64,000 nucleotides of DNA from an uncultured Smithella sp. (GTDB lineage Bacteria; Desulfobacterota; Syntrophia; Syntrophales; Smithellaceae): contig CAYXZW010000006.1 of the NCBI GenBank assembly GCA_964469905.1, forward strand, positions 23,107 through 87,106, in the 5' to 3' direction. Below are positions 1-64,000 of the stretch, piece by piece. Each line of letters starts with the position of its first letter. Position 1 is the stretch's first letter. Below the pieces are notes generated by a model. That model made no database searches, was not told where the DNA came from, and worked only from the letters and a program-made list of their open reading frames with translations. A program made the position numbers and the translations under genes.

Positions 1-1
1 A

Positions 2-382
2 CAATTCATTAGTGTGGAAACCTTGATTGAAAAGTTGAGGACAATTGTCACCGACTACAAATTAAAAAATAAAAAAGTCGCTGTTTGGGGTGCCGGCCAT
101 CGTACCCTGGCATTATTGGCATTGAGCAAGCTGAACGACATTTCGTATGTTATTGATTCCGCAAAGTTCAAGCAAGGAAAATTCACACCGGTTTTGCATT
201 TGAGTATCGTATCGCCAGAACGATTGAAAGAGGAAATAGTTGATTTGGTAATTGTCATGGTTCCCGGACTCTACCCTGGCGAGGTGTTGAAGATGCTGGA
301 GAATATGGACCTGCCTGCTGATATTGCAGTGCTTAGGAACAATAATATTGAGTTTTTGAAAAAAAATGCCATGGGAGTATAG
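2..382 (+). CDS. sugar C-methyltransferase, C-terminal domain only (gene starts upstream of window)
   Basis: The frame is open from base 2 with no upstream stop. KKVAVWGAGHRTLALL...YVIDSAKFKQGKFTP...DLVIVMVP matches the C-terminal domain pattern of TylC3-type NDP-hexose C-methyltransferases. Confidence 0.6.
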   Translation, partial: QFISVETLIEKLRTIVTDYKLKNKKVAVWGAGHRTLALLALSKLNDISYVIDSAKFKQGKFTPVLHLSIVSPERLKEEIVDLVIVMVPGLYPGEVLKMLENMDLPADIAVLRNNNIEFLKKNAMGV

Positions 383-384
383 CC

Positions 385-1401
385 ATGAAAGCAAAGATCA
401 TCGCAAGAGTTTTCAATTCGGAAAAAACACAATTAGAAAACGTTGTGCCTTTAGATACGCCATACTCAGTGCATATCGATATCTGCAGTATTTGCAACTT
501 CAAATGCAATTTCTGTTTTCAGTCGGACCCGGAATCGATGAGTAAAAAGGGTTATAAGTTCGGCATGATGAGTTTTGATCTGTTCAAGAAAATCACCGAC
601 GACCTCAAAGCGTTTAAACATAAAATGCGAAAAGTGAAGATCGGATTACACGGTGAGCCGACACTTCACAAAGAACTGCCGAAGATGATCAGTTATATGA
701 AATCGCAAAACGTCACCGAGGTAATCGAGTTGTTTACAAACGCCTCCCGTTTCAATCCGAAGTTGAATAAAGAACTGATCGATGCGGGACTGGACAGAGT
801 CAACATGTCGATCGAAGGGCTCAGCACCGAAAAATATCAGGAAGTGACCGGCGTGGCAGTCGATATGGAAAGATTTGTTGCCAATATCAGAAACCTCTAC
901 GAGAACCGCAAGGATTGCATAATCTATATCAAGATCGTTGATATCAACCTGAGCACTGAAGACCGGGATAAATTTTTTGCCACCTTCGGTGATATCTGTG
1001 ACGAGATATTCGTTGAAAATGTCGTTCCCCAGTGGGCGGAAATAAACAAGTTTGATGTCGATACGACAGGCATGTACGGCCAGAAGGTCGACAGGTACAA
1101 GGAAGTCTGCCCGTTCCCGTTTATGTACCTGCACTTTAATTTTGACGGAACAACCAGCCCTTGCACACTGGACTGGGGCAAGGAAGTCTTAATCGGCAAT
1201 GTCCAGAATGAAAGTGCTTTAGAGATATGGCAGGGGAAAAATCTTTATGACCTGCAAATGAAGATGTTGAAAAAAAAACGCGACGATATCCGTTTTTGTA
1301 ATAAATGCCTTGCGCCGGTGGTCTGTTGCCTGGAAAACCTGGACGACCATGCCGCAAAATTGATAAATAAGATCAACCATCAGAGGAATCAAATGAAATG
1401 A
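385..1401 (+). CDS. radical SAM enzyme with SPASM/twitch-like C-terminal Cys cluster
   Basis: CNFKCNFC (CxxxCxxC) near the N-terminus. Cys-rich tail CPFPF...SPCTLDW...FCNKCLAPVVCC. Tightly packed with flanking genes. Confidence 0.8.
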   Translation: MKAKIIARVFNSEKTQLENVVPLDTPYSVHIDICSICNFKCNFCFQSDPESMSKKGYKFGMMSFDLFKKITDDLKAFKHKMRKVKIGLHGEPTLHKELPKMISYMKSQNVTEVIELFTNASRFNPKLNKELIDAGLDRVNMSIEGLSTEKYQEVTGVAVDMERFVANIRNLYENRKDCIIYIKIVDINLSTEDRDKFFATFGDICDEIFVENVVPQWAEINKFDVDTTGMYGQKVDRYKEVCPFPFMYLHFNFDGTTSPCTLDWGKEVLIGNVQNESALEIWQGKNLYDLQMKMLKKKRDDIRFCNKCLAPVVCCLENLDDHAAKLINKINHQRNQMK

Positions 1402-2249
1402 ACATGCTAATTACCGGAACCAACGGATTCGTCGGCCGGAATTTAAAAGAATATTTTCAAGAGCGCTATACCGATGTCTGCTGCCCGAAACGGCAGGAAT
1501 TAAATTTACTTGATTCTTCAGCTGTCTCCGCATACCTGTCCCGGTGTAACTTCGATATCATTATTCACTGCGCGATAACAACGACCTCCGTCGAACAGAA
1601 TTTAAAAATGTACTTCAATATCGAGAAAAATTCCGGTGATTTTGGAAAAATGTATTCCATCGGCTCCGGCGCGGAATATGACATGAATCACTATATTCCC
1701 AAAATGAAAGAGGAGTATTTTGGCAAACATATTCCCGACGACATTTATGGATTTTCAAAGTACATCATCGCGAAAGATATTGAAAGTAAGCCGAGAAACA
1801 TAATCAATCTTCGTCTGTTCGGTATCTACGGTAAATACGAAAACTACAAACGCAGGTTTATTTCCAATAACATATGCAGAGCTTTGTGCAATCTCGATAT
1901 CTCCATTAATCAAAATATGTTGTTTGACTATCTGCACGTGGATGATTTTTCAAGAATCGTGGAAATGTTCATTCAACATAACGCCCAAAAGCCCAGCTAC
2001 AATATTTGTACAGGCAAGACCATCGACCTTTTAACGCTTGCTCAAATCATCCAGAAAGTTGACGGAAGAGGATTGCCGATTACAGTAAAAGAAAAGGGCT
2101 TTAAAACTGAATATACAGGCGATAACGCCATTTTTATGCAGGAATACGGCAAGTTTGATTTTACGCCGCACGAAAAATCCATCGATGATTTGTATCACTG
2201 GTATAAAGATCCGGGCAATATAGTACTCAATGTAAAGGAATTAATTTAG
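1398..2249 (+). CDS. NAD(P)-dependent SDR epimerase/reductase (sugar-nucleotide tailoring)
   Basis: ITGTNGFVGRNL Rossmann motif and YIIAK (YxxxK). ATGA overlap with the upstream gene. Clear paralog of the next gene. Confidence 0.75.
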   Translation: MNMLITGTNGFVGRNLKEYFQERYTDVCCPKRQELNLLDSSAVSAYLSRCNFDIIIHCAITTTSVEQNLKMYFNIEKNSGDFGKMYSIGSGAEYDMNHYIPKMKEEYFGKHIPDDIYGFSKYIIAKDIESKPRNIINLRLFGIYGKYENYKRRFISNNICRALCNLDISINQNMLFDYLHVDDFSRIVEMFIQHNAQKPSYNICTGKTIDLLTLAQIIQKVDGRGLPITVKEKGFKTEYTGDNAIFMQEYGKFDFTPHEKSIDDLYHWYKDPGNIVLNVKELI

Positions 2250-3182
2250 ATGAGCATTTTAATAACAGGCGCGGAAGGATTTGTTGGCCGCAATCTGGCC
2301 GAGTTATTTTTAGATAAAAAATACCATGTCTTGTCACCGACGAGAGATGAACTTGATCTTACCAATTTTGACAGTGTGGGGCACTATTTAAAAAGCAACC
2401 CCGTCGAAACCATTATCCATTGCGCTACGACCTTAAGAGAAGGCACTCTTTATCCACCCAATACATGTCAAAACAATTTGCGCATGTTTTTCAATCTGCA
2501 ACAGCACATGACGCCTGCCATGAAAATCATCAACCTGGGCAGCGGGTCCGAGTATGACCGAAAATTCTGGCATAAAAAAATGCCGGAAGATTTTTTCGGT
2601 GCTCATATCCCCGAAGACGAACATAGCTACGCAAAATACCTGATATCAAAATATATCAGCGACACGGATAACGAGAATTTAATTTGTCTGAGAATATTTG
2701 GCATATTTGGCAAGTATGAAGATTATCGATACAAATTCATATCGAACGCCATCGTAAAGAATCTCCTTAAAATGCCCATCGTCATCAATCAGAATGTTGT
2801 TTATGATTACATATGCATCAATGACTATTTTCGCATCGTTGAATTTTTCGTAAAGAATAAGACAAAATACAGGATATTTAACGTTACGCCAACCGAATCC
2901 ATTGATTTGCTGACGATTGCCGCATACATTAATAAAATCAGCCAATATAAGAGCGACGTCCATGTATTAAATCAAGGAATTGGCGTTGAATACTCAGGAA
3001 ACAACGCAAAGTTGCTCTCCGAGATCGGGAATTTTCAATTTACACCCTATGAGCTTTCCATCAGGGATTTATACGAATATTATAAAGAAAGGGTGAATTC
3101 TTTGGACGCCGAAGCCGTTAAGGAAGATGAATATCTGGGCTATGCCAAGAAGCTTCATCAAGAATATTTCAAAAAACAATAA
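2250..3182 (+). CDS. NAD(P)-dependent SDR epimerase/reductase, paralog of 1398-2249
   Basis: ITGAEGFVGRNL and YLISK (YxxxK). Colinear similarity to the preceding protein (IIHCA, GSGxEYD, LRxFGIxGKYExY, FTPxExSIxDLY). Confidence 0.75.
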   Translation: MSILITGAEGFVGRNLAELFLDKKYHVLSPTRDELDLTNFDSVGHYLKSNPVETIIHCATTLREGTLYPPNTCQNNLRMFFNLQQHMTPAMKIINLGSGSEYDRKFWHKKMPEDFFGAHIPEDEHSYAKYLISKYISDTDNENLICLRIFGIFGKYEDYRYKFISNAIVKNLLKMPIVINQNVVYDYICINDYFRIVEFFVKNKTKYRIFNVTPTESIDLLTIAAYINKISQYKSDVHVLNQGIGVEYSGNNAKLLSEIGNFQFTPYELSIRDLYEYYKERVNSLDAEAVKEDEYLGYAKKLHQEYFKKQ

Positions 3183-3192
3183 GGATCTATCC

Positions 3193-4125
3193 ATGATGTT
3201 CTCAGACAAAAAAAACGAATATAAAAACGGCCGGATCGATAAACATAGATACATGGAAGACATGTTTCATGTTCACAAGCATTTATTTGAGTATCCGTCG
3301 TTTATGAACGATTCACCCGTCTCCAAAATTGAAATCACCAAAGAACAGGTCATATTTACCATCGACAATGATGGTGACATTATCACGCTTTGCTGTGATG
3401 GGAGAGACGCATATTCTCTACCGATGATCTTCCTTAATCTTTCGGAAACGGAAACAAAAGAACAGTCCATGATTCTGAAACTGATAAAATCGGGAGATGT
3501 TGTCCTGGATATAGGCGCGAATATCGGGTGGTATACGATCAGTGTTCTTCTCAAATGCAAGGGGGCAGTAGTATATTCTTTTGAACCAATCAAATCATCG
3601 TTCCACTATCTGCAACAAAATCTTAAACTGAATAATTTAAATTTAGATCATGCCTATAATATTGGTTTTTCCGATGAAAGCAAAATTGTCAAATTCTACT
3701 TTGATATAGAATTTGCTATGGCTTCATCCATGGCAAATCTCAGAGAAGACGAAAACACTGTATCAGAAGAATGTGAAGTAAAAAAACTGGATGACTTTGT
3801 GTCGTCTACACCATCCATTAAAAAGATAGATTTTATCAAATGCGATGTGGAAGGAGCAGAGCTATTTGTTTTCCAGGGTGGAATCGAAACAATAAAAAAG
3901 GATAATCCGATTATTTTTACCGAAATGCTCAGAAAATGGGCAGGCAAATTTAATTATCACCCCAATGAAATCATTTCGTTTATGTCAAAACTCGGTTATC
4001 AATGCTTTACAACTGACGGACAACATTTATTTCCCTTTTCCTTAATGGATGATAATACTGAAGAAACCAATTATTTCTTTCTCCATGAATATAAGCATGG
4101 CGATATTATAAAATCATACAAATAA
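3193..4125 (+). CDS. FkbM-family methyltransferase
   Basis: [16 protein letters not shown] and [12 protein letters not shown] motifs. Start moved to ATG 3193 (AAGGA Shine-Dalgarno 6 nt upstream), because the ORF-track start at 3127 overlaps the previous gene by 56 nt. Confidence 0.8.
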
Positions 4126-4157
4126 TTTTTTCTTACCGAGCAAAGGACATTAAGCGT

Positions 4158-5222
4158 ATGCAAAAGAAAACATTGTTGGTCACCGGCTCTTCCGGCCTGA
4201 TCGGTTCCGCCGTCGTCGAGAATCTTCATAAAGACTTTGACAGGGTCTATGGACTGGATAACAATATGAGGGCTGTCTTCTTCGGCCCGCAGGGCGATAC
4301 TCGTTGGAACCAAAAAAGAATGGAATCTTCCATTCCTAACTATAGCCATATCGAAGCGGATATACGGGATCGGAAGAAAATTTTGTCAATCATAGAGGAC
4401 ATTCGCCCTTCCCTGCTGGTTCATACCGCAGCGCAGCCAAGTCACGACCTGGCTGCACAAATGCCTTTTGACGATTTTGACACGAATGCCGTTGGAACTC
4501 TCAATCTTCTGGAGGCTGTGCGACATCATACACCCGATGCCGTCTTTGTTCATATGTCAACCAACAAAGTCTATGGTGATGCCCCCAACAGGATTAAACT
4601 ACGGGAAATGGAAAGCCGGTGGGATTACGATGATCCGCATTTTGCTGACGGCATTGATGAAAGTTTCACCATTGATCAATCCAAGCATTCGTTGTTCGGC
4701 GCTTCCAAGGTGGCGGCAGATATTGTTGTTCAGGAATACGGCCGTTATTTTGGCTTACGATCCTGCTGCTTGCGGGGAGGTTGCTTAACGGGGCCTTCAC
4801 ACTCGGGTGTTGAACTGCACGGGTTCCTGAGCTATCTGATAAAATGCAATCTTGAAAAGATTAAATACAGCGTTTATGGTTACAAGGGGAAACAGGTACG
4901 CGACAACATCCACTCGTATGACGTTGCCCAATTTATCCGACAATTTTATGCAAATCCGCGTATTGCTGAAGTTTACAATATCGGCGGCGGCAGGGAAAAC
5001 TCTATTTCCATAATGGAAGCATTCAGCCGCATAGAGCGCCTCTCTGGCATTCCAATGATTCATGAATATCAGGAAAAGAACCGGGAAGGCGATCATATCT
5101 GCTATATCAGCAATTTGTCCAAGATGAAGATGCATTATCCAGGTTGGACAATTACTAAGAGCCTGGATGATACCTTTTGTGAAATTGCCGATGCATGGAA
5201 GCAGCGGATCGAAAACGCTTAG
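4158..5222 (+). CDS. SDR epimerase/dehydratase, CDP-paratose 2-epimerase-like
   Basis: [27 protein letters not shown] (YxxxK region), GKQVRDNIH and YNIGGG follow the tyvelose/paratose epimerase layout as I recall it. Confidence 0.6.
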
Positions 5223-5244
5223 CGCCAGACCTGGAGTGGACGAT

Positions 5245-6186
5245 ATGCCTAATTTTTCAGAAAACTCTAAAATTTATATTGCCGGTCATCGCGGTTTAGT
5301 TGGCGCCGCCATTTTGCGTCGCTTAATCAGCAATGGATTTAACAATGTCATTGTAAGAACAAGAGCTGAACTGGATTTGACTTCCAGAAAAGATGTCTGG
5401 GATTTCTTTGACAGCGAGAAACCTGAGTATGTCATCCTTGCTGCAGCAAAAGTAGGAGGCATTGCTGCCAATATGGCTGAGCCGGTGGATTTTCTGGTGA
5501 CTAACCTGGAAATTCAGAATAATATTTTGCTGGCCTGTCATCATTTTAAGGTCAAGAAAACCATGTTTCTCGGCAGTTCGTGCATTTATCCACGGGAAGC
5601 GCGGCAACCAATGCACGAGAGTTGTTTTATGGCCGGCCCGGTTGAACCAACAAATGAATCCTATGCAATTGCCAAAATTGCCGGCATTCGCCTTGCGCAG
5701 GCACTTCGTCAGCAATATGGACTTAATGTGATTTGCCCTATTCCCTGCAATGTATATGGTCAAGGCGATCATTTTGAGTTCGAGCGCTCGCATGTTGTAT
5801 CTGCCCTGGTAAGGCGTTTTGTCGAAGCGAAGAGGAATGATTCCCCAATAGTGACTCTATGGGGTACAGGCAACGCCCGCAGGGAATTATTACATGTGGA
5901 CGATTTGGCTGATGCGTGTCTATTTTTATTACAGAATTATGATTCAGCAGAGATAATTAATGTAGGTTCCGGTTATGATCTGACCATTCGCGAACTGGCT
6001 GAAAGAATAGCAAATATTGTGGAATATAAAGGTAGTCTGGATTGGGATATAACTAAGCCCGACGGGATGCCACAAAAATTATTAGATGTTGATAGATTAA
6101 ATAAACTCGGCTGGAAGTATCAAATTGATTTAGAAACAGGCATTAGAACCGTTGTGAAAGATTTTGAATCAATCTATCATCAATAG
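5245..6186 (+). CDS. fcl: GDP-L-fucose synthase family epimerase/reductase (Fcl; possibly a ColC-type GDP-colitose synthase)
   Basis: Colinear with E. coli Fcl: IAGHRGLVG, AAAKVGGI, LGSSCIYP, EPTNESYAIAKIAG, WGTGxxRRELLHVDD, KPDGMPQKLLDV. Start set at ATG 5245 after a GGAGTGGA SD; the ORF-track start at 5167 overlaps the previous gene. Confidence 0.85.
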   Translation: MPNFSENSKIYIAGHRGLVGAAILRRLISNGFNNVIVRTRAELDLTSRKDVWDFFDSEKPEYVILAAAKVGGIAANMAEPVDFLVTNLEIQNNILLACHHFKVKKTMFLGSSCIYPREARQPMHESCFMAGPVEPTNESYAIAKIAGIRLAQALRQQYGLNVICPIPCNVYGQGDHFEFERSHVVSALVRRFVEAKRNDSPIVTLWGTGNARRELLHVDDLADACLFLLQNYDSAEIINVGSGYDLTIRELAERIANIVEYKGSLDWDITKPDGMPQKLLDVDRLNKLGWKYQIDLETGIRTVVKDFESIYHQ

Positions 6187-6191
6187 AAAGG

Positions 6192-7472
6192 ATGAGTATC
6201 CCCATGAACTTAAAATACACTTATCAGTTACGTGAACCAGTTAAGGCTTTAATGAACGAATCGTCGAGAATCAACAGTTATAAAACGCAACAATACTGGT
6301 ATCCTCTCAGCATGGCCACATATGACTTTGAAGAAATATTGGCGGCAATTGACTCGTTATGTTCTTTTCGAACAACCATGTGGGAAAAGACCATTGAATT
6401 TGAACGGCAATTCGCACATGAAGTGGGCTGTCCGGAAGCCGTCATGGTCAACAGCGGATCGTCCGCCGATCTGCTGATTGCTTTCGCCTTAATCAATCCG
6501 GCCGTCAAACTGCTGAATCCGGGCGACGAAATTCTCGTGCCGTCCGTTACATGGCCCACTCAAATCTGGTCGCCCATGATGGCCGGTCTGAAAGTGCGGT
6601 TCGTTGATACGGACACCGAGACCCTCAATATGGACTTAAAAGATCTGGAGGCAAAAATCGGTCCGCGGACGCGCGCTATTTCGCTGGTTCATCTTATGGG
6701 CAACCCCTGCGATATGGATCGTGTTCTTTCTATTTGCGAAAAATACAATCTTATTTTAATTGAAGACTGTTGTGAAGCCCTCGGCTCCGCGTTTAAGGGC
6801 AAAGCCGTTGGCACATTCGGATTAGCAGGTAGTTTTTCGTTCTTTTTTTCCCATCACATTACCACCATGGAAGGAGGCATGATTATATGCAATGATCAGC
6901 AACTTTCGGATCTTTTTCGGCTGCTGCGCGCTCATGGCTGGGCGCGCAATGCGAAATACATCAAGCCGGACCCGGCCGAAAATCTTGATCCCCGGTACAT
7001 GTTTCTGAACTTGGGATTCAATGTGAGACCATCGGAGCTACAAGCAGGTTTCGGTCTTGAACAGCTAAGAAGATTGCCGGCGTTTCACGCACAACGTGTT
7101 GCCAATGTTACATACTTTCAAAGATATTTGAATAATCATTCAGAAATAATGCAGTTAATGAAAGTATTACCGGATGCAGATTGCTCATGGTTTGCGCTTC
7201 CCATCATGCTTACACCGGAATGCCCCTTCAAGAAACAGTTGTTATTAACATATCTTGAAGAACAAGGAGTAGAGACACGTCCCATTGTAGCTGGCAACTT
7301 GACAAAACAGCCGGCATGTAAATTATACCCTGAATTACAGGAGAACAATCTGCCTGGTTCCGACGCCATCCATGATCGTGGTTTTTATCTCGGGTTACAC
7401 CCATTTGAGGCGACAAAAAATCTGGACCGGCTGGCAGATATTTTTGAACAATTTATTCGGAGTCACACATGA
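6192..7472 (+). CDS. DegT/ColD-family PMP-dependent sugar 3-dehydratase-like enzyme
   Basis: Fold-type I sugar aminotransferase layout (VNSGSSADLL, IEDCCEALGS, LLRAHGW). The segment where the Schiff-base Lys normally sits reads SFFFSHHITTMEGG (His-His), as in ColD and E1/DdhC dehydratases. Confidence 0.65.
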   Translation: MSIPMNLKYTYQLREPVKALMNESSRINSYKTQQYWYPLSMATYDFEEILAAIDSLCSFRTTMWEKTIEFERQFAHEVGCPEAVMVNSGSSADLLIAFALINPAVKLLNPGDEILVPSVTWPTQIWSPMMAGLKVRFVDTDTETLNMDLKDLEAKIGPRTRAISLVHLMGNPCDMDRVLSICEKYNLILIEDCCEALGSAFKGKAVGTFGLAGSFSFFFSHHITTMEGGMIICNDQQLSDLFRLLRAHGWARNAKYIKPDPAENLDPRYMFLNLGFNVRPSELQAGFGLEQLRRLPAFHAQRVANVTYFQRYLNNHSEIMQLMKVLPDADCSWFALPIMLTPECPFKKQLLLTYLEEQGVETRPIVAGNLTKQPACKLYPELQENNLPGSDAIHDRGFYLGLHPFEATKNLDRLADIFEQFIRSHT

Positions 7473-9445
7473 TCACACTTAAAATATTGGGTGGCCTCGG
7501 CAATCAACTCTATGCTTTTGCCTGCGGATACAGCGTCGCAAAAAGCTTGAATCAGGAATTGGTGCTGGATGTAGCGGATTATTACAACGGCTACACCCAC
7601 CCCTATGCGCTGGACGCCTTAAATATTCCGGTCTGCAGGAAACTGACCTATACACATGCCTCGGAAAAAATGCTGACACCGGATGTCATTCCGGTGCAAA
7701 TCAAAGACACTTTTGATGTCATTGCCGATTTCGCGGATGGCATCACTGATCGAGAGACTCTTCTGCAGCGAATCGGAACGCACCGGAATATATACCTCAA
7801 CGGCTACTGGGCCAGTCATGATTTTTTTTCGGGCGACGAAGACGACATCCGCCGTATATTTTCTCCCCTTCATAAATCCGGTGAATACCGTTCATTTCTG
7901 GAAACCATCCGGGGACAATGCAGCATCGCCGTTCATATGCGCAGGACTGATTTTGTCGCTCTCGGAAACGTTTGCAGCGACGATTACTACAAAGCCGCCA
8001 TCGTTTACATGCAGTCTCTTTATCCCGACGCCATGTTCTATTTTTTTTCCGATGACATCGATTACGCCAGGCAGCAATTTGGAAATCAAAGGCGCTTTCG
8101 CTATATTCAGATATTCGGAGGGATGAACGCCAACCTGGATGAATTTTTCTGCATCTCGGCCTGCAATCACAGGATTCTGCACAAAGGCAGCAGCTTCAGC
8201 GAGTGGGCAAGTTTTTTAAGCAGCAATCCCGATAAAAAGGACATTGTTTATGTCCCACGGGACGGCCAGAGCCCTAAGGGGTTTGTCTGCCTGAATGATC
8301 GCCAAATCGCCGATCTCAAGGAAAACTATCAAACGACCCCCCGATTCACCATTCAGAACAACATCGAAGCCAGAACCAGCATCGACCGGATGCTGACAAA
8401 GGGGCAATACGAGACGATTCTGGACGTTATCGCCGACATCAGCATGGACGCATATTCCGTCTCTCGCGCAGATTGCATTTATTTTCTGGCAGACAAAGCC
8501 GTCGCCTACGCACAAACGGACCAACTACTTGCTGCCGAGCAGTGCCTGCACAAGCAGGCCCAGTATTCCCGTGATGACGAGAATTTTCACGCCAATTATT
8601 ATGTCGTATTAAAAGCGTTGGGCAAAAGCCGGGCCGCGTCTATCCACGCGGCCAGATGCGCCAATCTCACCCAAAGCGAAGCGTTGCGCATGGAGCTCAA
8701 TAAGTCTTTTACTGACGACTCTCCGGAATCACGAATATACGGGGTTATCCGTAACACACCACTGAAGCATTTTATCGTGACGCCGAACACGCCATGGTTC
8801 TATTACATCAAAACTCCCCAGTCCATCGCCGCCTGGCTGGCCCGGATGGGCCATACGGTATCTTATATTTTTCCGCCGTCCGTAAAAAACATCGATCCCG
8901 CTCCCTCCCCGGAACAAGTCGTTGATGCATGCCTTAAGGCAAAATCAGGCTGCGATACGCTTTACTCCTATGGTCTGGATTTATTTCCCTCCATCATCAA
9001 TAAAACAGCAACAGGTCAGTTGATACCTTATGTTGAACCATTAATAAAGCATTTAAGCCGCAGTGGCGCCGGAGAGCCGGTGGTCGTGTTCCGCCACCCT
9101 CATGCGGTTGGTGATAATCGGGAAAGAAAATATGCAAGATTTCTTTACTGGGATTTTCAGGATGACGCAGACAGCGAACGCACATTAGTCAACGCCTGGT
9201 CCGAGGACATGCGCGAATACATGTGCAGGCAAGCGGATCGCGTCATTGTGACGAATCGCACACTCTTTGAAAAAACACGGGCAGTCTGGCAATTGAATAA
9301 CGTCTATTTATTCGAGCATCAAGACGACGTTGATGCGCAACCATGCCGTTACCTGGAGGAACGGATCCCCTATTCGTCCAACTGCCTGGCCGACGATCGA
9401 ACCATTGAATTGGCCGCCTTTATCCTCGGGCTGTCCAATGAATAG
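7469..9445 (+). CDS. GT11 (alpha-1,2-fucosyltransferase family) glycosyltransferase fused to a ~370-aa C-terminal extension
   Basis: N-terminal LGGLGNQLYAFACGY and HMRRTDF are the GT11 signatures. The C-terminal part has helical repeat-like sequence and a GT-B half-domain-like stretch (HFIVTPNTPWFYY...AAWLARMGHTVSYI, ADRVIVTN). ATGA overlap with the upstream gene. Confidence 0.7.
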   Translation: MITLKILGGLGNQLYAFACGYSVAKSLNQELVLDVADYYNGYTHPYALDALNIPVCRKLTYTHASEKMLTPDVIPVQIKDTFDVIADFADGITDRETLLQRIGTHRNIYLNGYWASHDFFSGDEDDIRRIFSPLHKSGEYRSFLETIRGQCSIAVHMRRTDFVALGNVCSDDYYKAAIVYMQSLYPDAMFYFFSDDIDYARQQFGNQRRFRYIQIFGGMNANLDEFFCISACNHRILHKGSSFSEWASFLSSNPDKKDIVYVPRDGQSPKGFVCLNDRQIADLKENYQTTPRFTIQNNIEARTSIDRMLTKGQYETILDVIADISMDAYSVSRADCIYFLADKAVAYAQTDQLLAAEQCLHKQAQYSRDDENFHANYYVVLKALGKSRAASIHAARCANLTQSEALRMELNKSFTDDSPESRIYGVIRNTPLKHFIVTPNTPWFYYIKTPQSIAAWLARMGHTVSYIFPPSVKNIDPAPSPEQVVDACLKAKSGCDTLYSYGLDLFPSIINKTATGQLIPYVEPLIKHLSRSGAGEPVVVFRHPHAVGDNRERKYARFLYWDFQDDADSERTLVNAWSEDMREYMCRQADRVIVTNRTLFEKTRAVWQLNNVYLFEHQDDVDAQPCRYLEERIPYSSNCLADDRTIELAAFILGLSNE

Positions 9446-9581
9446 AAATCTAAGTACTTGCTCTGGTGATCATCAATCTGACGAAATTCGAATATGTTCG
9501 CTACGGCTACTTTACAAGTAATAAAGCAATATTCCGCAATTTTTACAACAAGACTTATGGTTAATATTAGGAGAGTAAACC

Positions 9582-12500
9582 ATGCCGACAAATTCATATT
9601 TATCGACACACAGCCAATACCGGGAAGATCTGGTTATCGACACACTTTTTAAGTACAAATCCAATGGTTTTTATGTTGATATCGGCGCCAATGATCCAGA
9701 CGTCTTGAGCAACACCAAATTGTTTTATAATCGGGGATGGAACGGCATCAACATAGAACCGGAGCCGAATCTTCATGCAAAGCTCTGCTGCCATAGAGGA
9801 AGAGATATTAACCTGAGAGTTGGCGTTGGCCCCGAGCCGGGAATAATGACATTTTATCGGATGTCTGCCGACACGCTTTCATCATTTAATAAGCAAGCCG
9901 CTCTTCAAGCAGGCAAGCTTTACGGCGGAACTTTGATTGGAGAGGAACCTACACCAGTTGCAAAGCTGGCTGATATCCTGGCGGATAACCTCCGCGGAAG
10001 TTCGATTGATTTTATGTCCGTTGATGCGGAGGGATATGACTTGGCGGTCTTAAAAAGCAACGATTGGTCCCGCTTCCGCCCATCCGTCATTATTGTCGAA
10101 ATCAATGTGGGTGGGAATGATATTATCGCATTTTTACAAAAACAGGATTACATTTTAATATTTGACAATTATACCAACGGTATTTTTGTTGCCAAGGAAT
10201 TCTTCAATACGATTGATGATAATATTAGAGAGGACCTGCGCAAACTGGAAAATAGTCAAGGTCTGCGAACAGTACTCCCGCGGACTGGGGAAAAAAACGA
10301 ACTTTATATTAATCATATATACGGCCATCAGTCCCCGAGCATTATCAAAGCATTCAAACGTGGAAACGTCACCATCCTCTGCACACATCTTCCGATCGAA
10401 GGATGCGATCATTACGTCTATACGAATTCCTTCAGCTACTGTGGCAAAATGCCTGGTTTGAACATTCTGCTCATGCTGGAGCCATCGGTCGTCCTTCCGG
10501 GCGAGTATAACGATCATGTCTGGCAGCATTTCGATCATGTCTTTGGATTATTCGACGTGCTTATGGATCGCAGCAACAAATTTCATAAAATATTTTTTCC
10601 GCGAACCGATATACCGGGCGCAAATCCGGTCACTGATAACCAAAACAGCCGCGAAAATCTCTATCCGCTATCAGGACGCAAGCATGCCATATGCATGATC
10701 GGCAGTAACAGAAGTTCCCATGTACCCTATGAACTATACTCCAAACGTGTTGAAGCTGCCCGCTGGTTCGCGGAGCATTCCAAAATACCTTTTGACGTTT
10801 ATGGGCCACCATTTGCTCTGCCCAATTACCGGGGACCTTGTCCGGTTTCTCAAAAGTTGGCAAAAATTAAAGAATATCGATTTAATCTTTGTTTTGAAAA
10901 TACCAATGATCCGATATTGGCCGCGGGCTACGTCACCGAAAAAATTCTCGACTGCATGGAATCGCGGACCATTCCAATTTACCTGGGTGCCCCCAACATC
11001 GAGCAATACGTTCCTGAGGACTGTTTCATTGATTTGCGCAAATTCGCCGACTATGCTGATCTGGAAAAATATCTGCGCAAAATGAGTAATCAGGATTATC
11101 ATCGTTATATAAACGCAATCGACAAATGGGTTACAAGCGGCAATCTTATGAAATTTGCTGAAGCGCCGTTATATAACGATCTGGCGAAACTGTGTGCGGA
11201 GTCCTCGAGACTTAATATCGAGAATCTGTTTGCATCAGATCACGTATGGGAAGTATGCAAAGCCGAACCGCCGACAGCCCGCCAATGGCAGTTTGTTCAG
11301 AAGCCCGCGTTGTGGACTTGGAAACATCTGTCAAAAGCCGAGGCTCCGATTATCGAAAACGGAAAACTGATCAGCCGGCAGCATTTAACTGTTTGCCGGA
11401 AATCTGATAAAGTCAATACATCCGAGGGAAAGTGTTTCCTGATCGGAAAGAAACCATCTATCAAGGTATTAGCTGCCGGCACCAAATTCTTTTCTGGCAA
11501 TGCACGGCAGGGGTATGACTATGGATGGTGGAATCATTTTGATGCGCTTAAACGCTTTGAAAATATAGAAATGCATTTTTTTGATTATGCTACGGAGGCA
11601 CAGCAGCGAGGGATTGCGGGAATGTCCGAATGCCTACAGGAAGTCATCTGTAAAGAAAAACCCGACATACTCTTTTATTGTCCTCTCAACAGTCCGGTTG
11701 GTATTCTGCCTGATAGCCTAAAAAGCATAACCGGTTTAACGGATACTCAAACTGTCATTTGGATGAATAATGATCATCAACTTTTAAACGAGGACGCAGA
11801 AAGCTGGGCACACTGCTCTGATTACATCATTACACTTTCACCTGAATCTGCAGGGTATTTTGCAGCGGCAGGTTTCGGCTCCAAAGTCATTAAAAGCCAA
11901 TGGGGTTTCAATCCTTATACATATAACACATCAAACGCAAGACACCGGGAAATAAGCTTTTGCGGCGCTGCCAAAGGCATCCGTTCAGAGATCCTGGAAA
12001 AAATAAAACAGAGCGGTTTGTCTGTTGATGTTTTCGGATCAGGTTGGCACGAGGACTCTTTCATTCCCTTTTACGATATGGTAAATATTTTTTGTCAATC
12101 CAGGATTAACCTGCACCTCAGTGATACGCCTGATCTAATGAACCATCAGATCAGAAGAAGAACTTTCGAAGTGCCGGGTTGCCATGGATTTTTACTCACT
12201 CATCCTGCAGACGGCTTGGAAGAGTATTATAAACCCGGCAAGGAAATCGTCGTTGCTTCCTCATCGGAGGAACTGATTGAGAAAGCAAAGTATTATCTTG
12301 CCCATGAACGGGAACGGGAAATAATCGCGCAAAGCGGATATGAGCGAACACTTGCCGAGCATACATGGTCCCGGCGCTTCATTGATATTTTCAAACATAT
12401 CGGTTTCACAGCTATCCTCAGATCCATCTCCGGAATGGTCGGCGCCCCGTATTTTGTTGAGTCTTCCAAAACTTCTCTCTTAACCACAACGGAAAATGAA

Positions 12501-15500
12501 GCGGTAACGTCCATAGACTCTCAAAACGAAGTCATTGAAACAACCATCAATGTCATGGCATATAACCAACTGGAATACACCAAAATATGCGTGGAAAGCA
12601 TTCTACATTATACTAAAGGCCCCTTCGAGTTACTGCTGACTGACAATGGCTCAACAGACGGCACCAGTGAATATTTTAATGCTGTAAAGAACTTTCATCC
12701 GCGCACCCGGATCATTCGAAACTTCCACAACCGCATTGCGGAAACGGCGGTAAATCATTCCACTTGTGCGGCACGTGGAAAATATTATGTGTTTGTCAGC
12801 AACGATACAATGGTACACGAAGGTTGGCTGGAAAACCTTATCCGCCACATGGAATCTGCTCCGGATATCGGCTGGGTGGGACCGCGTTCCAATAGTATTA
12901 GCGGGCCTCAGTTTGAGTCAGCTGTGTACGATTCCACAGAGACATTCCAGGCTTTTGCCGCCGAACGGGCCAATCTGCATCGGGGCGAAAATTTCCCCGT
13001 TGATCGCTTAGCAGGAATGCTCGTCATTTCCAAGAAGCAGTTTTTTGAACGAATCGGAGGAGCGGATCCTTACCTGCCGGCAAATGGCAGAGATGGAGGT
13101 TATGGTTTCAGCGATGATGATATATCACTACGGTTTATTATAGCCGGCTATAAGTTACTCGTTGCCAATGATGTTTACATCCAGCACTTCGGCAGTGTAA
13201 GTGCAAAACATGATCGTCCTGATCTCTTTGGCTCCCCCCAAAATCTCAATAAAGAAAAATATCTACGTAAAATCAGGGATAATAACCGCATCACTATGGC
13301 AACAGACGGCAATATGATTATCAAACCTTACAAGCTCGATGATATCATCCCGGTGGAAGAACGAATGGTCATCAGAACCCCCCGTATATGTTTTGTTGAA
13401 ACAGAAGACAATGTTACAATAGCACCTGACACCGAAAGCCTTTATGTCGACGTCGCCCAAATACATAATGGACAAATTTTCGGGGACAGGGGTAAAACGA
13501 TCCAATCCCTAATCCTGCAACTCCTGGAAGACAACTCCTATGATTTTCTTGTTCTGATCAATTCGCGCCTTGCCCCCTCTCCGGAAATCGTCTCTGCACT
13601 GACGGAATCGGCCCTGTGTCACCCGGATGTGGGAATTATGGTTCCAACGGGCAACTATGCACCGGCAACACATCAACCCGCAGAAACAAAGAAAGGTATC
13701 GAGCTGATTGATTATGCTGATTTGTCTACATGTACTATAAACCTCAAAATTACCAGGCCTTTTCGACCAGGTCTCGCCAATTGTGAAAATGACAATGAAT
13801 TATTATGGTTTTTGCAGAGACGTGTACGGGGTGAAGGTTATTTTATCGCGAAAGCAAATAATGTTGAAATCAATTACAGCAGGCCGATACTTGATCATCC
13901 ATGCGATGCTCAAGTTCTTCCGGAACAACTGGTAAAAGAAAGAAAATATACGGAAGCTGCAGCCATTTACAGAAATGATCTTGAAAAAGATCCTACCTTT
14001 GCCGAAGCCCACTATCAGCTTGCCCTTATTGCCAGAGAACAGCAGCGGACAGAAGAAGCCATCTTGCACGCCGAGCAGGCACTTGGGGCAGATCCGCATC
14101 ACATAGAGTCTTTGATTTTCCTGTCGGGCTTATTTATGGCGCAAAACGACTGGAAGCGTGCGAAATCGTTCATCGGCCAGGCTAACTTCAAGCAGCCGGG
14201 TAACCCGGAAGTAAAGAAAATAGTCGAGCAATATGAGCAGAAAATGGGGGAAAAAGCTGTTCTTCCAAAACAAAAAGAAGGTGCAACAATACCTTGCCTG
14301 ACAAACAGTGAATTTATTAAAGGCAGGACATCCATTATTGTTACGGCATCTTCTAAACACATACGTGAATGCATAACTGCCATTAAAAAACATACACCGG
14401 AACCTTATGAACTGATAGTGATTGACAACTTCATAACTGAGGAATTGAAAAAGAAGCTGCAGAAAACTGTTAAAGAAATCAGCAGTCCCTGCAAAATTCT
14501 GGAGCACTCTCCCAAAGCCCCCTTATTGCAGTCCGTCAACCTTTGCATTAACGAATCAACCGGCGAATTTATCGTTCTGATTATGGATGATACTATAGTT
14601 TCAGCAGGCTGGCTCACCGGAATGCTGACATGTCTTAAATTCGCACCTGAAGCGGGTATCATCGGCCCCATGACTAACACTGGAAGCGGTCTCCAGCGGG
14701 TTGCCGACGACTTGTGTCAATCCGTTAATTATGTCGATAAATGCGCGGCTACATTTAAAGAGCGATTTCATCACCGCCGGGTGCCATACCGGAATATTGC
14801 CGGACCATGCCTGTTATTCAAGAGAACACTCGTGGAAAAAATCGGATTACTGGATGAACGATTCGCAGCCGGAGAGTTTGAAGTTGAAGATTATTGCTGG
14901 AGAGCAGAATTGGACGGCTGCATAAATTATATAGCCGGTGATGTTTTTGTCTATAATTACGGAAAAAAGGGATTGCCGGGTGACAGAACAATCATTGATA
15001 CAAAATGGACATTCAGTATGGACAGCCTCGAAGGCAGGAAACTGGCTGTTCTGAAATCCCGGGAACTGGCTGCTGTCATGTATCAAAAAGGCTTCATGGA
15101 TCAGGCAGTCGAAGCACTGATCAACTGCATCAAACTGATCCCCGATGCCAAAGAAATATATTATGACCTGACCCTTATGTTTATTGAATCCAGAAGATTT
15201 TCCGAGGCCCGGGAAGTTGTCGGAACCATGCCGGAAGCGGTCAGAAATGATGTAAAGGGTTTAGGATATGCGGGTTACGCCATGGAAGGTTTAGGTCAGG
15301 ATGATGAAGCGGCTGCCTGTGCGGACAGAATATTGTCTCAGAATGAAAAATACCCGGCAGCTCTGAATCTGAAGGGTGTTTTAGCGTATAAAAAAGACGA
15401 TAGAGAAAAGGCTGCGTACTATTTCCAGAAGGCCATTGACGCTGATCCGGGGTATGGCGAAGCCCATATCAACCTTGGTGTTCTGTACCGGGGATTAAAG

Positions 15501-17096
15501 CAGAAGGAGGCAGCTCTGGTTCATTTGAAAAAAGGTTTTATTCTGTCTCCATTCATTCCGGACGTGAATTCGATTTATTATTCCGTAATGTCTTCTGCAG
15601 GCATGTTCAGCGAGGCGGAAGACGACTTTTGTGAAGCTTTAAAATTATATCCCTGCAATAAAAATCTTGTTTTTTTATGTATTGATATCTTTCTTCAGCA
15701 GTCTAAGTATGATGCGGCTTTGCATAAGATAGAAGATACCCTTGATGTATTTGGTTTGGATGAAGGTTTACTGAACGCAGCCATTGATATCCGGGAAAAA
15801 ACAGGTCCCCTGCAGATCGACAAAGCAAACAAGAAAGGCACACTGTCTCTTTGCATGATTGTCAAAAATGAAGAAAAGTATCTTATTCCCTGCTTAAAAA
15901 GCGTTCGTGATATTGTGGATGAAATCATCATTGTGGACACGGGATCAACCGACAAAACAGTTGCCATTGCCCGTATCTTTGGGGCCAAATTGTTTGAATT
16001 TTCGTGGACCGGCGATTTCTCGGCAGCACGCAATCATTCATTAGAGCAAGCGACAGGCCAATGGATTTTAGTTCTTGATGGCGACGAGGTTATTTCACCG
16101 CGAGACCATAAAAAGATCAAAGAAATTATTTCCCGGAAATCACCATTGCATTGCGCTTATTCCATTGCCACACGAAATTATTTATCAACAGTCGGCGGTA
16201 TGGGATGGGTGAAAAACAGCGGAGAATATCCTGAAGAAGCGGGCATCGGACGGGTAGAAAGCGTAAAAGTGCGGCTTTTCACCAGAAATAAAAATATCTT
16301 TTTTAGTAAACCGGTTCACGAAATATTGGAATATTCTCTCAAAAAAGAAAAGGTTAGCATTCTTCCCTGCGAGATCATCGTTCACCATTACGGCAAATTA
16401 GACATTCAGAGAGACCAGAAAAAAGGTGAAGATTACTATCTGCTGGGGAAAATCAAATATGAAACCGATCCGACCCATATGAAATATATAATAGAATTGG
16501 CCAAACAGGCGCACCTGCTCGGCAAAAATGAAGAAGCCGCCGAATTGTTTGAAAAACTCCTCTCGCTCATAGCAGCCAATCCGTATTCACCGAGCTTTGA
16601 GGAAATTTACCAGATGACTCATGGCAAACCGATGTTGGAAATATATACAACACTTGCAGCAGTCTATCTGGGGCTGCACCGCTTTGATGATGCCCTGAAC
16701 GCAGCCCGCAAAATAGCGGCCGACAGCAACAGGCGCGAAGCAAATATTTTTGTTTACGCGCATTGCGAGATCATCGCGGGATCGCTTACCAATGCATTTC
16801 GTGAACTGGAAGAATCTCTCCGGATATCGCCGGACTACTTGCCCAATTTTATTATGATGGCCGTTGTTTTCTGCCTGGAAGGCAATAAGGAAAAAACCGG
16901 GGAATATATCCTGTTGCTTCAGCAAAAACGGGTTGTGATAACTACGATTATTAACACAATTGCCCAGGAATTGATTGCTTACGGGAAAAAAGATGGTGCC
17001 CTGCTCATCATCAATGCGATGATTGAATACAAGATATACGATCAGGAGACAATAAGGTTGGCCGGTGTTGTACAAAATGACATGGGCAGTGCGTAA
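9582..17096 (+). CDS. 2504-aa multidomain methyltransferase / multi-glycosyltransferase with TPR blocks
   Basis: Single uninterrupted ORF with an AGGAG SD upstream of ATG 9582. Domain motifs are listed in the sub-features below. Confidence 0.85.
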   Translation: MPTNSYLSTHSQYREDLVIDTLFKYKSNGFYVDIGANDPDVLSNTKLFYNRGWNGINIEPEPNLHAKLCCHRGRDINLRVGVGPEPGIMTFYRMSADTLSSFNKQAALQAGKLYGGTLIGEEPTPVAKLADILADNLRGSSIDFMSVDAEGYDLAVLKSNDWSRFRPSVIIVEINVGGNDIIAFLQKQDYILIFDNYTNGIFVAKEFFNTIDDNIREDLRKLENSQGLRTVLPRTGEKNELYINHIYGHQSPSIIKAFKRGNVTILCTHLPIEGCDHYVYTNSFSYCGKMPGLNILLMLEPSVVLPGEYNDHVWQHFDHVFGLFDVLMDRSNKFHKIFFPRTDIPGANPVTDNQNSRENLYPLSGRKHAICMIGSNRSSHVPYELYSKRVEAARWFAEHSKIPFDVYGPPFALPNYRGPCPVSQKLAKIKEYRFNLCFENTNDPILAAGYVTEKILDCMESRTIPIYLGAPNIEQYVPEDCFIDLRKFADYADLEKYLRKMSNQDYHRYINAIDKWVTSGNLMKFAEAPLYNDLAKLCAESSRLNIENLFASDHVWEVCKAEPPTARQWQFVQKPALWTWKHLSKAEAPIIENGKLISRQHLTVCRKSDKVNTSEGKCFLIGKKPSIKVLAAGTKFFSGNARQGYDYGWWNHFDALKRFENIEMHFFDYATEAQQRGIAGMSECLQEVICKEKPDILFYCPLNSPVGILPDSLKSITGLTDTQTVIWMNNDHQLLNEDAESWAHCSDYIITLSPESAGYFAAAGFGSKVIKSQWGFNPYTYNTSNARHREISFCGAAKGIRSEILEKIKQSGLSVDVFGSGWHEDSFIPFYDMVNIFCQSRINLHLSDTPDLMNHQIRRRTFEVPGCHGFLLTHPADGLEEYYKPGKEIVVASSSEELIEKAKYYLAHEREREIIAQSGYERTLAEHTWSRRFIDIFKHIGFTAILRSISGMVGAPYFVESSKTSLLTTTENEAVTSIDSQNEVIETTINVMAYNQLEYTKICVESILHYTKGPFELLLTDNGSTDGTSEYFNAVKNFHPRTRIIRNFHNRIAETAVNHSTCAARGKYYVFVSNDTMVHEGWLENLIRHMESAPDIGWVGPRSNSISGPQFESAVYDSTETFQAFAAERANLHRGENFPVDRLAGMLVISKKQFFERIGGADPYLPANGRDGGYGFSDDDISLRFIIAGYKLLVANDVYIQHFGSVSAKHDRPDLFGSPQNLNKEKYLRKIRDNNRITMATDGNMIIKPYKLDDIIPVEERMVIRTPRICFVETEDNVTIAPDTESLYVDVAQIHNGQIFGDRGKTIQSLILQLLEDNSYDFLVLINSRLAPSPEIVSALTESALCHPDVGIMVPTGNYAPATHQPAETKKGIELIDYADLSTCTINLKITRPFRPGLANCENDNELLWFLQRRVRGEGYFIAKANNVEINYSRPILDHPCDAQVLPEQLVKERKYTEAAAIYRNDLEKDPTFAEAHYQLALIAREQQRTEEAILHAEQALGADPHHIESLIFLSGLFMAQNDWKRAKSFIGQANFKQPGNPEVKKIVEQYEQKMGEKAVLPKQKEGATIPCLTNSEFIKGRTSIIVTASSKHIRECITAIKKHTPEPYELIVIDNFITEELKKKLQKTVKEISSPCKILEHSPKAPLLQSVNLCINESTGEFIVLIMDDTIVSAGWLTGMLTCLKFAPEAGIIGPMTNTGSGLQRVADDLCQSVNYVDKCAATFKERFHHRRVPYRNIAGPCLLFKRTLVEKIGLLDERFAAGEFEVEDYCWRAELDGCINYIAGDVFVYNYGKKGLPGDRTIIDTKWTFSMDSLEGRKLAVLKSRELAAVMYQKGFMDQAVEALINCIKLIPDAKEIYYDLTLMFIESRRFSEAREVVGTMPEAVRNDVKGLGYAGYAMEGLGQDDEAAACADRILSQNEKYPAALNLKGVLAYKKDDREKAAYYFQKAIDADPGYGEAHINLGVLYRGLKQKEAALVHLKKGFILSPFIPDVNSIYYSVMSSAGMFSEAEDDFCEALKLYPCNKNLVFLCIDIFLQQSKYDAALHKIEDTLDVFGLDEGLLNAAIDIREKTGPLQIDKANKKGTLSLCMIVKNEEKYLIPCLKSVRDIVDEIIIVDTGSTDKTVAIARIFGAKLFEFSWTGDFSAARNHSLEQATGQWILVLDGDEVISPRDHKKIKEIISRKSPLHCAYSIATRNYLSTVGGMGWVKNSGEYPEEAGIGRVESVKVRLFTRNKNIFFSKPVHEILEYSLKKEKVSILPCEIIVHHYGKLDIQRDQKKGEDYYLLGKIKYETDPTHMKYIIELAKQAHLLGKNEEAAELFEKLLSLIAANPYSPSFEEIYQMTHGKPMLEIYTTLAAVYLGLHRFDDALNAARKIAADSNRREANIFVYAHCEIIAGSLTNAFRELEESLRISPDYLPNFIMMAVVFCLEGNKEKTGEYILLLQQKRVVITTIINTIAQELIAYGKKDGALLIINAMIEYKIYDQETIRLAGVVQNDMGSA
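9609..10196 (+). other. domain: FkbM-type methyltransferase (aa ~10-205 of giant ORF)
   Basis: FYVDIGANDPD, INIEPEP, IDFMSVDAEGYD. Confidence 0.7.
10449..11141 (+). other. domain: GT10-like (alpha-1,3-fucosyltransferase family) core (aa ~290-520)
   Basis: KEYRFNLCFENTNDPILAAGYVTEKILDCMESRTIPIYLG matches the GT10 FxLxFENS...Y.TEK motif. Confidence 0.6.
11439..12401 (+). other. domain: CgeB/DUF3880-type GT-B glycosyltransferase (aa ~620-940)
   Basis: ISFCGAA...RINLHLS...RRRTFEVPGCHGFLLT...KPGKEIVV...AQSGYERTLAEHTW. Confidence 0.55.
12534..13211 (+). other. domain: GT2 glycosyltransferase A (aa ~985-1210)
   Basis: VMAYNQLEYT...ELLLTDNGSTDGT...VFVSNDTMVHEGWL. Confidence 0.7.
13374..13886 (+). 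other. domain: degenerate GT2-like segment (aa ~1265-1435)
   Basis: ICFVETEDN...DFLVLINSRLAPSPEIV has a GT2-like layout but no clear DxD motif. Confidence 0.3.
13914..14216 (+). other. TPR block 1 (aa ~1445-1545)
   Basis: YTEAAAIYRNDLEKDPTFAEAHYQLALIA...AILHAEQALGADPHH. Confidence 0.6.
14328..14966 (+). other. domain: GT2 glycosyltransferase B (aa ~1583-1795)
   Basis: TSIIVTASS...YELIVIDN...FIVLIMDDTIVSAGWL. Confidence 0.65.
15039..15806 (+). other. TPR block 2 (aa ~1820-2075)
   Basis: Repeated A/Y/L helical pairs, e.g. AAYYFQKAIDADPGYGEAHINLGVLY. Confidence 0.65.
15837..16406 (+). other. domain: GT2 glycosyltransferase C (aa ~2086-2275)
   Basis: LSLCMIVKNEEKYL...EIIIVDTGSTDKT...WILVLDGDEV. 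Confidence 0.75.
16434..17021 (+). other. TPR block 3 (aa ~2285-2480)
   Basis: Helical repeat sequence after GT2-C, e.g. EAAELFEKLLSL, ALNAARKIAA. Confidence 0.5.
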
Positions 17097-17190
17097 ATCG
17101 TGATCCAGCGAACGATAACCACAGCAGTCCACGGTAGCTAGGCTGAGGACGGTCGGTAGTTCAATCGTCCTTCGATTAAACCAGTTGTTT

Positions 17191-17241
17191 AAAAAAGAAA
17201 ACCCACCGGGTCAGGTGATCCGGCGGGTTTCTCTTGTTTTT
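17191..17241. terminator. bidirectional rho-independent terminator between the glycan island and flaF
   Basis: AAAAAAGAAA - ACCCACCGG - 10-nt loop - CCGGCGGGT - TTCTCTTGTTTTT. The stem pairs 8 of 9 positions and has A/T-rich runs on both sides. Confidence 0.65.
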
Positions 17242-17267
17242 AGCAGATGTTTCCTGCAAATGATTTT

Positions 17268-17717
17268 TCAGACACTAATACTTGCTGCAAAGTGGTTCTT
17301 ATGTGGTCTTTGTAAAGCCTGCCCCACCACCTGTTCGTTATTGCTGGGGTTTTGGTTGAGACCAGCGGCGATATTCAGATTAATATTAATAAGGATATTG
17401 AGCTTCTCCGGGGCTGGATGTGCCATGACCTCAAAGATTCTTTTATCGATAAAGATACTTAAGCTGAGAATATCCTCTTTGATCTGTTTGGGAAGTGGAT
17501 TATCGTCTCTGATCAACTCACTTTGCAGTATAGTCCAGATATCCTGATTATTCCGCAGCGCCTCACTGAGCTGCACATCACGGTCGGCAGCATTCCAGTT
17601 ATTCTGGCATTCTTTAAGCTTGAATGCAGCCTGCATCAGCGCACCTGCTTCGATCTCCCGTCCGGACAGATATAATTTCCTGTTTGACTTATACGCTTCA
17701 AGTTGATTTGCGGACAC
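17268..17717 (-). CDS. flaF: flagellar biosynthesis regulator FlaF
   Basis: Colinear with Caulobacter FlaF as recalled: AY...REIE...L..AL..N..IW...NPLP...I.SL..F..., ending in LININLNIAAGL. Overlaps flbT by 20 nt. Confidence 0.8.
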   Translation of the reverse strand: MSANQLEAYKSNRKLYLSGREIEAGALMQAAFKLKECQNNWNAADRDVQLSEALRNNQDIWTILQSELIRDDNPLPKQIKEDILSLSIFIDKRIFEVMAHPAPEKLNILININLNIAAGLNQNPSNNEQVVGQALQRPHKNHFAASISV

Positions 17718-18096
17718 GATCTAATACCTCCCGTTCATATTCGATAAGTTTCTTGGCCGATTTCAGTGCCTGATAATACTCGCTTTTGAGTATATATTCA
17801 CTGATCTTGTCGATGTGAATGAGCGTACTGGGTACTGCAGATACTAGATCTTTCACCAGTGCCCAGTAGTTGTTATGATATTCGACAATATTACCGGCAT
17901 CAATGTACATAAGCTGAATTACAAAATAAATCCTGCTGCAATAGGTTGTTGCCTCCTCATCGCGCATAATGTCTTTTTCGCGCAGCACTGCAACATTGTT
18001 TTCCACAATAAATTCGGAACGGTTCTTCCCGTTCTGGATTACCGCACCGCCAATGATCAGTTTTTCCTGCGGTCTAAGCACAATTTTCAGGGCCAT
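17698..18096 (-). CDS. flbT: flagellin translation repressor FlbT
   Basis: MALKIVLRPQEKLIIGGAVIQNG...VLREKDIM...YYQALKSAKKLIEYE closely follows the FlbT family. Confidence 0.85.
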   Translation of the reverse strand: MALKIVLRPQEKLIIGGAVIQNGKNRSEFIVENNVAVLREKDIMRDEEATTYCSRIYFVIQLMYIDAGNIVEYHNNYWALVKDLVSAVPSTLIHIDKISEYILKSEYYQALKSAKKLIEYEREVLDRVRKST

Positions 18097-18103
18097 ATCG
18101 AGC

Positions 18104-18448
18104 TCAGATCTTTACAGTCAGAATTGCACCAGTTTGTACATTTTCGGCCGCCGCTCTGACCGTTTCCGTAGCGTCGCTTTTCGATTTATTGTCTAAGCTT
18201 GTATTTTGCAACACCTGATCAGCTCCTGAGCGCGTGACCTCTGTTTCGCCGATACTTACTTTTTTGATGAGATCCTGTCTCTGGTACGTTGCTATGGGGA
18301 AAAAGGGCGGGTCATAGGTATCTACTATATCCGACTGCCCTGCTCTTACGGAAACATCCTCTCTGATATCGCCGCCTTCCTTACTCCCTCGCTCAGGGCG
18401 AAACGCATTCTGCAGTCCCTGATATAGATTAATATTATTGACATTCAT
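18104..18448 (-). CDS. hypothetical 114-aa protein between flagellin and flbT
   Basis: ORF in the operon position. No motif I can assign: it lacks the FlaG C-terminal motif and is not FliW-, FliS- or FliD-like. Contains DPPFFPIATYQRQDLI. Confidence 0.4.
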   Translation of the reverse strand: MNVNNINLYQGLQNAFRPERGSKEGGDIREDVSVRAGQSDIVDTYDPPFFPIATYQRQDLIKKVSIGETEVTRSGADQVLQNTSLDNKSKSDATETVRAAAENVQTGAILTVKI

Positions 18449-18472
18449 AATGCTACCCCATTTATTTCAGAT

Positions 18473-18493
18473 GGGGAGGAATTCTTCCTCCCC
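18473..18493 (-). terminator. stem-loop just downstream of flagellin (partial terminator/attenuator)
   Basis: GGGGAGGAA-TTC-TTCCTCCCC is a perfect 9-bp stem. A second 6-bp hairpin, CCCCAT/ATGGGG, is adjacent. There is no strong U-tract, so read-through into downstream genes is plausible. Confidence 0.45.
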
Positions 18494-18519
18494 ATCCGGG
18501 CATTTAGCCTATGGTTTTA

Positions 18520-19875
18520 TTACTGGAACAATCTCAGAACCGACTGGGCTGCCTGTGCCGAGAGACTCAGAGCAGTGGTGGCCAGTGACTGACGGGTCTG
18601 CAACATCAGCATGTTGGCTCCTTCCTCATTGGTATCGGCCAGTGTCAGTTTATCCGAACCTGCATTCAGTGTGTTAATCATGTTCGTCGAAAATTGCTGT
18701 CGAACAGTAACAATACTCAGGTTGTTGGATAGTTTGGACGACTCCGTCCGTAAAGCGGTTGCCGCAGTATCCAGCTTGGTTACATCAGCATCAATATCGC
18801 CGCCGATGACCCAAGTTGCGGCAGTAATGCCCCGCCCTGTTGTTGATGCATCAAAGCCCGCAACGGTCAGATTAGTGCCTTCGAATTTAACTATCAGATT
18901 ATCGTTATTCAGAAGGTTCTTGCCTTTGTACCCGGAATCTAACGCCAACCTATCCATCTGATAACGCAAGGAGTTAAACTGCGATTCCAGTGATACTTTT
19001 TCACGGGACGCAACGGTTATAGTTACCGTTGTGCCGGCAAAGGCTGTACTACCAATATTGGCAGTTGTTATACTTGCTTGCAGCAGAGTAGCAATTGCCG
19101 TGTTTCCACCGGAATTAACAGTGGTGGTGCTATACCCGGTACTGACGCCTGCCGTATAAGTAAATACTGTCGAGTCCAGGCCCACTGTGAATTGCCTTAC
19201 TTCCGCAGCACCAACGGTCAAACCTGTGCCCACATTCGTCGACACATTGGTGATAGCTATGGTAACAGCATCGAATGCGATTGAATTACTATCACTCCGC
19301 GCAATCGTTATTGTGGAGGCGCCTGTTGCAGTATAGGTTCCTTCGGTCAAAGCAGCAATCAATGCTTGAAGACCAGCTATATCTTGAAATTTCCCACCCC
19401 CAATACTATAAGTGCCGCCGGATGAAAAAGCAAAAACATGTGTATTCCCACTTGCTGTAATTGTTACTTTATCACCGGCAGTCAGAGTAGCGACAGTGCC
19501 TATCGAAAGACTCAGTGTCTGATAAGTGGAAATACTTCCTACATTTTCCGTTTCAGTCGTGCTGCTTGTAGCCAGGGCTGATTGCGCGATACCTTTGGCC
19601 TGCTCAATCATTGTACTGAGTGCTGTAATGCCCTTGTCGGCGGCGGTAATAGTCTGAACGGCCTGACCCATCGCATCCTTCAAACCGTCGATTGTTGCTG
19701 CGCGCGCGTTCAATGACGCGGCTGCAAAATACGATACCGGGTTGTCAATTGCTGTGTTGACTTTTTTGCCTGTAGAAAGGCGGTTTTGTGTGCGGTCTAA
19801 AAGTTCTACTGTGCTTTGCAGAGATAAAAGGTTGTTTCTCATTCCTGAGGTTAAGCTGATATCATTAATAGCCAT
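18520..19875 (-). CDS. fliC: flagellin
   Basis: Conserved N-terminus (LTSGMRNNLLSLQ...RLSTGKKVNTAIDNPVSY) and C-terminus (LQTRQSLATTALSLSAQAAQSVLRLFQ). Thr/Ser/Gly/Ala-rich central domain. AAAGGAG SD. Confidence 0.95.
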   Translation of the reverse strand: MAINDISLTSGMRNNLLSLQSTVELLDRTQNRLSTGKKVNTAIDNPVSYFAAASLNARAATIDGLKDAMGQAVQTITAADKGITALSTMIEQAKGIAQSALATSSTTETENVGSISTYQTLSLSIGTVATLTAGDKVTITASGNTHVFAFSSGGTYSIGGGKFQDIAGLQALIAALTEGTYTATGASTITIARSDSNSIAFDAVTIAITNVSTNVGTGLTVGAAEVRQFTVGLDSTVFTYTAGVSTGYSTTTVNSGGNTAIATLLQASITTANIGSTAFAGTTVTITVASREKVSLESQFNSLRYQMDRLALDSGYKGKNLLNNDNLIVKFEGTNLTVAGFDASTTGRGITAATWVIGGDIDADVTKLDTAATALRTESSKLSNNLSIVTVRQQFSTNMINTLNAGSDKLTLADTNEEGANMLMLQTRQSLATTALSLSAQAAQSVLRLFQ

Positions 19876-20021
19876 GATTTTTCTCCTTTTCTAGGTTGCT
19901 TTCTGACAATTCTTGTCAGAGTTTTTTTGTTTTGCCTGATACATCTAATCTAAATGCTTTTGTCCGATTTTACTTGAGATTATCCCCCTTTCCGAAATAT
20001 TTTAAAATTCCTTATGCTACA

Positions 20022-20048
20022 TTATCGGAAAATAGCCAGAATACTTTA
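20022..20048 (-). promoter_or_regulatory. sigma-28 (FliA) promoter of flagellin
   Basis: The minus strand reads TAAAGTAT-N11-TCCGATAA, against the consensus TAAAGTTT-N11-GCCGATAA. It leaves a leader of roughly 140 nt. Confidence 0.75.
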
Positions 20049-20085
20049 GTTGCGAGGGGCTTTTTTTGAAAATAAATAGAGGAAG

Positions 20086-20114
20086 AGACTGAAGGCTGAA
20101 GGCTGAGGGCTGAA
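20086..20114. repeat. tandem heptamer repeat (GAAGGCT GAAGGCT GAGGGCT)
   Basis: Read directly from the sequence. A 17-nt identity, AGACTGAAGGCTGAAGG, matches the reverse complement of 47592-47608. Confidence 0.8.
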
Positions 20115-20264
20115 TGATAATTTACTAGACCGTCATGATTCATAACTCTTTCTTCTTGAGCCGCGACTTCCATGTTTTTGGTTCTCTGCTTAAATGCACC
20201 ACTGAAAAGATGAGACGGCTTCCGTAAATTCACCTTTGGCAGGTGGAAGAAAAATAATTTCCAT
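20115..20264 (-). pseudogene. decayed RelE/ParE-family toxin remnant
   Basis: An ATG 2 nt after the antitoxin stop opens MEIIFLPPAKGEFTEAVSSFQWCI*, a typical ParE/RelE N-terminus, and stops at 20190. A toxin-like continuation (..EVAAQEERVMNH..) sits in another frame and runs into the heptamer repeat. Confidence 0.55.
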
Positions 20265-20266
20265 CA

Positions 20267-20494
20267 CTATCTGGCTTTCTCGATCTCGGCGAATATATCT
20301 TTTGCCGGTATTGCGGTCATTTCACCTCGCTCAAACGCATCTATTCGGTCCTCTGCCTCTTGAGCCCATAATGTATTGATATTATTTTTGGCCTGAAACT
20401 CAAAACTGGATAAAATATTTTCGACCAATTCTGCCCGCGCCACTGGAGGCAACTCCAAAGCCTCAGCGAGTATGTGTTCTGCATGTTTTGGCAT
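20267..20494 (-). CDS. addiction-module antitoxin (Unstab_antitox / TIGR02574-like)
   Basis: LPPVARAELVENILSS...WAQEAEDRIDAFERGEMTAIPAKDIFAEI is the characteristic pattern of this antitoxin family. Confidence 0.75.
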   Translation of the reverse strand: MPKHAEHILAEALELPPVARAELVENILSSFEFQAKNNINTLWAQEAEDRIDAFERGEMTAIPAKDIFAEIEKAR

Positions 20495-20681
20495 ATGTTA
20501 CTCCCTCCTTTTATGATTTGATGTTGATCAAATTTTGTTAAATATATTATTTTTATGATAAAAATAAAGAAATGATTTAGGAATATTGTGCATAGTTGCT
20601 CTGACCGCAACAGAAAGACTGAAAGCGGAAGGATTTGTCCTTTTAGCCATTAGTCTTTATTTTTCCCTTTCCACTTTTTCC

Positions 20682-20709
20682 TCAAGTTTTATCCGACCAA
20701 TACCGATAT
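20682..20709 (+). promoter_or_regulatory. candidate sigma-28-type promoter upstream of the TPR/Ig-like gene
   Basis: TCAAGTTT then ACCGATAT, with the spacer one nt longer than at fliC and flgM. About 45 nt upstream of ATG 20753. Confidence 0.4.
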
Positions 20710-20752
20710 CTTAAATAATTCATATCAAACGGGATTATTTAGGAGTTCATCT

Positions 20753-21955
20753 ATGTTGGGCGTTCCCGATTCAACATACATAGATTTTTTATTTACCGCT
20801 TCCGGTTCAACTCATTCGCAGGCAAAGCTGGATTCTTTAGCTAATAATGCTCTGTCGCGGGGAATTGATTTTTTCCAGAACGGCAATTATGATCAGGCTA
20901 TTGTGGAATTCAAAGCGTCGGCCGGTTTTGCGCCCTTTAGCGATAATTCCGCTCAAGCCTATAATTTCATGGCTCAATCCTATCTGAATCTGGAAAAAAC
21001 AGATCAGGCAATTGCAACTTATAAACAGGCTATTCTGATCTATCCGGTGCGCGATGATTTCCATCTGGCCCTGGGTGATATTTACACGCAGGAAGGTAAT
21101 GCGTCAGAAGCCCTGAAAGAATATGAGGCGGCCGTGAGATTTAATCCTGATTCAGCCGATAACAGATATTCTCTGGGGCAGAGTTATCTGGGCGAAGGTC
21201 AGCTTGATGACGCCCGGAAACAGTTTCAAGCTGTCACCAAACTGTTACCCAACAGCGCCTCTGGTTACTATGGTTTAGGACAGGTGGCGCGGGCATCAGG
21301 AGATTATCCCGATGCGATTGACCAATTAAACAAAGCCATCAGCGTGGATAGGCAATTTGTAAATTCTCACCTGGAACTGGGATATGCCTATGCTGATATG
21401 GATAATGTTCAAAAGGCGAATGAACAATTACTCATTCTGCAGGCCAAAGAATCTTCGTTTGCCACAACTCTGCAAAATTATATTTCGCAAGCATCGCAGC
21501 CAAGAATATTTGCTGCTCTCGGTTCTAATGGCTTCAATAGCTATTTAGGGCCGAAAACTAATGTTGCTGCAATGGATGCAGACCTGACCGAACCCAACAG
21601 CATAAAACTTTATTCCATGAATTTTGCTTTCACCAAAGACATGGATATTTCATCCGTGCAAAACCGTTATAACTGGAGTATCAGCAGGGCATCCATCACA
21701 CAAAACGGCGGGGTTTACAATGGGGGTTTTGCTGTGCCGACAACAGAGGCAATCATTCTTCCCATCCCGGAAAACATTACTTATGATACTGATGAGAACA
21801 GAGCCATTGTCCGATTTCGGCTTTCTCAAAATGCCGCCGGCAACGCCACCCTGGACCCGGCACACATCGTTTTCAAATTCTACGGCGAGGATGCCTATGG
21901 AAAGGCCATGGATAAATCCGCGGATCAATACAGCGGCTTTTCCGGTATAGCATAG
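20753..21955 (+). CDS. TPR-repeat protein with C-terminal Ig-like (SbsA/Big-like) domain, no signal peptide seen
   Basis: About six TPR-like repeats, e.g. YDQAIVEFKAS, ALKEYEAAVRFNPDSADNRYSLGQSY, AIDQLNKAISVD. C-terminal IKLYSMNFAFTKDMDISSVQNRYNWSI resembles Ig-like surface-layer-type domains. AGGAG SD. Confidence 0.7.
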   Translation: MLGVPDSTYIDFLFTASGSTHSQAKLDSLANNALSRGIDFFQNGNYDQAIVEFKASAGFAPFSDNSAQAYNFMAQSYLNLEKTDQAIATYKQAILIYPVRDDFHLALGDIYTQEGNASEALKEYEAAVRFNPDSADNRYSLGQSYLGEGQLDDARKQFQAVTKLLPNSASGYYGLGQVARASGDYPDAIDQLNKAISVDRQFVNSHLELGYAYADMDNVQKANEQLLILQAKESSFATTLQNYISQASQPRIFAALGSNGFNSYLGPKTNVAAMDADLTEPNSIKLYSMNFAFTKDMDISSVQNRYNWSISRASITQNGGVYNGGFAVPTTEAIILPIPENITYDTDENRAIVRFRLSQNAAGNATLDPAHIVFKFYGEDAYGKAMDKSADQYSGFSGIA

Positions 21956-21983
21956 CTGTAAAGTTCAACTTCAATTTTAGTTG

Positions 21984-22193
21984 CTATTTTTCTTCCGTCT
22001 TTTTTTGACTACCGTCATTCGATTTCTGTTCTTTTTCCGGGTCGCTTTGGTCGATATCTGTCCTGTGGATGGCAATATGGCGGGGAGCTTCAATGCCGAT
22101 GCGAATATTTTTTCCTTTACTATCCAGAATGGTTATTTTTATGTCGTCGCCAATTGTTATGGATTCGCCAAACTTCCGTGTCAGGACAAGCAT
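21984..22193 (-). CDS. csrA: carbon storage regulator CsrA
   Basis: [44 protein letters not shown] is the canonical CsrA fold sequence. Lies immediately downstream of flgL. Confidence 0.9.
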
Positions 22194-22220
22194 TTTACCT
22201 CCGGCAATCTTTTTTTATAA

Positions 22221-25019
22221 TTACAAGTAATCCATAATCGTCATTTTCCCAATGTCTGCCGCCATTCTGTAGGACGCCTGCAGCGCTGTCTGTTTCATTT
22301 GATAGGCAACAATTAACGCCGCTAAATCTGCCTTTTCGAGTTCAGTATCCAGATTTGTAACTTGTGCATTTAATGCTGTATTGCTCTCTTTTGCAACTGT
22401 TAAAGAATTTATTTTAGTACCTACACTCGCCAGATGGGTAACAACTTGCGTTTGCGCAACCTGCAATTCGTCAATTCGTCCACTAATCACATTGCCATCA
22501 TTATCCTCAACAGCTGTCTTTATTGCAGTCAAAGTGGCCAGGAGATCAACTGTCCCGGGACCGCGAACAGTAACGGAGCTCAATGACGGCTGTGTTGCCG
22601 GCGGACCTACCGTACTTCCGGTAATAGAAAATGATGCTGTGTTATTCGCACTCCATGTCTCGGTTCCGGACAAGGACAATTTTATGATATCCGTTCCCGT
22701 ACCATCCACATCAATATTTACTGCGGCATCGCTTACTGAAGCAATAACCATATTAGGATATTGAGTGTGGTTATTCAGAGTCCAACTACCGGCAGTGGCA
22801 CCGCGCGTCAGCACAATATTGTCATCTTTGGTAAGAGTGGTTCCGGTACCGGTGGTTAAGGAAGCGGTGGCAGTAGGGCCATTGGCTGCCGTAAATGCGG
22901 AAGAACCGGTAATGTTATATATAAAATTATTATTTTTACCTATCTGCAAGGTCAGGTTATCACCATCGCCCCGATAACTGCCCGCTGGATAAGCATTCAC
23001 CATAAACAAATCATTGGCGGCAAGATTAACGGTATTAGGCGTAAAGGTTGTTGTTATGCCTTCGCCCAGTGTAATCGTTTTGGTCGTAGTTGCGGTAACT
23101 GCCCCAAAATCAAGAGAACCGCCGGCAGGATTAGTGGTAGTAAGGGTCATTGCGATCTGGCTTTCGCCAGTCGTGTCATCCGTGACCGTTATTTTTCCGG
23201 TGGTGTCGATAGATGCAGTCACAGTGCCGCCGAAGGTTGTTTCAATTTGTGTTAGCAAATCCTGTACCGTACCTGTTGCCGCATTCGCTATTGTAAAAGT
23301 TGCCGGTCCGACGGCGGTGAGGCCGTCGCGCTGAAGCCCGGAAATGGCAACAGTGGTGCCATTTTGGACATTGGCTCCGGTTATTTCGTTCCAGGCGGTC
23401 GCTGACGTAATAGGTGCTCCGCCGGCTGTGTTAGCTACTGCCCCCTTGAGCTCTCGAGGCGGAAGAGTCTGCACCGCCCCCCAGGTTTTACCACCGTCCG
23501 AAGATATTTTATAAGTTGAGACAGCCAATGTGCCGCCGGTAATAATTTTTACGGCATACGTTTTGTTTTCTGTTCCGGTATAAGTGCCGCCGGATGCTAC
23601 TGTGCCGTTAAAAGCATTGGCCGTTGCCGCAGATGCAGTGCCAATTCCCGTAGCAATTGCCGTCACCGTAAATTTATCATCAGCCGCAAGATTGTTTGTG
23701 CCGGCAGTAAAGGTCAACTTTATCCCGTCGCCTAACGTTGTTTCTGTAGAAAGGCCTGTTTTTGTTGATCCCCAGGTCACGCCACCGTCTGAAGATATTT
23801 TATATGTTGCATCAGCCAATGTGCCGCCGGAAATGATTTTTAAAGCATAAGTTTTGTTTATCGTTCCGGTATAAGTACCACCGGCTAAAACCGTGCCGTC
23901 AAAAGTATTAACCGGTGTTGCGGTTGCACTGCCGGTAATGGCGGCACCGGCGTTCACCGTAAATGAATCACCGACGGCAAAAGTACCAGCTGTAAAAGTC
24001 ATGGTTGCACCGTTGGCCACATCACTACTGTCACGTAAAGTAATGGTTCCCCCTGGATCGATTGTATTGGTTGTGCCCCAACTTGCGCCGTTGTCGGTAG
24101 ATATATGATATGTTGCTACACCCAATGCTCCGCCAGCGACAATTCTCACAAGATAAGATTTGTCTGCTGTCCCGGTATAAGTACCGCCAGAAGTAGCGGT
24201 ACCGGCGTAGGTATTACCAGGTGCCGCTGTTGCGGTTCCAATTGTGGAAGCCGTTCCATTCACGGTATATTTATCGCCTGCAGCAAGAGTATGAGCGCCA
24301 GCGGCGGGAGTAAAGATCATGGTTATCCCGTCACCTAAAGTCATCGGCGCGGAAAGGCCTGTTTGCGTCGCACCCCAGGTCGCACCGCCGTCGGAAGAAA
24401 TCTTATATGTTGCATCTGACAGATCGAGTGCCGTTCCGCCATCAATAATTTTCACCGCATAATTTTTATTTACAATTCCCGTATAAGTGCCACCGGATGT
24501 AACCGTGCCGTTAAAAGAGTTCACCGGTGCTGCGGTTGCAGTGCCTATGCTGCTCAACTGATTTGTGGAGAAAGGCGCAACAGCCGTTTTTGATCCGCTA
24601 AACAGATAACTGTCGCCACACTTGGCATTCAGCAAGGACATGGCTTGATCAATCAAGCTGGAAAGGAATGTCACGGAAGAGTCTCTGGTATCGGACGTAT
24701 CCGAATTCTGTCCAGCCAGTAACTCGGTAGTAGCAACATTAATTGCTTTGGAGATAATATCTTTAATGCCGGTAAGATTTGTATTAGTTAAAGACAACCA
24801 GGTATTGGCGTCAGTAATGTTTTGTTGATGCTGTGAAATTGATGATATGATCGAACGATAATTTAATGCCTTGCCGGTGCCAACCGGATCATCCGACGGC
24901 CTGTTGATATTTTTCTGGGTGGTGAGCTTCTCCATCAACTCAGCGGATTGGCTCTGAACAGTATATAAACTGCTGGTCATCGCATTAAATTTCATATTTT
25001 CTGTAACTCTGTTAATCAT
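22221..25019 (-). CDS. flgL: hook-filament junction protein FlgL (HAP3), unusually large at 932 aa
   Basis: N-terminus MINRVTENMKF...NINRPSDDPVG, C-terminal helical region ending IGKMTIMDYL, and position after flgK. Confidence 0.85.
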   Translation of the reverse strand: MINRVTENMKFNAMTSSLYTVQSQSAELMEKLTTQKNINRPSDDPVGTGKALNYRSIISSISQHQQNITDANTWLSLTNTNLTGIKDIISKAINVATTELLAGQNSDTSDTRDSSVTFLSSLIDQAMSLLNAKCGDSYLFSGSKTAVAPFSTNQLSSIGTATAAPVNSFNGTVTSGGTYTGIVNKNYAVKIIDGGTALDLSDATYKISSDGGATWGATQTGLSAPMTLGDGITMIFTPAAGAHTLAAGDKYTVNGTASTIGTATAAPGNTYAGTATSGGTYTGTADKSYLVRIVAGGALGVATYHISTDNGASWGTTNTIDPGGTITLRDSSDVANGATMTFTAGTFAVGDSFTVNAGAAITGSATATPVNTFDGTVLAGGTYTGTINKTYALKIISGGTLADATYKISSDGGVTWGSTKTGLSTETTLGDGIKLTFTAGTNNLAADDKFTVTAIATGIGTASAATANAFNGTVASGGTYTGTENKTYAVKIITGGTLAVSTYKISSDGGKTWGAVQTLPPRELKGAVANTAGGAPITSATAWNEITGANVQNGTTVAISGLQRDGLTAVGPATFTIANAATGTVQDLLTQIETTFGGTVTASIDTTGKITVTDDTTGESQIAMTLTTTNPAGGSLDFGAVTATTTKTITLGEGITTTFTPNTVNLAANDLFMVNAYPAGSYRGDGDNLTLQIGKNNNFIYNITGSSAFTAANGPTATASLTTGTGTTLTKDDNIVLTRGATAGSWTLNNHTQYPNMVIASVSDAAVNIDVDGTGTDIIKLSLSGTETWSANNTASFSITGSTVGPPATQPSLSSVTVRGPGTVDLLATLTAIKTAVEDNDGNVISGRIDELQVAQTQVVTHLASVGTKINSLTVAKESNTALNAQVTNLDTELEKADLAALIVAYQMKQTALQASYRMAADIGKMTIMDYL
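22617..22817 (-). other. shared axial-protein insertion module, FlgL copy
   Basis: IVLTRGATAGSWTLNNHTQYPNMVIASVSDAAVNIDVDGTGTDIIKLSLSGTETWSANNTASFSITG. Confidence 0.7.
22983..24550 (-). repeat. four tandem ~95-105-aa protein repeats in FlgL, each with an Asp-box; the fourth is split by an insertion carrying a Flagellin_IN-like motif
   Basis: Repeat heads: IGTATAAPVNSFNGTVTSGGTYTG, IGTATAAPGNTYAGTATSGGTYTG, GSATATPVNTFDGTVLAGGTYTG, IGTASAATANAFNGTVASGGTYTG. Asp-boxes: SSDGGATWG, STDNGASWG, SSDGGVTWG, SSDGGKTWG. The insertion contains TGTVQDLLTQIETTFGGTVTASIDTTGKITV. Confidence 0.8.
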
Positions 25020-25038
25020 AAATGTTTGCCCTCTTTTC

Positions 25039-26745
25039 CTATCTTCCCAAGGTAATCAAAACATCCATCATATCCGATACTACTTTTGTTAGTCTGCCGG
25101 CGGCATTGTAAGCCATTTGATATTTAATCAAATTAAGCATCTCTTCATCCAGCGAAACTCCGGAAAGCGCTTCTCTTTGGTCGCTACGCTGATTAGCTAC
25201 TGCTTGTTCACGAGCCAGCTCCGTGGCCGATCTGAAGACATCCTGACCTACTCCAGCTATAAATGCATTGAAATAACCTTCTATATTCGTCGTGCTGTCT
25301 CTTTTGCTGAGAGAAAAAGCAAGCGTATCACCACTGGCCCAGGAGCCGGACAAACTTAATGTTATATCGGCGGTCCCATTCCCGTTCAGATCGAGAGTGA
25401 GGCTGTTATCGTCGGCAGATAGAACTTGAATTGCTGTGAATCCGCCATTATTTGCTATGGTCCAGTCCCCGCGAGCGGAAGTCGCACCACGTGTCAGCTC
25501 TATGGCTGAGGTTGTATTTTTATAGGCCTGCCCAATATTATTAATAAGACCTGCGGCGGATCCAGTGCCGGTAGTTATGGATATTTGCCCCAAAGAGGCA
25601 TACATTTTATCTTCGCTGATCACAGCCATGGCCGTGGCATTATCACCATCGGAGTTGACCGTGGAAGAAGCAGCAATTTTCCTGACATCGGCAATAATCG
25701 CCGCACTGACCTGGATATTCTTTGCTTCCGTCATATTGATTGTTGGATTAGTAGTTGCAGTAAAAAAAGCACCGCCGATATTGCCGTCCTGATCATAACC
25801 GGCCATATGTTGAGTGTTTACTTTATTTATAATACTGGCGGTTGTCTGATTTAACTTATCAATATAAGAGTCCAGAACAACATCTCTAACATTCAATAAT
25901 CCACCCAGTTCGCCACCTGTAATATCATTATTCAGCGAACTGTTAAGATCATCAGTAAAAACAATATCGTTTAAATTGGCGTTGGCAGAATTGCTCTGTA
26001 CTGTTAATTGCCATTTATTAGTTCCTTCAACAAGAGTCTTGCCGCTTGCCGGCAGATAAATATATAATGAACCGTCACTGCGCTCCATGTAACTAATATC
26101 AATTATTGAACTAATTTTGCTAAGCAGCGTCGTGCGATTGTCTCTGAGGGACGATGCCTGGGCGCCAGCACCTTCTATACGGGCAATTTCCCCATTGAGA
26201 ACGGACATTTCATTAAAATACCCGTTCAGTTTATCGACATCATCGGCTATCGTTTGATCAATGCTGCTCTGCACACTATATAGCTCTGCCGATCTGGAAT
26301 TAAGAATATCGGTCAGATTTTTAGCTGCCGTTACCAGGACATCTCTCTCTGTTTTACCTGACGGGTTGACGGAAAGATTTCCCCAGGCGCTCCAGAACTT
26401 ACTCAGAGCATCATTGATACCGTTTCCCGCACTTTCATTCACGATACCTTCAATTTGAGTCAACAAGCTCTTCCGGGCCGTGGCGCTGCCCACGGCTGAA
26501 TCCTGAGCAACTATTTGAGAACCAAGAAATTTATCATAAACTCTCTGAATATCGGCAATTTTCACCCCAATCTGTTCCTGATTTGATGAAGCCTCTCTTG
26601 TTCCCACAGATTCAAATAGCGGACGAAGACGTGTATAACCTGGGGTGCTGATATTGGAAATATTCGATCCGGTAACATTAATCGCCGTCAAATTACTGAT
26701 AATAGCATCTTTCGCTGTATATAAAATTCTGCCAATGTCAGACAT
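25039..26745 (-). CDS. flgK: hook-associated protein FlgK (HAP1)
   Basis: N-terminus NVTGSNISNISTPGYTR. C-terminus LDEEMLNLIKYQMAYNAAGRL. Confidence 0.9.
   Translation of the reverse strand: MSDIGRILYTAKDAIISNLTAINVTGSNISNISTPGYTRLRPLFESVGTREASSNQEQIGVKIADIQRVYDKFLGSQIVAQDSAVGSATARKSLLTQIEGIVNESAGNGINDALSKFWSAWGNLSVNPSGKTERDVLVTAAKNLTDILNSRSAELYSVQSSIDQTIADDVDKLNGYFNEMSVLNGEIARIEGAGAQASSLRDNRTTLLSKISSIIDISYMERSDGSLYIYLPASGKTLVEGTNKWQLTVQSNSANANLNDIVFTDDLNSSLNNDITGGELGGLLNVRDVVLDSYIDKLNQTTASIINKVNTQHMAGYDQDGNIGGAFFTATTNPTINMTEAKNIQVSAAIIADVRKIAASSTVNSDGDNATAMAVISEDKMYASLGQISITTGTGSAAGLINNIGQAYKNTTSAIELTRGATSARGDWTIANNGGFTAIQVLSADDNSLTLDLNGNGTADITLSLSGSWASGDTLAFSLSKRDSTTNIEGYFNAFIAGVGQDVFRSATELAREQAVANQRSDQREALSGVSLDEEMLNLIKYQMAYNAAGRLTKVVSDMMDVLITLGR
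25306..25503 (-). other. shared axial-protein insertion module, FlgK copy
   Basis: IELTRGATSARGDWTIANNGGFTAIQVLSADDNSLTLDLNGNGTADITLSLSGSWASGDTLAFSLS. Confidence 0.7.
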
Positions 26746-26746
26746 A

Positions 26747-27295
26747 TTATCCTTCCTTATGCAAATACATACCGTTGTTGTGGGCGGGTTTTAATTTTCC
26801 GCATCCCATATAAACGGATTCCGAAGACATAATGGAGCTTATAAAATCCAGCGAGCTTTTAATATTGCCCATGGATGCATCCAGCAAATCCTTGTTTGTT
26901 TGATTTAAGGCATTTATTTCCCGCGCAATTAATGCCAAATCATCTCGGAGCAGCTCAATTTCCTTCCTTTGTTCAAGGCCGGCATGACTGGTTATTTGAC
27001 TGAGCTTGACAACATTTGTACTTATATCGAGACTCCGGGCAATCCTCTTCAAGATGTTTGCTCTTGCTTCCTCCAGCATCCGCGCCTTGAGAATTATATT
27101 TTCCTTCAGCGCATTATTATGGCCCAGTTCGTCAAGATTTGGCTTTATCAGTAACCTTTTTTCGTTAATCAGGCAATTCTTCAGGTCATTATAAATAAAT
27201 GATTCTTTCCTTAATATCTCAATGAGCGAAGTGAAAATACTCTCACAGGAGTTTTCTTCCCGGCAATTAGCTAAAATCATACCCTGTTCTAACAT
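26747..27295 (-). CDS. flgN: FlgN-like export chaperone
   Basis: Helical ~180-aa protein in the flgM-flgN-flgK position, with a FlgN-like heptad pattern. The start could be an internal Met. Confidence 0.55.
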   Translation of the reverse strand: MLEQGMILANCREENSCESIFTSLIEILRKESFIYNDLKNCLINEKRLLIKPNLDELGHNNALKENIILKARMLEEARANILKRIARSLDISTNVVKLSQITSHAGLEQRKEIELLRDDLALIAREINALNQTNKDLLDASMGNIKSSLDFISSIMSSESVYMGCGKLKPAHNNGMYLHKEG

Positions 27296-27450
27296 CAGAA
27301 TATCCTTATATTAATTTAATTGATAAGTTAAGCGTTGAAACGTTGGTGTGCCTGCCTTGCAGCAGGCCGAAGAAAAGAAAATTACAGGGGTGTGGAATGG
27401 AAGAATAAAAGATGGGTAAAATCTAATAATACGGAATTTTTGCTTCTTTG

Positions 27451-27762
27451 CTAAGCAAAAAGATCAACGATCGATTCTCCCACCATTTTCCCGGCAATCT
27501 TTTCTCCACTAACGTTGTATTTACCATTCTCTACCTGACTTTTAATCTCTTGCACTTTCTGTTCGCGCACATCAGGTAACTGGGACAACGCATTTTTTGC
27601 TAGCTGAATATCTTTTGCCTGGGTGGAAAGATCAACTTTTTCTCCCGTTTTTGTTGTAGTCGCATTGGCAGCTGGTTTTTCAGTATTGGCGACATAATTG
27701 TCGTTTTTCTGGTACTGCTGAACCATTTGCGAACTTACATCTTTAATATCGGAAATTTTCAT
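27451..27762 (-). CDS. flgM: anti-sigma-28 factor FlgM
   Basis: KVDLSTQA...LPDVREQKVQEIKSQVENGKYNVSGEKIAGKM is the classic FlgM C-terminus. Confidence 0.85.
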   Translation of the reverse strand: MKISDIKDVSSQMVQQYQKNDNYVANTEKPAANATTTKTGEKVDLSTQAKDIQLAKNALSQLPDVREQKVQEIKSQVENGKYNVSGEKIAGKMVGESIVDLFA

Positions 27763-27794
27763 CTACTTTCTCCTTGATCTTCGTCTTACACCAC

Positions 27795-27821
27795 CTATCG
27801 GCAAAATCTATAAATAACTTA
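27795..27821 (-). promoter_or_regulatory. sigma-28 promoter of flgM
   Basis: The minus strand reads TAAGTTAT-N11-GCCGATAG, with the same spacing as the flagellin promoter. Confidence 0.7.
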
Positions 27822-27825
27822 AACA

Positions 27826-28170
27826 TTATTTAATTTTTTCTTCAGGAACCTCCTTTATCTGATTTTTGGTTAATTGCTCGTAAAGCATCTTCTGCAAACC
27901 CAATCCTTTACCTTTATTGGATAATTCCTCAGCAAGTTTTTGATCCATAATCATCGTATAGGTATCTTTCCCGGAAAAATTACCAAAACCGGTTGTGCTC
28001 TTGGGAATAGTCTGACGCATTGTTTTCAGCAGATAATACGCAAATATTGATTCAAAATCCTTGCAAGCTTTTTTAATTTTCAGCAGTTCCTCTTTCTTTT
28101 GCTTCGGAGTAATTTCCGTATTTTTTGCCTGTTCCGTTATATTGGGAGTTTTTAGATCTATTGTATTCAT
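27826..28170 (-). CDS. flgJ: rod-binding protein (FlgJ N-terminal domain only, no muramidase domain)
   Basis: ACKDFESIFAYYLLKTMRQT matches the Rod_binding motif. At 114 aa it is too short to hold a glucosaminidase domain. Confidence 0.75.
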   Translation of the reverse strand: MNTIDLKTPNITEQAKNTEITPKQKKEELLKIKKACKDFESIFAYYLLKTMRQTIPKSTTGFGNFSGKDTYTMIMDQKLAEELSNKGKGLGLQKMLYEQLTKNQIKEVPEEKIK

Positions 28171-28188
28171 ACCAGTCCTTGGGCACTT

Positions 28189-29367
28189 CTAAATTATGTG
28201 CAAATCGGCCTGCAGAGCACCGGCAGCCTTGATTGCCTGCAAAATAGTTATCAAATCACGTGGTGAAACACCCAGAGAATTGAGCGCTCTGACCACATCA
28301 TAAATTGTCACTCCCTGGGGTACCATCATTAAGAACTTCTTCTCTTCCGCAATATTTACTGTAGTTTGCGGAATAACAACTGTCTGCCCACCGGGAGCAA
28401 CAACTGTACCTCCGGGACCGGGAGCGGGAGCTGTACCACCTGCCGGTGGAGCAGGAGCAAACGGCAGCGGTTGCGATACTTTGGCGTCTTCTTTAATCTG
28501 AATACTGAGATTTCCGTGGGCAATCGCGACTGTTGATATGCGCACATTATCACCCATAACAACTGTGCCGGTTTTTTCATTTAGCATCACTACTGCTGCA
28601 GCATCAACAGGAACGTCCAGAGATTCAAGAAAATATACCAGTTCCGATAGTGAACCCGCAAAGGCGTCTCTTGCTTTGACGGAAACAGAAAAGGAATCAA
28701 TCTGCTTGGCTTCTACAAAAGATAAGGTTCTATTTATAGACGCAGCCATTCTGGAGGCAGTTGTAAAATCGGGACGCTGCAAATTAATTACCAGTGACCG
28801 CCGTGAATCAAAATCATTTTGAAGCTCTTTTTCAACAAAGGCTCCATTGGCAATACCGCCTGCCGTAGTATGATTCTTCGATGCACCGCCACCTGCACCA
28901 CCGGCAGAAAATCCGCCCAGAGTCACCGCGCCCTGGGCAACAGCATATACTTCACCGTCAACACCACGCAGAGGAGTCAGAAGAAGCGTGCCACCTAAAA
29001 GACTTTTTGCTGATCCCACAGAAGAAACACTCACATCAATTTTTGTTCCAATTTTGGCAAACGGAGGCAGCGAGGCAGTAACCATGACAGATGCTATGTT
29101 ATCTGCTTTCAGCGTTGCCGCTGTGCCTTTCATCGATAGGCCCTGTCTGCTCATCATATTTATCAGTGACTCTGTGGTGAAAAGATTCTTGGTCAAGTCG
29201 TCTCCGGTACCAGACAGACCAACAACAACACCATAGCCGATAAGCTGATTGGCCCGCACACCTCCTACACTGGCGATATCTTTAATTCTGGCGGCAAGTA
29301 CATTGTTTGCCAACAGCAGTATTAATGTAAAAATAACCAGATTGATTATAATTTTTTCTTTTTTCAT
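28189..29367 (-). CDS. flgI: P-ring protein FlgI
   Basis: Signal peptide followed by ARIKDIASVGGVRANQLIGYGVVVGLSGTGD. Confidence 0.95.
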   Translation of the reverse strand: MKKEKIIINLVIFTLILLLANNVLAARIKDIASVGGVRANQLIGYGVVVGLSGTGDDLTKNLFTTESLINMMSRQGLSMKGTAATLKADNIASVMVTASLPPFAKIGTKIDVSVSSVGSAKSLLGGTLLLTPLRGVDGEVYAVAQGAVTLGGFSAGGAGGGASKNHTTAGGIANGAFVEKELQNDFDSRRSLVINLQRPDFTTASRMAASINRTLSFVEAKQIDSFSVSVKARDAFAGSLSELVYFLESLDVPVDAAAVVMLNEKTGTVVMGDNVRISTVAIAHGNLSIQIKEDAKVSQPLPFAPAPPAGGTAPAPGPGGTVVAPGGQTVVIPQTTVNIAEEKKFLMMVPQGVTIYDVVRALNSLGVSPRDLITILQAIKAAGALQADLHII

Positions 29368-29483
29368 CTGCGAGCTCCCGTACTTTTTACTACTACTTTC
29401 ACTGTTTAACCCCGCTTTGCGGGATAAGTGCGTTAACGAAATTATTTTCTGCCGGTAAAAAGCAGAAGATAATTTCTAACTTA

Positions 29484-30185
29484 CTAAAACGGCCACACCC
29501 AATCAACCACTCTCGTCAACCAGCCGGGTCTCATCTTGTCATTAATCACGCCGTCACCGGTGTAGAATATCCTGGCGTCAGCTATGTATTGCGAAGCCAC
29601 CGTATTATCTGCTGTAATATCATCGGGCCGGATAATTCCGGTAATGACGATGAACTGATCTTCGGCGTTAACTGTCAGCTGTCTTCTTCCTTCAATCAGC
29701 AAATTCCCATTATCCAAAACCTTTAACACGCGGGCACTGATACTTGCTGACAATGTACTGCTCCGGCTGGTGTCGCCAGCTCCCTTAAGAGCATTAGTAG
29801 ATGTTCCGCCTAAACCAATTTTGCCGCCCATACTGGCATTGCTGCCGATTATCGCATTCTCAATGCCTAGAAGTGATGTAACAGCTGCTCCCGTGCTGGT
29901 ATCTTTACTGGTATTTGTCGAGGCCTTGTTTCCCCCGGTAGCTGTTTCAGAAATGATTATGGTGACAATATCATTGGCGTAGCGTGCCTTTTTCCCGGAG
30001 AAAATTAAATTATTGTTGCTTTCACCCGCCCAGATGGAACCGGAGACAGGCTGCGGCCTGACTACTTGAGGGGGAGCAATATCGTCCGGCCGGACACTTA
30101 CCTTTTTTTCGGACAGACAACCGGTAACCATCAAAGCGGCTGTTATCAAGACTATTGCAGAATATCTTTGTTTTATTTCAAGCAT
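29484..30185 (-). CDS. flgH: L-ring lipoprotein FlgH
   Basis: Lipobox LMVTGC, GSIWAG...ARYANDIVTIIISE, LIEGRRQLTVN. Confidence 0.95.
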   Translation of the reverse strand: MLEIKQRYSAIVLITAALMVTGCLSEKKVSVRPDDIAPPQVVRPQPVSGSIWAGESNNNLIFSGKKARYANDIVTIIISETATGGNKASTNTSKDTSTGAAVTSLLGIENAIIGSNASMGGKIGLGGTSTNALKGAGDTSRSSTLSASISARVLKVLDNGNLLIEGRRQLTVNAEDQFIVITGIIRPDDITADNTVASQYIADARIFYTGDGVINDKMRPGWLTRVVDWVWPF

Positions 30186-30200
30186 AAGAAAGCTCCATTG

Positions 30201-30938
30201 CTATTTAAAATCGATTTTAACTTTAGATTCACCGACGACCCGGGCATAAATTATTTTATTGGATGTAATATTGCGCACTTTGACAAAAGATCCTTCCACA
30301 CCATCTTCTTCCGAAAGACCCATCGCTGTAATATTAATTGCGCCACTATCCAGAACAATTTGTACCATCTTGCCCCTCTTGACGGCAGTTACTTCTTTGA
30401 ACATATTGCGTGACAATTCGGTATTCGGACGAATACTAACCAATAGCAATTTGCCGACAACTTCATCCATGCCAGAAACCGAGTTTAAGGGAATTGAACG
30501 CACCCATTTTTTTTGCACGGAAACATCCTGGGCGCTGATGATAGAATCTCTACCCAGGTTTTTAACACTGACTACAACGTTATTGAGGACTTCAATGCGC
30601 ACCCGAACTGATTCTTCCTTAAACAAAACTCCCTTGTTGTATAATTTTACGACGAAGTAAGTATCACCCAGGTAACTATCATTTCCTTTAATATCGACTT
30701 TCCAGGAAACATTACCGGAAGGCAGTGCAATTTCGGGCAGGCCGGAAAGAATTTCATACCGCATCGATCCTTTAGGCCAGGGCATATATTTCTCAATATG
30801 CGCCCCGATGGCCTTATTTATTTTTTCCTGATCAATGACCGTGTTATCTGCCGCCGATAAATTACCCGCACCGAGGCAAATAATTAATGCGCAGATGATT
30901 GAAAATACTATTAATTTGCCGGTTATTCGCTTGAACAT
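30201..30938 (-). CDS. flgA: P-ring assembly chaperone FlgA
   Basis: Signal peptide. SAF/FlgA C-terminus VKRGKMVQIVLDSGAINITAMGLSEEDGVEGSFVKVRN. Confidence 0.85.
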   Translation of the reverse strand: MFKRITGKLIVFSIICALIICLGAGNLSAADNTVIDQEKINKAIGAHIEKYMPWPKGSMRYEILSGLPEIALPSGNVSWKVDIKGNDSYLGDTYFVVKLYNKGVLFKEESVRVRIEVLNNVVVSVKNLGRDSIISAQDVSVQKKWVRSIPLNSVSGMDEVVGKLLLVSIRPNTELSRNMFKEVTAVKRGKMVQIVLDSGAINITAMGLSEEDGVEGSFVKVRNITSNKIIYARVVGESKVKIDFK

Positions 30939-30941
30939 TTC

Positions 30942-31724
30942 TTACCTCTTGAGGTTGTTGACGATGGAGAGTAGAGCATCAGCCGTTTGAATGGCCTTGG
31001 AATTAATTTCATAGGCCCGCTGACCGACGATCATGCGGACCATTTCATCGACCACACTGACATTGGACATTTCCACGAAATGTTGAGATACCGTCCCAAT
31101 GCCATTTTCCCCCGGATTACCTACCAGTGCATCACCGGATGATTCCGTTTTATCATAGAGGTTTCTACCGATGCTTGTTAATCCCGCCGGATTAATAAAT
31201 GTCGCTAACTGCATACGGCCTGTTCCTAATGTTGCTCCGGCCTGATCGGTTGCACTCCAGGTTCCTCCGGCATCAACAGTGAATTCCACTGTTCCTGTGG
31301 GGATTGTAATATTGGGAAGAATTTTCAATCCCTCGGAATTGACCAGGGCACCTTCCTTATTGATTTTAAGGCTACCTGCCCTGCTGAAAACTGTTGTTCC
31401 ATTATTATCGAACTGGAAAAAGCCATTTTGCTCAATGGCAAAATCAAATTTATTGCCGGTTTGCTGATAATCACCCTGAGTAAATATTTTTTGCGTGGAC
31501 ATCGGTTTTACACCCATGCCTACTTCAATACCAACCGGCAACTGATTACCCTGCGTTGTCTGGGAACCGGATTTAGCTGAAATCTGATACATGAGATCAA
31601 GAAAGTCGGCCCTTGACTTCTTAAAACCAACTGTATTCACATTAGCCAAGTTATTGGCTACAACGTCCTGTTCTAATTGCTGGGCAGTCATACCCGTTGC
31701 CGCTGTAAATAAAGCTCTGATCAT
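30942..31724 (-). CDS. flgG: distal rod protein FlgG
   Basis: MIRALFTAATGM...ANNLANVNTVGFK. C-terminus QRAYEINSKAIQTAD. Confidence 0.95.
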   Translation of the reverse strand: MIRALFTAATGMTAQQLEQDVVANNLANVNTVGFKKSRADFLDLMYQISAKSGSQTTQGNQLPVGIEVGMGVKPMSTQKIFTQGDYQQTGNKFDFAIEQNGFFQFDNNGTTVFSRAGSLKINKEGALVNSEGLKILPNITIPTGTVEFTVDAGGTWSATDQAGATLGTGRMQLATFINPAGLTSIGRNLYDKTESSGDALVGNPGENGIGTVSQHFVEMSNVSVVDEMVRMIVGQRAYEINSKAIQTADALLSIVNNLKR

Positions 31725-31742
31725 ATGATCCTCCTTTTAAGC

Positions 31743-32456
31743 TTAAGACACTCTGCCTATTCTACTGGTCGAAATTTTGTCCAAGTCTGACATAGTCTGA
31801 ATTATTTTTTGATACGCTTCAAAAGATCTATGCCCGTCGATCATTTCCACCATCTCTTTCATGGCATTGACATTGGACGTCTCCAGATAACCGCCGGCGA
31901 CTCGATATGTATCATTTTTCTTCAATCCGGCGCTGCCGCTGTCAACATAATGTCCTCCAGCAGTACGAGTCAGTTGCCCCGGCTTTTCGAAAGCAACTAT
32001 CTTTAATTTTCCGGCCACATTTCCGTCAGCCCGGATATTGCCCTCAGGGTCAATTTCTATCTGCGTGCCGGTAATATTTATGGGTCCTGATTCTCCCATG
32101 ACTTTTGCGCCTTCCTTGGTTACTAATTCTCTATTCTTATTGACTGCAAAACTGCCGTTACGGGTGTAGGCAGTGCCGTCTTTTTGTTCAATGGCAAAAA
32201 AGCCTTCGCCTTCGATGGCAACGTCCAGCGGATTGCCGCTTCTTTGCAAGGTTCCCTGCGAAAAATCTATGAGTACTGATGTTATTCCCAAATCAGTGCG
32301 GGCAGATTCCTGCGCCGATTTCCCTTTCATTGCATAATATAGATGTTCTGCTTTGAATCCGGTTGTGGAAATATTGGCAATATTATTGGCAATAAAATCC
32401 AGTTGAGTAAGCTTTCGTGATCCGGCAACCGCAATTTGACTTAAATCGAAGTTCAT
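31743..32456 (-). CDS. flgF: proximal rod protein FlgF
   Basis: IANNIANISTTGFKAE plus a C-terminal rod motif. Position directly upstream of flgG. Confidence 0.85.
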   Translation of the reverse strand: MNFDLSQIAVAGSRKLTQLDFIANNIANISTTGFKAEHLYYAMKGKSAQESARTDLGITSVLIDFSQGTLQRSGNPLDVAIEGEGFFAIEQKDGTAYTRNGSFAVNKNRELVTKEGAKVMGESGPINITGTQIEIDPEGNIRADGNVAGKLKIVAFEKPGQLTRTAGGHYVDSGSAGLKKNDTYRVAGGYLETSNVNAMKEMVEMIDGHRSFEAYQKIIQTMSDLDKISTSRIGRVS

Positions 32457-32484
32457 TTTCTCCCCCTTATCTGCATTCCATCAT

Positions 32485-32500
32485 TGCAATCGATATGCCA
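32485..32500 (-). promoter_or_regulatory. sigma-54 promoter of flgF operon
   Basis: The minus strand reads TGGCATATCGATTGCA, with GG and GC 12 nt apart as in TGGCAC-N5-TTGCW. About 30 nt upstream of the flgF ATG. Confidence 0.8.
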
Positions 32501-32842
32501 TAAGATTTCAACTGGATAAAGCTGACGCAGATGTGGAAAAAGACAACCTGCACAGTAATACTTATTTTTATTATTAACATTAGTTATCAAATACTTACCG
32601 CCTGCTCATAATTACGTACACTGCGAATAATAAGCTTAATTTTAAATGTTCAGTATTTTCGATACGGAGGGATTACAGGTAATAATATGCCGGGGGGAAA
32701 ATTTTTCCTTTACAGAAGTCCATTGGCCATACTTGATATCCTGGATGTTTAAAAAACATTTCAAAGCAAATTATTACGGCAACAATGATACAATTTTTGT
32801 TGTACAACAGCTTGGGGTCAGAGGAGTTATTAATTATGATAT

Positions 32843-33139
32843 CTAACTACTTGGTGATCGCTGACTCTCATTGAGTGAATAAACGAAGGCCAGAATTTCA
32901 GCGACAGCCCGGTATAATTCCACCGGAATTTCAGCGCCGACATTCAATTTACTTAATATCTGAACCAAATCAGGATCGTTTTTGATGGGAATTCCATTTT
33001 CTTCGGCAATGGCAATAATTTTTTCAGCAATTATACCGCGTCCGCTGGCTGTCACTTTCGGCGCGCTATCCCCATTGCTATCGTATTTTATCGCAGCAGC
33101 CAGAGTCTGTGACGGTTTTTTTTCTTTTTTCTGTTTCAT
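32843..33139 (-). CDS. stand-alone FlhB C-terminal (FlhB-CC-like) protein, EscU/YscU family
   Basis: Aligns to the post-NPTH part of the FlhB in this window. Compare LAAAIKYD...APKVTASGRGIIAEKIIAIAEENGIPI...LYRAVAEILAFVY with LAVAVQYD...APKVVAKGANIIAEKIREIARENDIPI...LYRAVAEVLAFVY. Confidence 0.8.
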   Translation of the reverse strand: MKQKKEKKPSQTLAAAIKYDSNGDSAPKVTASGRGIIAEKIIAIAEENGIPIKNDPDLVQILSKLNVGAEIPVELYRAVAEILAFVYSLNESQRSPSS

Positions 33140-33148
33140 TTATTACCA

Positions 33149-34309
33149 TTAAACAAAAAAATTAACCAAATCAGCGGCAAAAAAAGATTGCCTTGCTAAA
33201 AATTCTTCCCGCTCATCCATCAATCCTTCTTGCTGAACACAATCGATAGAATCAAGCCGATAACCGGTCATCGAAAGCGAATGCTTCAATTCATCAAGAT
33301 TATCTTTTATCAACTCTTTTATTTCCACTCTTTCGCACTTTATTAAACAATTGAATCCCCCATCGCGGATACCGGCACTAACCGAGATTTTTCCCAACAG
33401 GTCTAAATCTAAAAATATTGTGACGGTACAGGACGCATACATCGCTTGGCCCTGGCCATTCTTGTCTTCCGGAGTAATTATTATATAGGCTAAACGAAAG
33501 CTGTCAGCCACAGCAACAGGGACCTGTAATACCAAACCATTATCGCTTAACTGAAATACTGAATTCATGGCCTGCTTTACTTCAATCGCTTTTAAGGTTT
33601 CACTGGCAAAGTCCAATATATTTGTCAGTCTTGCCGTCATCTCCATATCCAGATTCGGGTTTTCACGGAGAATGTCGCTAACTGCCGCTGACAATTTCAG
33701 CAGTAATGCTTTTATATTATCCCCCAGATTTTTATCAATTTTTCCTTTTGAAGAATCGCTGACAAGCTGCCTCAATGAATTCTCCAGTGTAAGGCCAAAC
33801 CTGGAAACAAACTCTTTCAAAAACAAGGGATTATTCTTCGTCCGGGAAGAGAAAATTATGTCATCAAACAGTTTTATTAATTTGTCCGCATCGCTATGGG
33901 AAATCGCTGCAGGCAGATTACCGTCCTGTAAAAGCTTAGTAAATTCAGCAACCTTACTGATGATTTGCAATAAATATTCCGGGTTTACCCGCCATTGCCG
34001 CAAGTTTTCATTAATCCAGGCATCGCCGGTTGAATTTTTGTTCCCGATAATATTTAAAATTATCTGCGGCTGTAAGCTCTCAACTTTTACGACAAGTTTT
34101 TCGCCAACATTCAAAGGAACATTTCCGGTTGCCGTAACCTGTAAGTTTTTCAAAGAAAGAGTATATTTATTAGGGGCTGACTTTTCCAGAACAGTTGCCG
34201 CAAGAGTTTCTCCCAGAGCGACTCCTCTGAGCAACACATTAGAACGAGATATTTCTATGCTATTTTTAGTTAGGCTGTTCTGAGCTGGTATTATTGGTGC
34301 AGAAGGCAT
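33149..34309 (-). CDS. hypothetical protein with FliK-C-terminal-like (Flg_hook-like) region
   Basis: The C-terminal third (LVLQVPVAV...ISVSAGIRDGGFNCLIKCE...LDELKHSLSMTGYRL) resembles the hook-length control domain pattern. Sits directly upstream of the FlhB-C-like gene. Confidence 0.4.
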   Translation of the reverse strand: MPSAPIIPAQNSLTKNSIEISRSNVLLRGVALGETLAATVLEKSAPNKYTLSLKNLQVTATGNVPLNVGEKLVVKVESLQPQIILNIIGNKNSTGDAWINENLRQWRVNPEYLLQIISKVAEFTKLLQDGNLPAAISHSDADKLIKLFDDIIFSSRTKNNPLFLKEFVSRFGLTLENSLRQLVSDSSKGKIDKNLGDNIKALLLKLSAAVSDILRENPNLDMEMTARLTNILDFASETLKAIEVKQAMNSVFQLSDNGLVLQVPVAVADSFRLAYIIITPEDKNGQGQAMYASCTVTIFLDLDLLGKISVSAGIRDGGFNCLIKCERVEIKELIKDNLDELKHSLSMTGYRLDSIDCVQQEGLMDEREEFLARQSFFAADLVNFFV

Positions 34310-34782
34310 TAGGTATTCTCGCGCTTAATGCGGGAAAGATCAATAATCAATCCAATTTCTGCCTGGGAAAAGCCGGTAATGCGTGCTGTTTCTTCTTCTC
34401 CATACCCCTTATTGATCAGATTCGTAACTTCGGAATATTTACTCAGTGAAAAAGCAGCATCATTGTTTGCCGCCCTAGCGTCTAATATTACCTCTTCCCG
34501 CTGCTTTTTTTCCAGAATTGTTTTTACTCTTTTTTCCTTTACTTCCAGCTCCAGGGCAATCTCTTTCAATGCCAACCTGCTTTGTTCCATAGCTTTCAGA
34601 AATAAATCGGCATTAACCTGTGATTCTATAATTAAAGATTTTAATTCGGCCGTCATTTTTTGATGAGCATCAAGGGGGGGATTCTTTATGTTGGCATTTA
34701 TCCGCCAAAGCAGAATAATTATAGTTGCGAACAAAACAATATCCAGGGCAATTTGCACAATTATCGGGTTGAGAAAGTCCAT
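34309..34782 (-). CDS. membrane-anchored protein with C-terminal HTH-like tail (DUF2802-like)
   Basis: Start set at MDFLNPII (ATG 34782), 1 nt after the upstream stop. One TM helix, a coiled coil, then GYGEEETARITGFSQAEIGLI at the C-terminus. Confidence 0.4.
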   Translation of the reverse strand: MDFLNPIIVQIALDIVLFATIIILLWRINANIKNPPLDAHQKMTAELKSLIIESQVNADLFLKAMEQSRLALKEIALELEVKEKRVKTILEKKQREEVILDARAANNDAAFSLSKYSEVTNLINKGYGEEETARITGFSQAEIGLIIDLSRIKRENT

Positions 34783-34783
34783 T

Positions 34784-35098
34784 TTATACCTTGATGTTGA
34801 TGTGTCCGCCCTCTTCTGCCGATTCTGTTTGTTCACTTGCAGCACTTTGTTCGTGATTCTCTTTAGCGTGCTGTTCTTTTCTTTTCCGGCTGTTTTCGCG
34901 TTCTTCTTTTTCTTTAATTGCAGCCTTTTCCGCTTCTTCCGATTGTATGACTTTTTCTCTTAAAAGACGATCCTGTTCCGATAAATGTAAGGCAAAATAC
35001 CTCTGTTGCATATCCGGATTTTGCTGCTGGATTTGCTGAATTTTTTCTACCATGCTTGATTGTAGAATTACTTGTTGTGCATCTATTGCCCTGACCAT
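34784..35098 (-). CDS. hypothetical Glu/Lys/Gln-rich 104-aa protein
   Basis: ORF in operon context only. No recognisable motif. Confidence 0.35.
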   Translation of the reverse strand: MVRAIDAQQVILQSSMVEKIQQIQQQNPDMQQRYFALHLSEQDRLLREKVIQSEEAEKAAIKEKEERENSRKRKEQHAKENHEQSAASEQTESAEEGGHINIKV

Positions 35099-35158
35099 GA
35101 GTTATCTCCCCGAAACAGGACCTCTCCGCAATACTAATCGTCAAAATTATGGAATTTC

Positions 35159-35956
35159 TTAAATATCCTTTCTTCTGATTTTTTCATTGCGATAGGGAAA
35201 ACCAATGGAAATAGTACTAAAGTTTTCCTCACTGAAAAAATTAATTCTTGCTTGATATTTGTCCAGAAGCAGCAACGACAATAAGAACCCCTGATCAGCA
35301 GCACCGGGAACATTCAATGAATCAGAGTTCAAGTTTTCCATTAAATAATCCAGGTCAGGGGCAGACATAGCTTCACCCGAGCTTTTTATAAACACACTAA
35401 CATATTTATTATCATGATCCGTCTTAATAGAAAATTCTTTCAGTTGACTGGCTAATGCCCGAGTCATCGCAAAACGAATGATTCGCCAAAAGGCCAGCGA
35501 TAAATCAGCCGTGCTTCCCTTAAAATCGGGAACTTCTTTATCCCACTGAATATTTTTCTTTATCTCATGTTTAAAATCCAGATAGAAATCGACAAAACGC
35601 ATTTCAGCCGCCAGTAACTGAGAAATATTAATTCTATCTTCATTTTTAGCGGCCAGTGCATAGAATTTCCCGGCAACATCCTTGAACATATCAAAGAAAT
35701 AATCCGCTTCCTGATTAACAGAGCGAATATCCGTTTTGATCCGCTGCAAATCATCCATCATGCAGTTTGCGGCCTCCGGATATTTTTCTTCTATCTTTCT
35801 TAAATTTTCCTCAATACGCCGCTGCAGCAATTTTGCTCTGCCCATTATACCATTTAGCGGATTGGCAAAATTATGAAGAATACCGGGAATCAGTTCTTCA
35901 ATGAAAGTTGCTGCAAAATCCTTTTCTAATGCGCGATAAATTTCGCCTTTATCCAT
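35159..35956 (-). CDS. HisKA-like protein with degenerate ATPase domain (pseudokinase/phosphatase candidate)
   Basis: H-box-like GILHNFANPLNGIMGRAKLL. The downstream region lacks recognisable N, G1 (DxGxG) and G2 (GxGLG) boxes. Confidence 0.5.
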   Translation of the reverse strand: MDKGEIYRALEKDFAATFIEELIPGILHNFANPLNGIMGRAKLLQRRIEENLRKIEEKYPEAANCMMDDLQRIKTDIRSVNQEADYFFDMFKDVAGKFYALAAKNEDRINISQLLAAEMRFVDFYLDFKHEIKKNIQWDKEVPDFKGSTADLSLAFWRIIRFAMTRALASQLKEFSIKTDHDNKYVSVFIKSSGEAMSAPDLDYLMENLNSDSLNVPGAADQGFLLSLLLLDKYQARINFFSEENFSTISIGFPYRNEKIRRKDI

Positions 35957-36040
35957 TTACTGCCTCTCCTGGGGACATTAAAATCGCTCTCCCCTCTTAT
36001 ACATCGTCCTAATTAATGCCTTTTCCCCTGTAGATATGTT

Positions 36041-36652
36041 CTACATTATAACATAATTGGTAAAATATACGCTTTTAACGATACCATCACCTAATATTTT
36101 GTTTAATTCCTGCATCATTTCTTGCTTCAAACGTTTGCGCTCTTCGATTGATCTTAAAACCACGGCATTTTTCGCTGTTGTCGTTGAATAAATAATATTC
36201 CTGATATCACTTCTGTTTTCCAATTCCGCAATTTTCACTGAATCACTGACATCAAAGACAACATCGCACATCAGAATTTTGCTTTTACCTGTTCTATCTT
36301 TCAGGTCAATAATAAAATCTTTAAAATAAACATTATTTACTTTTATCGGTTCTATTGCCGCCTTGGCGACGATTACCTCATCTTGGACAGACTTCTTCTC
36401 GACTGCCGCAACCGGTGGGCTTGATTTAATCTTGGCCACTTTTGGATCCGTTCGCGTAAGATAAAACCACAATACACCGGTAATTACCAGAACAACGATT
36501 AATGCCGGCGCTGCGATCAGAAAAAGTTTGTTAAATGCCCATTTTTCTTTTACAACTACCGGCAACGACAGCTCTTCCGACTGTATCTTTATGTCCGTTA
36601 TCTCTATGTCCGGCAGATTTTCCAGAACATCTAATTTTGCTTTTTCTACCAT
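36041..36652 (-). CDS. FliL-family basal-body protein (second paralog)
   Basis: Single TM helix and a FliL-like C-terminus (FIIDLKD...ILMCDVVFDV...IRNIIYS...LKQEMMQELNKILGDGIVKSVYFTNYVIM). Confidence 0.7.
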   Translation of the reverse strand: MVEKAKLDVLENLPDIEITDIKIQSEELSLPVVVKEKWAFNKLFLIAAPALIVVLVITGVLWFYLTRTDPKVAKIKSSPPVAAVEKKSVQDEVIVAKAAIEPIKVNNVYFKDFIIDLKDRTGKSKILMCDVVFDVSDSVKIAELENRSDIRNIIYSTTTAKNAVVLRSIEERKRLKQEMMQELNKILGDGIVKSVYFTNYVIM

Positions 36653-36658
36653 AATTGA

Positions 36659-37381
36659 TTACCTAGAAAATTTAACCATGCTTCTTAATCGTAAAACAGC
36701 TTGCGCATGAAGTTGACAAACACGTGATTCGGTTAAATCCATAACGCGGCCGGCTTCTTTCATTGTTAATTCTTCGTAATAATAAAGTGAAAGAACAAGT
36801 CTTTCTTTTTCCGGCAGTTCATCGATAGCATTTTTCAGTTTCTCTTTTATCTCCATGTTTACGAGTAAGTTCAGTGGACTTCCCGCCCTGATCTCTTCCA
36901 TTATATCTTCGCGACTATTGCGCTCCAGATAATCTGGGGGCAAATCTTCGGTTGATATCAGCGGAATGCACTTGGCCTCATCGAGCAACTTGAAATACTC
37001 TTCCAGCGAAATATCCAGCTGCCGGGCAATTTCGTCCTCATTCGGTGCTCGTCCCAGCTGTTTTTTCAGTGCTCCGATTGCACCCTCGAGTTTGCTGTCT
37101 TTGCTGCGAGTCGCCCGGGAAACCCAATCTTTCGCCCTCAATTCATCAAGAACAGCACCTCTAATCCGAAAACTGGCATATGTTTCAAACTGGACGTTTC
37201 TGCTTTTATCAAATTTATCTAATGCCGACATTAAACCCATTATGCCGACATTGATTAAGTCTTCTTTATCGGACAAATCAATAGGCAGTTTCGCTGCCAG
37301 CCGCCCGACAATATTTTTTACAAGCGGCGCATATTGCATTATCAGTTCTTCGCGTTTTTTTTTATCCACAATTCCGATCAA
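36659..37381 (-). CDS. fliA: flagellar sigma factor FliA (sigma-28)
   Basis: Sigma-70 regions 2 to 4: LINVGIMGLMSALDKFD, FETYASFRIRGAVLDELR, LSLYYYEELTMKEAGRVMDLTESRVCQLH. Confidence 0.95.
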   Translation of the reverse strand: MIGIVDKKKREELIMQYAPLVKNIVGRLAAKLPIDLSDKEDLINVGIMGLMSALDKFDKSRNVQFETYASFRIRGAVLDELRAKDWVSRATRSKDSKLEGAIGALKKQLGRAPNEDEIARQLDISLEEYFKLLDEAKCIPLISTEDLPPDYLERNSREDIMEEIRAGSPLNLLVNMEIKEKLKNAIDELPEKERLVLSLYYYEELTMKEAGRVMDLTESRVCQLHAQAVLRLRSMVKFSR

Positions 37382-38273
37382 TGATATTTTCCCAGAATAA
37401 TTTTACGCTGCCCTCTTCATCATCCTGCACCATCTCGCTGCAAATCTTTTCAGCAATTACTGACAGGCATTTTGTTGCAGCAGAATCCGGATAAATTTCA
37501 GCGACAGCTTTTTGTTGTATAACCGCCTGTTTTATTTTTTCATCTAACAACACATGGCCCAAATACTCAATAGTTAAATTTAAAAATTGATCGGTAGCAT
37601 GGCTCAACCGGTCATATACCTCTTTCGCCTCGGAGGGTTTACGGACCATGTTGACAATCAAACGAAAACGTTTTTTAGCGTGGCGCTGATAAAGAACTTT
37701 AATTAATGCATAGGCATCGGTTAAAGCAGTCGGTTCAGGAGTTGTAACTACAATTATTTCCTTTGCCGCCATGTTAAAATACATAACATTGGAAGAAATA
37801 CCGGCGCCGGTGTCAATTAATATATAATCAAGAGAATCATTGAGAGAATTTAATTCATCAATCAGGGTGAGTTTCTGGCCACGGGAAAGATCCGTCATTT
37901 CCGGCATTCCCGATGCTGAAGCAAGGATCTTAATTCCCCCGGGTCCTTCTACCAGAGTTTCCGCCAGAAGCTTTTCACCATTTAATACATGGGACAGATT
38001 ATAGGGAGAATTAATACCAAGAATAACGTCAATATTGGCAAGACCTGCGTCAGCATCCAGTATCATTGTTCTTTTATTCATCCGGGAAAGCAGATAAGCG
38101 AGATTAGCCGCAATGTTGGTTTTACCCACACCACCTTTCCCACTGGTAACGGAGATCATTCTTACATCATGCCGGGGAGAACTTTTCTTCATACCCTGAT
38201 TGCCAGCTCCGGTAATGGATGTTTTATCCTGCTTGCTTAATGTTCTAAGAGTTTCTGCCTGATCCGTTGTCAT
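37362..38273 (-). CDS. flhG: MinD/ParA-type ATPase FlhG (FleN/YlxH)
   Basis: Deviant Walker A SGKGGVGKT, ILDADAGLANID. Position after flhF. Confidence 0.9.
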   Translation of the reverse strand: MTTDQAETLRTLSKQDKTSITGAGNQGMKKSSPRHDVRMISVTSGKGGVGKTNIAANLAYLLSRMNKRTMILDADAGLANIDVILGINSPYNLSHVLNGEKLLAETLVEGPGGIKILASASGMPEMTDLSRGQKLTLIDELNSLNDSLDYILIDTGAGISSNVMYFNMAAKEIIVVTTPEPTALTDAYALIKVLYQRHAKKRFRLIVNMVRKPSEAKEVYDRLSHATDQFLNLTIEYLGHVLLDEKIKQAVIQQKAVAEIYPDSAATKCLSVIAEKICSEMVQDDEEGSVKLFWENIIDRNCG

Positions 38274-38318
38274 ATCACTCCTTAAATACTTACGTTTTGC
38301 TGCTTTTTGTTCCGCTAT

Positions 38319-39479
38319 TTAATGAACAACTCTTTTCATCATTAAATTTGCTATTTTTTGCGGTGTAACTTCTTCTATATCCTGGGGAACGTTTTGTCCA
38401 CAGGTTAAGAAACTTACCGGTTTCCCCGCCTTACTGATTACATCATAAAGAATGCCGAAACGCCTTGATTCGTCGATTTTGGTTATAATCAAATTGTCAT
38501 AGTTGAAAGGAGAATATTTAGTGACCATATCAAGCATGTTATCTTCACTGGCCGTGGTGCTGACCAGCAGATTGGTTTCAATATTCCTGTTTTGCAGCAT
38601 AGCATCCATAATACCTAAATAACCGTCGTCAATGCAGCTCCGGCCGGGGGTGTCGATCAATATAATATCTTTATCTGATAATAATTGCAGTGATTTTTGA
38701 AATGAGTCTTTTGTTGAAGCCACTTCCATCCTGATCCCCATGATTTTGGCATAGGTTTTTAATTGTTCAATGGCGGCAATGCGAAAGGTATCAATGGTAA
38801 TCATACCAACACTCATTTTTTTCATTAATGAATAACGGGCAGCAAGTTTGGCCAGAGTGGTTGTCTTTCCTACACCGGTTGCACCGACATAAGCTTTAAT
38901 TCGTTTATCTTCTTTTGATTTATTTCTCACCGGCAGTGATTTAATCACATGTTTCTCGACAATCTGCAGGGCCATTTCTTCAGTTATTTTATCCTGGGAT
39001 GATATTTGCGGACCAATTTCTTCCAGAATACTGCAGGCACTGACGCGCGAAAAACCGCAGGCCAGCAAAGAATAATAAACCTTAGAATTTATATCGGGAT
39101 TGAATTTCCTTTTGCGCGCACCCAGAATATCGAAGAACTTATCCATTGTTTCCTTCAATTCTTCAAGTTCCGAGCTCAACGACTTCTCCTTCTGAACGGA
39201 ACGGATGATTTCTTTGAGTTCACCGATCTCTTCGCGGATGAATTTAAAAACATCTTCCCTGTTTTCTAACAATCGGCTGGATTCCGGCGGCATTAAATTT
39301 GGCGGTGCTTTCTGGGGCATCTGAACATTTTCATCCCGCGCCGCCATTACTTCTATTGCGGAATTGCTCGTATTGTTTATTTTCTTGGCCGAAAGAATAA
39401 TTGCATCCGGCCCCAAATCTTCCTTTATTTTAGTCAGAGCCTCACTGATGCTGGATACTTCGTAGCGTTTAATCTGCAT
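38319..39479 (-). CDS. flhF: SRP-type GTPase FlhF
   Basis: GATGVGKTTTLAKLAA, IDTPGRS, TKIDE. Confidence 0.9.
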   Translation of the reverse strand: MQIKRYEVSSISEALTKIKEDLGPDAIILSAKKINNTSNSAIEVMAARDENVQMPQKAPPNLMPPESSRLLENREDVFKFIREEIGELKEIIRSVQKEKSLSSELEELKETMDKFFDILGARKRKFNPDINSKVYYSLLACGFSRVSACSILEEIGPQISSQDKITEEMALQIVEKHVIKSLPVRNKSKEDKRIKAYVGATGVGKTTTLAKLAARYSLMKKMSVGMITIDTFRIAAIEQLKTYAKIMGIRMEVASTKDSFQKSLQLLSDKDIILIDTPGRSCIDDGYLGIMDAMLQNRNIETNLLVSTTASEDNMLDMVTKYSPFNYDNLIITKIDESRRFGILYDVISKAGKPVSFLTCGQNVPQDIEEVTPQKIANLMMKRVVH

Positions 39480-39480
39480 A

Positions 39481-41562
39481 TTATATTTCTACCATCCCCA
39501 GAGATTTTACATTAGCTTCCCGTACAATTTCATTGTGAGACAACACGACTATACTGGGATAAAATTTTTCCAATATCTTACGAAAATGAATTCTCGTATT
39601 CGGTGAGCAGAGAATTATCGGTTGTAAGCCACTGGTAGTAAACGTATTTACCAGACGCTGTAAACTGGTAACCAGTTTCTTCACAATATTAGGATCCGGC
39701 AGCACAAATGATTCATAATCTGTATGCTGAATGGAATGACTAATCTTATCTTCAATCTCCGGTGACATCAGCATCACTGTGATTGTTCCATCTTTATCCT
39801 GATATTGTTTGGTTATGGAACGTCCCAAATTCTGCCGGACATATCCCGTTAGAATATCGGCATTTTTTGTAATTGATGCATATTCCCCGATTGTTTCCAC
39901 AATAGTCATTAAATCACGTATTGAAATGCGCTCGCGCAGCAATCGCTGCAGGACTCTGTGTACCACTGTCACCGGAATAATTTTGGGAACAATCTCTTTT
40001 ACCATTTTGGGGAACTGTTCCTCGAGATTATCCAATAGCGACTGTACTTCATTACGTCCCAGAATCTCATCGGCGTAAGTTCTAATCAACTCTGTAAGAT
40101 GAGTCGTCATAACCATGGCCGCATCAACAACAACATAGCCTTTAGCTTGAGCAGCATCCCTATCTCTCTCGGGAATCCACATGGCCGGAAGCCCAAAAGC
40201 GGGCTCTTTGGCCGGAATACCCTTAATCTTCATATCCCGCTCATCAGCTGAAATAACCAGATGGTGGCCCATCATTACATTGCCACGCGCAACTTCTATC
40301 CCTTTGAGCAGTACATTGTATTCATCAGGCTTGAGTTTTAAATTATCACGAATGTGAATTGCCGGAACAATAAAACCCATTTCCTGCGCCAGTTGCTGGC
40401 GTAATGCTTTAATACGATGCAGCAGTTCACCACCCTGAGCAGAATCAACCAACGGAATCAACCCATAGCCCACTTCGAGCCCCAAAGCATCAAGCGGCGC
40501 AATGGTATCCACTGTTTCGACCGGCGCAGGCGCTGCTTCCTGTTCAATTTTTTCTTGCTTCCTGGCCTTATTAAGGCTGTTAATAATACGGAAAGCAAAA
40601 AATGCGACAATTGCCGATACAATGAAAAAAGATGCTTTGGGCATACCCGGAATCATGGCAAAAACAAAAAGCATTATCGCGGCAGTGGCAATTACCCGCG
40701 GCTGCATAAATAATTGGTCTTTGACTTCTTCGCCCAGATCGGCCGACGCCGCACTCCTTGTTACCAATATACCGGCTGCGGTAGAAACAATCAACGCCGG
40801 CACTTGCGTCACTAAACCGTCACCAACAGTCAAAAGAGTATAATTTCTGGCGGCATCGGCAACTGCCATTCCCTTTTGGAGCACACCAATAATCAATCCA
40901 CCGATAATATTGACAAAAACAATAATAATGCCCGCAACTGCATCACCCCGCACAAACTTACTGGCACCGTCCATTGATCCGTAAAAATTTGCTTCCTGCT
41001 CAATTTCTGCGCGGCGGCGGCGTGCCTCATGATCTGTTATCAAGCCGGCATTCAAATCAGCATCAATGCTCATTTGCTTTCCGGGCATGGCATCGAGGGT
41101 GAATCGCGCCGCCACTTCAGCAACACGTGTTGCCCCCTTCGTAATAACAACAAAATTAATCAGAACCAGAACCATGAAAACGACCAGTCCGACGACATAA
41201 TTACCACCCACAACAAATGTGCCAAACGACTTAATCACCTGTCCGGCGGCGGCAGTCCCTTCATTGCCGTGTAATAAAATCAACCGAGTGGATGCAACAT
41301 TGAGCGATAAACGCAGTAGAGTAACCATTAATAAAACCGAGGGAAATACTGAAAATTGCAGCGGCTTTAATATGTACATGGACATCAGCAAAATAATGAT
41401 CGAAAAAGTAATGCTGAAAGAAAGAAATATATCCAATAAAAACGTAGGAATGGGAATAATCATGACCATCAGGATGGCAATAACGGCCATTGCCATCATC
41501 GACGAGCTTGATTTCATTGCTCCCAGAAAGGCGCCGCTCTTAACTGTATCAGAGTTATCCAT
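39481..41562 (-). CDS. flhA: export gate protein FlhA
   Basis: Full-length FHIPEP family pattern: VFPSVLL..TLLRL.LNVASTRLIL, FVRGDAVAGI. Confidence 0.97.
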   Translation of the reverse strand: MDNSDTVKSGAFLGAMKSSSSMMAMAVIAILMVMIIPIPTFLLDIFLSFSITFSIIILLMSMYILKPLQFSVFPSVLLMVTLLRLSLNVASTRLILLHGNEGTAAAGQVIKSFGTFVVGGNYVVGLVVFMVLVLINFVVITKGATRVAEVAARFTLDAMPGKQMSIDADLNAGLITDHEARRRRAEIEQEANFYGSMDGASKFVRGDAVAGIIIVFVNIIGGLIIGVLQKGMAVADAARNYTLLTVGDGLVTQVPALIVSTAAGILVTRSAASADLGEEVKDQLFMQPRVIATAAIMLFVFAMIPGMPKASFFIVSAIVAFFAFRIINSLNKARKQEKIEQEAAPAPVETVDTIAPLDALGLEVGYGLIPLVDSAQGGELLHRIKALRQQLAQEMGFIVPAIHIRDNLKLKPDEYNVLLKGIEVARGNVMMGHHLVISADERDMKIKGIPAKEPAFGLPAMWIPERDRDAAQAKGYVVVDAAMVMTTHLTELIRTYADEILGRNEVQSLLDNLEEQFPKMVKEIVPKIIPVTVVHRVLQRLLRERISIRDLMTIVETIGEYASITKNADILTGYVRQNLGRSITKQYQDKDGTITVMLMSPEIEDKISHSIQHTDYESFVLPDPNIVKKLVTSLQRLVNTFTTSGLQPIILCSPNTRIHFRKILEKFYPSIVVLSHNEIVREANVKSLGMVEI

Positions 41563-41568
41563 ATTGCT

Positions 41569-42645
41569 TTATCCAAATATCTTAATTTTTTTCTGGTCGT
41601 AAACAAATGCCAGAACTTCCGCCACGGCGCGGTAAAGATCTTCCGGTATCGTCTGATCTACATCAACCATCTTATACAATACCTGTGCCAGAGGCTTGTC
41701 TTCAACTATCGGAATATCATTTTCCCGCGCAATCTCCCTGATTTTTTCAGCAATGATGTTTGCCCCTTTAGCCACTACTTTTGGCGCCATCATATTTTCG
41801 GGATCGTATTGAACAGCCACCGCTAAATGGGTCGGATTGGTGATAATGACATCAGCCTTCGGAACAGCGGCCATCATCCGTTTCTGGGCGGCTTCGCGCT
41901 GCAAACGGCGGATGCGGGACTTAATCAGCGGATCTCCTTCCGTATTCTTGTATTCATCTTTAATTTCCTGTTTGGTCATCCGCAGGCTTTTTTCGTATTC
42001 CCAACGCTGATAGATATAATCCAGGATAGCCAGAATAACGAATATTATCGTGGTAGCCAGGATAATTTTAAAGCAGATACGTCCAAAATAGGTCATCATC
42101 CCCCAAACACTTTGATCCATGAGGGGAATCATATTATCCAATTCACCTTTAATAGTTATATATACCACTAAACTGATGATGCAGATTTTACAGATATTTT
42201 TAATCAGATCCACAATCGCCCGAAGGGAAAATAGCCTTTCAAAACCTTTAACAGGATCAATCTTGGAAAATGTTGGGGTAACAGACTCCGTCGAAAACAT
42301 AACACCAACTTGCAGCATATTCCCCAATACCGCCGCAACAACGACTGTCAGCATAATGGGAAAGAGTATAATAAATCCCTTGAAAACATAATCAGCAAAT
42401 AAATAATTCAGGCTATCCGGGGTGAGATTATATTGGCCGGCAGTTCTAAATCCGAAAGTCATTAATTCCATGATGTTTTTCAATAATCCGGATGCACCAA
42501 AGTAAAAATAGATAAGACAGGCCACGAGAATTCCCACGGACACAATTTCTGTAGATCGCGCAACCTGTCCTTTTCCACGGGCATCTTCACGGCGTCGCGA
42601 TGTTGCTTCTTCGGTTCGTTCCTGATCCTGATCGTTTTCCGCCAT
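41569..42645 (-). CDS. flhB: export switch protein FlhB
   Basis: N-terminus E.TE.AT.RR...ARGKGQVARS, four TM segments, NPTH autocleavage site (ITNPTHLAVAVQYD). Confidence 0.97.
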   Translation of the reverse strand: MAENDQDQERTEEATSRRREDARGKGQVARSTEIVSVGILVACLIYFYFGASGLLKNIMELMTFGFRTAGQYNLTPDSLNYLFADYVFKGFIILFPIMLTVVVAAVLGNMLQVGVMFSTESVTPTFSKIDPVKGFERLFSLRAIVDLIKNICKICIISLVVYITIKGELDNMIPLMDQSVWGMMTYFGRICFKIILATTIIFVILAILDYIYQRWEYEKSLRMTKQEIKDEYKNTEGDPLIKSRIRRLQREAAQKRMMAAVPKADVIITNPTHLAVAVQYDPENMMAPKVVAKGANIIAEKIREIARENDIPIVEDKPLAQVLYKMVDVDQTIPEDLYRAVAEVLAFVYDQKKIKIFG

Positions 42646-42664
42646 ATATTACCTGTCTATTCAA

Positions 42665-42770
42665 AGGCCGTTATGAAATTAACCCTTATATTTCTAACCA
42701 TTTCATTACGGCTCCTTATACCGCCCTCAGCATTTATTTGACGAGCTTATTCCTGCACGACGGCTTAGTG
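42665..42770 (-). repeat. intercistronic structured element, copy 1 (fliR-flhB spacer)
   Basis: Stem CCGTTATGAAAT / ATTTCATTACGG pairs 11 of 12 positions. Flanked by CCTTATACCG and ACGACGGCTTAGTG. Paralog of 43955-44040. Confidence 0.6.
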
Positions 42771-42795
42771 ACGTAAGCGTCAATATTTTGCTACT

Positions 42796-43575
42796 TCACA
42801 TTAAGCGTAAAAGTGTTACGAATTTAGCCTCGAAATCAAGGAAATATCTCTGGGTCAATTTGACAAACATTGGTGCTGTTAATCCCAGAAAAATAAGCCC
42901 GATTGCTATTTGCAAAGGCATGCCGACAATAAAGATGTTTATTTGCGGCACAGTCCGGGCGATAACTCCCAGGCCGACGTTGGTAAAGAGCATTACCGCC
43001 ATAATAGGAGCCGCCAGTTTAACAGCGATAACAAACATCTCCTGTGAAAAACTGAATATAGTCTGCATCAATGACCCGGAAAAATGAAACGTCAGAGGAT
43101 TTAAAAGCGAATAACTCTGGACGATCGCCGAAAAGAAAACATGATGAGCATCAACTGCTAAAAAAATCAGCAAGGCCACAAGATACTGCAGTTCAGTAAT
43201 GATGGATACTTGTGTACTAGTCGTAGGATCAATAACATTGGCAATGGACAATCCCATCTGAAAACCAACCATATCACCGGCCATCTGGATACCGGCAAGG
43301 ATGAGTCTGGCTGCATAACCTATAATCAGGCCGATCATGACTTCACCGGCCATACGGTACATTAAAATCAGAACCGGATAATTGGACGCCGGCGGAATTT
43401 TCGGCAGGACAAGAGGAAATATGATTAATGTTATTAGTATGCACAAAGCGGCTTTAAATCGTGCCGGGACTGCTTTATCGCTGATTACCGGAATAGTAAC
43501 AACCATAGCACTGACTCTTAATAAAATCAGGATAAAAGCCTCCAAGTGCTCGGCGGATAAGAAAGGTAAACTCAT
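42796..43575 (-). CDS. fliR: export gate protein FliR
   Basis: Start set at MSLPFLSAEHLEAFILILLRVSAM (ATG 43575). The ORF-track start at 43959 would overlap the whole of fliQ in another frame. Confidence 0.9.
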   Translation of the reverse strand: MSLPFLSAEHLEAFILILLRVSAMVVTIPVISDKAVPARFKAALCILITLIIFPLVLPKIPPASNYPVLILMYRMAGEVMIGLIIGYAARLILAGIQMAGDMVGFQMGLSIANVIDPTTSTQVSIITELQYLVALLIFLAVDAHHVFFSAIVQSYSLLNPLTFHFSGSLMQTIFSFSQEMFVIAVKLAAPIMAVMLFTNVGLGVIARTVPQINIFIVGMPLQIAIGLIFLGLTAPMFVKLTQRYFLDFEAKFVTLLRLM

Positions 43576-43661
43576 TTTTCGCGGGTGCCTCGTCCCATAT
43601 TTCCATGCAGTACTTTTCCATAAACATATTGTTCGATGGCCTCGTAAAACGCCATCGATGC

Positions 43662-43931
43662 TTACTTTATATAAGTTGGTATATTGGCAAATATATTCTG
43701 GGTAAAGGTGATCATCAAACTCATCATCCAGGGCAAAGCAGCCACCAGGGCCACCAGAACCGACACAATCTTCGGCACAAATACCAACGTCATTTCCTGA
43801 ATTTGAGTAACTGCCTGAAACAAACTGATCAATACACCGACAATCAAACCTACTATTAACATCGGTGCAGACACCAGGAGAGTGACCTTGATGCTTTCCG
43901 CCATTAATCCTACAACCATATCTGGAGTCAT
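43662..43931 (-). CDS. fliQ: export gate protein FliQ
   Basis: 89 aa. LLVSAPMLIVGLIVGVLISLFQAVTQIQEMTL. Confidence 0.95.
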   Translation of the reverse strand: MTPDMVVGLMAESIKVTLLVSAPMLIVGLIVGVLISLFQAVTQIQEMTLVFVPKIVSVLVALVAALPWMMSLMITFTQNIFANIPTYIK

Positions 43932-43954
43932 TTTGTTCCCTTTCTTTCAGGTTA

Positions 43955-44040
43955 GGCAACGTAACGAAATAATCTGTTTTTTCTATTTCGTTACGGTGCC
44001 TTATGCCGTTTGCTATATTTTTTTCAACAACGGCCTAGTG
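43955..44040 (-). repeat. intercistronic structured element, copy 2 (fliP-fliQ spacer)
   Basis: Stem GGCAACGTAACGAAAT / ATTTCGTTACGGTGCC pairs 15 of 16 positions. Flanked by CCTTATGCCG and ACAACGGCCTAGTG. The last motif overlaps the fliP stop codon. Confidence 0.6.
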
Positions 44041-44808
44041 GAAACTCTGTACTAATGAGCCAACGATTAAATACCAGCCATCCACAAGCACAAATAACAG
44101 TAACTTAAAAGGTAAGCTGACCATGATCGGTGGAAGCATCATCATACCCATAGACAGTAAAACTGAAGCCACAACCATATCCAAAACCAGAAAAGGCAGA
44201 TAAATCATAAAACCGATTTGGAAGGCCGTTTTCAATTCGCTAATTGCAAATGCCGGAATCAGTGTCGTCAGAGAAACATCTTCCGGTTTTCCCGGTCTTT
44301 TTTCGTTGGCAATTTTTACAAAAAGAGCCAGATCTTTTTCTCTAACCTGCTTGAGCATAAAGGTTTTTACCGGAGCTGTGGCTTTCTCGAAAGCGATCTG
44401 ACCGGAAATCTGTTCTGCATAATATGGTTTTAGAGCTTCATCGTTGACACGATTAAAAACCGGCGCCATAATAAAAAACGTCAGAAATAATGACAATCCC
44501 ACGATGATTTGATTCGGAGGCATTGTTTGTGTCCCCAAAGCATGCCGCAAAAGGGATAAAACGATTATAATCCGCGTAAAAGAAGTGACCATCAGAAGAA
44601 TAGCCGGGGCCAGAGAGAGAATAGTCAATAAAATAACAATTTGAATCAGAGTAGAGACTTTTTCCGGTTCCGTTGACCCGCCGGACATACTCAAATTAAT
44701 ATTGGGCAAAGATAAAGACTGGGCGGCGTAAACACTCGATGAAGTTATTATCGCCACGGCTATAAAGAATAGGGAAAATAAAATTATTAGTACTTTATCT
44801 TTTTTCAT
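44035..44808 (-). CDS. fliP: export gate protein FliP
   Basis: Signal-like N-terminus. SFTRIIIVLSLLRHALGTQ..PPNQ. Confidence 0.97.
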   Translation of the reverse strand: MKKDKVLIILFSLFFIAVAIITSSSVYAAQSLSLPNINLSMSGGSTEPEKVSTLIQIVILLTILSLAPAILLMVTSFTRIIIVLSLLRHALGTQTMPPNQIIVGLSLFLTFFIMAPVFNRVNDEALKPYYAEQISGQIAFEKATAPVKTFMLKQVREKDLALFVKIANEKRPGKPEDVSLTTLIPAFAISELKTAFQIGFMIYLPFLVLDMVVASVLLSMGMMMLPPIMVSLPFKLLLFVLVDGWYLIVGSLVQSFH

Positions 44809-45203
44809 TTTTCAGTCTTATCCTTTTTTTTATTCGACGAAAGACTGAGCTGTGACATGTATTTTGCCAATTTACTTCCCGGAAAATCTACTATTCTGGA
44901 GGTAGCCTTGACTGTTTTTATTTTTGCAATAGCAAGAGGATCTTCAATACAGGACAGAGTTGTCATTTGTTGATCGGAAATTCCTACAACAAGCAACTGG
45001 TCCAATACTTCAACTAAAACAATTCTGTTTTTCGGGCCCAGATATTTGGTAGAAATTATATTTATCGGGGAGGAACCATCCGACACAGCAACCTTCTGCT
45101 GCATAAACATTTTGACAAAATACATTACGCCAATAAGTAAACCCAGCACAATAGCCAGGGCAAATATCATTTTCAAGAATGAAGAAATAAGAGAAATTTC
45201 CAT
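44805..45203 (-). CDS. fliO: FliO/FliZ
   Basis: Single TM helix protein between fliN and fliP. 4-nt overlap with fliP. Confidence 0.75.
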   Translation of the reverse strand: MEISLISSFLKMIFALAIVLGLLIGVMYFVKMFMQQKVAVSDGSSPINIISTKYLGPKNRIVLVEVLDQLLVVGISDQQMTTLSCIEDPLAIAKIKTVKATSRIVDFPGSKLAKYMSQLSLSSNKKKDKTEK

Positions 45204-45215
45204 CGTTATCCCTGC

Positions 45216-45671
45216 TTACGCTAATTTATTGACTCTCTCCGCCGGCGAAACTATGTCCGTCAAACGAACACCGAATTTCTCATTGACAACAACGACTTCA
45301 CCACGGGCTATTAACCTTTGATTAACATATATATCCAGGGGCTCACCGGCCAGCTTGGTCAGTTCCAGTACTGAACCCTGTCCCAGTTGCAGCAATTCAC
45401 TGATCAGCATTTTGCTTCTGCCTAACTCACAAGTTAAGGTAAGTGGTATATCTAAAATGAAATCCAGGTCAAAAGTCGTTTTATTGTCCGGCTTCTTCTT
45501 CTTGAGCTCATCGAAATGAACATTAGTAACTTCTGTCCTTGTTGGTGGTGGTGATTTGGACTGTTCCATTTCATCCTTCACATCATCCCAACTTATTTTG
45601 TCCTCTTCCGGTGCCGCCGCCGGAGATGCCCCTGTACCTTTCATCAATTCATCAATTTCATTTTGTTCCAT
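45216..45671 (-). CDS. fliN: C-ring protein FliN
   Basis: SpoA domain: ILDIPLTLTCELGRSKMLISELLQLGQGSVLELTKLAGEPLDIYVN. Confidence 0.95.
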   Translation of the reverse strand: MEQNEIDELMKGTGASPAAAPEEDKISWDDVKDEMEQSKSPPPTRTEVTNVHFDELKKKKPDNKTTFDLDFILDIPLTLTCELGRSKMLISELLQLGQGSVLELTKLAGEPLDIYVNQRLIARGEVVVVNEKFGVRLTDIVSPAERVNKLA

Positions 45672-45672
45672 A

Positions 45673-46662
45673 TCAGCCTTCCTCTTTCCCCGTCACTATA
45701 CTTGAAATTTGCACAGCCTGGTTTCCCTTATAAATACCGGGATATCCATTATATTTCTTAATCCCTTCGACATAGATATCAAGCGGATCTGAAGCATAAT
45801 GCTCGAGTTGGATAACATCGCCTTTTTTAAGATTAACAACATCTTTGCCCAAAACCTGTGCCCTGCCCAGCTCTACAAAAATATCAACATATGACTTAAG
45901 CAGCCCGGATTTAAATCTGTTTGACCAGGCTTTATCAACTTCCAGTTGTTCGCTCTGAAAACCGGCAGACAGTTTTTCTTTAATAGGCTCAAGCATGGAA
46001 TAAGGAACACAGATAGATACAACTCCCGAAGTATATTCCACTTCAACCTCAAAATTCATCACAACGACAACATCCGTAGGCGGAACGACTTGGGCAAACT
46101 GCGGATTAATCTCCGCGCGCTGATATGTTATTTTCAAATCTATTAATGCTTTCCAGCATTTTTCCAAATCGGCAAGAGCACTCAAAACCACTTTTTTAAT
46201 CAGAGTATTTTCTATTGCCGTAAATTCACGGCCTTCAATTTTAAAGGCAGCGGTTCCCGTACCGCCGAATATTATATCTACCAGAGTAAATATTATTTTC
46301 GATTCCATAATAAAAATAGAATTACCCCGCAGAGGATCCATACGGAAAATATGCAGGCTGGTTGGAACAGGCAACGTTTTCAGAAATTCTCCGAATTTGA
46401 TCATATCAGCAGAGACAGCGGTAACGGAAATAACTTTGCGCAACATGGAAGATAGAGTCTGACGAAACGCGCGGGCAAACTTTTCATTGGTCATTTCCAG
46501 CGTAGGCATACGCCCGCGGATAATTCTATCCTGGCTGGTCAAATCATAGGGGATTACTTCACCCGGCTCATGGTATTTTTCTTCAACCTGGGTTTCTATT
46601 TCGCCGCCGGAGATGCCGCGTAAAAGGGCATCAACTTCTTCTTGCGAAAGGATGTTAGTCAT
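45673..46662 (-). CDS. fliM: C-ring protein FliM
   Basis: N-terminal LSQEEVDALL CheY-P binding motif. FliM core and SpoA tail. Confidence 0.95.
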   Translation of the reverse strand: MTNILSQEEVDALLRGISGGEIETQVEEKYHEPGEVIPYDLTSQDRIIRGRMPTLEMTNEKFARAFRQTLSSMLRKVISVTAVSADMIKFGEFLKTLPVPTSLHIFRMDPLRGNSIFIMESKIIFTLVDIIFGGTGTAAFKIEGREFTAIENTLIKKVVLSALADLEKCWKALIDLKITYQRAEINPQFAQVVPPTDVVVVMNFEVEVEYTSGVVSICVPYSMLEPIKEKLSAGFQSEQLEVDKAWSNRFKSGLLKSYVDIFVELGRAQVLGKDVVNLKKGDVIQLEHYASDPLDIYVEGIKKYNGYPGIYKGNQAVQISSIVTGKEEG

Positions 46663-46698
46663 GGAACCTCACTTCGGGATAACAGTCTATAGCAACAT

Positions 46699-47217
46699 TT
46701 ACTGGATGACAAACTCGCCGAAATATACTTTTAATATTTTCCCTTTTGTTAAAATGCCATTTGCCTTTAACACAATTTCTTCCTTCAGGCGTTGCTTCCC
46801 GATGGGGTCAATCATTTCTTTATATGTTTTAGCTGACAGCAGATCAAGAATGCTGTCTCTAATCTTGGGTTTGAGCAGGTTTAATTCTTCCAGACCGGTT
46901 TGATCAGATACTTCCAATTGCATAACCACTTTCAAATATCTTTCTCCTTCGTTATCGATGAGATTGACAATAAAAGGGTCCATCGACCAGAAAATGGCAA
47001 CTTGCGGTTTAGCCGCTTCGGCCTGTTTTTTTTCTGCCTCCGGCGGCTTGGACTTAAACAGGAAAAAATACGCCCCGGCTCCGCCTCCGCCTAAGACTAA
47101 AACGGCTATTACGCCAATGATAATCCATTTCAACTTAGAGCTTTTTTTCTTGTCCGGAACTTGCTCTTCGCCTTCTGTTTCCTCTTTTTTATCTTTCTCG
47201 GCCATTATTTTCTCCAT
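46699..47217 (-). CDS. fliL: basal-body protein FliL
   Basis: One TM helix plus FIVNLIDNEGERYLKVVMQLEV...KEEIVLKANGIL...VYFGEFVIQ. The start is more likely ATG 47205 (MAEKDKK), which follows a GGAGA SD. Confidence 0.9.
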   Translation of the reverse strand: MEKIMAEKDKKEETEGEEQVPDKKKSSKLKWIIIGVIAVLVLGGGGAGAYFFLFKSKPPEAEKKQAEAAKPQVAIFWSMDPFIVNLIDNEGERYLKVVMQLEVSDQTGLEELNLLKPKIRDSILDLLSAKTYKEMIDPIGKQRLKEEIVLKANGILTKGKILKVYFGEFVIQ

Positions 47218-47368
47218 AAGCGGAAGTTTTTATTACTTTGCGCTGCAGCTTAGTCCTCTAATAAAACATTGTCATATCCACCAACGGGAGATATCTTAAA
47301 TATCCTGGAAACAAGATTTCTCGCTTCGCTTCGAAATGACATCATAGTAAAGCTTTTACAGAACTACT

Positions 47369-47384
47369 AGCAAAGAGCATACCA
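47369..47384 (-). promoter_or_regulatory. sigma-54 promoter upstream of fliL operon
   Basis: The minus strand reads TGGTATGCTCTTTGCT, with GG and GC 12 nt apart. It leaves a leader of about 140-150 nt. Confidence 0.7.
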
Positions 47385-47521
47385 AAGACCAGGCACTTTT
47401 TTGACAATTATTTTTTAGATATTACAGATATTTACATTGGATAAGATGGCAGAATAGATTTTTTTGTCCGGGCGGAAGCTTTTTATTGACGAAAAGTCAA
47501 ATAATTGACAGGGGAGGAAAA

Positions 47522-47611
47522 GAAGACCGAAGGCTGAAGACTGAAGACTGTTAGGCGATCGGGAAGGCGCGTTCTGCGCCTTCATTTTAACCTTCAGCCT
47601 TCAGTCTTAAC
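47522..47611. repeat. heptamer-repeat palindromic element downstream of flgE
   Basis: Four direct heptamers (GAAGACC GAAGGCT GAAGACT GAAGACT), a central perfect hairpin GAAGGCGC-gttct-GCGCCTTC, then inverted heptamers (CCTTCAG CCTTCAG TCTTAAC). Confidence 0.8.
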
Positions 47612-47628
47612 ACCTATTTCAAATTGCA

Positions 47629-47689
47629 AAAGGCTGAAGCTAAAGGAGGGAGTGGAGAGGGAGAGATCATCCTTTAGTCTTCAGCCTTT
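47629..47689 (-). terminator. long stem-loop 8 nt after the flgE stop (terminator or mRNA-stabilising hairpin)
   Basis: AAAGGCTGAAGCTAAAGGA pairs with TCCTTTAGTCTTCAGCCTTT, about 19 bp with one bulge and a 22-nt loop. The stem is built from the same GAAGNCT-like units. The U-tract is weak. Confidence 0.55.
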
Positions 47690-47696
47690 ATAAGTT

Positions 47697-49526
47697 TTAT
47701 CTCTTAATATTCATTAATTCCTGCATAATTTGATCCTGCGTCGTAACAACTCGAGCGTTGGCCTGGTAGGCCTTCTGGGCCGTAATCATTTTAATAAATT
47801 CCACGGCGATATCGGTATTGGACATCTCCAGGGTATTGGGTGTCAGCACTCCCATGCCGGATTCTCCGGGATAATTCTGCACTGTGGCACCGGATAGAAC
47901 CGTTTCACCAAAAAGGTTGCTGCCCATCTTTTTGAGGCCCCACGGATTGGGAAACGCGGCCAGCATTATTTGCGCCAGATCGGCGGTCTGCCCGTTGGTA
48001 AAGAAACCGTTGATTCTGCCGTTCCCAGAAATGGAAAGTGATTTTAAATTACCGGACGAATATCCGTCGGCAGTCAACGCCCGGATGACAGACGCTGTGG
48101 AATACTGGGTAATATTTAAAGCTCCGTCGCCCAGCAAATTCCAGTTTAGATCACCACTTGTACCAATTGTCGCCCCGCCATCCAGCGGTATACCAGTGTA
48201 GTTAACCGTGATATCATTGAGAGCCGAAGCCGTATGAGTCAGCGTGAATAGGGCCGTATCGCCTGTTACCCACGTATTGGTAAGCGTCATGGTAATATCT
48301 GTAGTTCCGGAACCGTCAAGGCTGAGAGTAATCGGGCCTGCGGTGCCTGCAGAGGTGACTACGGCATTGGAATATCCGCCGGTACCTTCTACTGTCCAGG
48401 CGGTGGCGCCTTGTGTTAGTTTTAAAGTGCCGGTAGTGCTCTGGTAAATCATCCCCGGTCGATCCAGGGCCAACGTGGCCGTCTTTGCGGCCCCTACATT
48501 AGTTAATGTAAATGTAGCCGTATCTGTGTTTGCCCATACACCGGCGGGAGTCAGATGTGCATCTGTCGTACCATCTCCATTGAGGTCGATATTGACTGTA
48601 GTTGCAGTGGGTGTACCAACAATAGCCGCACTGGTATATCCACCGTTATTGGTAATTGTCCAATTCGCTGCTGTTGCTCCTCTTGTCAAAATCATTGTAC
48701 CGGTCAGACTTACCATTGCGGGATGGTCCAATGTCGCCGTTGCCGTACCGGCACCGCTTGCAGTAACTGCGCCCACAGTGTTATGCTCAGACGTAACTGC
48801 GCTCGCGGTTCCTGTATATAACTCGGTACAAGTACCATCGGTATTAAAAATTAAACCATTATGGCTGATGGAAGTTGCCGCAGTCGAATCCAGAGTGCTA
48901 TTCACAGCCCAGTAGCCGGCTCCGGAGCGTTCCGTTCTAGTAAACGTAGTATTCAGCGTGCGCTTGGAGCCCAGGGAATCATATAATGTCTGCGTGGTGC
49001 TGTACTGGCCGCCTCTGACAGTTACGGAATTCAAATTGGCACCAATGGAAAAGGTAGTGCTTACCGTCGGTTGCGATTTACTGGCCGTTAAATTAATGTC
49101 ACCCAGCGCTCCGACCGGAACACCACCTTCAACAGCTCTCCCCTGTACCTTATAACCGTTGGTGTCCACCATTAAGCCATCAGCATCCAGATGAAAAGCC
49201 CCGGCTCGCGTATAGAAGGTAGCGCCTTCCGCATCGTTCACCATAAAGAAACCGTCGCCATCAATGGCGACATCCGTGGCGTTGCCAGTCGTTTCAAAGG
49301 CACCGGCGCCAAACTGGGTTTGCACTGCCGAAACGGCCACACCGCGTCCCACCTGCAGCGTTCCCGATGCGCCTCCGGAAAGGCTCGAACTCAAAACGTC
49401 CGAAAAATAAGTTGTACCGGCTTTGAAACCAAGTGTATTAACATTAGCCAGATTATTGGCGATGACATCCAGTGATTTAGAAGATGCATTCAACCCCGAT
49501 ATTCCTGCCCATAGTGCGCTGCCCAT
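47697..49526 (-). CDS. flgE: hook protein FlgE (609 aa, enlarged)
   Basis: N-terminus GISGLNASSKSLDVIANNLANVNTLGFK. C-terminus MITAQKAYQANARVVTT. Confidence 0.95.
   Translation of the reverse strand: MGSALWAGISGLNASSKSLDVIANNLANVNTLGFKAGTTYFSDVLSSSLSGGASGTLQVGRGVAVSAVQTQFGAGAFETTGNATDVAIDGDGFFMVNDAEGATFYTRAGAFHLDADGLMVDTNGYKVQGRAVEGGVPVGALGDINLTASKSQPTVSTTFSIGANLNSVTVRGGQYSTTQTLYDSLGSKRTLNTTFTRTERSGAGYWAVNSTLDSTAATSISHNGLIFNTDGTCTELYTGTASAVTSEHNTVGAVTASGAGTATATLDHPAMVSLTGTMILTRGATAANWTITNNGGYTSAAIVGTPTATTVNIDLNGDGTTDAHLTPAGVWANTDTATFTLTNVGAAKTATLALDRPGMIYQSTTGTLKLTQGATAWTVEGTGGYSNAVVTSAGTAGPITLSLDGSGTTDITMTLTNTWVTGDTALFTLTHTASALNDITVNYTGIPLDGGATIGTSGDLNWNLLGDGALNITQYSTASVIRALTADGYSSGNLKSLSISGNGRINGFFTNGQTADLAQIMLAAFPNPWGLKKMGSNLFGETVLSGATVQNYPGESGMGVLTPNTLEMSNTDIAVEFIKMITAQKAYQANARVVTTQDQIMQELMNIKR
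48237..48422 (-). other. shared axial-protein insertion module, FlgE copy 2
   Basis: KLTQGATAWTVEGTGGYSNAVVTSAGTAGPITLSLDGSGTTDITMTLTNTWVTGDTALFTLT. Confidence 0.7.
48501..48692 (-). other. shared axial-protein insertion module, FlgE copy 1
   Basis: ILTRGATAANWTITNNGGYTSAAIVGTPTATTVNIDLNGDGTTDAHLTPAGVWANTDTATFTLT. Confidence 0.7.
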
Positions 49527-49551
49527 ATTTTATTCCTCCCTCTTATGGAAA

Positions 49552-50214
49552 TTAATTTGTTGTCTGATTGATAGATACAATATTGGAAAAGGCTACTTCC
49601 TGACCATTAATCGTCAGATAGGCCACATCATTTTTAAAGGAAGCTCCGGTCACCCTACCGGAAATCAATGTCTGGGCGGTAACGGCAACCCCGCTGGAAT
49701 CCTTCGCCGAAATATCGAAGGTATAGTTGCCGGCAGCAACATTGCCGGTGTTCCAGACAACACTATTATTCCCGGCTTTCAGACTGCCCAGATCAGCGCT
49801 GCCTACTTCGGCGCCATTGGAGTCATAGATTTTAAGAGTTCCGGAAGTAATCGCCGAGGGCAGACTAAAAGGAATATTTGTTGATGAACCGCTGACATTG
49901 ATTACATTTCCCTTCGCTATAGCCTCTTTGCCGATCATGCCGACCGTTTGGGCATTACTGAATGCCTTCAGATAGGTCGGTAAAGAGCTCATCGTCGTGT
50001 TTAGATTGCTCAATTGCTGCAAGGAAGAGAACTGAGCCAATTGCGCCGCAAAATCCTTGCCATCCATGGGATCCAATGGATTCTGGTTTTTTAACTGGGC
50101 CAGTAGCATGGTCATAAATGCATCCTGCCCTAGAACATCGTCCTTTTTCTTTGTCGCGGAACTACTTGTTGTGTTATTGGTTAGACCTGATGTTACGTTA
50201 TTTACTGTAGTCAT
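49552..50214 (-). CDS. flgD: hook capping protein FlgD
   Basis: LGQDAFMTMLLAQLKNQNPLDPMD..DFAAQLAQFSSLQQL. Start set at MTTVNN (ATG 50214) after a GGGGAGGGGAG SD. Confidence 0.9.
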   Translation of the reverse strand: MTTVNNVTSGLTNNTTSSSATKKKDDVLGQDAFMTMLLAQLKNQNPLDPMDGKDFAAQLAQFSSLQQLSNLNTTMSSLPTYLKAFSNAQTVGMIGKEAIAKGNVINVSGSSTNIPFSLPSAITSGTLKIYDSNGAEVGSADLGSLKAGNNSVVWNTGNVAAGNYTFDISAKDSSGVAVTAQTLISGRVTGASFKNDVAYLTINGQEVAFSNIVSINQTTN

Positions 50215-50239
50215 TTTCTCCCCTCCCCCAATTGCCCGT

Positions 50240-52057
50240 CTACGCAAATAAACTGATACCATCCGTTGACTGACTTGTAATATTTACCGGCCGTTCGGAA
50301 ATAATTGCCTGTGCCTGAGTCTTAAGCTTTTCCTCAAGATTCTGCTGACGGGTGCTGTTGCTGCCCTGCCCTGACCTGCCATCCTGATAAAAGGCGTGCT
50401 GACTGAAATTTTGCTGATATTCTTCGCGTTTATCCTGCATGAAGACATCACAACGTTCGATGGTCAGCCCCTGAGTCTGCAAACTGCCTTTCAATTTATC
50501 GATATGAGTATTCAGTGTTTGCTGAACATCCTTATTATCCGCAACCAATACGACTTCTACCTTGCCATTGCGGACAATTACATCCATTTCCAACTTTCCT
50601 AAAGAAGGCGGATTCAATGTAATTTTTACTCTGCCCCCGTCATTGGCGGATATTTCTTTAATTTCGTTTGCTACCTGGCTGATTATTTCTCCAGGTGCAA
50701 TGGAATTGCTTTTTTCAACCCTGGCCGAACCACCAGCGGCTGCATTAACCGTATTTAAAGAAATTTCTTCCTCTCTTTTTTCAGCGGAAATAGTCTTTCC
50801 CTTTTGTTCGATCTCGATTTGGCCTGATAAATCTTCCATAATTGCCTGCATCGTATCTATCTGAGCCTTGTTCCCGGAATTCGCATTGGCCGTATTTTGA
50901 TACTGCACCTGGGCGAAGCGAAGGTTATTTCTGCTGATTAATGATTCCTTCGTCTCTTGCATTGATAAACGAGAATTGTTGTCAATGGTATGATCTTCTT
51001 TAGCTGATTCCGAGGCCTCGGTATCTTTACTGATTTTCTTTTCTTCTTTTACGGGGACGGCATTAACGGCAATTTTACTGACAGTACTGGCGGAAAGTTG
51101 AGCCTCTTTGAAAATCACCTTCTCCGGTTGTACCGCTCTTTCATCAGTTTTAAGTAAAGATAGTCTTTCCTTCTGGGAGCCTGTATATTTAATTTCACCG
51201 TCAGCAACCTGATCTTTTGATTGTGTCTGCAGTTGCGGATCAATTTTATGATTCTTCTCTTCGCCGGATTTCGTCTGTATTACTTTTTTAAAATCCATCG
51301 CGTCAACTTTAATGGCAGCAGCTGGGGAAGATTCTTCTGGAGAGTGCAACTGAGGATTAATCGCATTGTTCTTCTCTTCTCCGGTTTTCGTCAGGATTAC
51401 TTTTTCCCAATCCTTCCCCTGAATTTTATCGGAATCAACCAGGGAAGATTCTTCCTGAGAAAATAGTTTCTTGCCGCCTTTTTCCGCATTCATTCCATCG
51501 GGGGAATTCAAGATAGCATTTTTATCATTTATTATTTTTTGTTCATTTTCGCTGTTAACGGTTTTTGCTATACGTTCAGCATCCGTTTGGTTGGCTTTAA
51601 TATCGTGCTTTCCATCCGCATTGGATTTGATATTCCCTGAGGCCAGATTTTTTTTCAATAAATCAATTTCTTTGAGCAAAGCAGCAACAGGAATTTCGAG
51701 CTCACCATCTTGCTCCTGGCCTGATTTCGCTAAATCACCGGACTTGGCCAAGCCTAATAATGCTTTTTGCAGATCTTTCAAATCTATATCACCCTGAAGC
51801 AATGACATTGCCTGTTCCAGGGTAATTTTTTTATCTCTCACATTTAATGCACCGGCAGAAGATTTATTTTTCTCACGCATCTGCTGATTCAAAAGTTGGA
51901 GAAAAGGAGCCAGGGCATTTAAATCAACTTCGCCTTTAGTGTCCTGATTATCTTTCCCTTTTCCTTTGCCCCTGGCGGCACCGATCATCTTCAGCAGATC
52001 GGCAGATCCTTTGCCTTTCGTGTTGACTGTTGATGACTCTTGTATTGCCTGTTCCAT
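50240..52057 (-). CDS. fliK: hook-length control protein FliK
   Basis: C-terminal Flg_hook domain: VKITLNPPSLGKLEMDVIVRNGKVEVVLVADN...LKGSLQTQGL. Low-complexity central region with an internal ~35-aa duplication. Confidence 0.85.
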   Translation of the reverse strand: MEQAIQESSTVNTKGKGSADLLKMIGAARGKGKGKDNQDTKGEVDLNALAPFLQLLNQQMREKNKSSAGALNVRDKKITLEQAMSLLQGDIDLKDLQKALLGLAKSGDLAKSGQEQDGELEIPVAALLKEIDLLKKNLASGNIKSNADGKHDIKANQTDAERIAKTVNSENEQKIINDKNAILNSPDGMNAEKGGKKLFSQEESSLVDSDKIQGKDWEKVILTKTGEEKNNAINPQLHSPEESSPAAAIKVDAMDFKKVIQTKSGEEKNHKIDPQLQTQSKDQVADGEIKYTGSQKERLSLLKTDERAVQPEKVIFKEAQLSASTVSKIAVNAVPVKEEKKISKDTEASESAKEDHTIDNNSRLSMQETKESLISRNNLRFAQVQYQNTANANSGNKAQIDTMQAIMEDLSGQIEIEQKGKTISAEKREEEISLNTVNAAAGGSARVEKSNSIAPGEIISQVANEIKEISANDGGRVKITLNPPSLGKLEMDVIVRNGKVEVVLVADNKDVQQTLNTHIDKLKGSLQTQGLTIERCDVFMQDKREEYQQNFSQHAFYQDGRSGQGSNSTRQQNLEEKLKTQAQAIISERPVNITSQSTDGISLFA

Positions 52058-52109
52058 ATTAGTCCTTTAGTGACCGTGATAAACAGCTTAATCATTTTAT
52101 AGACTCTTC

Positions 52110-52125
52110 AGCAAAAGGCATGCCA
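52110..52125 (-). promoter_or_regulatory. sigma-54 promoter of fliK-flgD-flgE
   Basis: The minus strand reads TGGCATGCCTTTTGCT, about 50 nt upstream of the fliK ATG. Confidence 0.8.
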
Positions 52126-52245
52126 CCGGCAACATATGTTTTTTATTCAATGATTACAGCATGTTTAAGACGACGATGATTTTAATACTCAATAAACAGG
52201 AAAAAATTTCCCGGACAATAGAGAAAATATTGATCTTCGGCAGGC

Positions 52246-52278
52246 AATAAAAAAGCCCTCCTGGTATGAGGGCTTTTG
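52246..52278 (-). terminator. rho-independent terminator after the ylxF-like gene
   Basis: On the minus strand, AGCCCTC-ataccag-GAGGGCT is followed by TTTTTTATT. Confidence 0.75.
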
Positions 52279-52309
52279 GAAAATGCAATCACAAAATCAG
52301 CTTTCTTTT

Positions 52310-52951
52310 TTATTCGCTTTGCTGTCTGCCGCCACCAGACCGCGTAATTTCTTTTGTAATTTCTACAGCCTTCTGCGGGGTAAGGTACCCCCAGATGGCG
52401 CCGGCTTTATCTTTCTTCATATTCATGGTGATACCGGCGGCAGTTTTGATATCTAATTTTTCCAGCATGGAACCGGCTTTGGCGGCAGGTGTGGCCTCAT
52501 ATACTTTGGCCATTTCCTTGTATCTCTTTACATCGGAAGTTTGACTGGCTTCGAGTACCACAGATAATTTTTCTTCCTGGCTCTTCAGCAGTGCAATTTT
52601 ATCCGTAATTTCTTTGCGTAAAGCCAGCAGACGCTGTTCCTCTGTACGCAAAGCCATTTCACGGTTATCCAATTCATTTTTCTTGTTTAAAAGAGCTGAC
52701 GCCAAGTCCCTTTCCTTAGACAAACTGCTATCCGGGGCTTCATTAGCTGTTGCCATCGGACCGGCAGAGCCAACCGCAGCATTAGCTGCCGGTGCAGGTG
52801 CTGCCGGCGGTTGTTGTGCCTGAGCCAAACTGGTTAGAAAAGTCGCAGCGGGCAGAATATCTGTTTTCTGAATAGAGCCCACAACCGAGGCAACTTTGGT
52901 AATGATCAAAACCAATATCAGTATTTGAACTCCAATTAGCAATTTTTTCAT
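52310..52951 (-). CDS. MotE/YlxF-family flagellar protein (MgtE_N-like)
   Basis: N-terminal TM helix, a coiled coil, and C-terminal KEMAKVYEATPAAKAGSMLEKLD...AAGI...MKKDKAGAIWGYL. Occupies the ylxF slot between fliJ and fliK. Confidence 0.6.
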   Translation of the reverse strand: MKKLLIGVQILILVLIITKVASVVGSIQKTDILPAATFLTSLAQAQQPPAAPAPAANAAVGSAGPMATANEAPDSSLSKERDLASALLNKKNELDNREMALRTEEQRLLALRKEITDKIALLKSQEEKLSVVLEASQTSDVKRYKEMAKVYEATPAAKAGSMLEKLDIKTAAGITMNMKKDKAGAIWGYLTPQKAVEITKEITRSGGGRQQSE

Positions 52952-53388
52952 TTTTCTCTCCTGCCAAACTTCAAGACAGCCATTTCGTCGGAATTCTTCT
53001 GCTCCAGCGCTCTGGCTGCAATTATGTATTCTTCTGCATGCCGTTCTTTAAGCTTCTCCATAATTTTTATTTTTTTAACTGCTTCGAGCAATTCTATTCT
53101 TTTAGCTTCCAATTGTTCGGCAACCTGAGCTACGTTTAAGCGTTGTTTTTTCTCGTTTTCCCTCACTTGTTCCACATAAACAACATAGCGAACAATATCG
53201 TCAACCGGCAACGGTTTGTTTTGCATTTTTCTCAATTCGTCAATTAAATTTGCCCTTTCGTTAATTAAGTTTATCAGTTTCAATTCTTCTAATTCGAGTT
53301 CGCGCTTTTTTTCCGAAAACTCACACAGGATTTTTTCCTCGATATTATTCCTGTAATCCAATACTGATTGGAGCGAGAAAACGAACAT
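52948..53388 (-). CDS. fliJ: export chaperone/stalk protein FliJ
   Basis: FSLQSVLDYR start, a 146-aa coiled coil, position after fliI. Confidence 0.85.
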   Translation of the reverse strand: MFVFSLQSVLDYRNNIEEKILCEFSEKKRELELEELKLINLINERANLIDELRKMQNKPLPVDDIVRYVVYVEQVRENEKKQRLNVAQVAEQLEAKRIELLEAVKKIKIMEKLKERHAEEYIIAARALEQKNSDEMAVLKFGRREK

Positions 53389-53398
53389 ATTTAATATT

Positions 53399-54724
53399 CT
53401 ATACTTTCAGAAGGTCCTGCAGCTGAGTTCCGGCAGATGCAAAATCAACCCTTTCACCGATATTCTGCCGCAAAAAAGTATTCACATTGTCAATCATTTT
53501 GATGGCGTAATCAATTTCCGGATTGGAACCCTGTACATAAGCTCCGATATTGATCAAATCCTCCGCCTTCTTGTAAGTGGCAACAATATTTAAGAGTTCA
53601 TTCGCCTTGTTTTTTTGTTCATCACTGACAATGTCGATCATAACTCTGCTGATGCTTTGTAAAACATCAATTGCCGGATAATGATTTTTATGAGCCAAAC
53701 TCCGGGAAAGTGAAATGTGTCCGTCAAGTATGGAACGGGCGGCATCAGAAATGGGCTCGTTAAAATCATCGCCCTCTACTAGAACTGTGTAAAGCCCTGT
53801 TATCGAACCGACACCTTCGACGATACCGGAGCGTTCCAGCAATTTCGGCAAAAGACTGAAAACAGATGGTGTGTAACCCTTTGTTGTCGGTGGCTCCCCG
53901 ACCGATAATCCTACTTCTCGCTGCGCCATGGCAAATCGAGTTAAAGAATCAACCATCAGTAGAACGTCATTGCCCTGATCGCGGAAATATTCAGAAACAG
54001 TTGTGGCAACATAGGCGGCTCTCATGCGAACCAAAGGATGCATGTCTGATGCAGAAACAACAACAACGGATCGTTTCAGACCTTCTTCTCCCAGGTTTTT
54101 TTCCAGAAACTCCCGAACCTCACGGCCGCGCTCACCTATCAAACCGATTACATTCACGTCGGCATTGGTGTTCAGGGCAATCATTCCCATAAGCACGCTT
54201 TTGCCTACACCCGATCCGGAGAAAATGCCCATCCTCTGGCCTTTGCCACAGGTGAAAAGCGCATTGAGTGCACGGATACCTAAATCCATCGGCTGGGTAA
54301 TACGGCGGCGAGCCAGAGGATTTATCGGATCAGCATAAATCGGATATTCATCGTCAAACTCAATCGGTCCTTTGTTATCAATGGGATTTCCCAGTCCATC
54401 GATCACTCTCCCCAGTAGACTTTTCCCTACCCCGATGCTTGCCTTTCTACCCAGGGAAAGTATTTTACAACCTGGCCCCAAACCCTGAATACTTTGCAGG
54501 GGCATTAAAAGCACCCGATCGTTTTTAAAGCCGACTACTTCAGCCTCCTGCGGAATATCGCTATTCACCGGCATAATCCCGCAGACGTCACCTATGGACG
54601 CCGCCGGACCGCATCCCGCCACCATTAATCCAACTATTTCTGTCACCTTACCATTAACGCGAATCGGATTAATTCGTTTCAAGAGTTTTTCATATTTATT
54701 CATACTGATTGCTGCTGAATTCAT
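53399..54724 (-). CDS. fliI: flagellar export ATPase FliI
   Basis: Walker A GSGVGKS. F1/T3SS ATPase pattern throughout. Confidence 0.97.
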   Translation of the reverse strand: MNSAAISMNKYEKLLKRINPIRVNGKVTEIVGLMVAGCGPAASIGDVCGIMPVNSDIPQEAEVVGFKNDRVLLMPLQSIQGLGPGCKILSLGRKASIGVGKSLLGRVIDGLGNPIDNKGPIEFDDEYPIYADPINPLARRRITQPMDLGIRALNALFTCGKGQRMGIFSGSGVGKSVLMGMIALNTNADVNVIGLIGERGREVREFLEKNLGEEGLKRSVVVVSASDMHPLVRMRAAYVATTVSEYFRDQGNDVLLMVDSLTRFAMAQREVGLSVGEPPTTKGYTPSVFSLLPKLLERSGIVEGVGSITGLYTVLVEGDDFNEPISDAARSILDGHISLSRSLAHKNHYPAIDVLQSISRVMIDIVSDEQKNKANELLNIVATYKKAEDLINIGAYVQGSNPEIDYAIKMIDNVNTFLRQNIGERVDFASAGTQLQDLLKV

Positions 54725-54727
54725 AAT

Positions 54728-55411
54728 TTACTTTAACATTGCCGCCCGAATCTCTTTTAATTGACTTTCCAGCCTTGCATCAACTTCACCAAACATCGTT
54801 TCCACAATTACACCACCCCTTTTAATGGAAACGTCTTCTTCAAACACAACATTGCGTACACCGTTGACAGACTGCAAAAAATCTTTCTTCACTTCCATTA
54901 TATAACGAAAATCCTGCGGATTAATTCTGATCTTCATTCCTTCTGTTTCGGAAATATTCTTTAAAACACCCTTGAGAACTCCCAGAACAACTTCTTTGCG
55001 TGTTGCCACTTCCTGATTAATTACTTTTTCAGCAACAGCCAGACTAAGCTTGACTATTTGCTCCTCGGTTTTGGCAACAATATCTTTCTGAATCAAAGGC
55101 ATCGATTGCGTCATTATTGATAGAGCATCCAACACCTGCGATATCTCTTTCTTTTGAAATTCAACGCCTTCGTTAAATCCCTTCCGGTAAGACTCATCAC
55201 TGGCCCGGAGGAGTTGCTGCTGCATCTCGGCCTTTAGTCTTTCCTCTTCTGTTTGTGGAGTAGCCGGCAGTAAATCGCTGTTTTCCAGCCAATTGGCGCC
55301 GAAACCTTCTTCATCAGATAGAACACAAAGCAATGATACCGGTTTGCCGGAATCAATCACCTCTTCGGCTTTGATGACATTAGCCTTATACAAATCCATC
55401 TGTTTCACCAC
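54728..55411 (-). CDS. fliH: FliH
   Basis: FliH-like central and C-terminal pattern. Position between fliG and fliI. Confidence 0.8.
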   Translation of the reverse strand: MVKQMDLYKANVIKAEEVIDSGKPVSLLCVLSDEEGFGANWLENSDLLPATPQTEEERLKAEMQQQLLRASDESYRKGFNEGVEFQKKEISQVLDALSIMTQSMPLIQKDIVAKTEEQIVKLSLAVAEKVINQEVATRKEVVLGVLKGVLKNISETEGMKIRINPQDFRYIMEVKKDFLQSVNGVRNVVFEEDVSIKRGGVIVETMFGEVDARLESQLKEIRAAMLK

Positions 55412-56378
55412 CGCGCAGAATGACGATTCTGCCTTCCGCCTCCAGTTTCTTTGTTACTTCCACAATCTTACGCTGGCTGTTTTCCACCTCGGAGAGTCTT
55501 ATCGGAGGCATCAGGGAAATCTCTTCACGTAACATATCCGCGCCACGTTTGGACATATTCTTGAAAATCTTTTCCCGCATACTTTCATCGACCATTTTGA
55601 GAGATTTGGATAAATCTTCCGAGCTAACATCCTTCATCAACTCTTGTAGTGATTTGTCATCCAGTTTCATGACGTCATCGAAGTTAAACATGAAATTACG
55701 AATTTGAGAGGCCAATTCCGGTTCGGAATCTTCTAATGATGCCATAATGGCGTTTTCTGTGGCACGATTCATCCGATTCAAAATATTAGCCATTAATTGT
55801 ACGCCGCCCAATTGTTGATCACTCGTGCCGCCGACAATCAATTCTTTCTCCAGTGTTTTGGCAACTTCGTTAATAAATTCTCGCGGGACACTTTTGAGTG
55901 TAGCCATCCGTTTCGATATTTCATACTGAAATTCCGGAGAAAAATATTCCAGCACCTGAGCTGTTTTTTCCGGTTTCAAATGAACTAATATGAGCGCAAT
56001 CGTTTGCGGATGTTCCGTTTTGGTAAAATCCGCCATCACTTTAGGGTCTACATCCTGCAACATTTCTATGATAGGGTTGTCGGTGGCGGAAATGTCCACT
56101 TCGCCTAAAATATCTTTTGCATCCTGCTCTCCCAATGCCTTAATAACAAGGTTTTTCGGAGCACCGTCACGCACTGAAATCATCCCGCCTTGCTCTTTTG
56201 CCATAGTACAGAATTCTTTAGCTACATCACTTAGCGTCTCTGCGGAAATATTCGCTACGCGTCCCATTTGCTTACCTATCTTGCGGATTTCCGTCGGGCG
56301 CAGATTTTTCATGACACTGGCCGCTAAATCTTCATCTAATGATAACAGTAATATTGCCGCTTTCTCTTCGCCGGTCAT
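55386..56378 (-). CDS. fliG: rotor/switch protein FliG
   Basis: GEEKAAILLLSL, MFNFDD, and a C-terminal torque-helix region. Confidence 0.97.
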   Translation of the reverse strand: MTGEEKAAILLLSLDEDLAASVMKNLRPTEIRKIGKQMGRVANISAETLSDVAKEFCTMAKEQGGMISVRDGAPKNLVIKALGEQDAKDILGEVDISATDNPIIEMLQDVDPKVMADFTKTEHPQTIALILVHLKPEKTAQVLEYFSPEFQYEISKRMATLKSVPREFINEVAKTLEKELIVGGTSDQQLGGVQLMANILNRMNRATENAIMASLEDSEPELASQIRNFMFNFDDVMKLDDKSLQELMKDVSSEDLSKSLKMVDESMREKIFKNMSKRGADMLREEISLMPPIRLSEVENSQRKIVEVTKKLEAEGRIVILRGGETDGFV

Positions 56379-56415
56379 CTGGTTTTTCCCTTAATTATTA
56401 ATAGAGATATTAATT

Positions 56416-57969
56416 TTATTTAACCCAGTTTCTCAATATATCGGCAAACTGTTTGGAATCAGCCCGCGCCATTTCTCTGGCAACCTCAGCTGCTGTAAGC
56501 GGCTGGCCTCCCGATGCCTGCATTTCCGCAGCAACCTGTCTTGCATATTGTTCGGCCTGTGTTTCTCCGGCAATACTTAGCGCTGCATTCGCGCCGGGTA
56601 ATTGACGAACAGGTGCAGGTGCAACTTTCGTAATATTTGTTATTAATGGACGGACGATAAATAATAAAACAAATATAATTACACCGGCTATAGCTATGTA
56701 ACCCAATATGGGGATGAAAGTCTCCACCCTTTCTTTTATCGAGGGAGATTCTACTTCTTCAACATCAGCTTTCCGGAAGGGCATATTTGTCACAACAACC
56801 TGATCGCCTCTTTGCGTATTGATGCCTGCTGATTTCCGCACTAAATCCTCTATTGAATCGATTTCGTTTTTCGTGCGGGGTTGATAAACTTCTTCACCCT
56901 TTTCGTTTTTCTTATAGGTGCCATCCACCAAAACGGCGATTGAAAGCTTTTTTGTTTCCCCAACGGGCATAACCGTTTTATTAGTTACTTTATTAATCTC
57001 ATAATTGATAACTTCATCTAATTTTTCCTTTTCAGGACTTTCCGATAACACTCCCGTTTTCAAGACGGCATTTGTCTTATCCGAATTACGCTGGACACTC
57101 CTCACAACCGGGTTTTCCGAATCATAGGATTCTTCCGTTTTCTCTGTTACACGAAAATCAAGCTCTGCCGTAACTCTGACTACAGCTTTGCCTTTTCCCA
57201 CTACACTTTCCAGCATTGATTGAATTCTGCCTGCCATATCTTTTTCTGTGCTTCTTTGAAAATCGACTTGCGAGCTGGTCAGCTTGGAAAGCTTAGAATC
57301 ATTCTGCACGGCAGAAAGTATGGTCCCGCGTGAATCCACAACCATTACATCATCGGGGTTCATTCCTTCTATGGAACTGGCAACGAGATGCACAATCCCA
57401 TCAATTTGTGCCGGTCGAATTGTCTTGCCGGATTTCAGCCGCAGAGTGACGGATGCTGTTGGCCTTTTTTTCTGTTCGGAGAAAAGTGAATCCTTGGGAA
57501 GAGCAATGTGAACACGACTGGATTGAATTTCATCAAGTCCATTAATAGTGCGGGCAAGCTCACCCTGCAGGGCGCGCCGGTAATTCAACTGCTGCTCAAA
57601 TTCCGTTGCCCCCAGCGTTTTATTATCAAATATTTCAAACCCCACGCCGCTGCCTTGCGGAAGCCCGGAAGCTGCAAGCTCCAATCGCAACTCCGATACT
57701 TTTTCTGAGGGCACGGAGACAGCGTTTCCCGCTGATGATATCTTATAGGGTATTTTCTTTTCATTTAATTTCCCGACGATAGAGCCGGCATCTTCTGCCG
57801 ATAAATTAGAGAAAAGCACCCGGTATTCGATTTGATTTGTCAAATAGACCATTAGTCCGATACTTGCAGCAGTAATCAGCGCAACGGCAATTACCGAAAA
57901 CTTACGACCTGAGCTTAAGGAATCAAATCCTGCCCATAATTTCGCCAAAAATTGTAAAAGAGAATCCAT
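56416..57969 (-). CDS. fliF: MS-ring protein FliF
   Basis: N-terminal TM helix, YscJ/FliF domain (ELAASGLPQG), C-terminal TM helix and FliG-binding tail. Confidence 0.95.
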   Translation of the reverse strand: MDSLLQFLAKLWAGFDSLSSGRKFSVIAVALITAASIGLMVYLTNQIEYRVLFSNLSAEDAGSIVGKLNEKKIPYKISSAGNAVSVPSEKVSELRLELAASGLPQGSGVGFEIFDNKTLGATEFEQQLNYRRALQGELARTINGLDEIQSSRVHIALPKDSLFSEQKKRPTASVTLRLKSGKTIRPAQIDGIVHLVASSIEGMNPDDVMVVDSRGTILSAVQNDSKLSKLTSSQVDFQRSTEKDMAGRIQSMLESVVGKGKAVVRVTAELDFRVTEKTEESYDSENPVVRSVQRNSDKTNAVLKTGVLSESPEKEKLDEVINYEINKVTNKTVMPVGETKKLSIAVLVDGTYKKNEKGEEVYQPRTKNEIDSIEDLVRKSAGINTQRGDQVVVTNMPFRKADVEEVESPSIKERVETFIPILGYIAIAGVIIFVLLFIVRPLITNITKVAPAPVRQLPGANAALSIAGETQAEQYARQVAAEMQASGGQPLTAAEVAREMARADSKQFADILRNWVK

Positions 57970-57998
57970 AAGAAAATCCGATTAATAAAAATAAACAA

Positions 57999-58304
57999 TT
58001 ATACCTGCATTCGCATGACTTCCTGATAAGCATCCAGGATTTTATTGCGAACCTGCATCATCACCTGAAAAGAAATGCCGGCCTTTTCCAGGGCAATCAT
58101 TGCTTCATGAATAGAGCCTGCATCTTCCAATTGAACTTTGGCAATTGTTTTATCCGCATCATTCTGCAATTTACTGATGTCCGAAATTGCATCTTTCAGT
58201 ACGTTGCCAAACGAACTTCCTCCCGCTTGCTTTTCGCTGACTGGTTTTTCGGGAGTAGTACCTAACGGATTTATACCGCCGGAAATGTTGACTATATCTG
58301 TCAT
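57999..58304 (-). CDS. fliE: FliE
   Basis: FGNVLKDAI...VQLEDAGSIHEAMIALEKA..SFQVMMQVRNKILDAYQE. Confidence 0.9.
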   Translation of the reverse strand: MTDIVNISGGINPLGTTPEKPVSEKQAGGSSFGNVLKDAISDISKLQNDADKTIAKVQLEDAGSIHEAMIALEKAGISFQVMMQVRNKILDAYQEVMRMQV

Positions 58305-58324
58305 ATCATTTACTCCATTATGAG

Positions 58325-58750
58325 TTATTTACCGATATTCATGGCTGTTACCGCCATATTTTTGGCTGCATCAAAAGCCGTGGCACATGCTTCATAAGTA
58401 CGATTGGCTGTAATCATTTCAGACATCTCCACCATTGCATTAACATTAGGAAAAGATACAAAGCCGTCTTTATCCGCATCAGGATGGGCCGGATCGTATA
58501 TTCTTTTAATTCCTTCCTTGTCTTCCGTTATCCCTTTAACTTTTACTGCCTGCACTGCACCTTGCAAAGTTTTATCAAAACCCTTTTTTAAAGGTTCGGC
58601 CTCAAAAGTAATTATTTTTCTTTTATAAGGTCCTCCCTCCGGCGTACTTGTGGAGTTAATATTAGCCAGGTTAGTCGTGATAACGTCCATCTTAGCCCTT
58701 TGTGCCGAAAGCCCCGTACCCGCAATCTTGAACGTTGTAAAAAATTCCAT
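58325..58750 (-). CDS. flgC: proximal rod protein FlgC
   Basis: GLSAQRAKMDVITTNLANINST...GPYKRK. C-terminus MITANRTYEA. Confidence 0.95.
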   Translation of the reverse strand: MEFFTTFKIAGTGLSAQRAKMDVITTNLANINSTSTPEGGPYKRKIITFEAEPLKKGFDKTLQGAVQAVKVKGITEDKEGIKRIYDPAHPDADKDGFVSFPNVNAMVEMSEMITANRTYEACATAFDAAKNMAVTAMNIGK

Positions 58751-58751
58751 A

Positions 58752-59132
58752 TTATTTAGCCTCGTTTAAAATGTTTTTAATGCCTCTAAATTTTCGCGCC
58801 AGCATTTCTGCACTCAAGTTATACATCAGTTGATTTTCAGCCAAATTCGTCATTTCTTTATCTAAATTCGCTTTTTCGTCAGACTTGACTAATTTAAAAT
58901 CGTTTCTGGTAAATTCATCCTTGGCATTAGGAAAATGTTTCTCGTTTGTTTGGGATAAGCGAACTTTTAAGTCAATTGCCCGGCGTAAATTCTCTTTAAA
59001 TACGTAATCCGACGTTTTGTAATCAGCAGAATCCAAGTTGCTGATATTTGAGGCAATTACTTTGTTACGTTCCGAGCGAAAATCCAACATTGTTGACAAT
59101 AAATTAAATGTCTTCCCAAATAAAGATTCCAT
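58752..59132 (-). CDS. flgB: proximal rod protein FlgB
   Basis: R.KVIASNISNLDSADYK. C-terminus ENQLMYN. Confidence 0.9.
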   Translation of the reverse strand: MESLFGKTFNLLSTMLDFRSERNKVIASNISNLDSADYKTSDYVFKENLRRAIDLKVRLSQTNEKHFPNAKDEFTRNDFKLVKSDEKANLDKEMTNLAENQLMYNLSAEMLARKFRGIKNILNEAK

Positions 59133-59158
59133 TACTAAACCTCTCTGAGCAAATTATG

Positions 59159-59174
59159 TGCAAGTCGCATACCA
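59159..59174 (-). promoter_or_regulatory. sigma-54 promoter of flgB operon
   Basis: The minus strand reads TGGTATGCGACTTGCA, about 27 nt upstream of the flgB ATG and just after the regulator gene's stop. Confidence 0.8.
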
Positions 59175-59187
59175 AAGCAATTTATCA

Positions 59188-60606
59188 TCATTTTTCTTCG
59201 GAAGAAAGATCCTTAATGCCATATTCATGAAGCTTATTTCTCATTGTCCTTACACTAATACCCAGTATTTTTGATGCCTTGGTCTTGTTCCAGTTGAACT
59301 TGTTTAACGTATCAAAAATCATATTTCTTTCCATGTCATAAAGGGTGGAGTCGCTTTCGCTTGGCCTGACCTTATTTAGTGCCGGTTCCGCTTCTTCCGT
59401 ATGTGTATTTTTTTTGACGCTGGGAGCAACACCGGCGTTTTCCAGATGTAGATGCTCGACACCAATGCGGGTACCGTTACACAACAATACTGCCCGCTCG
59501 ATCACATTTTCCAATTCCCTTACATTACCCGGCCAGGCATATGCAGTTAATATATCTTTGGCGGCATCGCTGAGAATTGGCTCCTTTCTTTCATTAACCT
59601 GACTATATTTTTTAATAAAATGCTCCGCCAATATATTGACATCCCCATTTCTTTCCCTCAACGGCGGAACTAAGACCGGAATAACGTTTAACCGGTAATA
59701 GAGATCACTACGAAAAGTTTTTTGCGCAATGCGGTATTGCAAATCAGCATTAGTTGTAGCAATTATCCTGATATCAATCGGTACAGGCATTTTCCCGCCC
59801 AGTCTGTCCACCTCAGCCTCTTGAATCACCCGTAATAATTTGGCCTGTAACTGAACATCCATTTCCGATATTTCATCCAGCAGCAGCGTACCTCCATTGG
59901 CCAGTTCAAACTTCCCCAGTTTCCTGACGGCAGCTCCGGTAAAGGCTCCCTTTTCAAAGCCAAACATCTCACTTTCCAAAAGCTGTGACGGTATTGCCGC
60001 GCAATTTACTGCTACAAAAGGCATATTCCGGCGGTTACTGTAACGGTAAATATAACGGGCAAAAAGTTCCTTTCCCGTGCCGCTTTCTCCCGAAATAAGA
60101 ATGCTGGATTTACTCTTGGCCACGTTTTTCAGCATATCCAGGATAGCAAGAATCTTTTTATCTTCCGTGATTATCTCCCTGACCGGATACACACTGTCAA
60201 GAGCCTCATTGTCTCCCTGTTCTGTGTTTATTTGTGCACTCGCCGCCAATACATTCTTCACAGCAAATTCGAGATCATCCAGTGAAAAAGGCTTCATTAT
60301 AAACTCGGCGGCACCCTCTTTCATTGCCTCGACCGCTGTATTTACAGTTCCGTAAGCGGTGATCAGGATTACCGGTGTTTGCGGTGATATCTTTTTAACT
60401 CCTCTCAAAACATCCATGCCGCTCATCATCGGCATGCGCATATCGGTAACAACAACAGCAAATTGTCCTTCTTTAAACTTTACTAATGCATCAGCACCGT
60501 TTTCTGCGGTTTCTACCTCATAGCCGCAACTGCTCAATGATTCATAGAGAGCGGCCCGCATCGATTGATCGTCATCGACGACAAGTAATCTTTCGGCATT
60601 AATCAT
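59188..60606 (-). CDS. sigma-54-dependent response regulator (FlrC/FleR/FlgR type)
   Basis: REC domain (LVVDDD...DMRMP), AAA+ domain with GESGTGKE and the GAFTGA loop (EKGAFTGA), and a Fis-type HTH tail. Confidence 0.92.
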   Translation of the reverse strand: MINAERLLVVDDDQSMRAALYESLSSCGYEVETAENGADALVKFKEGQFAVVVTDMRMPMMSGMDVLRGVKKISPQTPVILITAYGTVNTAVEAMKEGAAEFIMKPFSLDDLEFAVKNVLAASAQINTEQGDNEALDSVYPVREIITEDKKILAILDMLKNVAKSKSSILISGESGTGKELFARYIYRYSNRRNMPFVAVNCAAIPSQLLESEMFGFEKGAFTGAAVRKLGKFELANGGTLLLDEISEMDVQLQAKLLRVIQEAEVDRLGGKMPVPIDIRIIATTNADLQYRIAQKTFRSDLYYRLNVIPVLVPPLRERNGDVNILAEHFIKKYSQVNERKEPILSDAAKDILTAYAWPGNVRELENVIERAVLLCNGTRIGVEHLHLENAGVAPSVKKNTHTEEAEPALNKVRPSESDSTLYDMERNMIFDTLNKFNWNKTKASKILGISVRTMRNKLHEYGIKDLSSEEK

Positions 60607-61856
60607 TTAACAGGTCTCTCCAATTTTCCGCCAACCTTGACAAGGGGAAAACTGACATTTACAATTGCTCCCCCTTGTAGCGAGTTTTCCACATTAATAG
60701 AACCATTATGCTGGCTGACAATGTTATGCACAATGGCCAGTCCCAAACCTGCCCCATCCTGCTTTGTACTGAAAAACGGATCAAATATTCTGGATAAATT
60801 TTCTTCCGGAATACCCGGCCCGGAATCCTGAAAGATTATTTCAGCGACAGCTGATTGGACCGGAAGAATTCCGCTGTCGGAAGTAATCGCTTTAATTTTG
60901 AGCACCCCGCCATCCGGCATGGCTTGCTGGGCATTTAATATTATATTTAAAAATACCTGTTTGATCATATCAGCATCACCTTCTATGTGAGCCTGTTTGC
61001 TTTCATATTCTACTGATATGTCAATGCCCCCCTGCTGCATGATTTGTTCAGAAAAATCAAGCACATCTTCTAAAATATTATGCAGATTTATTTTTTTCAT
61101 TTTCGGATTTTGCTTGCGGGTAAACATCAGCAAATTAGATATTTTATTATCAACATTCTTTACTGAAGAAATAATGTGAACAACACGATCCTGGTCTTTT
61201 TTCTCCTGCAGGTTTTTCAAAAGAAGCGATGCAAAGAGTTCAATGCTGCCTAAAGGATTACGTATTTCATGAGCGATATTTGCCGCCATTTCTCCCATTG
61301 CCGCAAATTTTTCTGTTCGCTTGGCCATATCTTCCAGTTTTTCAATTCTTGTGATATCGCGTAAAATGAAGACATTACCTATCGTGGCGCCACCTGGCGA
61401 CTTAAAAGGCGAACAAAATATTTCTAATGTCCGGCCATTTATTTTTACCTTATTGCCTGATTCCCCTTTAAAATACTCGGCAAGATTTATTGTTGGCCAC
61501 TCATTAGCAACTGTATCTTCAAAAAGAATACTGACATGCTCTCCTACGACATTGGCCTGATCTGCGCCGACAAACATTTCAGCGCATGAATTCATCGTCT
61601 GAATCTTTCCATCAAGATCCGTAACAATTACACCGTTAATCAAGCTTTCCAAAATATTTTGGAGATAATTTTTTGTCTGTTCTTTTTCGGCAACGGTCTT
61701 GACTAATTCAATATTCTTTTCTTCCAGCTCTTTATTTAAATTGGCAAAGCGCTCTTCGAGTCTTGCATAAGCCATTTGAAGTTCAACAGTGGCTTTATTA
61801 AAATTTTCGAATGATTGCTGGAGTAGTGTAATGTCTTCCATAGATTTTATTACCAT
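60603..61856 (-). CDS. PAS sensor histidine kinase (FlrB/FleS/FlgS type)
   Basis: H-box HEIRNPLGSI, N-box NIILNAQQAM, G-boxes DSGPGI and GAGLGLA. No TM segments seen. 4-nt overlap with the regulator gene. Confidence 0.9.
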   Translation of the reverse strand: MVIKSMEDITLLQQSFENFNKATVELQMAYARLEERFANLNKELEEKNIELVKTVAEKEQTKNYLQNILESLINGVIVTDLDGKIQTMNSCAEMFVGADQANVVGEHVSILFEDTVANEWPTINLAEYFKGESGNKVKINGRTLEIFCSPFKSPGGATIGNVFILRDITRIEKLEDMAKRTEKFAAMGEMAANIAHEIRNPLGSIELFASLLLKNLQEKKDQDRVVHIISSVKNVDNKISNLLMFTRKQNPKMKKINLHNILEDVLDFSEQIMQQGGIDISVEYESKQAHIEGDADMIKQVFLNIILNAQQAMPDGGVLKIKAITSDSGILPVQSAVAEIIFQDSGPGIPEENLSRIFDPFFSTKQDGAGLGLAIVHNIVSQHNGSINVENSLQGGAIVNVSFPLVKVGGKLERPVK

Positions 61857-64000
61857 TAATTTTTCAAGTAATCTTCGTATTTATTCCACCATTGTTTATC
61901 ACTAACATGGTAATCAACAACTTTCGTCCAAAATCCCTCCGGTCCTGATTGAGCCTTGATTTTGTCAAATGTTTTCTGAGCTTCGGAATTGTTATCCATT
62001 TTTTGATATGTCTGCCCGATAGAGAAAAGATACCATGACTTCATTTCCGGATCGGCTGACTTGCTTAATGCTTTATTATACATGTACAAACTATCTTTAT
62101 AATTATTTGCCTTGAGGAATAAGTCACCTGTTTCTTTATAAAAATCACCAAGGCCCGGTAATATTTGCTTTTCTTGATCAATATATTTATCAGCTATTAA
62201 ATAATTCTGCAAAGCAAGAGAATTTTCTTTTTTCTCTTTCAACGAAGCTGCATAGCTCCAGTAAGCCTGCCCCGGATCATTGATGCTCTGGCCGGACTTA
62301 ACAACCGCAGCGAAATCAACAACAGCCTTGTCATACATCTTTTTCCGGTAGGCAATTTCCGCCATATTCTGCTTAATTGTGGCAATCAGCGGGATGTTTT
62401 TAGCTGACGTCTTCGTCATCAATTCACTGAGAATTTTTTCGGCTTCATCGTATTTATGTCTGCCCATCTCTGCTTTGGCGATACGAATCACGATTTTTTC
62501 GGCAACTTTATCATCTTTACAGACATTTTTATAATTTCTCAGCAGCTCGATTAAATCGTCAGTAAGGCCAATATTACTCAAACTGACCGCCATTTTATCT
62601 ACAATCTCATATTCATCAGCCTGAAGCGGTACCATCCGGTAAGCTTTGAAATAAATATCGGACACCGCTAAATAATCTTTTTTCTGATAACCGGCATCTA
62701 TCAATGAACCGGCGGCCAGCTTCAAGCTCTTCCTTGCTTCAACCACCATCTTGCTTTGTGGATACATTTTTAGAAATTCCAAATAAATGTCAGCAGCCTT
62801 TCTGTCATTCTTCAATACTCGAAATGCATCTCCCTTTTTTAACAATGCCGCTTGGGCAATATCACCCTTCTGATTTTTCTCCAGCAGCTGTTTATATGCC
62901 CCCAGCGGATCTTTATAATAGTTTATATTTCCTAATGCTAAAAACATTTTAGCACCGGGCTTATCAATGCCCAGCGAAGCCATGGCCAGAATGCTTTCCT
63001 GGGCTTCTTTGCTATCCGGATACTTGTCAATGATTAAATTATAAACTGCTAAAGCCGGTTTTATCTGATCGTCTGCCTGATATGAATTAGCAAGTAACAG
63101 CAATGCTTCTTTTAATTTTTCATCGTGCGAATACAAATTCACATAAAAGGAAAATATTTTAATGGCCTCATCGTAGCGACGCAAAGAATATTTGTGCTGT
63201 CCCATATTCAGGATGACTTCTTTAGGAACACCCGTTAAATCGGGCCATTTTTTTTGTGCATCACGAAACAGCACTTCTGCACTGGCAGATTGCTTCATTC
63301 TGTAATAAGAGTCAGCCACTAAATAGAACGCTTGTTTGGCAAAAGCCCCCTCCCTGTATTTCTTCAGATATTCTATCAGCTTATCAACTGCCTGACTATA
63401 TTTCCCGAGCTGATGCAATAGCGTACCGGTTTTGAAGGACGCCTCGGGAATATAAGCAGATTGAGGATATTTACTGATCAAATATTCATAGCTTTTCAAA
63501 GCATCCGGATAATTATTCAAATATTCGTAAGTTTTGGCTAACCGTAAATAAATTAAAGCATTATTTCTTTTCTGATCGGGAAAGCTCTGAAGCACATTTT
63601 TATAAAATTGAACGGCAAGAAGCAGGTGATCTTTACTACCCTTTTCTCCCAGGAAAAAGTGGCAATCGGCCATATGGCGCAAAGCCCGTTCTCCCAAATC
63701 GTTGGAAGTATCATCGCGCGCCACAAACTCTTTAAATGTTAAAAGGGCCCTCTCATAATCTTTCTTTTTCAATTCATCCAAAGCCTTATCATAGAGAACC
63801 GAACCGGATTTAGCTTCTTCCTTTTCCGCTGGTTCTTGTTCAGTTATTTTGGCTTTGCCGGTCTTTTTTTCCACCATCAGAGCGGGCGGGCGAATCTTTT
63901 CCACTGTTTTCGCCCTGGCGTCAACGGCATCTTCTTTAGCTTTTGCGGACTGTATTTCCTGTTTTGACTGGACAAAACTACTTTTCTGCTTTTGTTTTAC
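61856..64000 (-). CDS. TPR-repeat protein (5' end beyond window)
   Basis: The frame stays open to base 64000, so the ORF-track GTG at 63904 is probably not the true start. Many YbgF/BamD-style TPR units (YPxSxxAxEAxxxxG). Confidence 0.7.
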   Translation of the reverse strand, partial: VKQKQKSSFVQSKQEIQSAKAKEDAVDARAKTVEKIRPPALMVEKKTGKAKITEQEPAEKEEAKSGSVLYDKALDELKKKDYERALLTFKEFVARDDTSNDLGERALRHMADCHFFLGEKGSKDHLLLAVQFYKNVLQSFPDQKRNNALIYLRLAKTYEYLNNYPDALKSYEYLISKYPQSAYIPEASFKTGTLLHQLGKYSQAVDKLIEYLKKYREGAFAKQAFYLVADSYYRMKQSASAEVLFRDAQKKWPDLTGVPKEVILNMGQHKYSLRRYDEAIKIFSFYVNLYSHDEKLKEALLLLANSYQADDQIKPALAVYNLIIDKYPDSKEAQESILAMASLGIDKPGAKMFLALGNINYYKDPLGAYKQLLEKNQKGDIAQAALLKKGDAFRVLKNDRKAADIYLEFLKMYPQSKMVVEARKSLKLAAGSLIDAGYQKKDYLAVSDIYFKAYRMVPLQADEYEIVDKMAVSLSNIGLTDDLIELLRNYKNVCKDDKVAEKIVIRIAKAEMGRHKYDEAEKILSELMTKTSAKNIPLIATIKQNMAEIAYRKKMYDKAVVDFAAVVKSGQSINDPGQAYWSYAASLKEKKENSLALQNYLIADKYIDQEKQILPGLGDFYKETGDLFLKANNYKDSLYMYNKALSKSADPEMKSWYLFSIGQTYQKMDNNSEAQKTFDKIKAQSGPEGFWTKVVDYHVSDKQWWNKYEDYLKN

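Follow-up and report, generated by a model that had tools for sequence, protein, structure and literature searches.

The locus analysed here raises the question of what a single protein of 2504 residues, combining methyltransferase, glycosyltransferase (GT) and TPR modules, does beside a set of flagellin genes. Flagellin glycosylation usually relies on several separate enzymes of ordinary size, and little is understood of how the initiating enzyme selects flagellin or of how the enzymes that extend a chain locate it. The gene lies in a stretch of 64,000 nucleotides from an uncultured Smithella sp. (the window), to which all coordinates refer.

An uninterrupted reading frame with colinear homologues

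9582..17096, + strand: giant ORF, 2504-aa soluble multi-modular methyltransferase/glycosyltransferase/TPR protein

The frame begins with an ATG preceded by a good ribosome-binding site (AGGAG, 8 nt 5' of the start codon) and runs through all 2504 residues with no internal stop. An independent Logan assembly of SRR13723396 encodes the identical 2504-aa protein, and homologues of 2238-3077 aa with an unchanged order of modules are encoded in ~20 independent assemblies; given the identical copy and these homologues, a frameshift artefact is very unlikely. The single uninterrupted frame described in an earlier sequence-only reading is thus borne out, the database search for the same domain order that it proposed returned colinear homologues from ~20 other assemblies, and each of the motif strings that it quoted is present in the translation. 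Hydropathy predicts no membrane segment in the protein (maximum KD19 of 1.47).

Among species-representative genomes the only relative of the giant protein is found in a Nitrospirae MAG (53% identity). One homologue carries the label Nitrospirota and another Desulfobacteraceae, and the only annotation that such proteins now bear in these lineages is "FkbM family methyltransferase". FlhA of the same DNA reaches no more than 63-65% identity with MAGs labelled Deltaproteobacteria and ~52-55% with Nitrospirae MAGs. The GT10 module occurs in all 46 related proteins and the third GT2 domain (GT2c) in 37 of the 46, mostly together with TPR blocks 2 and 3. Many homologues have two FkbM-like domains, the first of which is missing from the window copy. 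Modular fission, fusion and duplication occur among the relatives: at the L088 locus GT2c and TPR block 3 form a stand-alone gene of 418 aa adjoining flaF, the L003 locus holds a second copy of GT2b-TPR2-GT2c-TPR3 as a gene of its own (926 aa), and in distant relatives the middle modules are swapped.

The N-terminal FkbM, GT10 and CgeB-type modules

The ORF matches 21 Pfam families, with scores above the curated cut-offs for FkbM, GT10, the CgeB-type GT-B domain and GT2 (three domains). TPR families are recovered too, and the whole agrees with the inventory and the module order originally read from the letters. The FkbM, GT10 and CgeB-type modules lead the chain.

9678..10154, + strand: FkbM-type SAM methyltransferase domain (residues 33-191; Methyltransf_21 PF05050, E=1e-24; TIGR01444)
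10227..11261, + strand: GT10-like module (residues 216-560; Glyco_transf_10 PF00852 match at 366-518, E=1e-18)
11262..12476, + strand: CgeB-type GT-B module (residues 561-965; Glyco_trans_1_2 PF13524 match at 801-936, E=1e-34)

The FkbM domain exceeds the cut-off of both models (87.7 bits for PF05050 and 40.7 bits for TIGR01444), and its motifs VDIGANDP (the SAM-binding glycine-rich motif) and VDAEGYD are conserved in the homologues. The GT10 module scores 67.9 bits against PF00852 (cut-off of 23.9) and aligns with the H. pylori α-1,3-fucosyltransferase 2nzw (E=6e-11) across the nucleotide-sugar motif, which reads FENT...YVTEK, conforms to the family pattern FxL/VxFENS/TxxxxYxTEK and is conserved in 46 sequences. 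The upstream genes for a 4,6-dehydratase and an Fcl-like enzyme hint at GDP-β-L-fucose as a possible donor for this module, which would then form an α-1,3/4 linkage.

The CgeB-type module gave no match in a sequence search against the PDB. It was also considered as a route to a link with the flagellin glycosyltransferase FlmG and set aside, the database search with residues 561-965 having retrieved nothing beyond CgeB-like GTs that stand alone and partial members of the giant family itself. The stand-alone proteins (~350 aa) align over 78% of the module, and two of their loci are ordinary Wzx/Wzz/Bac_transf polysaccharide clusters. Because the nearest stand-alone relatives of this module and of GT2a and GT2b lie in polysaccharide clusters, these three modules by themselves give no pointer to flagellin.

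GT2 domains a and b flank a GT-A-like domain without DxD

12477..13256, + strand: GT2 domain a (GT2a; residues 966-1225; PF00535/PF13641)
13257..13901, + strand: GT-A-like domain without DxD (residues 1226-1440; AF2 α/β fold)
14292..15011, + strand: GT2 domain b (GT2b; residues 1571-1810; PF00535, E=1.6e-11)

In Pfam the three Glycos_transf_2 stretches of the protein (~988-1202, ~1591-1773 and 2089-2187) reach a combined E of 2e-55. GT2a retains the conserved motifs DNGSTDGT, N-D (1075) and FSDDD (1176-1180), is modelled with a pLDDT of ~90 and matches GalT1 (5hea) and chondroitin synthase in the PDB. GT2b is a paralogue of GT2a (E=1.7e-49 in hhalign) and matches 6p61; its motifs are more weakly conserved and the DxD aspartates are only partly kept. 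Neither domain matches GmaR or SunS in the PDB, where both hit only generic glycan GT2s.

Residues 1226-1440, which the sequence-only reading had called a degenerate GT2-like segment, do have a predicted fold that is weakly GT-A-like, but they show no Pfam GT2 match or any other Pfam match and the DxD is absent, its position being occupied by N-S-R here and by D-x-R in the consensus. Profile-profile comparison with the three GT2 modules was not significant (best with GT2a, P=0.004, probability of 8%), and a model of this domain alone hits only GT-A-fold/nucleotide-sugar-transferase proteins, weakly (E of ~1e-3, TM of 0.36-0.46). The domain is probably non-catalytic or non-canonical. Since it lacks DxD and may not be catalytic, five intact-looking GT domains are counted, against the five to six catalytic modules first proposed.

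In an AF2 model of residues 966-1570, which contains GT2a and the domain without DxD, the tandem-GT-A polymerases PmHS2 (Pasteurella) and K4CP (E. coli) align over ~560-600 columns, and residues 966-1440 match their tandem GT-A fold. These two enzymes and WbdA with the chain terminator WbdD, the latter pair a multi-GT/methyltransferase system for ABC-dependent O-polysaccharide, resemble the giant protein in placing several GT domains in one soluble polypeptide, and in such multi-module polymerases a methyltransferase is associated with completion of the glycan. The protein might accordingly be read as a cytoplasmic polymerase and terminator for a lipid-carried surface polysaccharide (O-antigen, capsule or flagellar sheath glycan), its proximity to flagellin reflecting co-regulation only. 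Fusions of several GTs with a methyltransferase are a hallmark of ABC-dependent O-polysaccharide systems (PMC11231755), capsule polymerases containing TPR are known (PMC5974469), and both the tandem fold and the Wzx/Wzz clusters around the CgeB-type relatives fit such a role. The neighbouring genes and the C-terminal modules, described below, weigh against it.

Sugar genes upstream of the giant ORF

14..7472, + strand: sugar-nucleotide tailoring genes, co-directional with the giant ORF
7469..9445, + strand: 658-aa protein with a GT11 (α-1,2-fucosyltransferase family) domain, directly upstream of the giant ORF

The dedicated sugar-tailoring operon that had been noticed 5' of the ORF was found on the + strand and comprises at least 13 genes, including that for GT11. 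Within the window it encodes a C-methyltransferase (cut by the window edge), a radical SAM/SPASM protein, two short-chain epimerase/reductases, an FkbM methyltransferase, an NDP-hexose 4,6-dehydratase, an Fcl-like epimerase/reductase and an RfbH/ColD-like PLP enzyme (3-dehydrase), and it extends 5' of the window with genes for a HAD protein, another dehydratase and a B12-radical SAM protein. At the P0001 and P0004 loci the GT11 protein recurs in this position with its length unchanged. A methylated deoxyhexose, as suggested earlier for the product, fits the 4,6-dehydratase, the relative of GDP-fucose synthase, the 3-dehydrase, the C- and FkbM-methyltransferases and GT11.

The C-terminal GT2 domain is related to GmaR

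13902..14291, + strand: TPR block 1 (residues 1441-1570; TPR_19, TPR_2 and TPR_16 at 1450-1550; TPR families in all over ~1447-1560; helical repeats in the model)
15012..15806, + strand: TPR block 2 (residues 1811-2075; TPR_17 at 1947-1979; TPR families in all over ~1827-1990; NCBIfam MamA/GltE at ~1827-1994)
15807..16601, + strand: GT2 domain c (GT2c), GmaR/SunS-like protein-glycosylating type (residues 2076-2340; PF00535 at 2089-2187; TIGR04195, SunS family)
16602..17093, + strand: TPR-like block 3 (residues 2341-2504; weak TPR_14/TPR_2, E=3e-4, at ~2353-2430)

In the PDB, residues 2087-2288 of GT2c match the GT domain of GmaR, the flagellin O-GlcNAc transferase of Listeria monocytogenes (22ao_A, E=4.9e-28), followed by the peptide S-glycosyltransferase SunS (7msp, E=7.5e-16), the alignment with SunS extending into its helical domain. 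The conserved motifs are VDTGSTD, DGDE, HE and HHYG, the first two being conserved in at least 95% of homologues. Of the three TPR blocks proposed earlier, the first two are recovered by TPR families (block 2 with 52-66% identity in close homologues), whereas the third is recovered weakly; it accompanies GT2c in homologues, the stand-alone L088 gene included. A separate TPR protein of 400 aa is encoded at 20753-21955.

GmaR consists of a GT2 domain followed by TPR, glycosylates flagellin and is bifunctional (PMC9638930), and the combination of GT2 with TPR is already used to predict flagellin GTs (PMC13317340). The C-terminal unit shares with GmaR the motifs VDTGSTD and DxDE and a helical TPR-like block after the GT2 domain, and like GmaR the giant gene is linked to flagellin. 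GmaR differs in being a protein of 637 aa with one GT (GT2, TPR, linker and antirepressor), whereas here the corresponding unit makes up the C-terminal sixth of 2504 aa, and the window lacks a MogR context. The TPR/antirepressor region of GmaR has no detectable similarity to the TPR block 3 region, and at E<=0.01 no GmaR chain other than that of the GT domain (204 aa) was matched; the block that follows GT2c comprises only 164 aa, and nothing corresponding to the GmaR antirepressor/MogR arrangement was found. GmaR is nevertheless the closest characterised relative and displaces Caulobacter FlmG, with which the sequence-only reading had drawn its parallel and which is compared here by description only. 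The TPR domain of FlmG binds flagellin (PMC7591256), and by analogy with FlmG and GmaR (PMC7591256, PMC9638930) we infer that the TPR blocks may serve as flagellin tethers.

The bifunctionality of GmaR (PMC9638930) might also mean that the giant protein is mainly a regulator or scaffold, which would add a single sugar and control flagellin expression or secretion with FlaF/FlbT while several of its modules have decayed. The lost DxD of one GT-A-like domain, the partly conserved motifs of GT2b and the missing first FkbM-like domain of the window copy are in line with decay. However, comparison of 24-46 homologues shows conservation above 95% for the catalytic motifs of FkbM, GT10, GT2a and GT2c, a dedicated sugar operon lies upstream and similarity to the GmaR antirepressor domain is lacking, so that we regard such a role as very improbable.

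The giant gene converges on flaF-flbT and flagellin

17196..17236, no strand assigned: GC-rich hairpin with an A-run on one side and a T-run on the other (z = -5.3 for one strand, -5.0 for the opposite one)
17268-17717, - strand: flaF (PF07309, E=1e-30), convergent with the giant ORF
17698-18096, - strand: flbT (PF07378, E=1e-41), convergent with the giant ORF
18104..18448, - strand: 114-aa protein of no family, between flbT and flagellin
18520..19875, - strand: 451-aa flagellin, the proposed acceptor (Flagellin_N, Flagellin_C, NF009330)

The stop codons of the giant ORF (17096) and of flaF (17268) are separated by 171 nt containing the hairpin, probably an intrinsic terminator that serves the giant ORF and flaF from opposite directions. 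The earlier description of a gap of about 170 nt is upheld, and strong folding on both strands fits the shared terminator that it proposed. We compared eight loci (the window, P0001, P0004, P0013, P0027, P0031, P0041 and P0046; 33-64% identity) whose far flanks differ. FlaF-FlbT is convergent with the giant gene or its unfused modules, and no more than ~5 kb away, in all eight; flagellin follows FlaF-FlbT in seven, the gene at that position in P0046 having no Pfam match. A gene in the position of the 114-aa protein is present in 7/8 loci, and a YPPFFP-type motif is common to the six compared (the window and five relatives). The proposed link to flagellin is strengthened by the eight convergent loci together with the homology of GT2c to GmaR, though some of the synteny between these related uncultured lineages may reflect common descent and not selection.

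The same neighbourhoods bear on the surface-polysaccharide alternative. PmHS2, K4CP and WbdA produce lipid-linked or free glycans and have export genes adjacent, whereas the neighbours of the giant gene are flagellar. The genes scanned, from the 64-kb window, from the 4.8 kb that precede it and from the surroundings of the gene at seven sister loci, include none for export or a lipid carrier, with no Wzx/Wzy/Wzz, Wzm/Wzt or an ABC transporter, Kps, a WecA/WbaP-type initiator, an initiating phosphoglycosyltransferase or an oligosaccharyltransferase. With GT2c specifically akin to protein and peptide glycosyltransferases, and with the tight convergent link to flaF-flbT persisting as other neighbours change, we consider a surface polysaccharide unlikely as the product. 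A Maf/MptE-like (DUF115) domain is likewise absent from the 21 Pfam families of the ORF and from its neighbours.

Because the gene adjoins the flagellin genes, the sugar chain is most likely built on the flagellar filament protein. The argument from a Ser/Thr-rich centre of flagellin that had been offered for this is weak, as Ser and Thr make up ~25% along the whole length, the termini are as rich as the centre, and the flagellins of three sister loci are short (267-285 aa). The enlarged hook and junction proteins were also put forward as targets, and the acceptors could in principle be FlgL-like, FlgK, FlgE or general proteins in place of or besides flagellin, with the TPR blocks recruiting different ones. 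There are indeed three separate TPR blocks, the hook-junction (FlgL-like) protein is unusually large (932 aa here and 1057 aa in the P0004 locus) and FlgE has 609 aa. Nothing points specifically to the FlgE/FlgK/FlgL targets, however: FlgL and FlgK genes are non-adjacent in most sister loci, where FlaF-FlbT, and flagellin in 7/8, are the constant partners. We know of no characterised flagellin-island GT that modifies hook protein, and judge such acceptors to be quite unlikely.

Proposed function

We propose, with a probability of roughly 0.65, that the giant ORF encodes a soluble cytoplasmic enzyme that builds an O-linked oligosaccharide on flagellin before its export by the flagellar apparatus; most likely it belongs to a known kind of flagellin-glycosylation system, of which it would be an unusually fused form. 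What follows on the acceptor, on the sequence of steps, on the sugars used and on the TPR blocks is our inference. The GmaR-homologous unit GT2c-TPR3 would set the first sugar on Ser/Thr of flagellin, and GT2a, GT2b, the CgeB-type GT-B module, GT10 and the separate GT11 protein would lengthen the chain with sugars from the upstream operon, which, to judge from its genes, may be fucose/colitose-type hexoses, either 6-deoxy or 3,6-dideoxy. The N-terminal FkbM domain would O-methylate a sugar, possibly capping the chain. The TPR blocks may arrange the modules or keep hold of flagellin that is unfolded or free of chaperone, and residues 1226-1440 would probably act as a structural or binding module. 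Counted against this proposal is that flagellin bearing an oligosaccharide of at least five residues must traverse the narrow export channel; export of oligosaccharide-bearing flagellin has a precedent in the a-type glycan of Pseudomonas aeruginosa.

A stricter form, which we find doubtful, is a colinear assembly line in which the O-glycan on TPR-tethered flagellin would be handed from module to module and the module order would dictate the glycan sequence. If true, it would be a carbohydrate counterpart of PKS/NRPS logic on a protein substrate, and module fission, fusion and duplication of the kind seen at L088, at L003 and in distant relatives would reprogram the flagellar glycan.

Relation to known flagellin-glycosylation systems

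A literature search on fused giant flagellin GTs or on flagellin glycosylation in Nitrospirae found nothing specific. With the sugar operon and a single soluble chain, an entire flagellin glycan pathway could be reconstituted in compact form, and the relatives with unfused, duplicated or swapped modules form a comparative series for assigning module roles. Flagellin glycosylation islands would also be extended to uncultured lineages labelled Nitrospirota and Deltaproteobacteria/Desulfobacterota.

The type B flagellin glycan of Clostridioides difficile is made by sequential cytoplasmic GT2s including a GT2-methyltransferase fusion, and this methyltransferase-fused GT makes methylated deoxyhexose (rhamnose) units (PMC5207246), resembling the product suggested here. 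The enzymes of that locus (GT1, GT2-methyltransferase and GT3) are separate proteins of ordinary size, its methyltransferase belongs to PF08241 whereas that of the giant protein is FkbM-type, and TPR goes unmentioned in PMC5207246.

FlmG likewise combines TPR and GT in a cytoplasmic flagellin glycosyltransferase with a context of FlaF/FlbT-type regulation. Its TPR is N-terminal and its GT-B domain C-terminal, and it adds one monosaccharide (pseudaminic or legionaminic acid, from CMP-Pse/CMP-Leg), whereas in the giant protein the order and number of domains differ, the GT-B modules are GT10 and CgeB-type, and the window contains no Pse/Leg (nonulosonic-acid) pathway genes. NeuB is encoded in the P0027 and P0004 loci.

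A single reading frame of 2504 codons

The giant ORF (9582..17096, +) starts at an ATG with AGGAG 8 nt before it and runs for 2504 codons without an internal stop, at a G+C content similar to that of the adjoining genes. The identical 2504-aa product is present in the independent Logan assembly of run SRR13723396, and the sugar operon 5' of it was found again in SRR13723393. A search of 5.8 billion proteins returned 46 with at least the GT10 module in common, 22 of which, from different assemblies, have their modules in the order of the giant ORF across 85-100% of the query (44-64% identity). The uninterrupted ORF claimed in the sequence-only reading is thus borne out, and the recurrence of the product in an independent assembly together with the 22 colinear homologues makes an assembly or frameshift artefact very unlikely. 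No 19-residue stretch of the product reaches the hydrophobicity of a membrane helix (largest value 1.47), so the product is predicted to be soluble and cytoplasmic.

In a Pfam scan each catalytic family exceeds its own curated cut-off, and the FkbM, GT10, CgeB-type, three GT2 and TPR families named in that reading were recovered, as were all its quoted motif strings in the translation.

Modules of the giant ORF (the three Glycos_transf_2 stretches have a combined Pfam E = 2e-55)
aa 33-191: FkbM methyltransferase (Pfam E = 1e-24)
aa 366-518: Glyco_transf_10, GT10 (Pfam E = 1e-18)
aa 801-936: Glyco_trans_1_2, CgeB type (Pfam E = 1e-34)
about aa 988-1202: Glycos_transf_2, GT2a
about aa 1447-1560: TPR block 1 (TPR families)
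about aa 1591-1773: Glycos_transf_2, GT2b
about aa 1827-1990: TPR block 2 (TPR families)
aa 2089-2187: Glycos_transf_2, GT2c
about aa 2353-2430: TPR block 3 (weak, E = 3e-4)

When every module was aligned to the orthologous segments of homologues, the motifs of FkbM (VDIGANDP, VDAEGYD), GT10 (FENT...YVTEK), GT2a (DNGSTDGT, N-D, FSDDD) and GT2c (VDTGSTD, DGDE, HE, HHYG) proved at least 95% conserved, those of GT2b being less strictly so. The GT10 motif region aligns to H. pylori alpha-1,3-fucosyltransferase (2nzw, E = 6e-11). By this count the chain appears to hold five intact glycosyltransferase domains and one methyltransferase. Conservation of the catalytic motifs, like the dedicated sugar operon, argues against a protein that is largely regulatory or decayed.

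A GT-A-like segment lacking the DxD motif

The segment at aa 1226-1440, previously described as degenerate GT2-like, has no Pfam family match and no significant profile-profile match to GT2a. AlphaFold2 applied to aa 966-1570 (pLDDT 83.8, pTM 0.83) gives a model in which the segment forms an alpha/beta domain, and the best PDB fold matches of this model are PmHS2 and K4CP, polymerases with two GT-A domains, over about 560-600 columns. Modelled by itself (pLDDT 76), the segment matches solely GT-A or nucleotide-sugar-transferase folds (EXT1/2, IspD, GalNAc-Ts, LH3, ArnC), weakly (E about 1e-3, TM 0.36-0.46). The expected DxD position reads N-S-R in the giant ORF and D-x-R in the family consensus. 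Given these fold matches and the N-S-R, GT-A-like but degenerate is a fair description of the segment. The PmHS2/K4CP match, together with the general look of fusions of several glycosyltransferases with a methyltransferase, would also suit a polymerase or terminator of lipid-linked polysaccharide.

The last module resembles flagellin glycosyltransferases

In a PDB sequence search with aa 2076-2504 the top match is the glycosyltransferase domain of Listeria GmaR (22ao, E = 4.9e-28), with about half of the residues identical across the first 100, followed by the peptide S-glycosyltransferases SunS and ThuS. GmaR is a characterised flagellin O-GlcNAc transferase in which a GT2 precedes TPRs (PMC9638930). 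By homology the last module belongs to these GT2 protein glycosyltransferases, although GmaR has an antirepressor part that the giant ORF does not. Neither GT2a nor GT2b matched GmaR or SunS in the PDB; their matches are GT2s of the generic, glycan-extending kind (GalT1, chondroitin and heparosan synthases, 6p61), and stand-alone relatives of the CgeB-type module (~350 aa) lie in ordinary Wzx/Wzz/Bac_transf polysaccharide clusters. We therefore propose that GT2c-TPR3 is the initiating, protein-directed transferase and that the remaining modules are sugar-to-sugar extenders recruited from polysaccharide glycosyltransferase families.

The upstream sugar operon

The predicted sugar-tailoring operon was found by annotation on the same strand 5' of the giant ORF, extending farther upstream to a HAD hydrolase, another dehydratase and a B12-radical SAM enzyme.

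Genes of the upstream operon
4158-7472 (+): three consecutive genes, for an NDP-hexose 4,6-dehydratase, an Fcl-like enzyme closely related to GDP-L-fucose synthase (418 bits, under the 500-bit equivalog cut-off) and an RfbH/ColD-like PLP enzyme (303 bits)
7469-9445 (+): 658-aa GT11-family protein
(+): C-methyltransferase
(+): radical SAM/SPASM enzyme
(+): two short epimerase/reductases
(+): second FkbM methyltransferase

On established pathway logic, a dehydratase, a ColD/RfbH-type 3-dehydrase and an Fcl/ColC-type reductase together indicate GDP-linked 6-deoxy or 3,6-dideoxy hexoses, and GT10 and GT11 are families that use GDP-fucose-type donors. From this gene content the operon products would be GDP-linked 6-deoxy or 3,6-dideoxy hexoses. 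The 4158-7472 trio corresponds to what synthesis of a 3,6-dideoxyhexose (colitose-like) donor would be expected to need, with the C-methyltransferase and radical SAM genes nearby. In the GT11-family protein, exactly 658 aa long in three loci, the match is confined to residues 94-253, and the C-terminal 400 or so residues have no Pfam family. In some sister loci (a relative's contig L005, 1700-5660; the locus of homologue P0004) the giant gene is preceded by genes for NeuB and a TPP-dependent enzyme, so that flagellar glycans there may also contain nonulosonic acid or draw on another set of sugars.

Flagellar neighbourhood and proposed mechanism

Downstream of and convergent with the giant ORF lie flaF, flbT, a 114-aa gene and a 451-aa flagellin, followed by a divergent TPR protein, an FlgL-like protein, flgK, flgN, flgM and flgI; the remaining window is flagellar regulon (FlgE, FliK, FliF, FliI, FlhA, FlhF, FliR, sigma-54 activator). 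The 171 nt between the stop codons of the giant ORF and flaF hold a hairpin, GC-rich and bordered by an A-run and a T-run, whose stability greatly exceeds that of shuffled sequence on either strand (z = -5.3 and -5.0), making the bidirectional terminator postulated earlier plausible.

Further genes of the flagellar region
18104-18448 (-): 114-aa protein between flbT and flagellin, no known family
20753-21955 (+): 400-aa all-TPR protein, divergent from flagellin
22221-25019 (-): 932-aa FlgL-position protein, Flagellin_N domain, weak BNR/Asp-box match
33149-34309 (-): 386-aa protein with FliK hook-length-control C-terminal domain
50240-52057 (-): 605-aa protein, separate, with the same FliK domain

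We compared the loci of seven homologues (33-64% identity to the giant ORF). In all seven the giant gene, or the separate genes corresponding to it, lie upstream of, and convergent with, FlaF-FlbT, with one or a few genes at most between them, while far-side genes vary. In six of them FlaF-FlbT is followed by the small gene and flagellin; the exception, a relative's contig L088, has there a single 472-aa gene without a Pfam match. A flippase, Wzy, Wzz, ABC exporter, initiating phosphoglycosyltransferase or oligosaccharyltransferase was found neither in these loci nor among the window genes scanned. This lack of carrier and export genes and the GmaR link of GT2c both argue against the lipid-linked polymerase or terminator.

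The best-supported reading, to which we give a probability of roughly two in three, is one multi-modular enzyme for stepwise cytoplasmic O-glycan assembly on flagellin: GT2c-TPR3 would start the glycan, the other glycosyltransferase modules would lengthen it sugar by sugar in the cytoplasm, and the FkbM domain would methylate it. We found nothing in favour of other acceptors, for instance the large FlgL-like protein. Such a system would work in the manner of known flagellin glycosylation islands, and its individual steps have precedents. In C. difficile, GT2 enzymes acting in sequence, one of which is a methyltransferase fusion, build the type B flagellin glycan (PMC5207246), flagellin is bound by the TPR of FlmG (PMC7591256), and in Clostridium islands, one of them predicted to add a 3,6-dideoxyhexose, GT2+TPR proteins serve as predictors of flagellin glycosyltransferases (PMC13317340). 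The unusual feature is how much is fused: one chain unites six glycosyltransferase-type domains, five of them with intact motifs, with a methyltransferase and three TPR blocks. Full-text searches of openly accessible literature returned no description of such a protein. The fusion would have wider significance should its modules prove to work in colinear order on flagellin that is tethered.

A gene of 114-278 aa occupies the flbT-flagellin position in seven of the eight loci examined. Six compared sequences (the window and five relatives) have in common a YPPFFP, YPPWFP or YPPFP motif, and four of the six small proteins a V/I-x-V/L-K/N-V/I hydrophobic C-terminus. All-TPR proteins of 396-402 aa adjoin flagellin or the giant gene in the loci of homologues P0004, P0013, P0041 and P0031, and the 400-aa protein might be another flagellin-handling factor. 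The 932-aa FlgL-position protein is about three times the usual size; its P0004 counterpart (1057 aa) adjoins CsrA.

Modules as evolutionary units

Dozens of uncultured bacteria conserve the fusion; they bear the labels Nitrospirota, Deltaproteobacteria or Desulfobacteraceae, and their proteins are annotated in databases only as "FkbM family methyltransferase". Its modules behave as evolutionary units. FkbM is absent from about half of the homologues, whereas many have two tandem FkbM-like domains against one in the window; eight stop after TPR1, and in distant members the middle is different, GT10 and the C-terminal TPR2-GT2c-TPR3 block being all that is retained. On L088 (7313-17546) five genes encode a 219-aa GT10, GT10+TPR, GT2, GT2-GT2b-TPR2 and a 418-aa GT2c-TPR3, the last adjoining flaF (61% identity). 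Another relative's contig, L003, carries a second copy of the GT2b-TPR2-GT2c-TPR3 block as a 926-aa gene (18193-20973).

Follow-up and report, generated by a model that had tools for sequence, protein, structure and literature searches.

An FG-GAP-like cassette domain in FlgE, FlgK and FlgL of an uncultured Smithella as a candidate outer layer of the flagellar hook and junction

Three flagellar axial proteins of an uncultured Smithella sp., the hook protein FlgE and the hook-associated proteins FlgK and FlgL, carry four copies of one domain of about 90 amino acids, which constitutes a new family and has a single FG-GAP-like repeat as its core. We consider it reasonably probable that this cassette forms a calcium-stabilised structural outer layer on the hook and the junction. 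Hook and junction proteins are already known to carry lineage-specific outer domains, which the literature examined treats as additions made to single proteins and unrelated to each other. What is new here is one recognisable domain in three different stacked axial proteins, with a variable number of tandem copies and with strict co-inheritance of the FlgK and FlgL copies. Together with at least one apparent transfer between host proteins, these features show, in a clean natural case, how a self-assembling machine can gain an outer layer by the movement of a cassette. The domain resembles one FG-GAP blade turned into a stand-alone fold, and with it the possibility of metal-dependent mechanics in the universal joint of the flagellum becomes testable.

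Four copies of one domain in three axial proteins

The window, i.e. the whole stretch of 64,000 nucleotides that was analysed, contains the three host genes listed in Table 1. The hook protein scored above the cutoffs of PF00460, PF22692, PF07559 and PF06429 (Flg_bb_rod, D1, FlgE_D2 and Flg_bbr_C), reached 278 bits against a cutoff of 70 for NCBIfam TIGR03506, and matched FlgE chains in the PDB with E-values down to 9e-45; its FlgE_D2 match is interrupted and spans residues 166-489. FlgK and FlgL were assigned by the equivalogs TIGR02492 (283 bits, cutoff 171) and TIGR02550 (183 bits, cutoff 127), respectively.

Table 1. Genes, module copies and candidate calcium loops, with their positions in the window.
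Feature	Position	Strand	Basis or remark
flgE, hook protein, 609 aa, two tandem modules within domain D2	47697..49526	(-)	Pfam and NCBIfam
flgK, hook-associated protein 1 (HAP1), 568 aa	25039..26745	(-)	Pfam FlgK_D1, 188 bits
flgL, hook-associated protein 3 (HAP3), 932 aa	22221..25019	(-)	Pfam Flagellin_N
Module copy E1, FlgE residues 256-345	48492..48761	(-)	HMM domain, 117 bits; translation checked
Module copy E2, FlgE residues 346-435	48222..48491	(-)	HMM domain, 119 bits
Module copy K, FlgK residues 393-485	25291..25569	(-)	HMM, 126 bits
Module copy L, FlgL residues 713-806	22602..22883	(-)	HMM, 120 bits
E1 loop, DLNGDGTTD	48561..48587	(-)	fits the pattern D-x-[DN]-x-[DN]-G-x-x-D; aligned to FG-GAP DYDGDGKTD
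E2 loop, SLDGSGTTD	48297..48323	(-)	weaker: Ser at positions 1 and 5
K loop, DLNGNGTAD	25366..25392	(-)	fits the pattern
L loop, DVDGTGTDI	22686..22712	(-)	degenerate: Asp at position 8, Ile at position 9
Sugar-nucleotide genes	385-9445		radical SAM, four epimerase/dehydratases, FkbM methyltransferase, DegT aminotransferase, GT11
ORF of 2504 aa	9582-17096		several glycosyltransferase domains and TPR repeats; adjoins FlbT and a flagellin-like gene

An earlier note on this DNA had proposed that a module of about 65 residues occurs twice in the hook protein and once each in FlgK and FlgL. The four ranges reported there fall in three open reading frames, and their minus-strand translations are free of stop codons and agree with the peptides quoted. 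The homologous unit, however, is about 90 residues long rather than 65, because two further N-terminal strands are part of the module; the two FlgE copies are offset by exactly 90 residues. An HMM of the four copies, searched against the six-frame translation of the window, revealed no copy beyond these.

The four copies are homologous well beyond what their composition accounts for. In Smith-Waterman comparisons, all six pairs scored higher than every one of 1000 composition-preserving shuffles (z 9.4 to 19.7), and the similarity stays significant in BLASTP with composition-based statistics and an effective database size of 1e8, with E-values from 5e-14 (E1/E2) to 1e-3 (E2/L) at pairwise identities of 39-47%. 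The segments are indeed biased, and even after shuffling their mean local score is unusually high (about 37-45), which might suggest that the resemblance is an artefact of Thr/Gly/Ala-rich composition, but such an artefact would not survive the shuffles and the composition correction given above. The related view, that the module is an ordinary, widespread and vertically inherited domain of axial proteins, is contradicted by the lack of any match in Pfam, NCBIfam and the PDB, by the rarity of full-length copies (present in no more than about 45 clusters, formed at 50% identity, among 1.84e9 proteins), by 70 other loci whose FlgK and FlgL have no module, and by orthologues that are separated by clean cassette indels. 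This composition or ordinary-domain reading is already refuted, and we give it practically no credence.

The module copies of the window are old: at the nucleotide level they are 52-61% identical, and their shared exact words do not exceed 9 nt. These values also speak against a recent duplication or gene conversion, as does the observation that similarity within a genome is no higher than between genomes.

AlphaFold2, run with a 64-row alignment of window and database proteins, predicted a closed domain of 90 amino acids with seven beta strands (pLDDT 96.1, pTM 0.85). A single-sequence model of the whole FlgE was unusable (pLDDT 40). Neither Pfam nor NCBIfam returned a family match for the window copies, nor did Pfam for 64 module copies, which answers the concern that the segment could be an already described Pfam domain of axial proteins. 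The module profile found no match among PDB sequences, and a Foldseek search of the module model against the PDB and BFVD retrieved nothing at E <= 1e-3. The module is a new all-beta domain family with no neighbour in Pfam, NCBIfam or the PDB. In the literature we found no account of FG-GAP in FlgE, or of a domain shared or shuffled among FlgE, FlgK and FlgL, that matches it.

An FG-GAP-like core with a candidate calcium loop

FG-GAP and VCBS repeats are the blades of integrin-alpha-type beta-propellers and carry DxDxDGxxD calcium hairpins; in the blades of FG-GAP and integrin propellers, calcium is bound by a hairpin loop of the D-x-[DN]-G-x-G-T-x-D type. The central loop of the module had been likened both to these turns and to those of dockerin-type repeats. 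The former likeness is real and extends further than proposed, since the alignment to one FG-GAP repeat takes in about 44 residues of the module. In hhalign, the module profile aligned with FG-GAP repeats, namely those that the profile itself had retrieved, with 90.9% probability (E 1.1e-6, 44 columns), and the real score of 33.3 compares with 8.6 +/- 2.0 (maximum 16.1) in 200 column shuffles, corresponding to a z of about 12. Furthermore, FG-GAP proteins, which made up six of ten sampled non-flagellar matches, were the one non-flagellar group retrieved by the exhaustive profile search described below. The dockerin likeness was not borne out: no dockerin family is among the Pfam matches listed at E <= 10 for the window copies, among the 25 families listed for the 64 copies, or among the sampled non-flagellar matches.

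The residue alignment between module and FG-GAP has the common pattern W..G[FY]..DxDGDGxxD..GtW. Shared with the FG-GAP and VCBS repeats (PF01839, PF13517) are a W, a G-[FY] pair, a loop of the form D-x-D-G-x-G-x-x-D and a final G-x-W. The module core, from W34 to W75, is one FG-GAP-like repeat, with two extra strands before it and one after it. The Pfam models PF01839 and PF13517 themselves matched none of the 64 module copies, including the four of the window, even at E <= 10. While FG-GAP propellers consist of about seven tandem blades, the module is a single unit inside a stand-alone seven-strand domain; an array of about seven tandem repeats is absent, with one FG-GAP-like unit per module and one to three modules per protein. 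Unlike in FG-GAP, position 5 of the loop is often Thr, Asn or Ser, and the hosts are flagellar axial proteins.

In the AlphaFold2 model, the E1 loop is the hairpin joining predicted strands 56-59 and 68-73. The loops of the four window copies differ in how closely they follow the calcium-type pattern (Table 1); FlgL copies elsewhere read DxDGDGTDD in the majority. In a set of 70 copies, 97% have Asp or Asn at loop position 3 and 94% have Asp at position 9, and W34 is invariant, whereas 30% have Ser at position 1, and at position 5 only 50% have Asp or Asn and 11% have Ala. Judged from these residues, the module loop is a candidate calcium-binding site.

The same conservation bears on the idea that the module is mainly a scaffold for the display of O-glycans, with a Thr/Ser-rich acceptor surface common to hook and junction proteins that would be served by nearby machinery. 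Sugar-nucleotide genes and a large glycosyltransferase/TPR open reading frame are present in the window (Table 1), Ser and Thr together make up 26-31% of the modules compared to 18-25% of the remainder of each protein, and the H. pylori FlgE, which is O-pseudaminylated at three sites, provides a precedent for hook glycosylation (bioRxiv 10.1101/2025.07.13.664564). However, the remaining part of FlgE D2 is equally rich in Ser/Thr (30%) and the enrichment is therefore no peculiarity of the module; conservation falls on the core aromatics W34, Y42, W75 and F83 and on the loop rather than on any particular Ser or Thr; and the flagellin-like protein of the window, the usual target of glycosylation, has no module. 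A glycan scaffold is thus an unlikely main function.

Distribution, insertion sites and history of the cassette

An exhaustive hmmsearch of 1.84e9 representatives with the module profile yielded 110 matches. Every classifiable full-length match was a homologue or fragment of FlgE, FlgK or FlgL, a few short fragments being unclassifiable. The flagellar carriers are thus these three proteins, and the distribution is that of one lineage: full-length modules were found in Syntrophales MAGs (Smithellaceae and Syntrophaceae) and in one Desulfobacula MAG, and giant FlgE proteins of Desulfobacterales contain degenerate half-units. The carrier organisms are uncultured or hard-to-grow anaerobes.

Among the best 120 FlgE clusters, 80 have one copy of the module, 26 have two, 12 have three and two have none. 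As the copy number in FlgE ranges from 0 to 3 among close relatives, the module must be dispensable for a working hook, which weighs against the structural reading given below. Gain and loss of the module are shared by FlgK and FlgL, with 18 FlgK/FlgL pairs carrying it in both proteins, 70 in neither and no discordant pair; FlgE is only loosely coupled to them. The continuous decorated surface from hook to junction that the earlier note had envisaged holds in part: the module is present in all three proteins in this genome and in nine of the 12 others in which all three genes were seen, but this is not obligatory, since in the genome JACQWR FlgE alone has it, and in CAYULE FlgK and FlgL have it but FlgE does not. 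These two patterns contradict a lattice that must run unbroken from hook to junction.

The module occupies a defined site in each host. In FlgE it is inserted in a beta-hairpin turn of domain D2, after the "FN.DG" strand; in FlgK it follows the "GDNatA" helix and precedes the C-terminal D1 helix; and in FlgL it directly precedes the C-terminal D1 helix. Compared to module-less orthologues, such as the 468-aa FlgK and the 405-aa FlgL of locus L057, the module appears as a clean-edged indel of about 100 aa. Such indels and the single-lineage distribution support the domain shuffling within the axial family that had been suggested from the window alone. A second cassette, the "mid" domain of FlgL, likewise moves between FlgL and FlgK.

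Module copies cluster by host protein, with identities of 61% among FlgK copies, 48% among FlgL copies and 41% among FlgE copies; copies in different host proteins share 31-37%, irrespective of whether they come from one genome. In a neighbour-joining tree (no bootstrap support), the E1 copies of CAIVQG and DFZJ are nested in the FlgL clade, and E2 groups with the single-copy modules of FlgE proteins of about 510 aa. This points to one apparent later transfer of the module from FlgL to FlgE, and the variation from 0 to 3 copies in FlgE reflects tandem duplication and this one apparent transfer. An order of events in which FlgE acquired the module first, followed by FlgK and FlgL, and in which FlgL then gave a copy back to FlgE, is only suggested by the unbootstrapped tree.

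Such mobility could also be expected of a fast-varying surface decoration with no mechanical role, by which the cell would evade flagellotropic phages or grazers or adhere to its syntrophic partners. Ligand binding is common among FG-GAP and integrin-type domains, and contact between the flagella of a syntroph and its methanogen partners has been reported. Smithella FlgE proteins that are close relatives carry anything from none to three copies, entire cassettes come and go, the FlgL "mid" domain being mobile as well, and the identity among FlgE copies is low. On the other hand, the much higher identity among FlgK copies and the well-conserved core are unlike diversifying selection, the tiny and cell-proximal hook and junction are a poor adhesin or phage target compared to the module-less filament, and the strict co-occurrence in FlgK and FlgL suggests a structural dependency. 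We regard a purely decorative role as unlikely.

Proposed outer layer and comparison with other axial proteins

In the canonical hook, D2 is the outermost layer, and in flagellin-like proteins the exposed variable region lies before the C-terminal D1 helix; modules inserted at these places should therefore add an outer layer. According to the structural reading that we favour, the modules would form an additional outer layer on the hook and on both junction rings, the loop would bind calcium and thereby rigidify each module, and contacts between the modules of neighbouring subunits would thicken and strengthen hook and junction, as the unrelated D3 and D4 domains do in Campylobacter. The role of the module is most likely structural. 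The strict coupling of FlgK and FlgL suggests that the two junction rings touch each other through their modules. It has also been considered that neighbouring modules (FlgE-FlgE, last FlgE-FlgK and FlgK-FlgL) dock via their FG-GAP-like loops into a calcium-dependent outer sleeve across the hook and the junction rings, with a stiffness set by copy number and external calcium. Such a sleeve would require the same cassette in successive axial proteins, because its outer lattice must end cleanly; we rate this elaboration as improbable.

A parallel to the proposed outer layer is found in Campylobacter and Helicobacter, where FlgE domains D3 and D4 (PDB 5jxl) are, like the module, accessory beta domains on a conserved D0-D1-D2 frame. 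In Campylobacter these domains provide additional contacts between subunits, and a robust hook requires them (PMC5097172), and FlgK of the Campylobacter lineage is co-adapted to the outer domains of the hook (PMC5691160). D3/D4 and the module show no similarity in sequence or fold (PDB profile search; Foldseek at E <= 1e-3), and we found no report in the literature of D3/D4 being shared with FlgK or FlgL. The insertion sites differ as well: D3/D4 precede the "YDSLG" strand, whereas the module follows the "FN.DG" strand of D2, and this position, together with the deletion boundaries of D3/D4 at Ala235 and Gln603 (PMC5097172), rules out that the FlgE module sits at the D3/D4 site.

As a lineage-specific enlargement of an exposed region, the module also resembles Caulobacter FlgE D3, Burkholderia FlgK D3 and the large FlgL of Campylobacter (PMC5691160), although no sequence similarity to their additions was found. 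Burkholderia FlgK (PDB 4ut1) gave the top query-normalised TM-score in the PDB fold search, 0.52, which is not significant (E 4.5, probability 0.15). This score and a full-length phmmer alignment to Salmonella FlgK had led to the reading that the FlgK copy is the native D2-like domain of FlgK (PF21158), later given to FlgE and FlgL. This candidate was rejected: PF21158, which corresponds to residues 336-416 of Salmonella FlgK, matches neither the window FlgK nor any module copy, its hhalign alignment to the module covers six columns only, and it is located before the "GDN..A" helix, while the module is located after it as a clean indel relative to the 468-aa FlgK.

Finally, the hook "IN" motif of flagellin (PF07196) provides a precedent for an internal element that recurs across different flagellar proteins. 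This motif, for which the Pfam search of the window axial proteins gave no match, is short, whereas the module is a predicted folded domain of 90 aa with a calcium-type loop.

Module copies in the hook and junction proteins

The window covers flagellar genes of a Smithella-like bacterium in the Syntrophales, among which the hook protein FlgE and the hook-filament junction proteins FlgK and FlgL were identified with Pfam and NCBIfam; the closest FlgE relatives are found in Smithella and Syntrophaceae MAGs (73-88% identity). Four segments that the earlier note had reported as alike are located in these minus-strand genes, and the peptides quoted for them were reproduced exactly on translation. 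When local alignments of all six pairs were compared with 1000 composition-preserving shuffles, the real score lay above every shuffle in 6/6 pairs (z = 9.4 to 19.7), and BLASTP with composition-based statistics gave E = 5e-14 to 1e-3 for a nominal database of 1e8 residues. The proposed homology therefore holds under composition-corrected statistics, and the likeness of the four copies exceeds chance. The size was revised: the shared unit comprises about 90 aa, not about 65, and the two FlgE copies are spaced by exactly 90 residues.

An HMM built from the four copies and searched in six frames of the window matched those four alone, so FlgB, FlgC, FlgF, FlgG, FlgD and the flagellin-like protein lack the module. 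Nucleotide identity among the copies is only 52-61%, indicating that they are old.

Features of the window (tandem copies E1 and E2 in FlgE, copy K in FlgK, copy L in FlgL)
Feature	Window position	Strand	Length or residues
Sugar-nucleotide cluster and fusion ORF	385-17096	plus	
FlbT	17698-18096		
Flagellin-like gene	18520-19875		
TPR protein	20753-21955	plus	400 aa
FlgL	22221-25019	minus	932 aa
FlgL tandem repeats	22980-24548	minus	FlgL aa 158-680
FlgL "mid" domain	23085-23465	minus	FlgL aa 519-645
Module copy L			FlgL aa 713-806
FlgK	25039-26745	minus	568 aa
Module copy K			FlgK aa 393-485
FlgE	47697-49526	minus	609 aa
Module copies E1, E2			FlgE aa 256-345, 346-435

Known families, predicted fold and the calcium-type loop

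The module is not a known domain. The possibility that the segment was an already described, widespread Pfam domain was checked over 64 family members, and neither Pfam nor NCBIfam gave a module match even at E <= 10; profile searches of all PDB sequences gave no module match better than E 0.3, and no prior description was found in the literature. AlphaFold2, supplied with a 64-row alignment, predicted seven beta strands (pLDDT 96.1, pTM 0.85), with the DLNGDGTTD loop as the hairpin joining strands 5 and 6. Foldseek found no module neighbour at E <= 1e-3 in PDB and BFVD; Burkholderia FlgK had the highest query-normalised TM-score (0.52), yet this was not significant, and a fold relationship was not substantiated.

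From W34 to W75 the module aligns with FG-GAP proteins, sharing a tryptophan, G-[FY], the D-x-D-G-D-G-x-x-D loop and a closing G-x-W. An FG-GAP profile of 22 repeats, each cut by its own DxDGDG anchor, matched the module profile in hhalign over 44 columns (probability 90.9%, E 1.1e-6), with a score of 33.3 compared to 8.6 +/- 2.0 (maximum 16.1) for 200 column-shuffled module alignments, which supports the resemblance to FG-GAP calcium loops noticed earlier. Given this profile match and the predicted fold, the best description of the module is a single FG-GAP-like blade with two extra strands before and one after it, forming an independent domain, although it falls outside the FG-GAP Pfam families, since it matches no model and forms no propeller array. 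In the loop, 97% of 70 copies have D or N at position 3 and 94% have D at position 9; position 1 carries D in 59% of them and S in 30%, and only 50% have D or N at position 5. Judged by loop residues, E1 and K could plausibly bind calcium, and binding is doubtful for E2 and the FlgL copy of the window.

Distribution, copy number and history

When 1.84 billion representative proteins were searched exhaustively with the profile, only 110 matches came back, and these were classified by the parts of the window proteins that lie outside the module. All full-length classifiable matches were FlgE, FlgK or FlgL homologues or fragments thereof, and a few short fragments were not classifiable. The remaining matches were weak, with several matched stretches confined to profile positions 32-77, and six of ten sampled were FG-GAP propeller proteins. 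Genome loci show full-length copies in one Desulfobacula MAG and in numerous MAGs of Smithellaceae, Syntrophaceae and Syntrophales. In Desulfobacterales and Desulfobotulus, giant FlgE proteins (942-1124 aa; P0152, P0155, P0156) carry four to six degenerate half-units in tandem, each of about 48 aa and matching the module in its C-terminal half alone, with the calcium-type loop and two strands (e.g., "SLDMNGNGSADITYTFQT…GAINFDID"). Three loci in Syntrophomonas and Methanobacterium MAG bins (L046, L056, L058) code for module-bearing FlgK and FlgL resembling those of Smithella, at 64-80% identity to the window; the most likely explanation is contamination of the bins by a syntrophic partner rather than real archaeal or Firmicute flagellar genes.

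Alignment with module-less orthologues revealed clean indels of about 100 aa in all three proteins: in FlgE inside D2, between the "FN.DG" strand and the one that follows (approximately Salmonella residues 238-243); in FlgK after the "GDNatA" helix and before the C-terminal D1 helix; and in FlgL immediately ahead of that helix. Among the 120 closest FlgE clusters, 80 have one copy (typical length ~510 aa), 26 have two (~610 aa), 12 have three (~715 aa) and two have none (~404 aa). FlgK and FlgL are strictly coupled across the 88 loci with both genes (both with module 18, both without 70, discordant 0), and the coupling of FlgE to this pair is only loose. In 12 other genomes with all three genes matched, nine carry the module in all three, as does the window, while CAZMBE lacks it throughout, JACQWR has it in FlgE only and CAYULE in FlgK and FlgL only.

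Module identity is 61% (K-K), 48% (L-L) and 41% (E-E) within a host protein and 31-37% between different host proteins, whether in the same genome or not, so there has been no recent exchange. In a neighbour-joining tree computed without support values, and thus only indicative as to the order of events, FlgK and FlgL copies form one clade each, and E1 and E2 belong to separate FlgE subclades, both old (E2 with the single-copy type). Two three-copy FlgE proteins have their first copy nested within the FlgL clade, suggestive of a secondary transfer from FlgL to FlgE.

Neighbouring domains and proposed role

FlgL also contains four tandem repeats of about 100 aa with an Asp-box/BNR-like motif, Y(K/H)IS(S/T)D(G/N)GxxWG, at aa 205, 304, 406 and 503. 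One such repeat is present in module-less FlgL of related MAGs and two in another MAG; tandem amplification thus affects this second outer domain as well. The fourth repeat is interrupted by a "mid" domain (…TVQDLLTQIETTFGGTVTASIDTTGKITV…); homologous segments are inserted within the module region of the FlgK encoded by one Smithella MAG (L052) and occur on separate minus-strand ORFs of 279-369 aa near flgL in other Syntrophales (L063, L065, L068, L072, L088), and it looks like a second cassette mobile among flagellar genes. Directly downstream of flgL, in divergent orientation, lies the TPR protein; no Pfam family matches its C-terminal ~140 aa.

The sugar-nucleotide biosynthesis cluster (radical SAM/SPASM, four epimerase/dehydratases, FkbM methyltransferase, DegT aminotransferase, GT11 fusion) is followed by one 2504-aa ORF fusing an FkbM methyltransferase, GT10, a GT1-like domain, three GT2 domains and TPR repeats, adjoined by FlbT and the flagellin-like gene; together they are probably a flagellar glycosylation island. 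An alternative role for the module would be that of acceptor for this island, with pseudaminylated H. pylori FlgE as precedent; another would be that of a variable surface coat.

In flagellin-like proteins, the stretch ahead of the C-terminal D1 helix is variable and exposed. Canonical hooks have D2 as their outer layer (PMC5097172). The modules should therefore face outward, which would put them at the outer surface of the hook and both junction rings. A structural role there is proposed as the most likely; the strict FlgK-FlgL coupling is consistent with a structural dependency between the two rings. The best-supported analogy is Campylobacter FlgE D3/D4, which add contacts within and between protofilaments and whose deletion leads to broken flagella (PMC5097172); in the same lineage, FlgK has diverged in keeping with these domains (PMC5691160). 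Outer domains added to axial proteins are an already known kind. What is new is the domain family itself, its apparent derivation from a single FG-GAP-like unit, and the sharing of one cassette by three successive axial proteins, with variable copy number and coupled inheritance.
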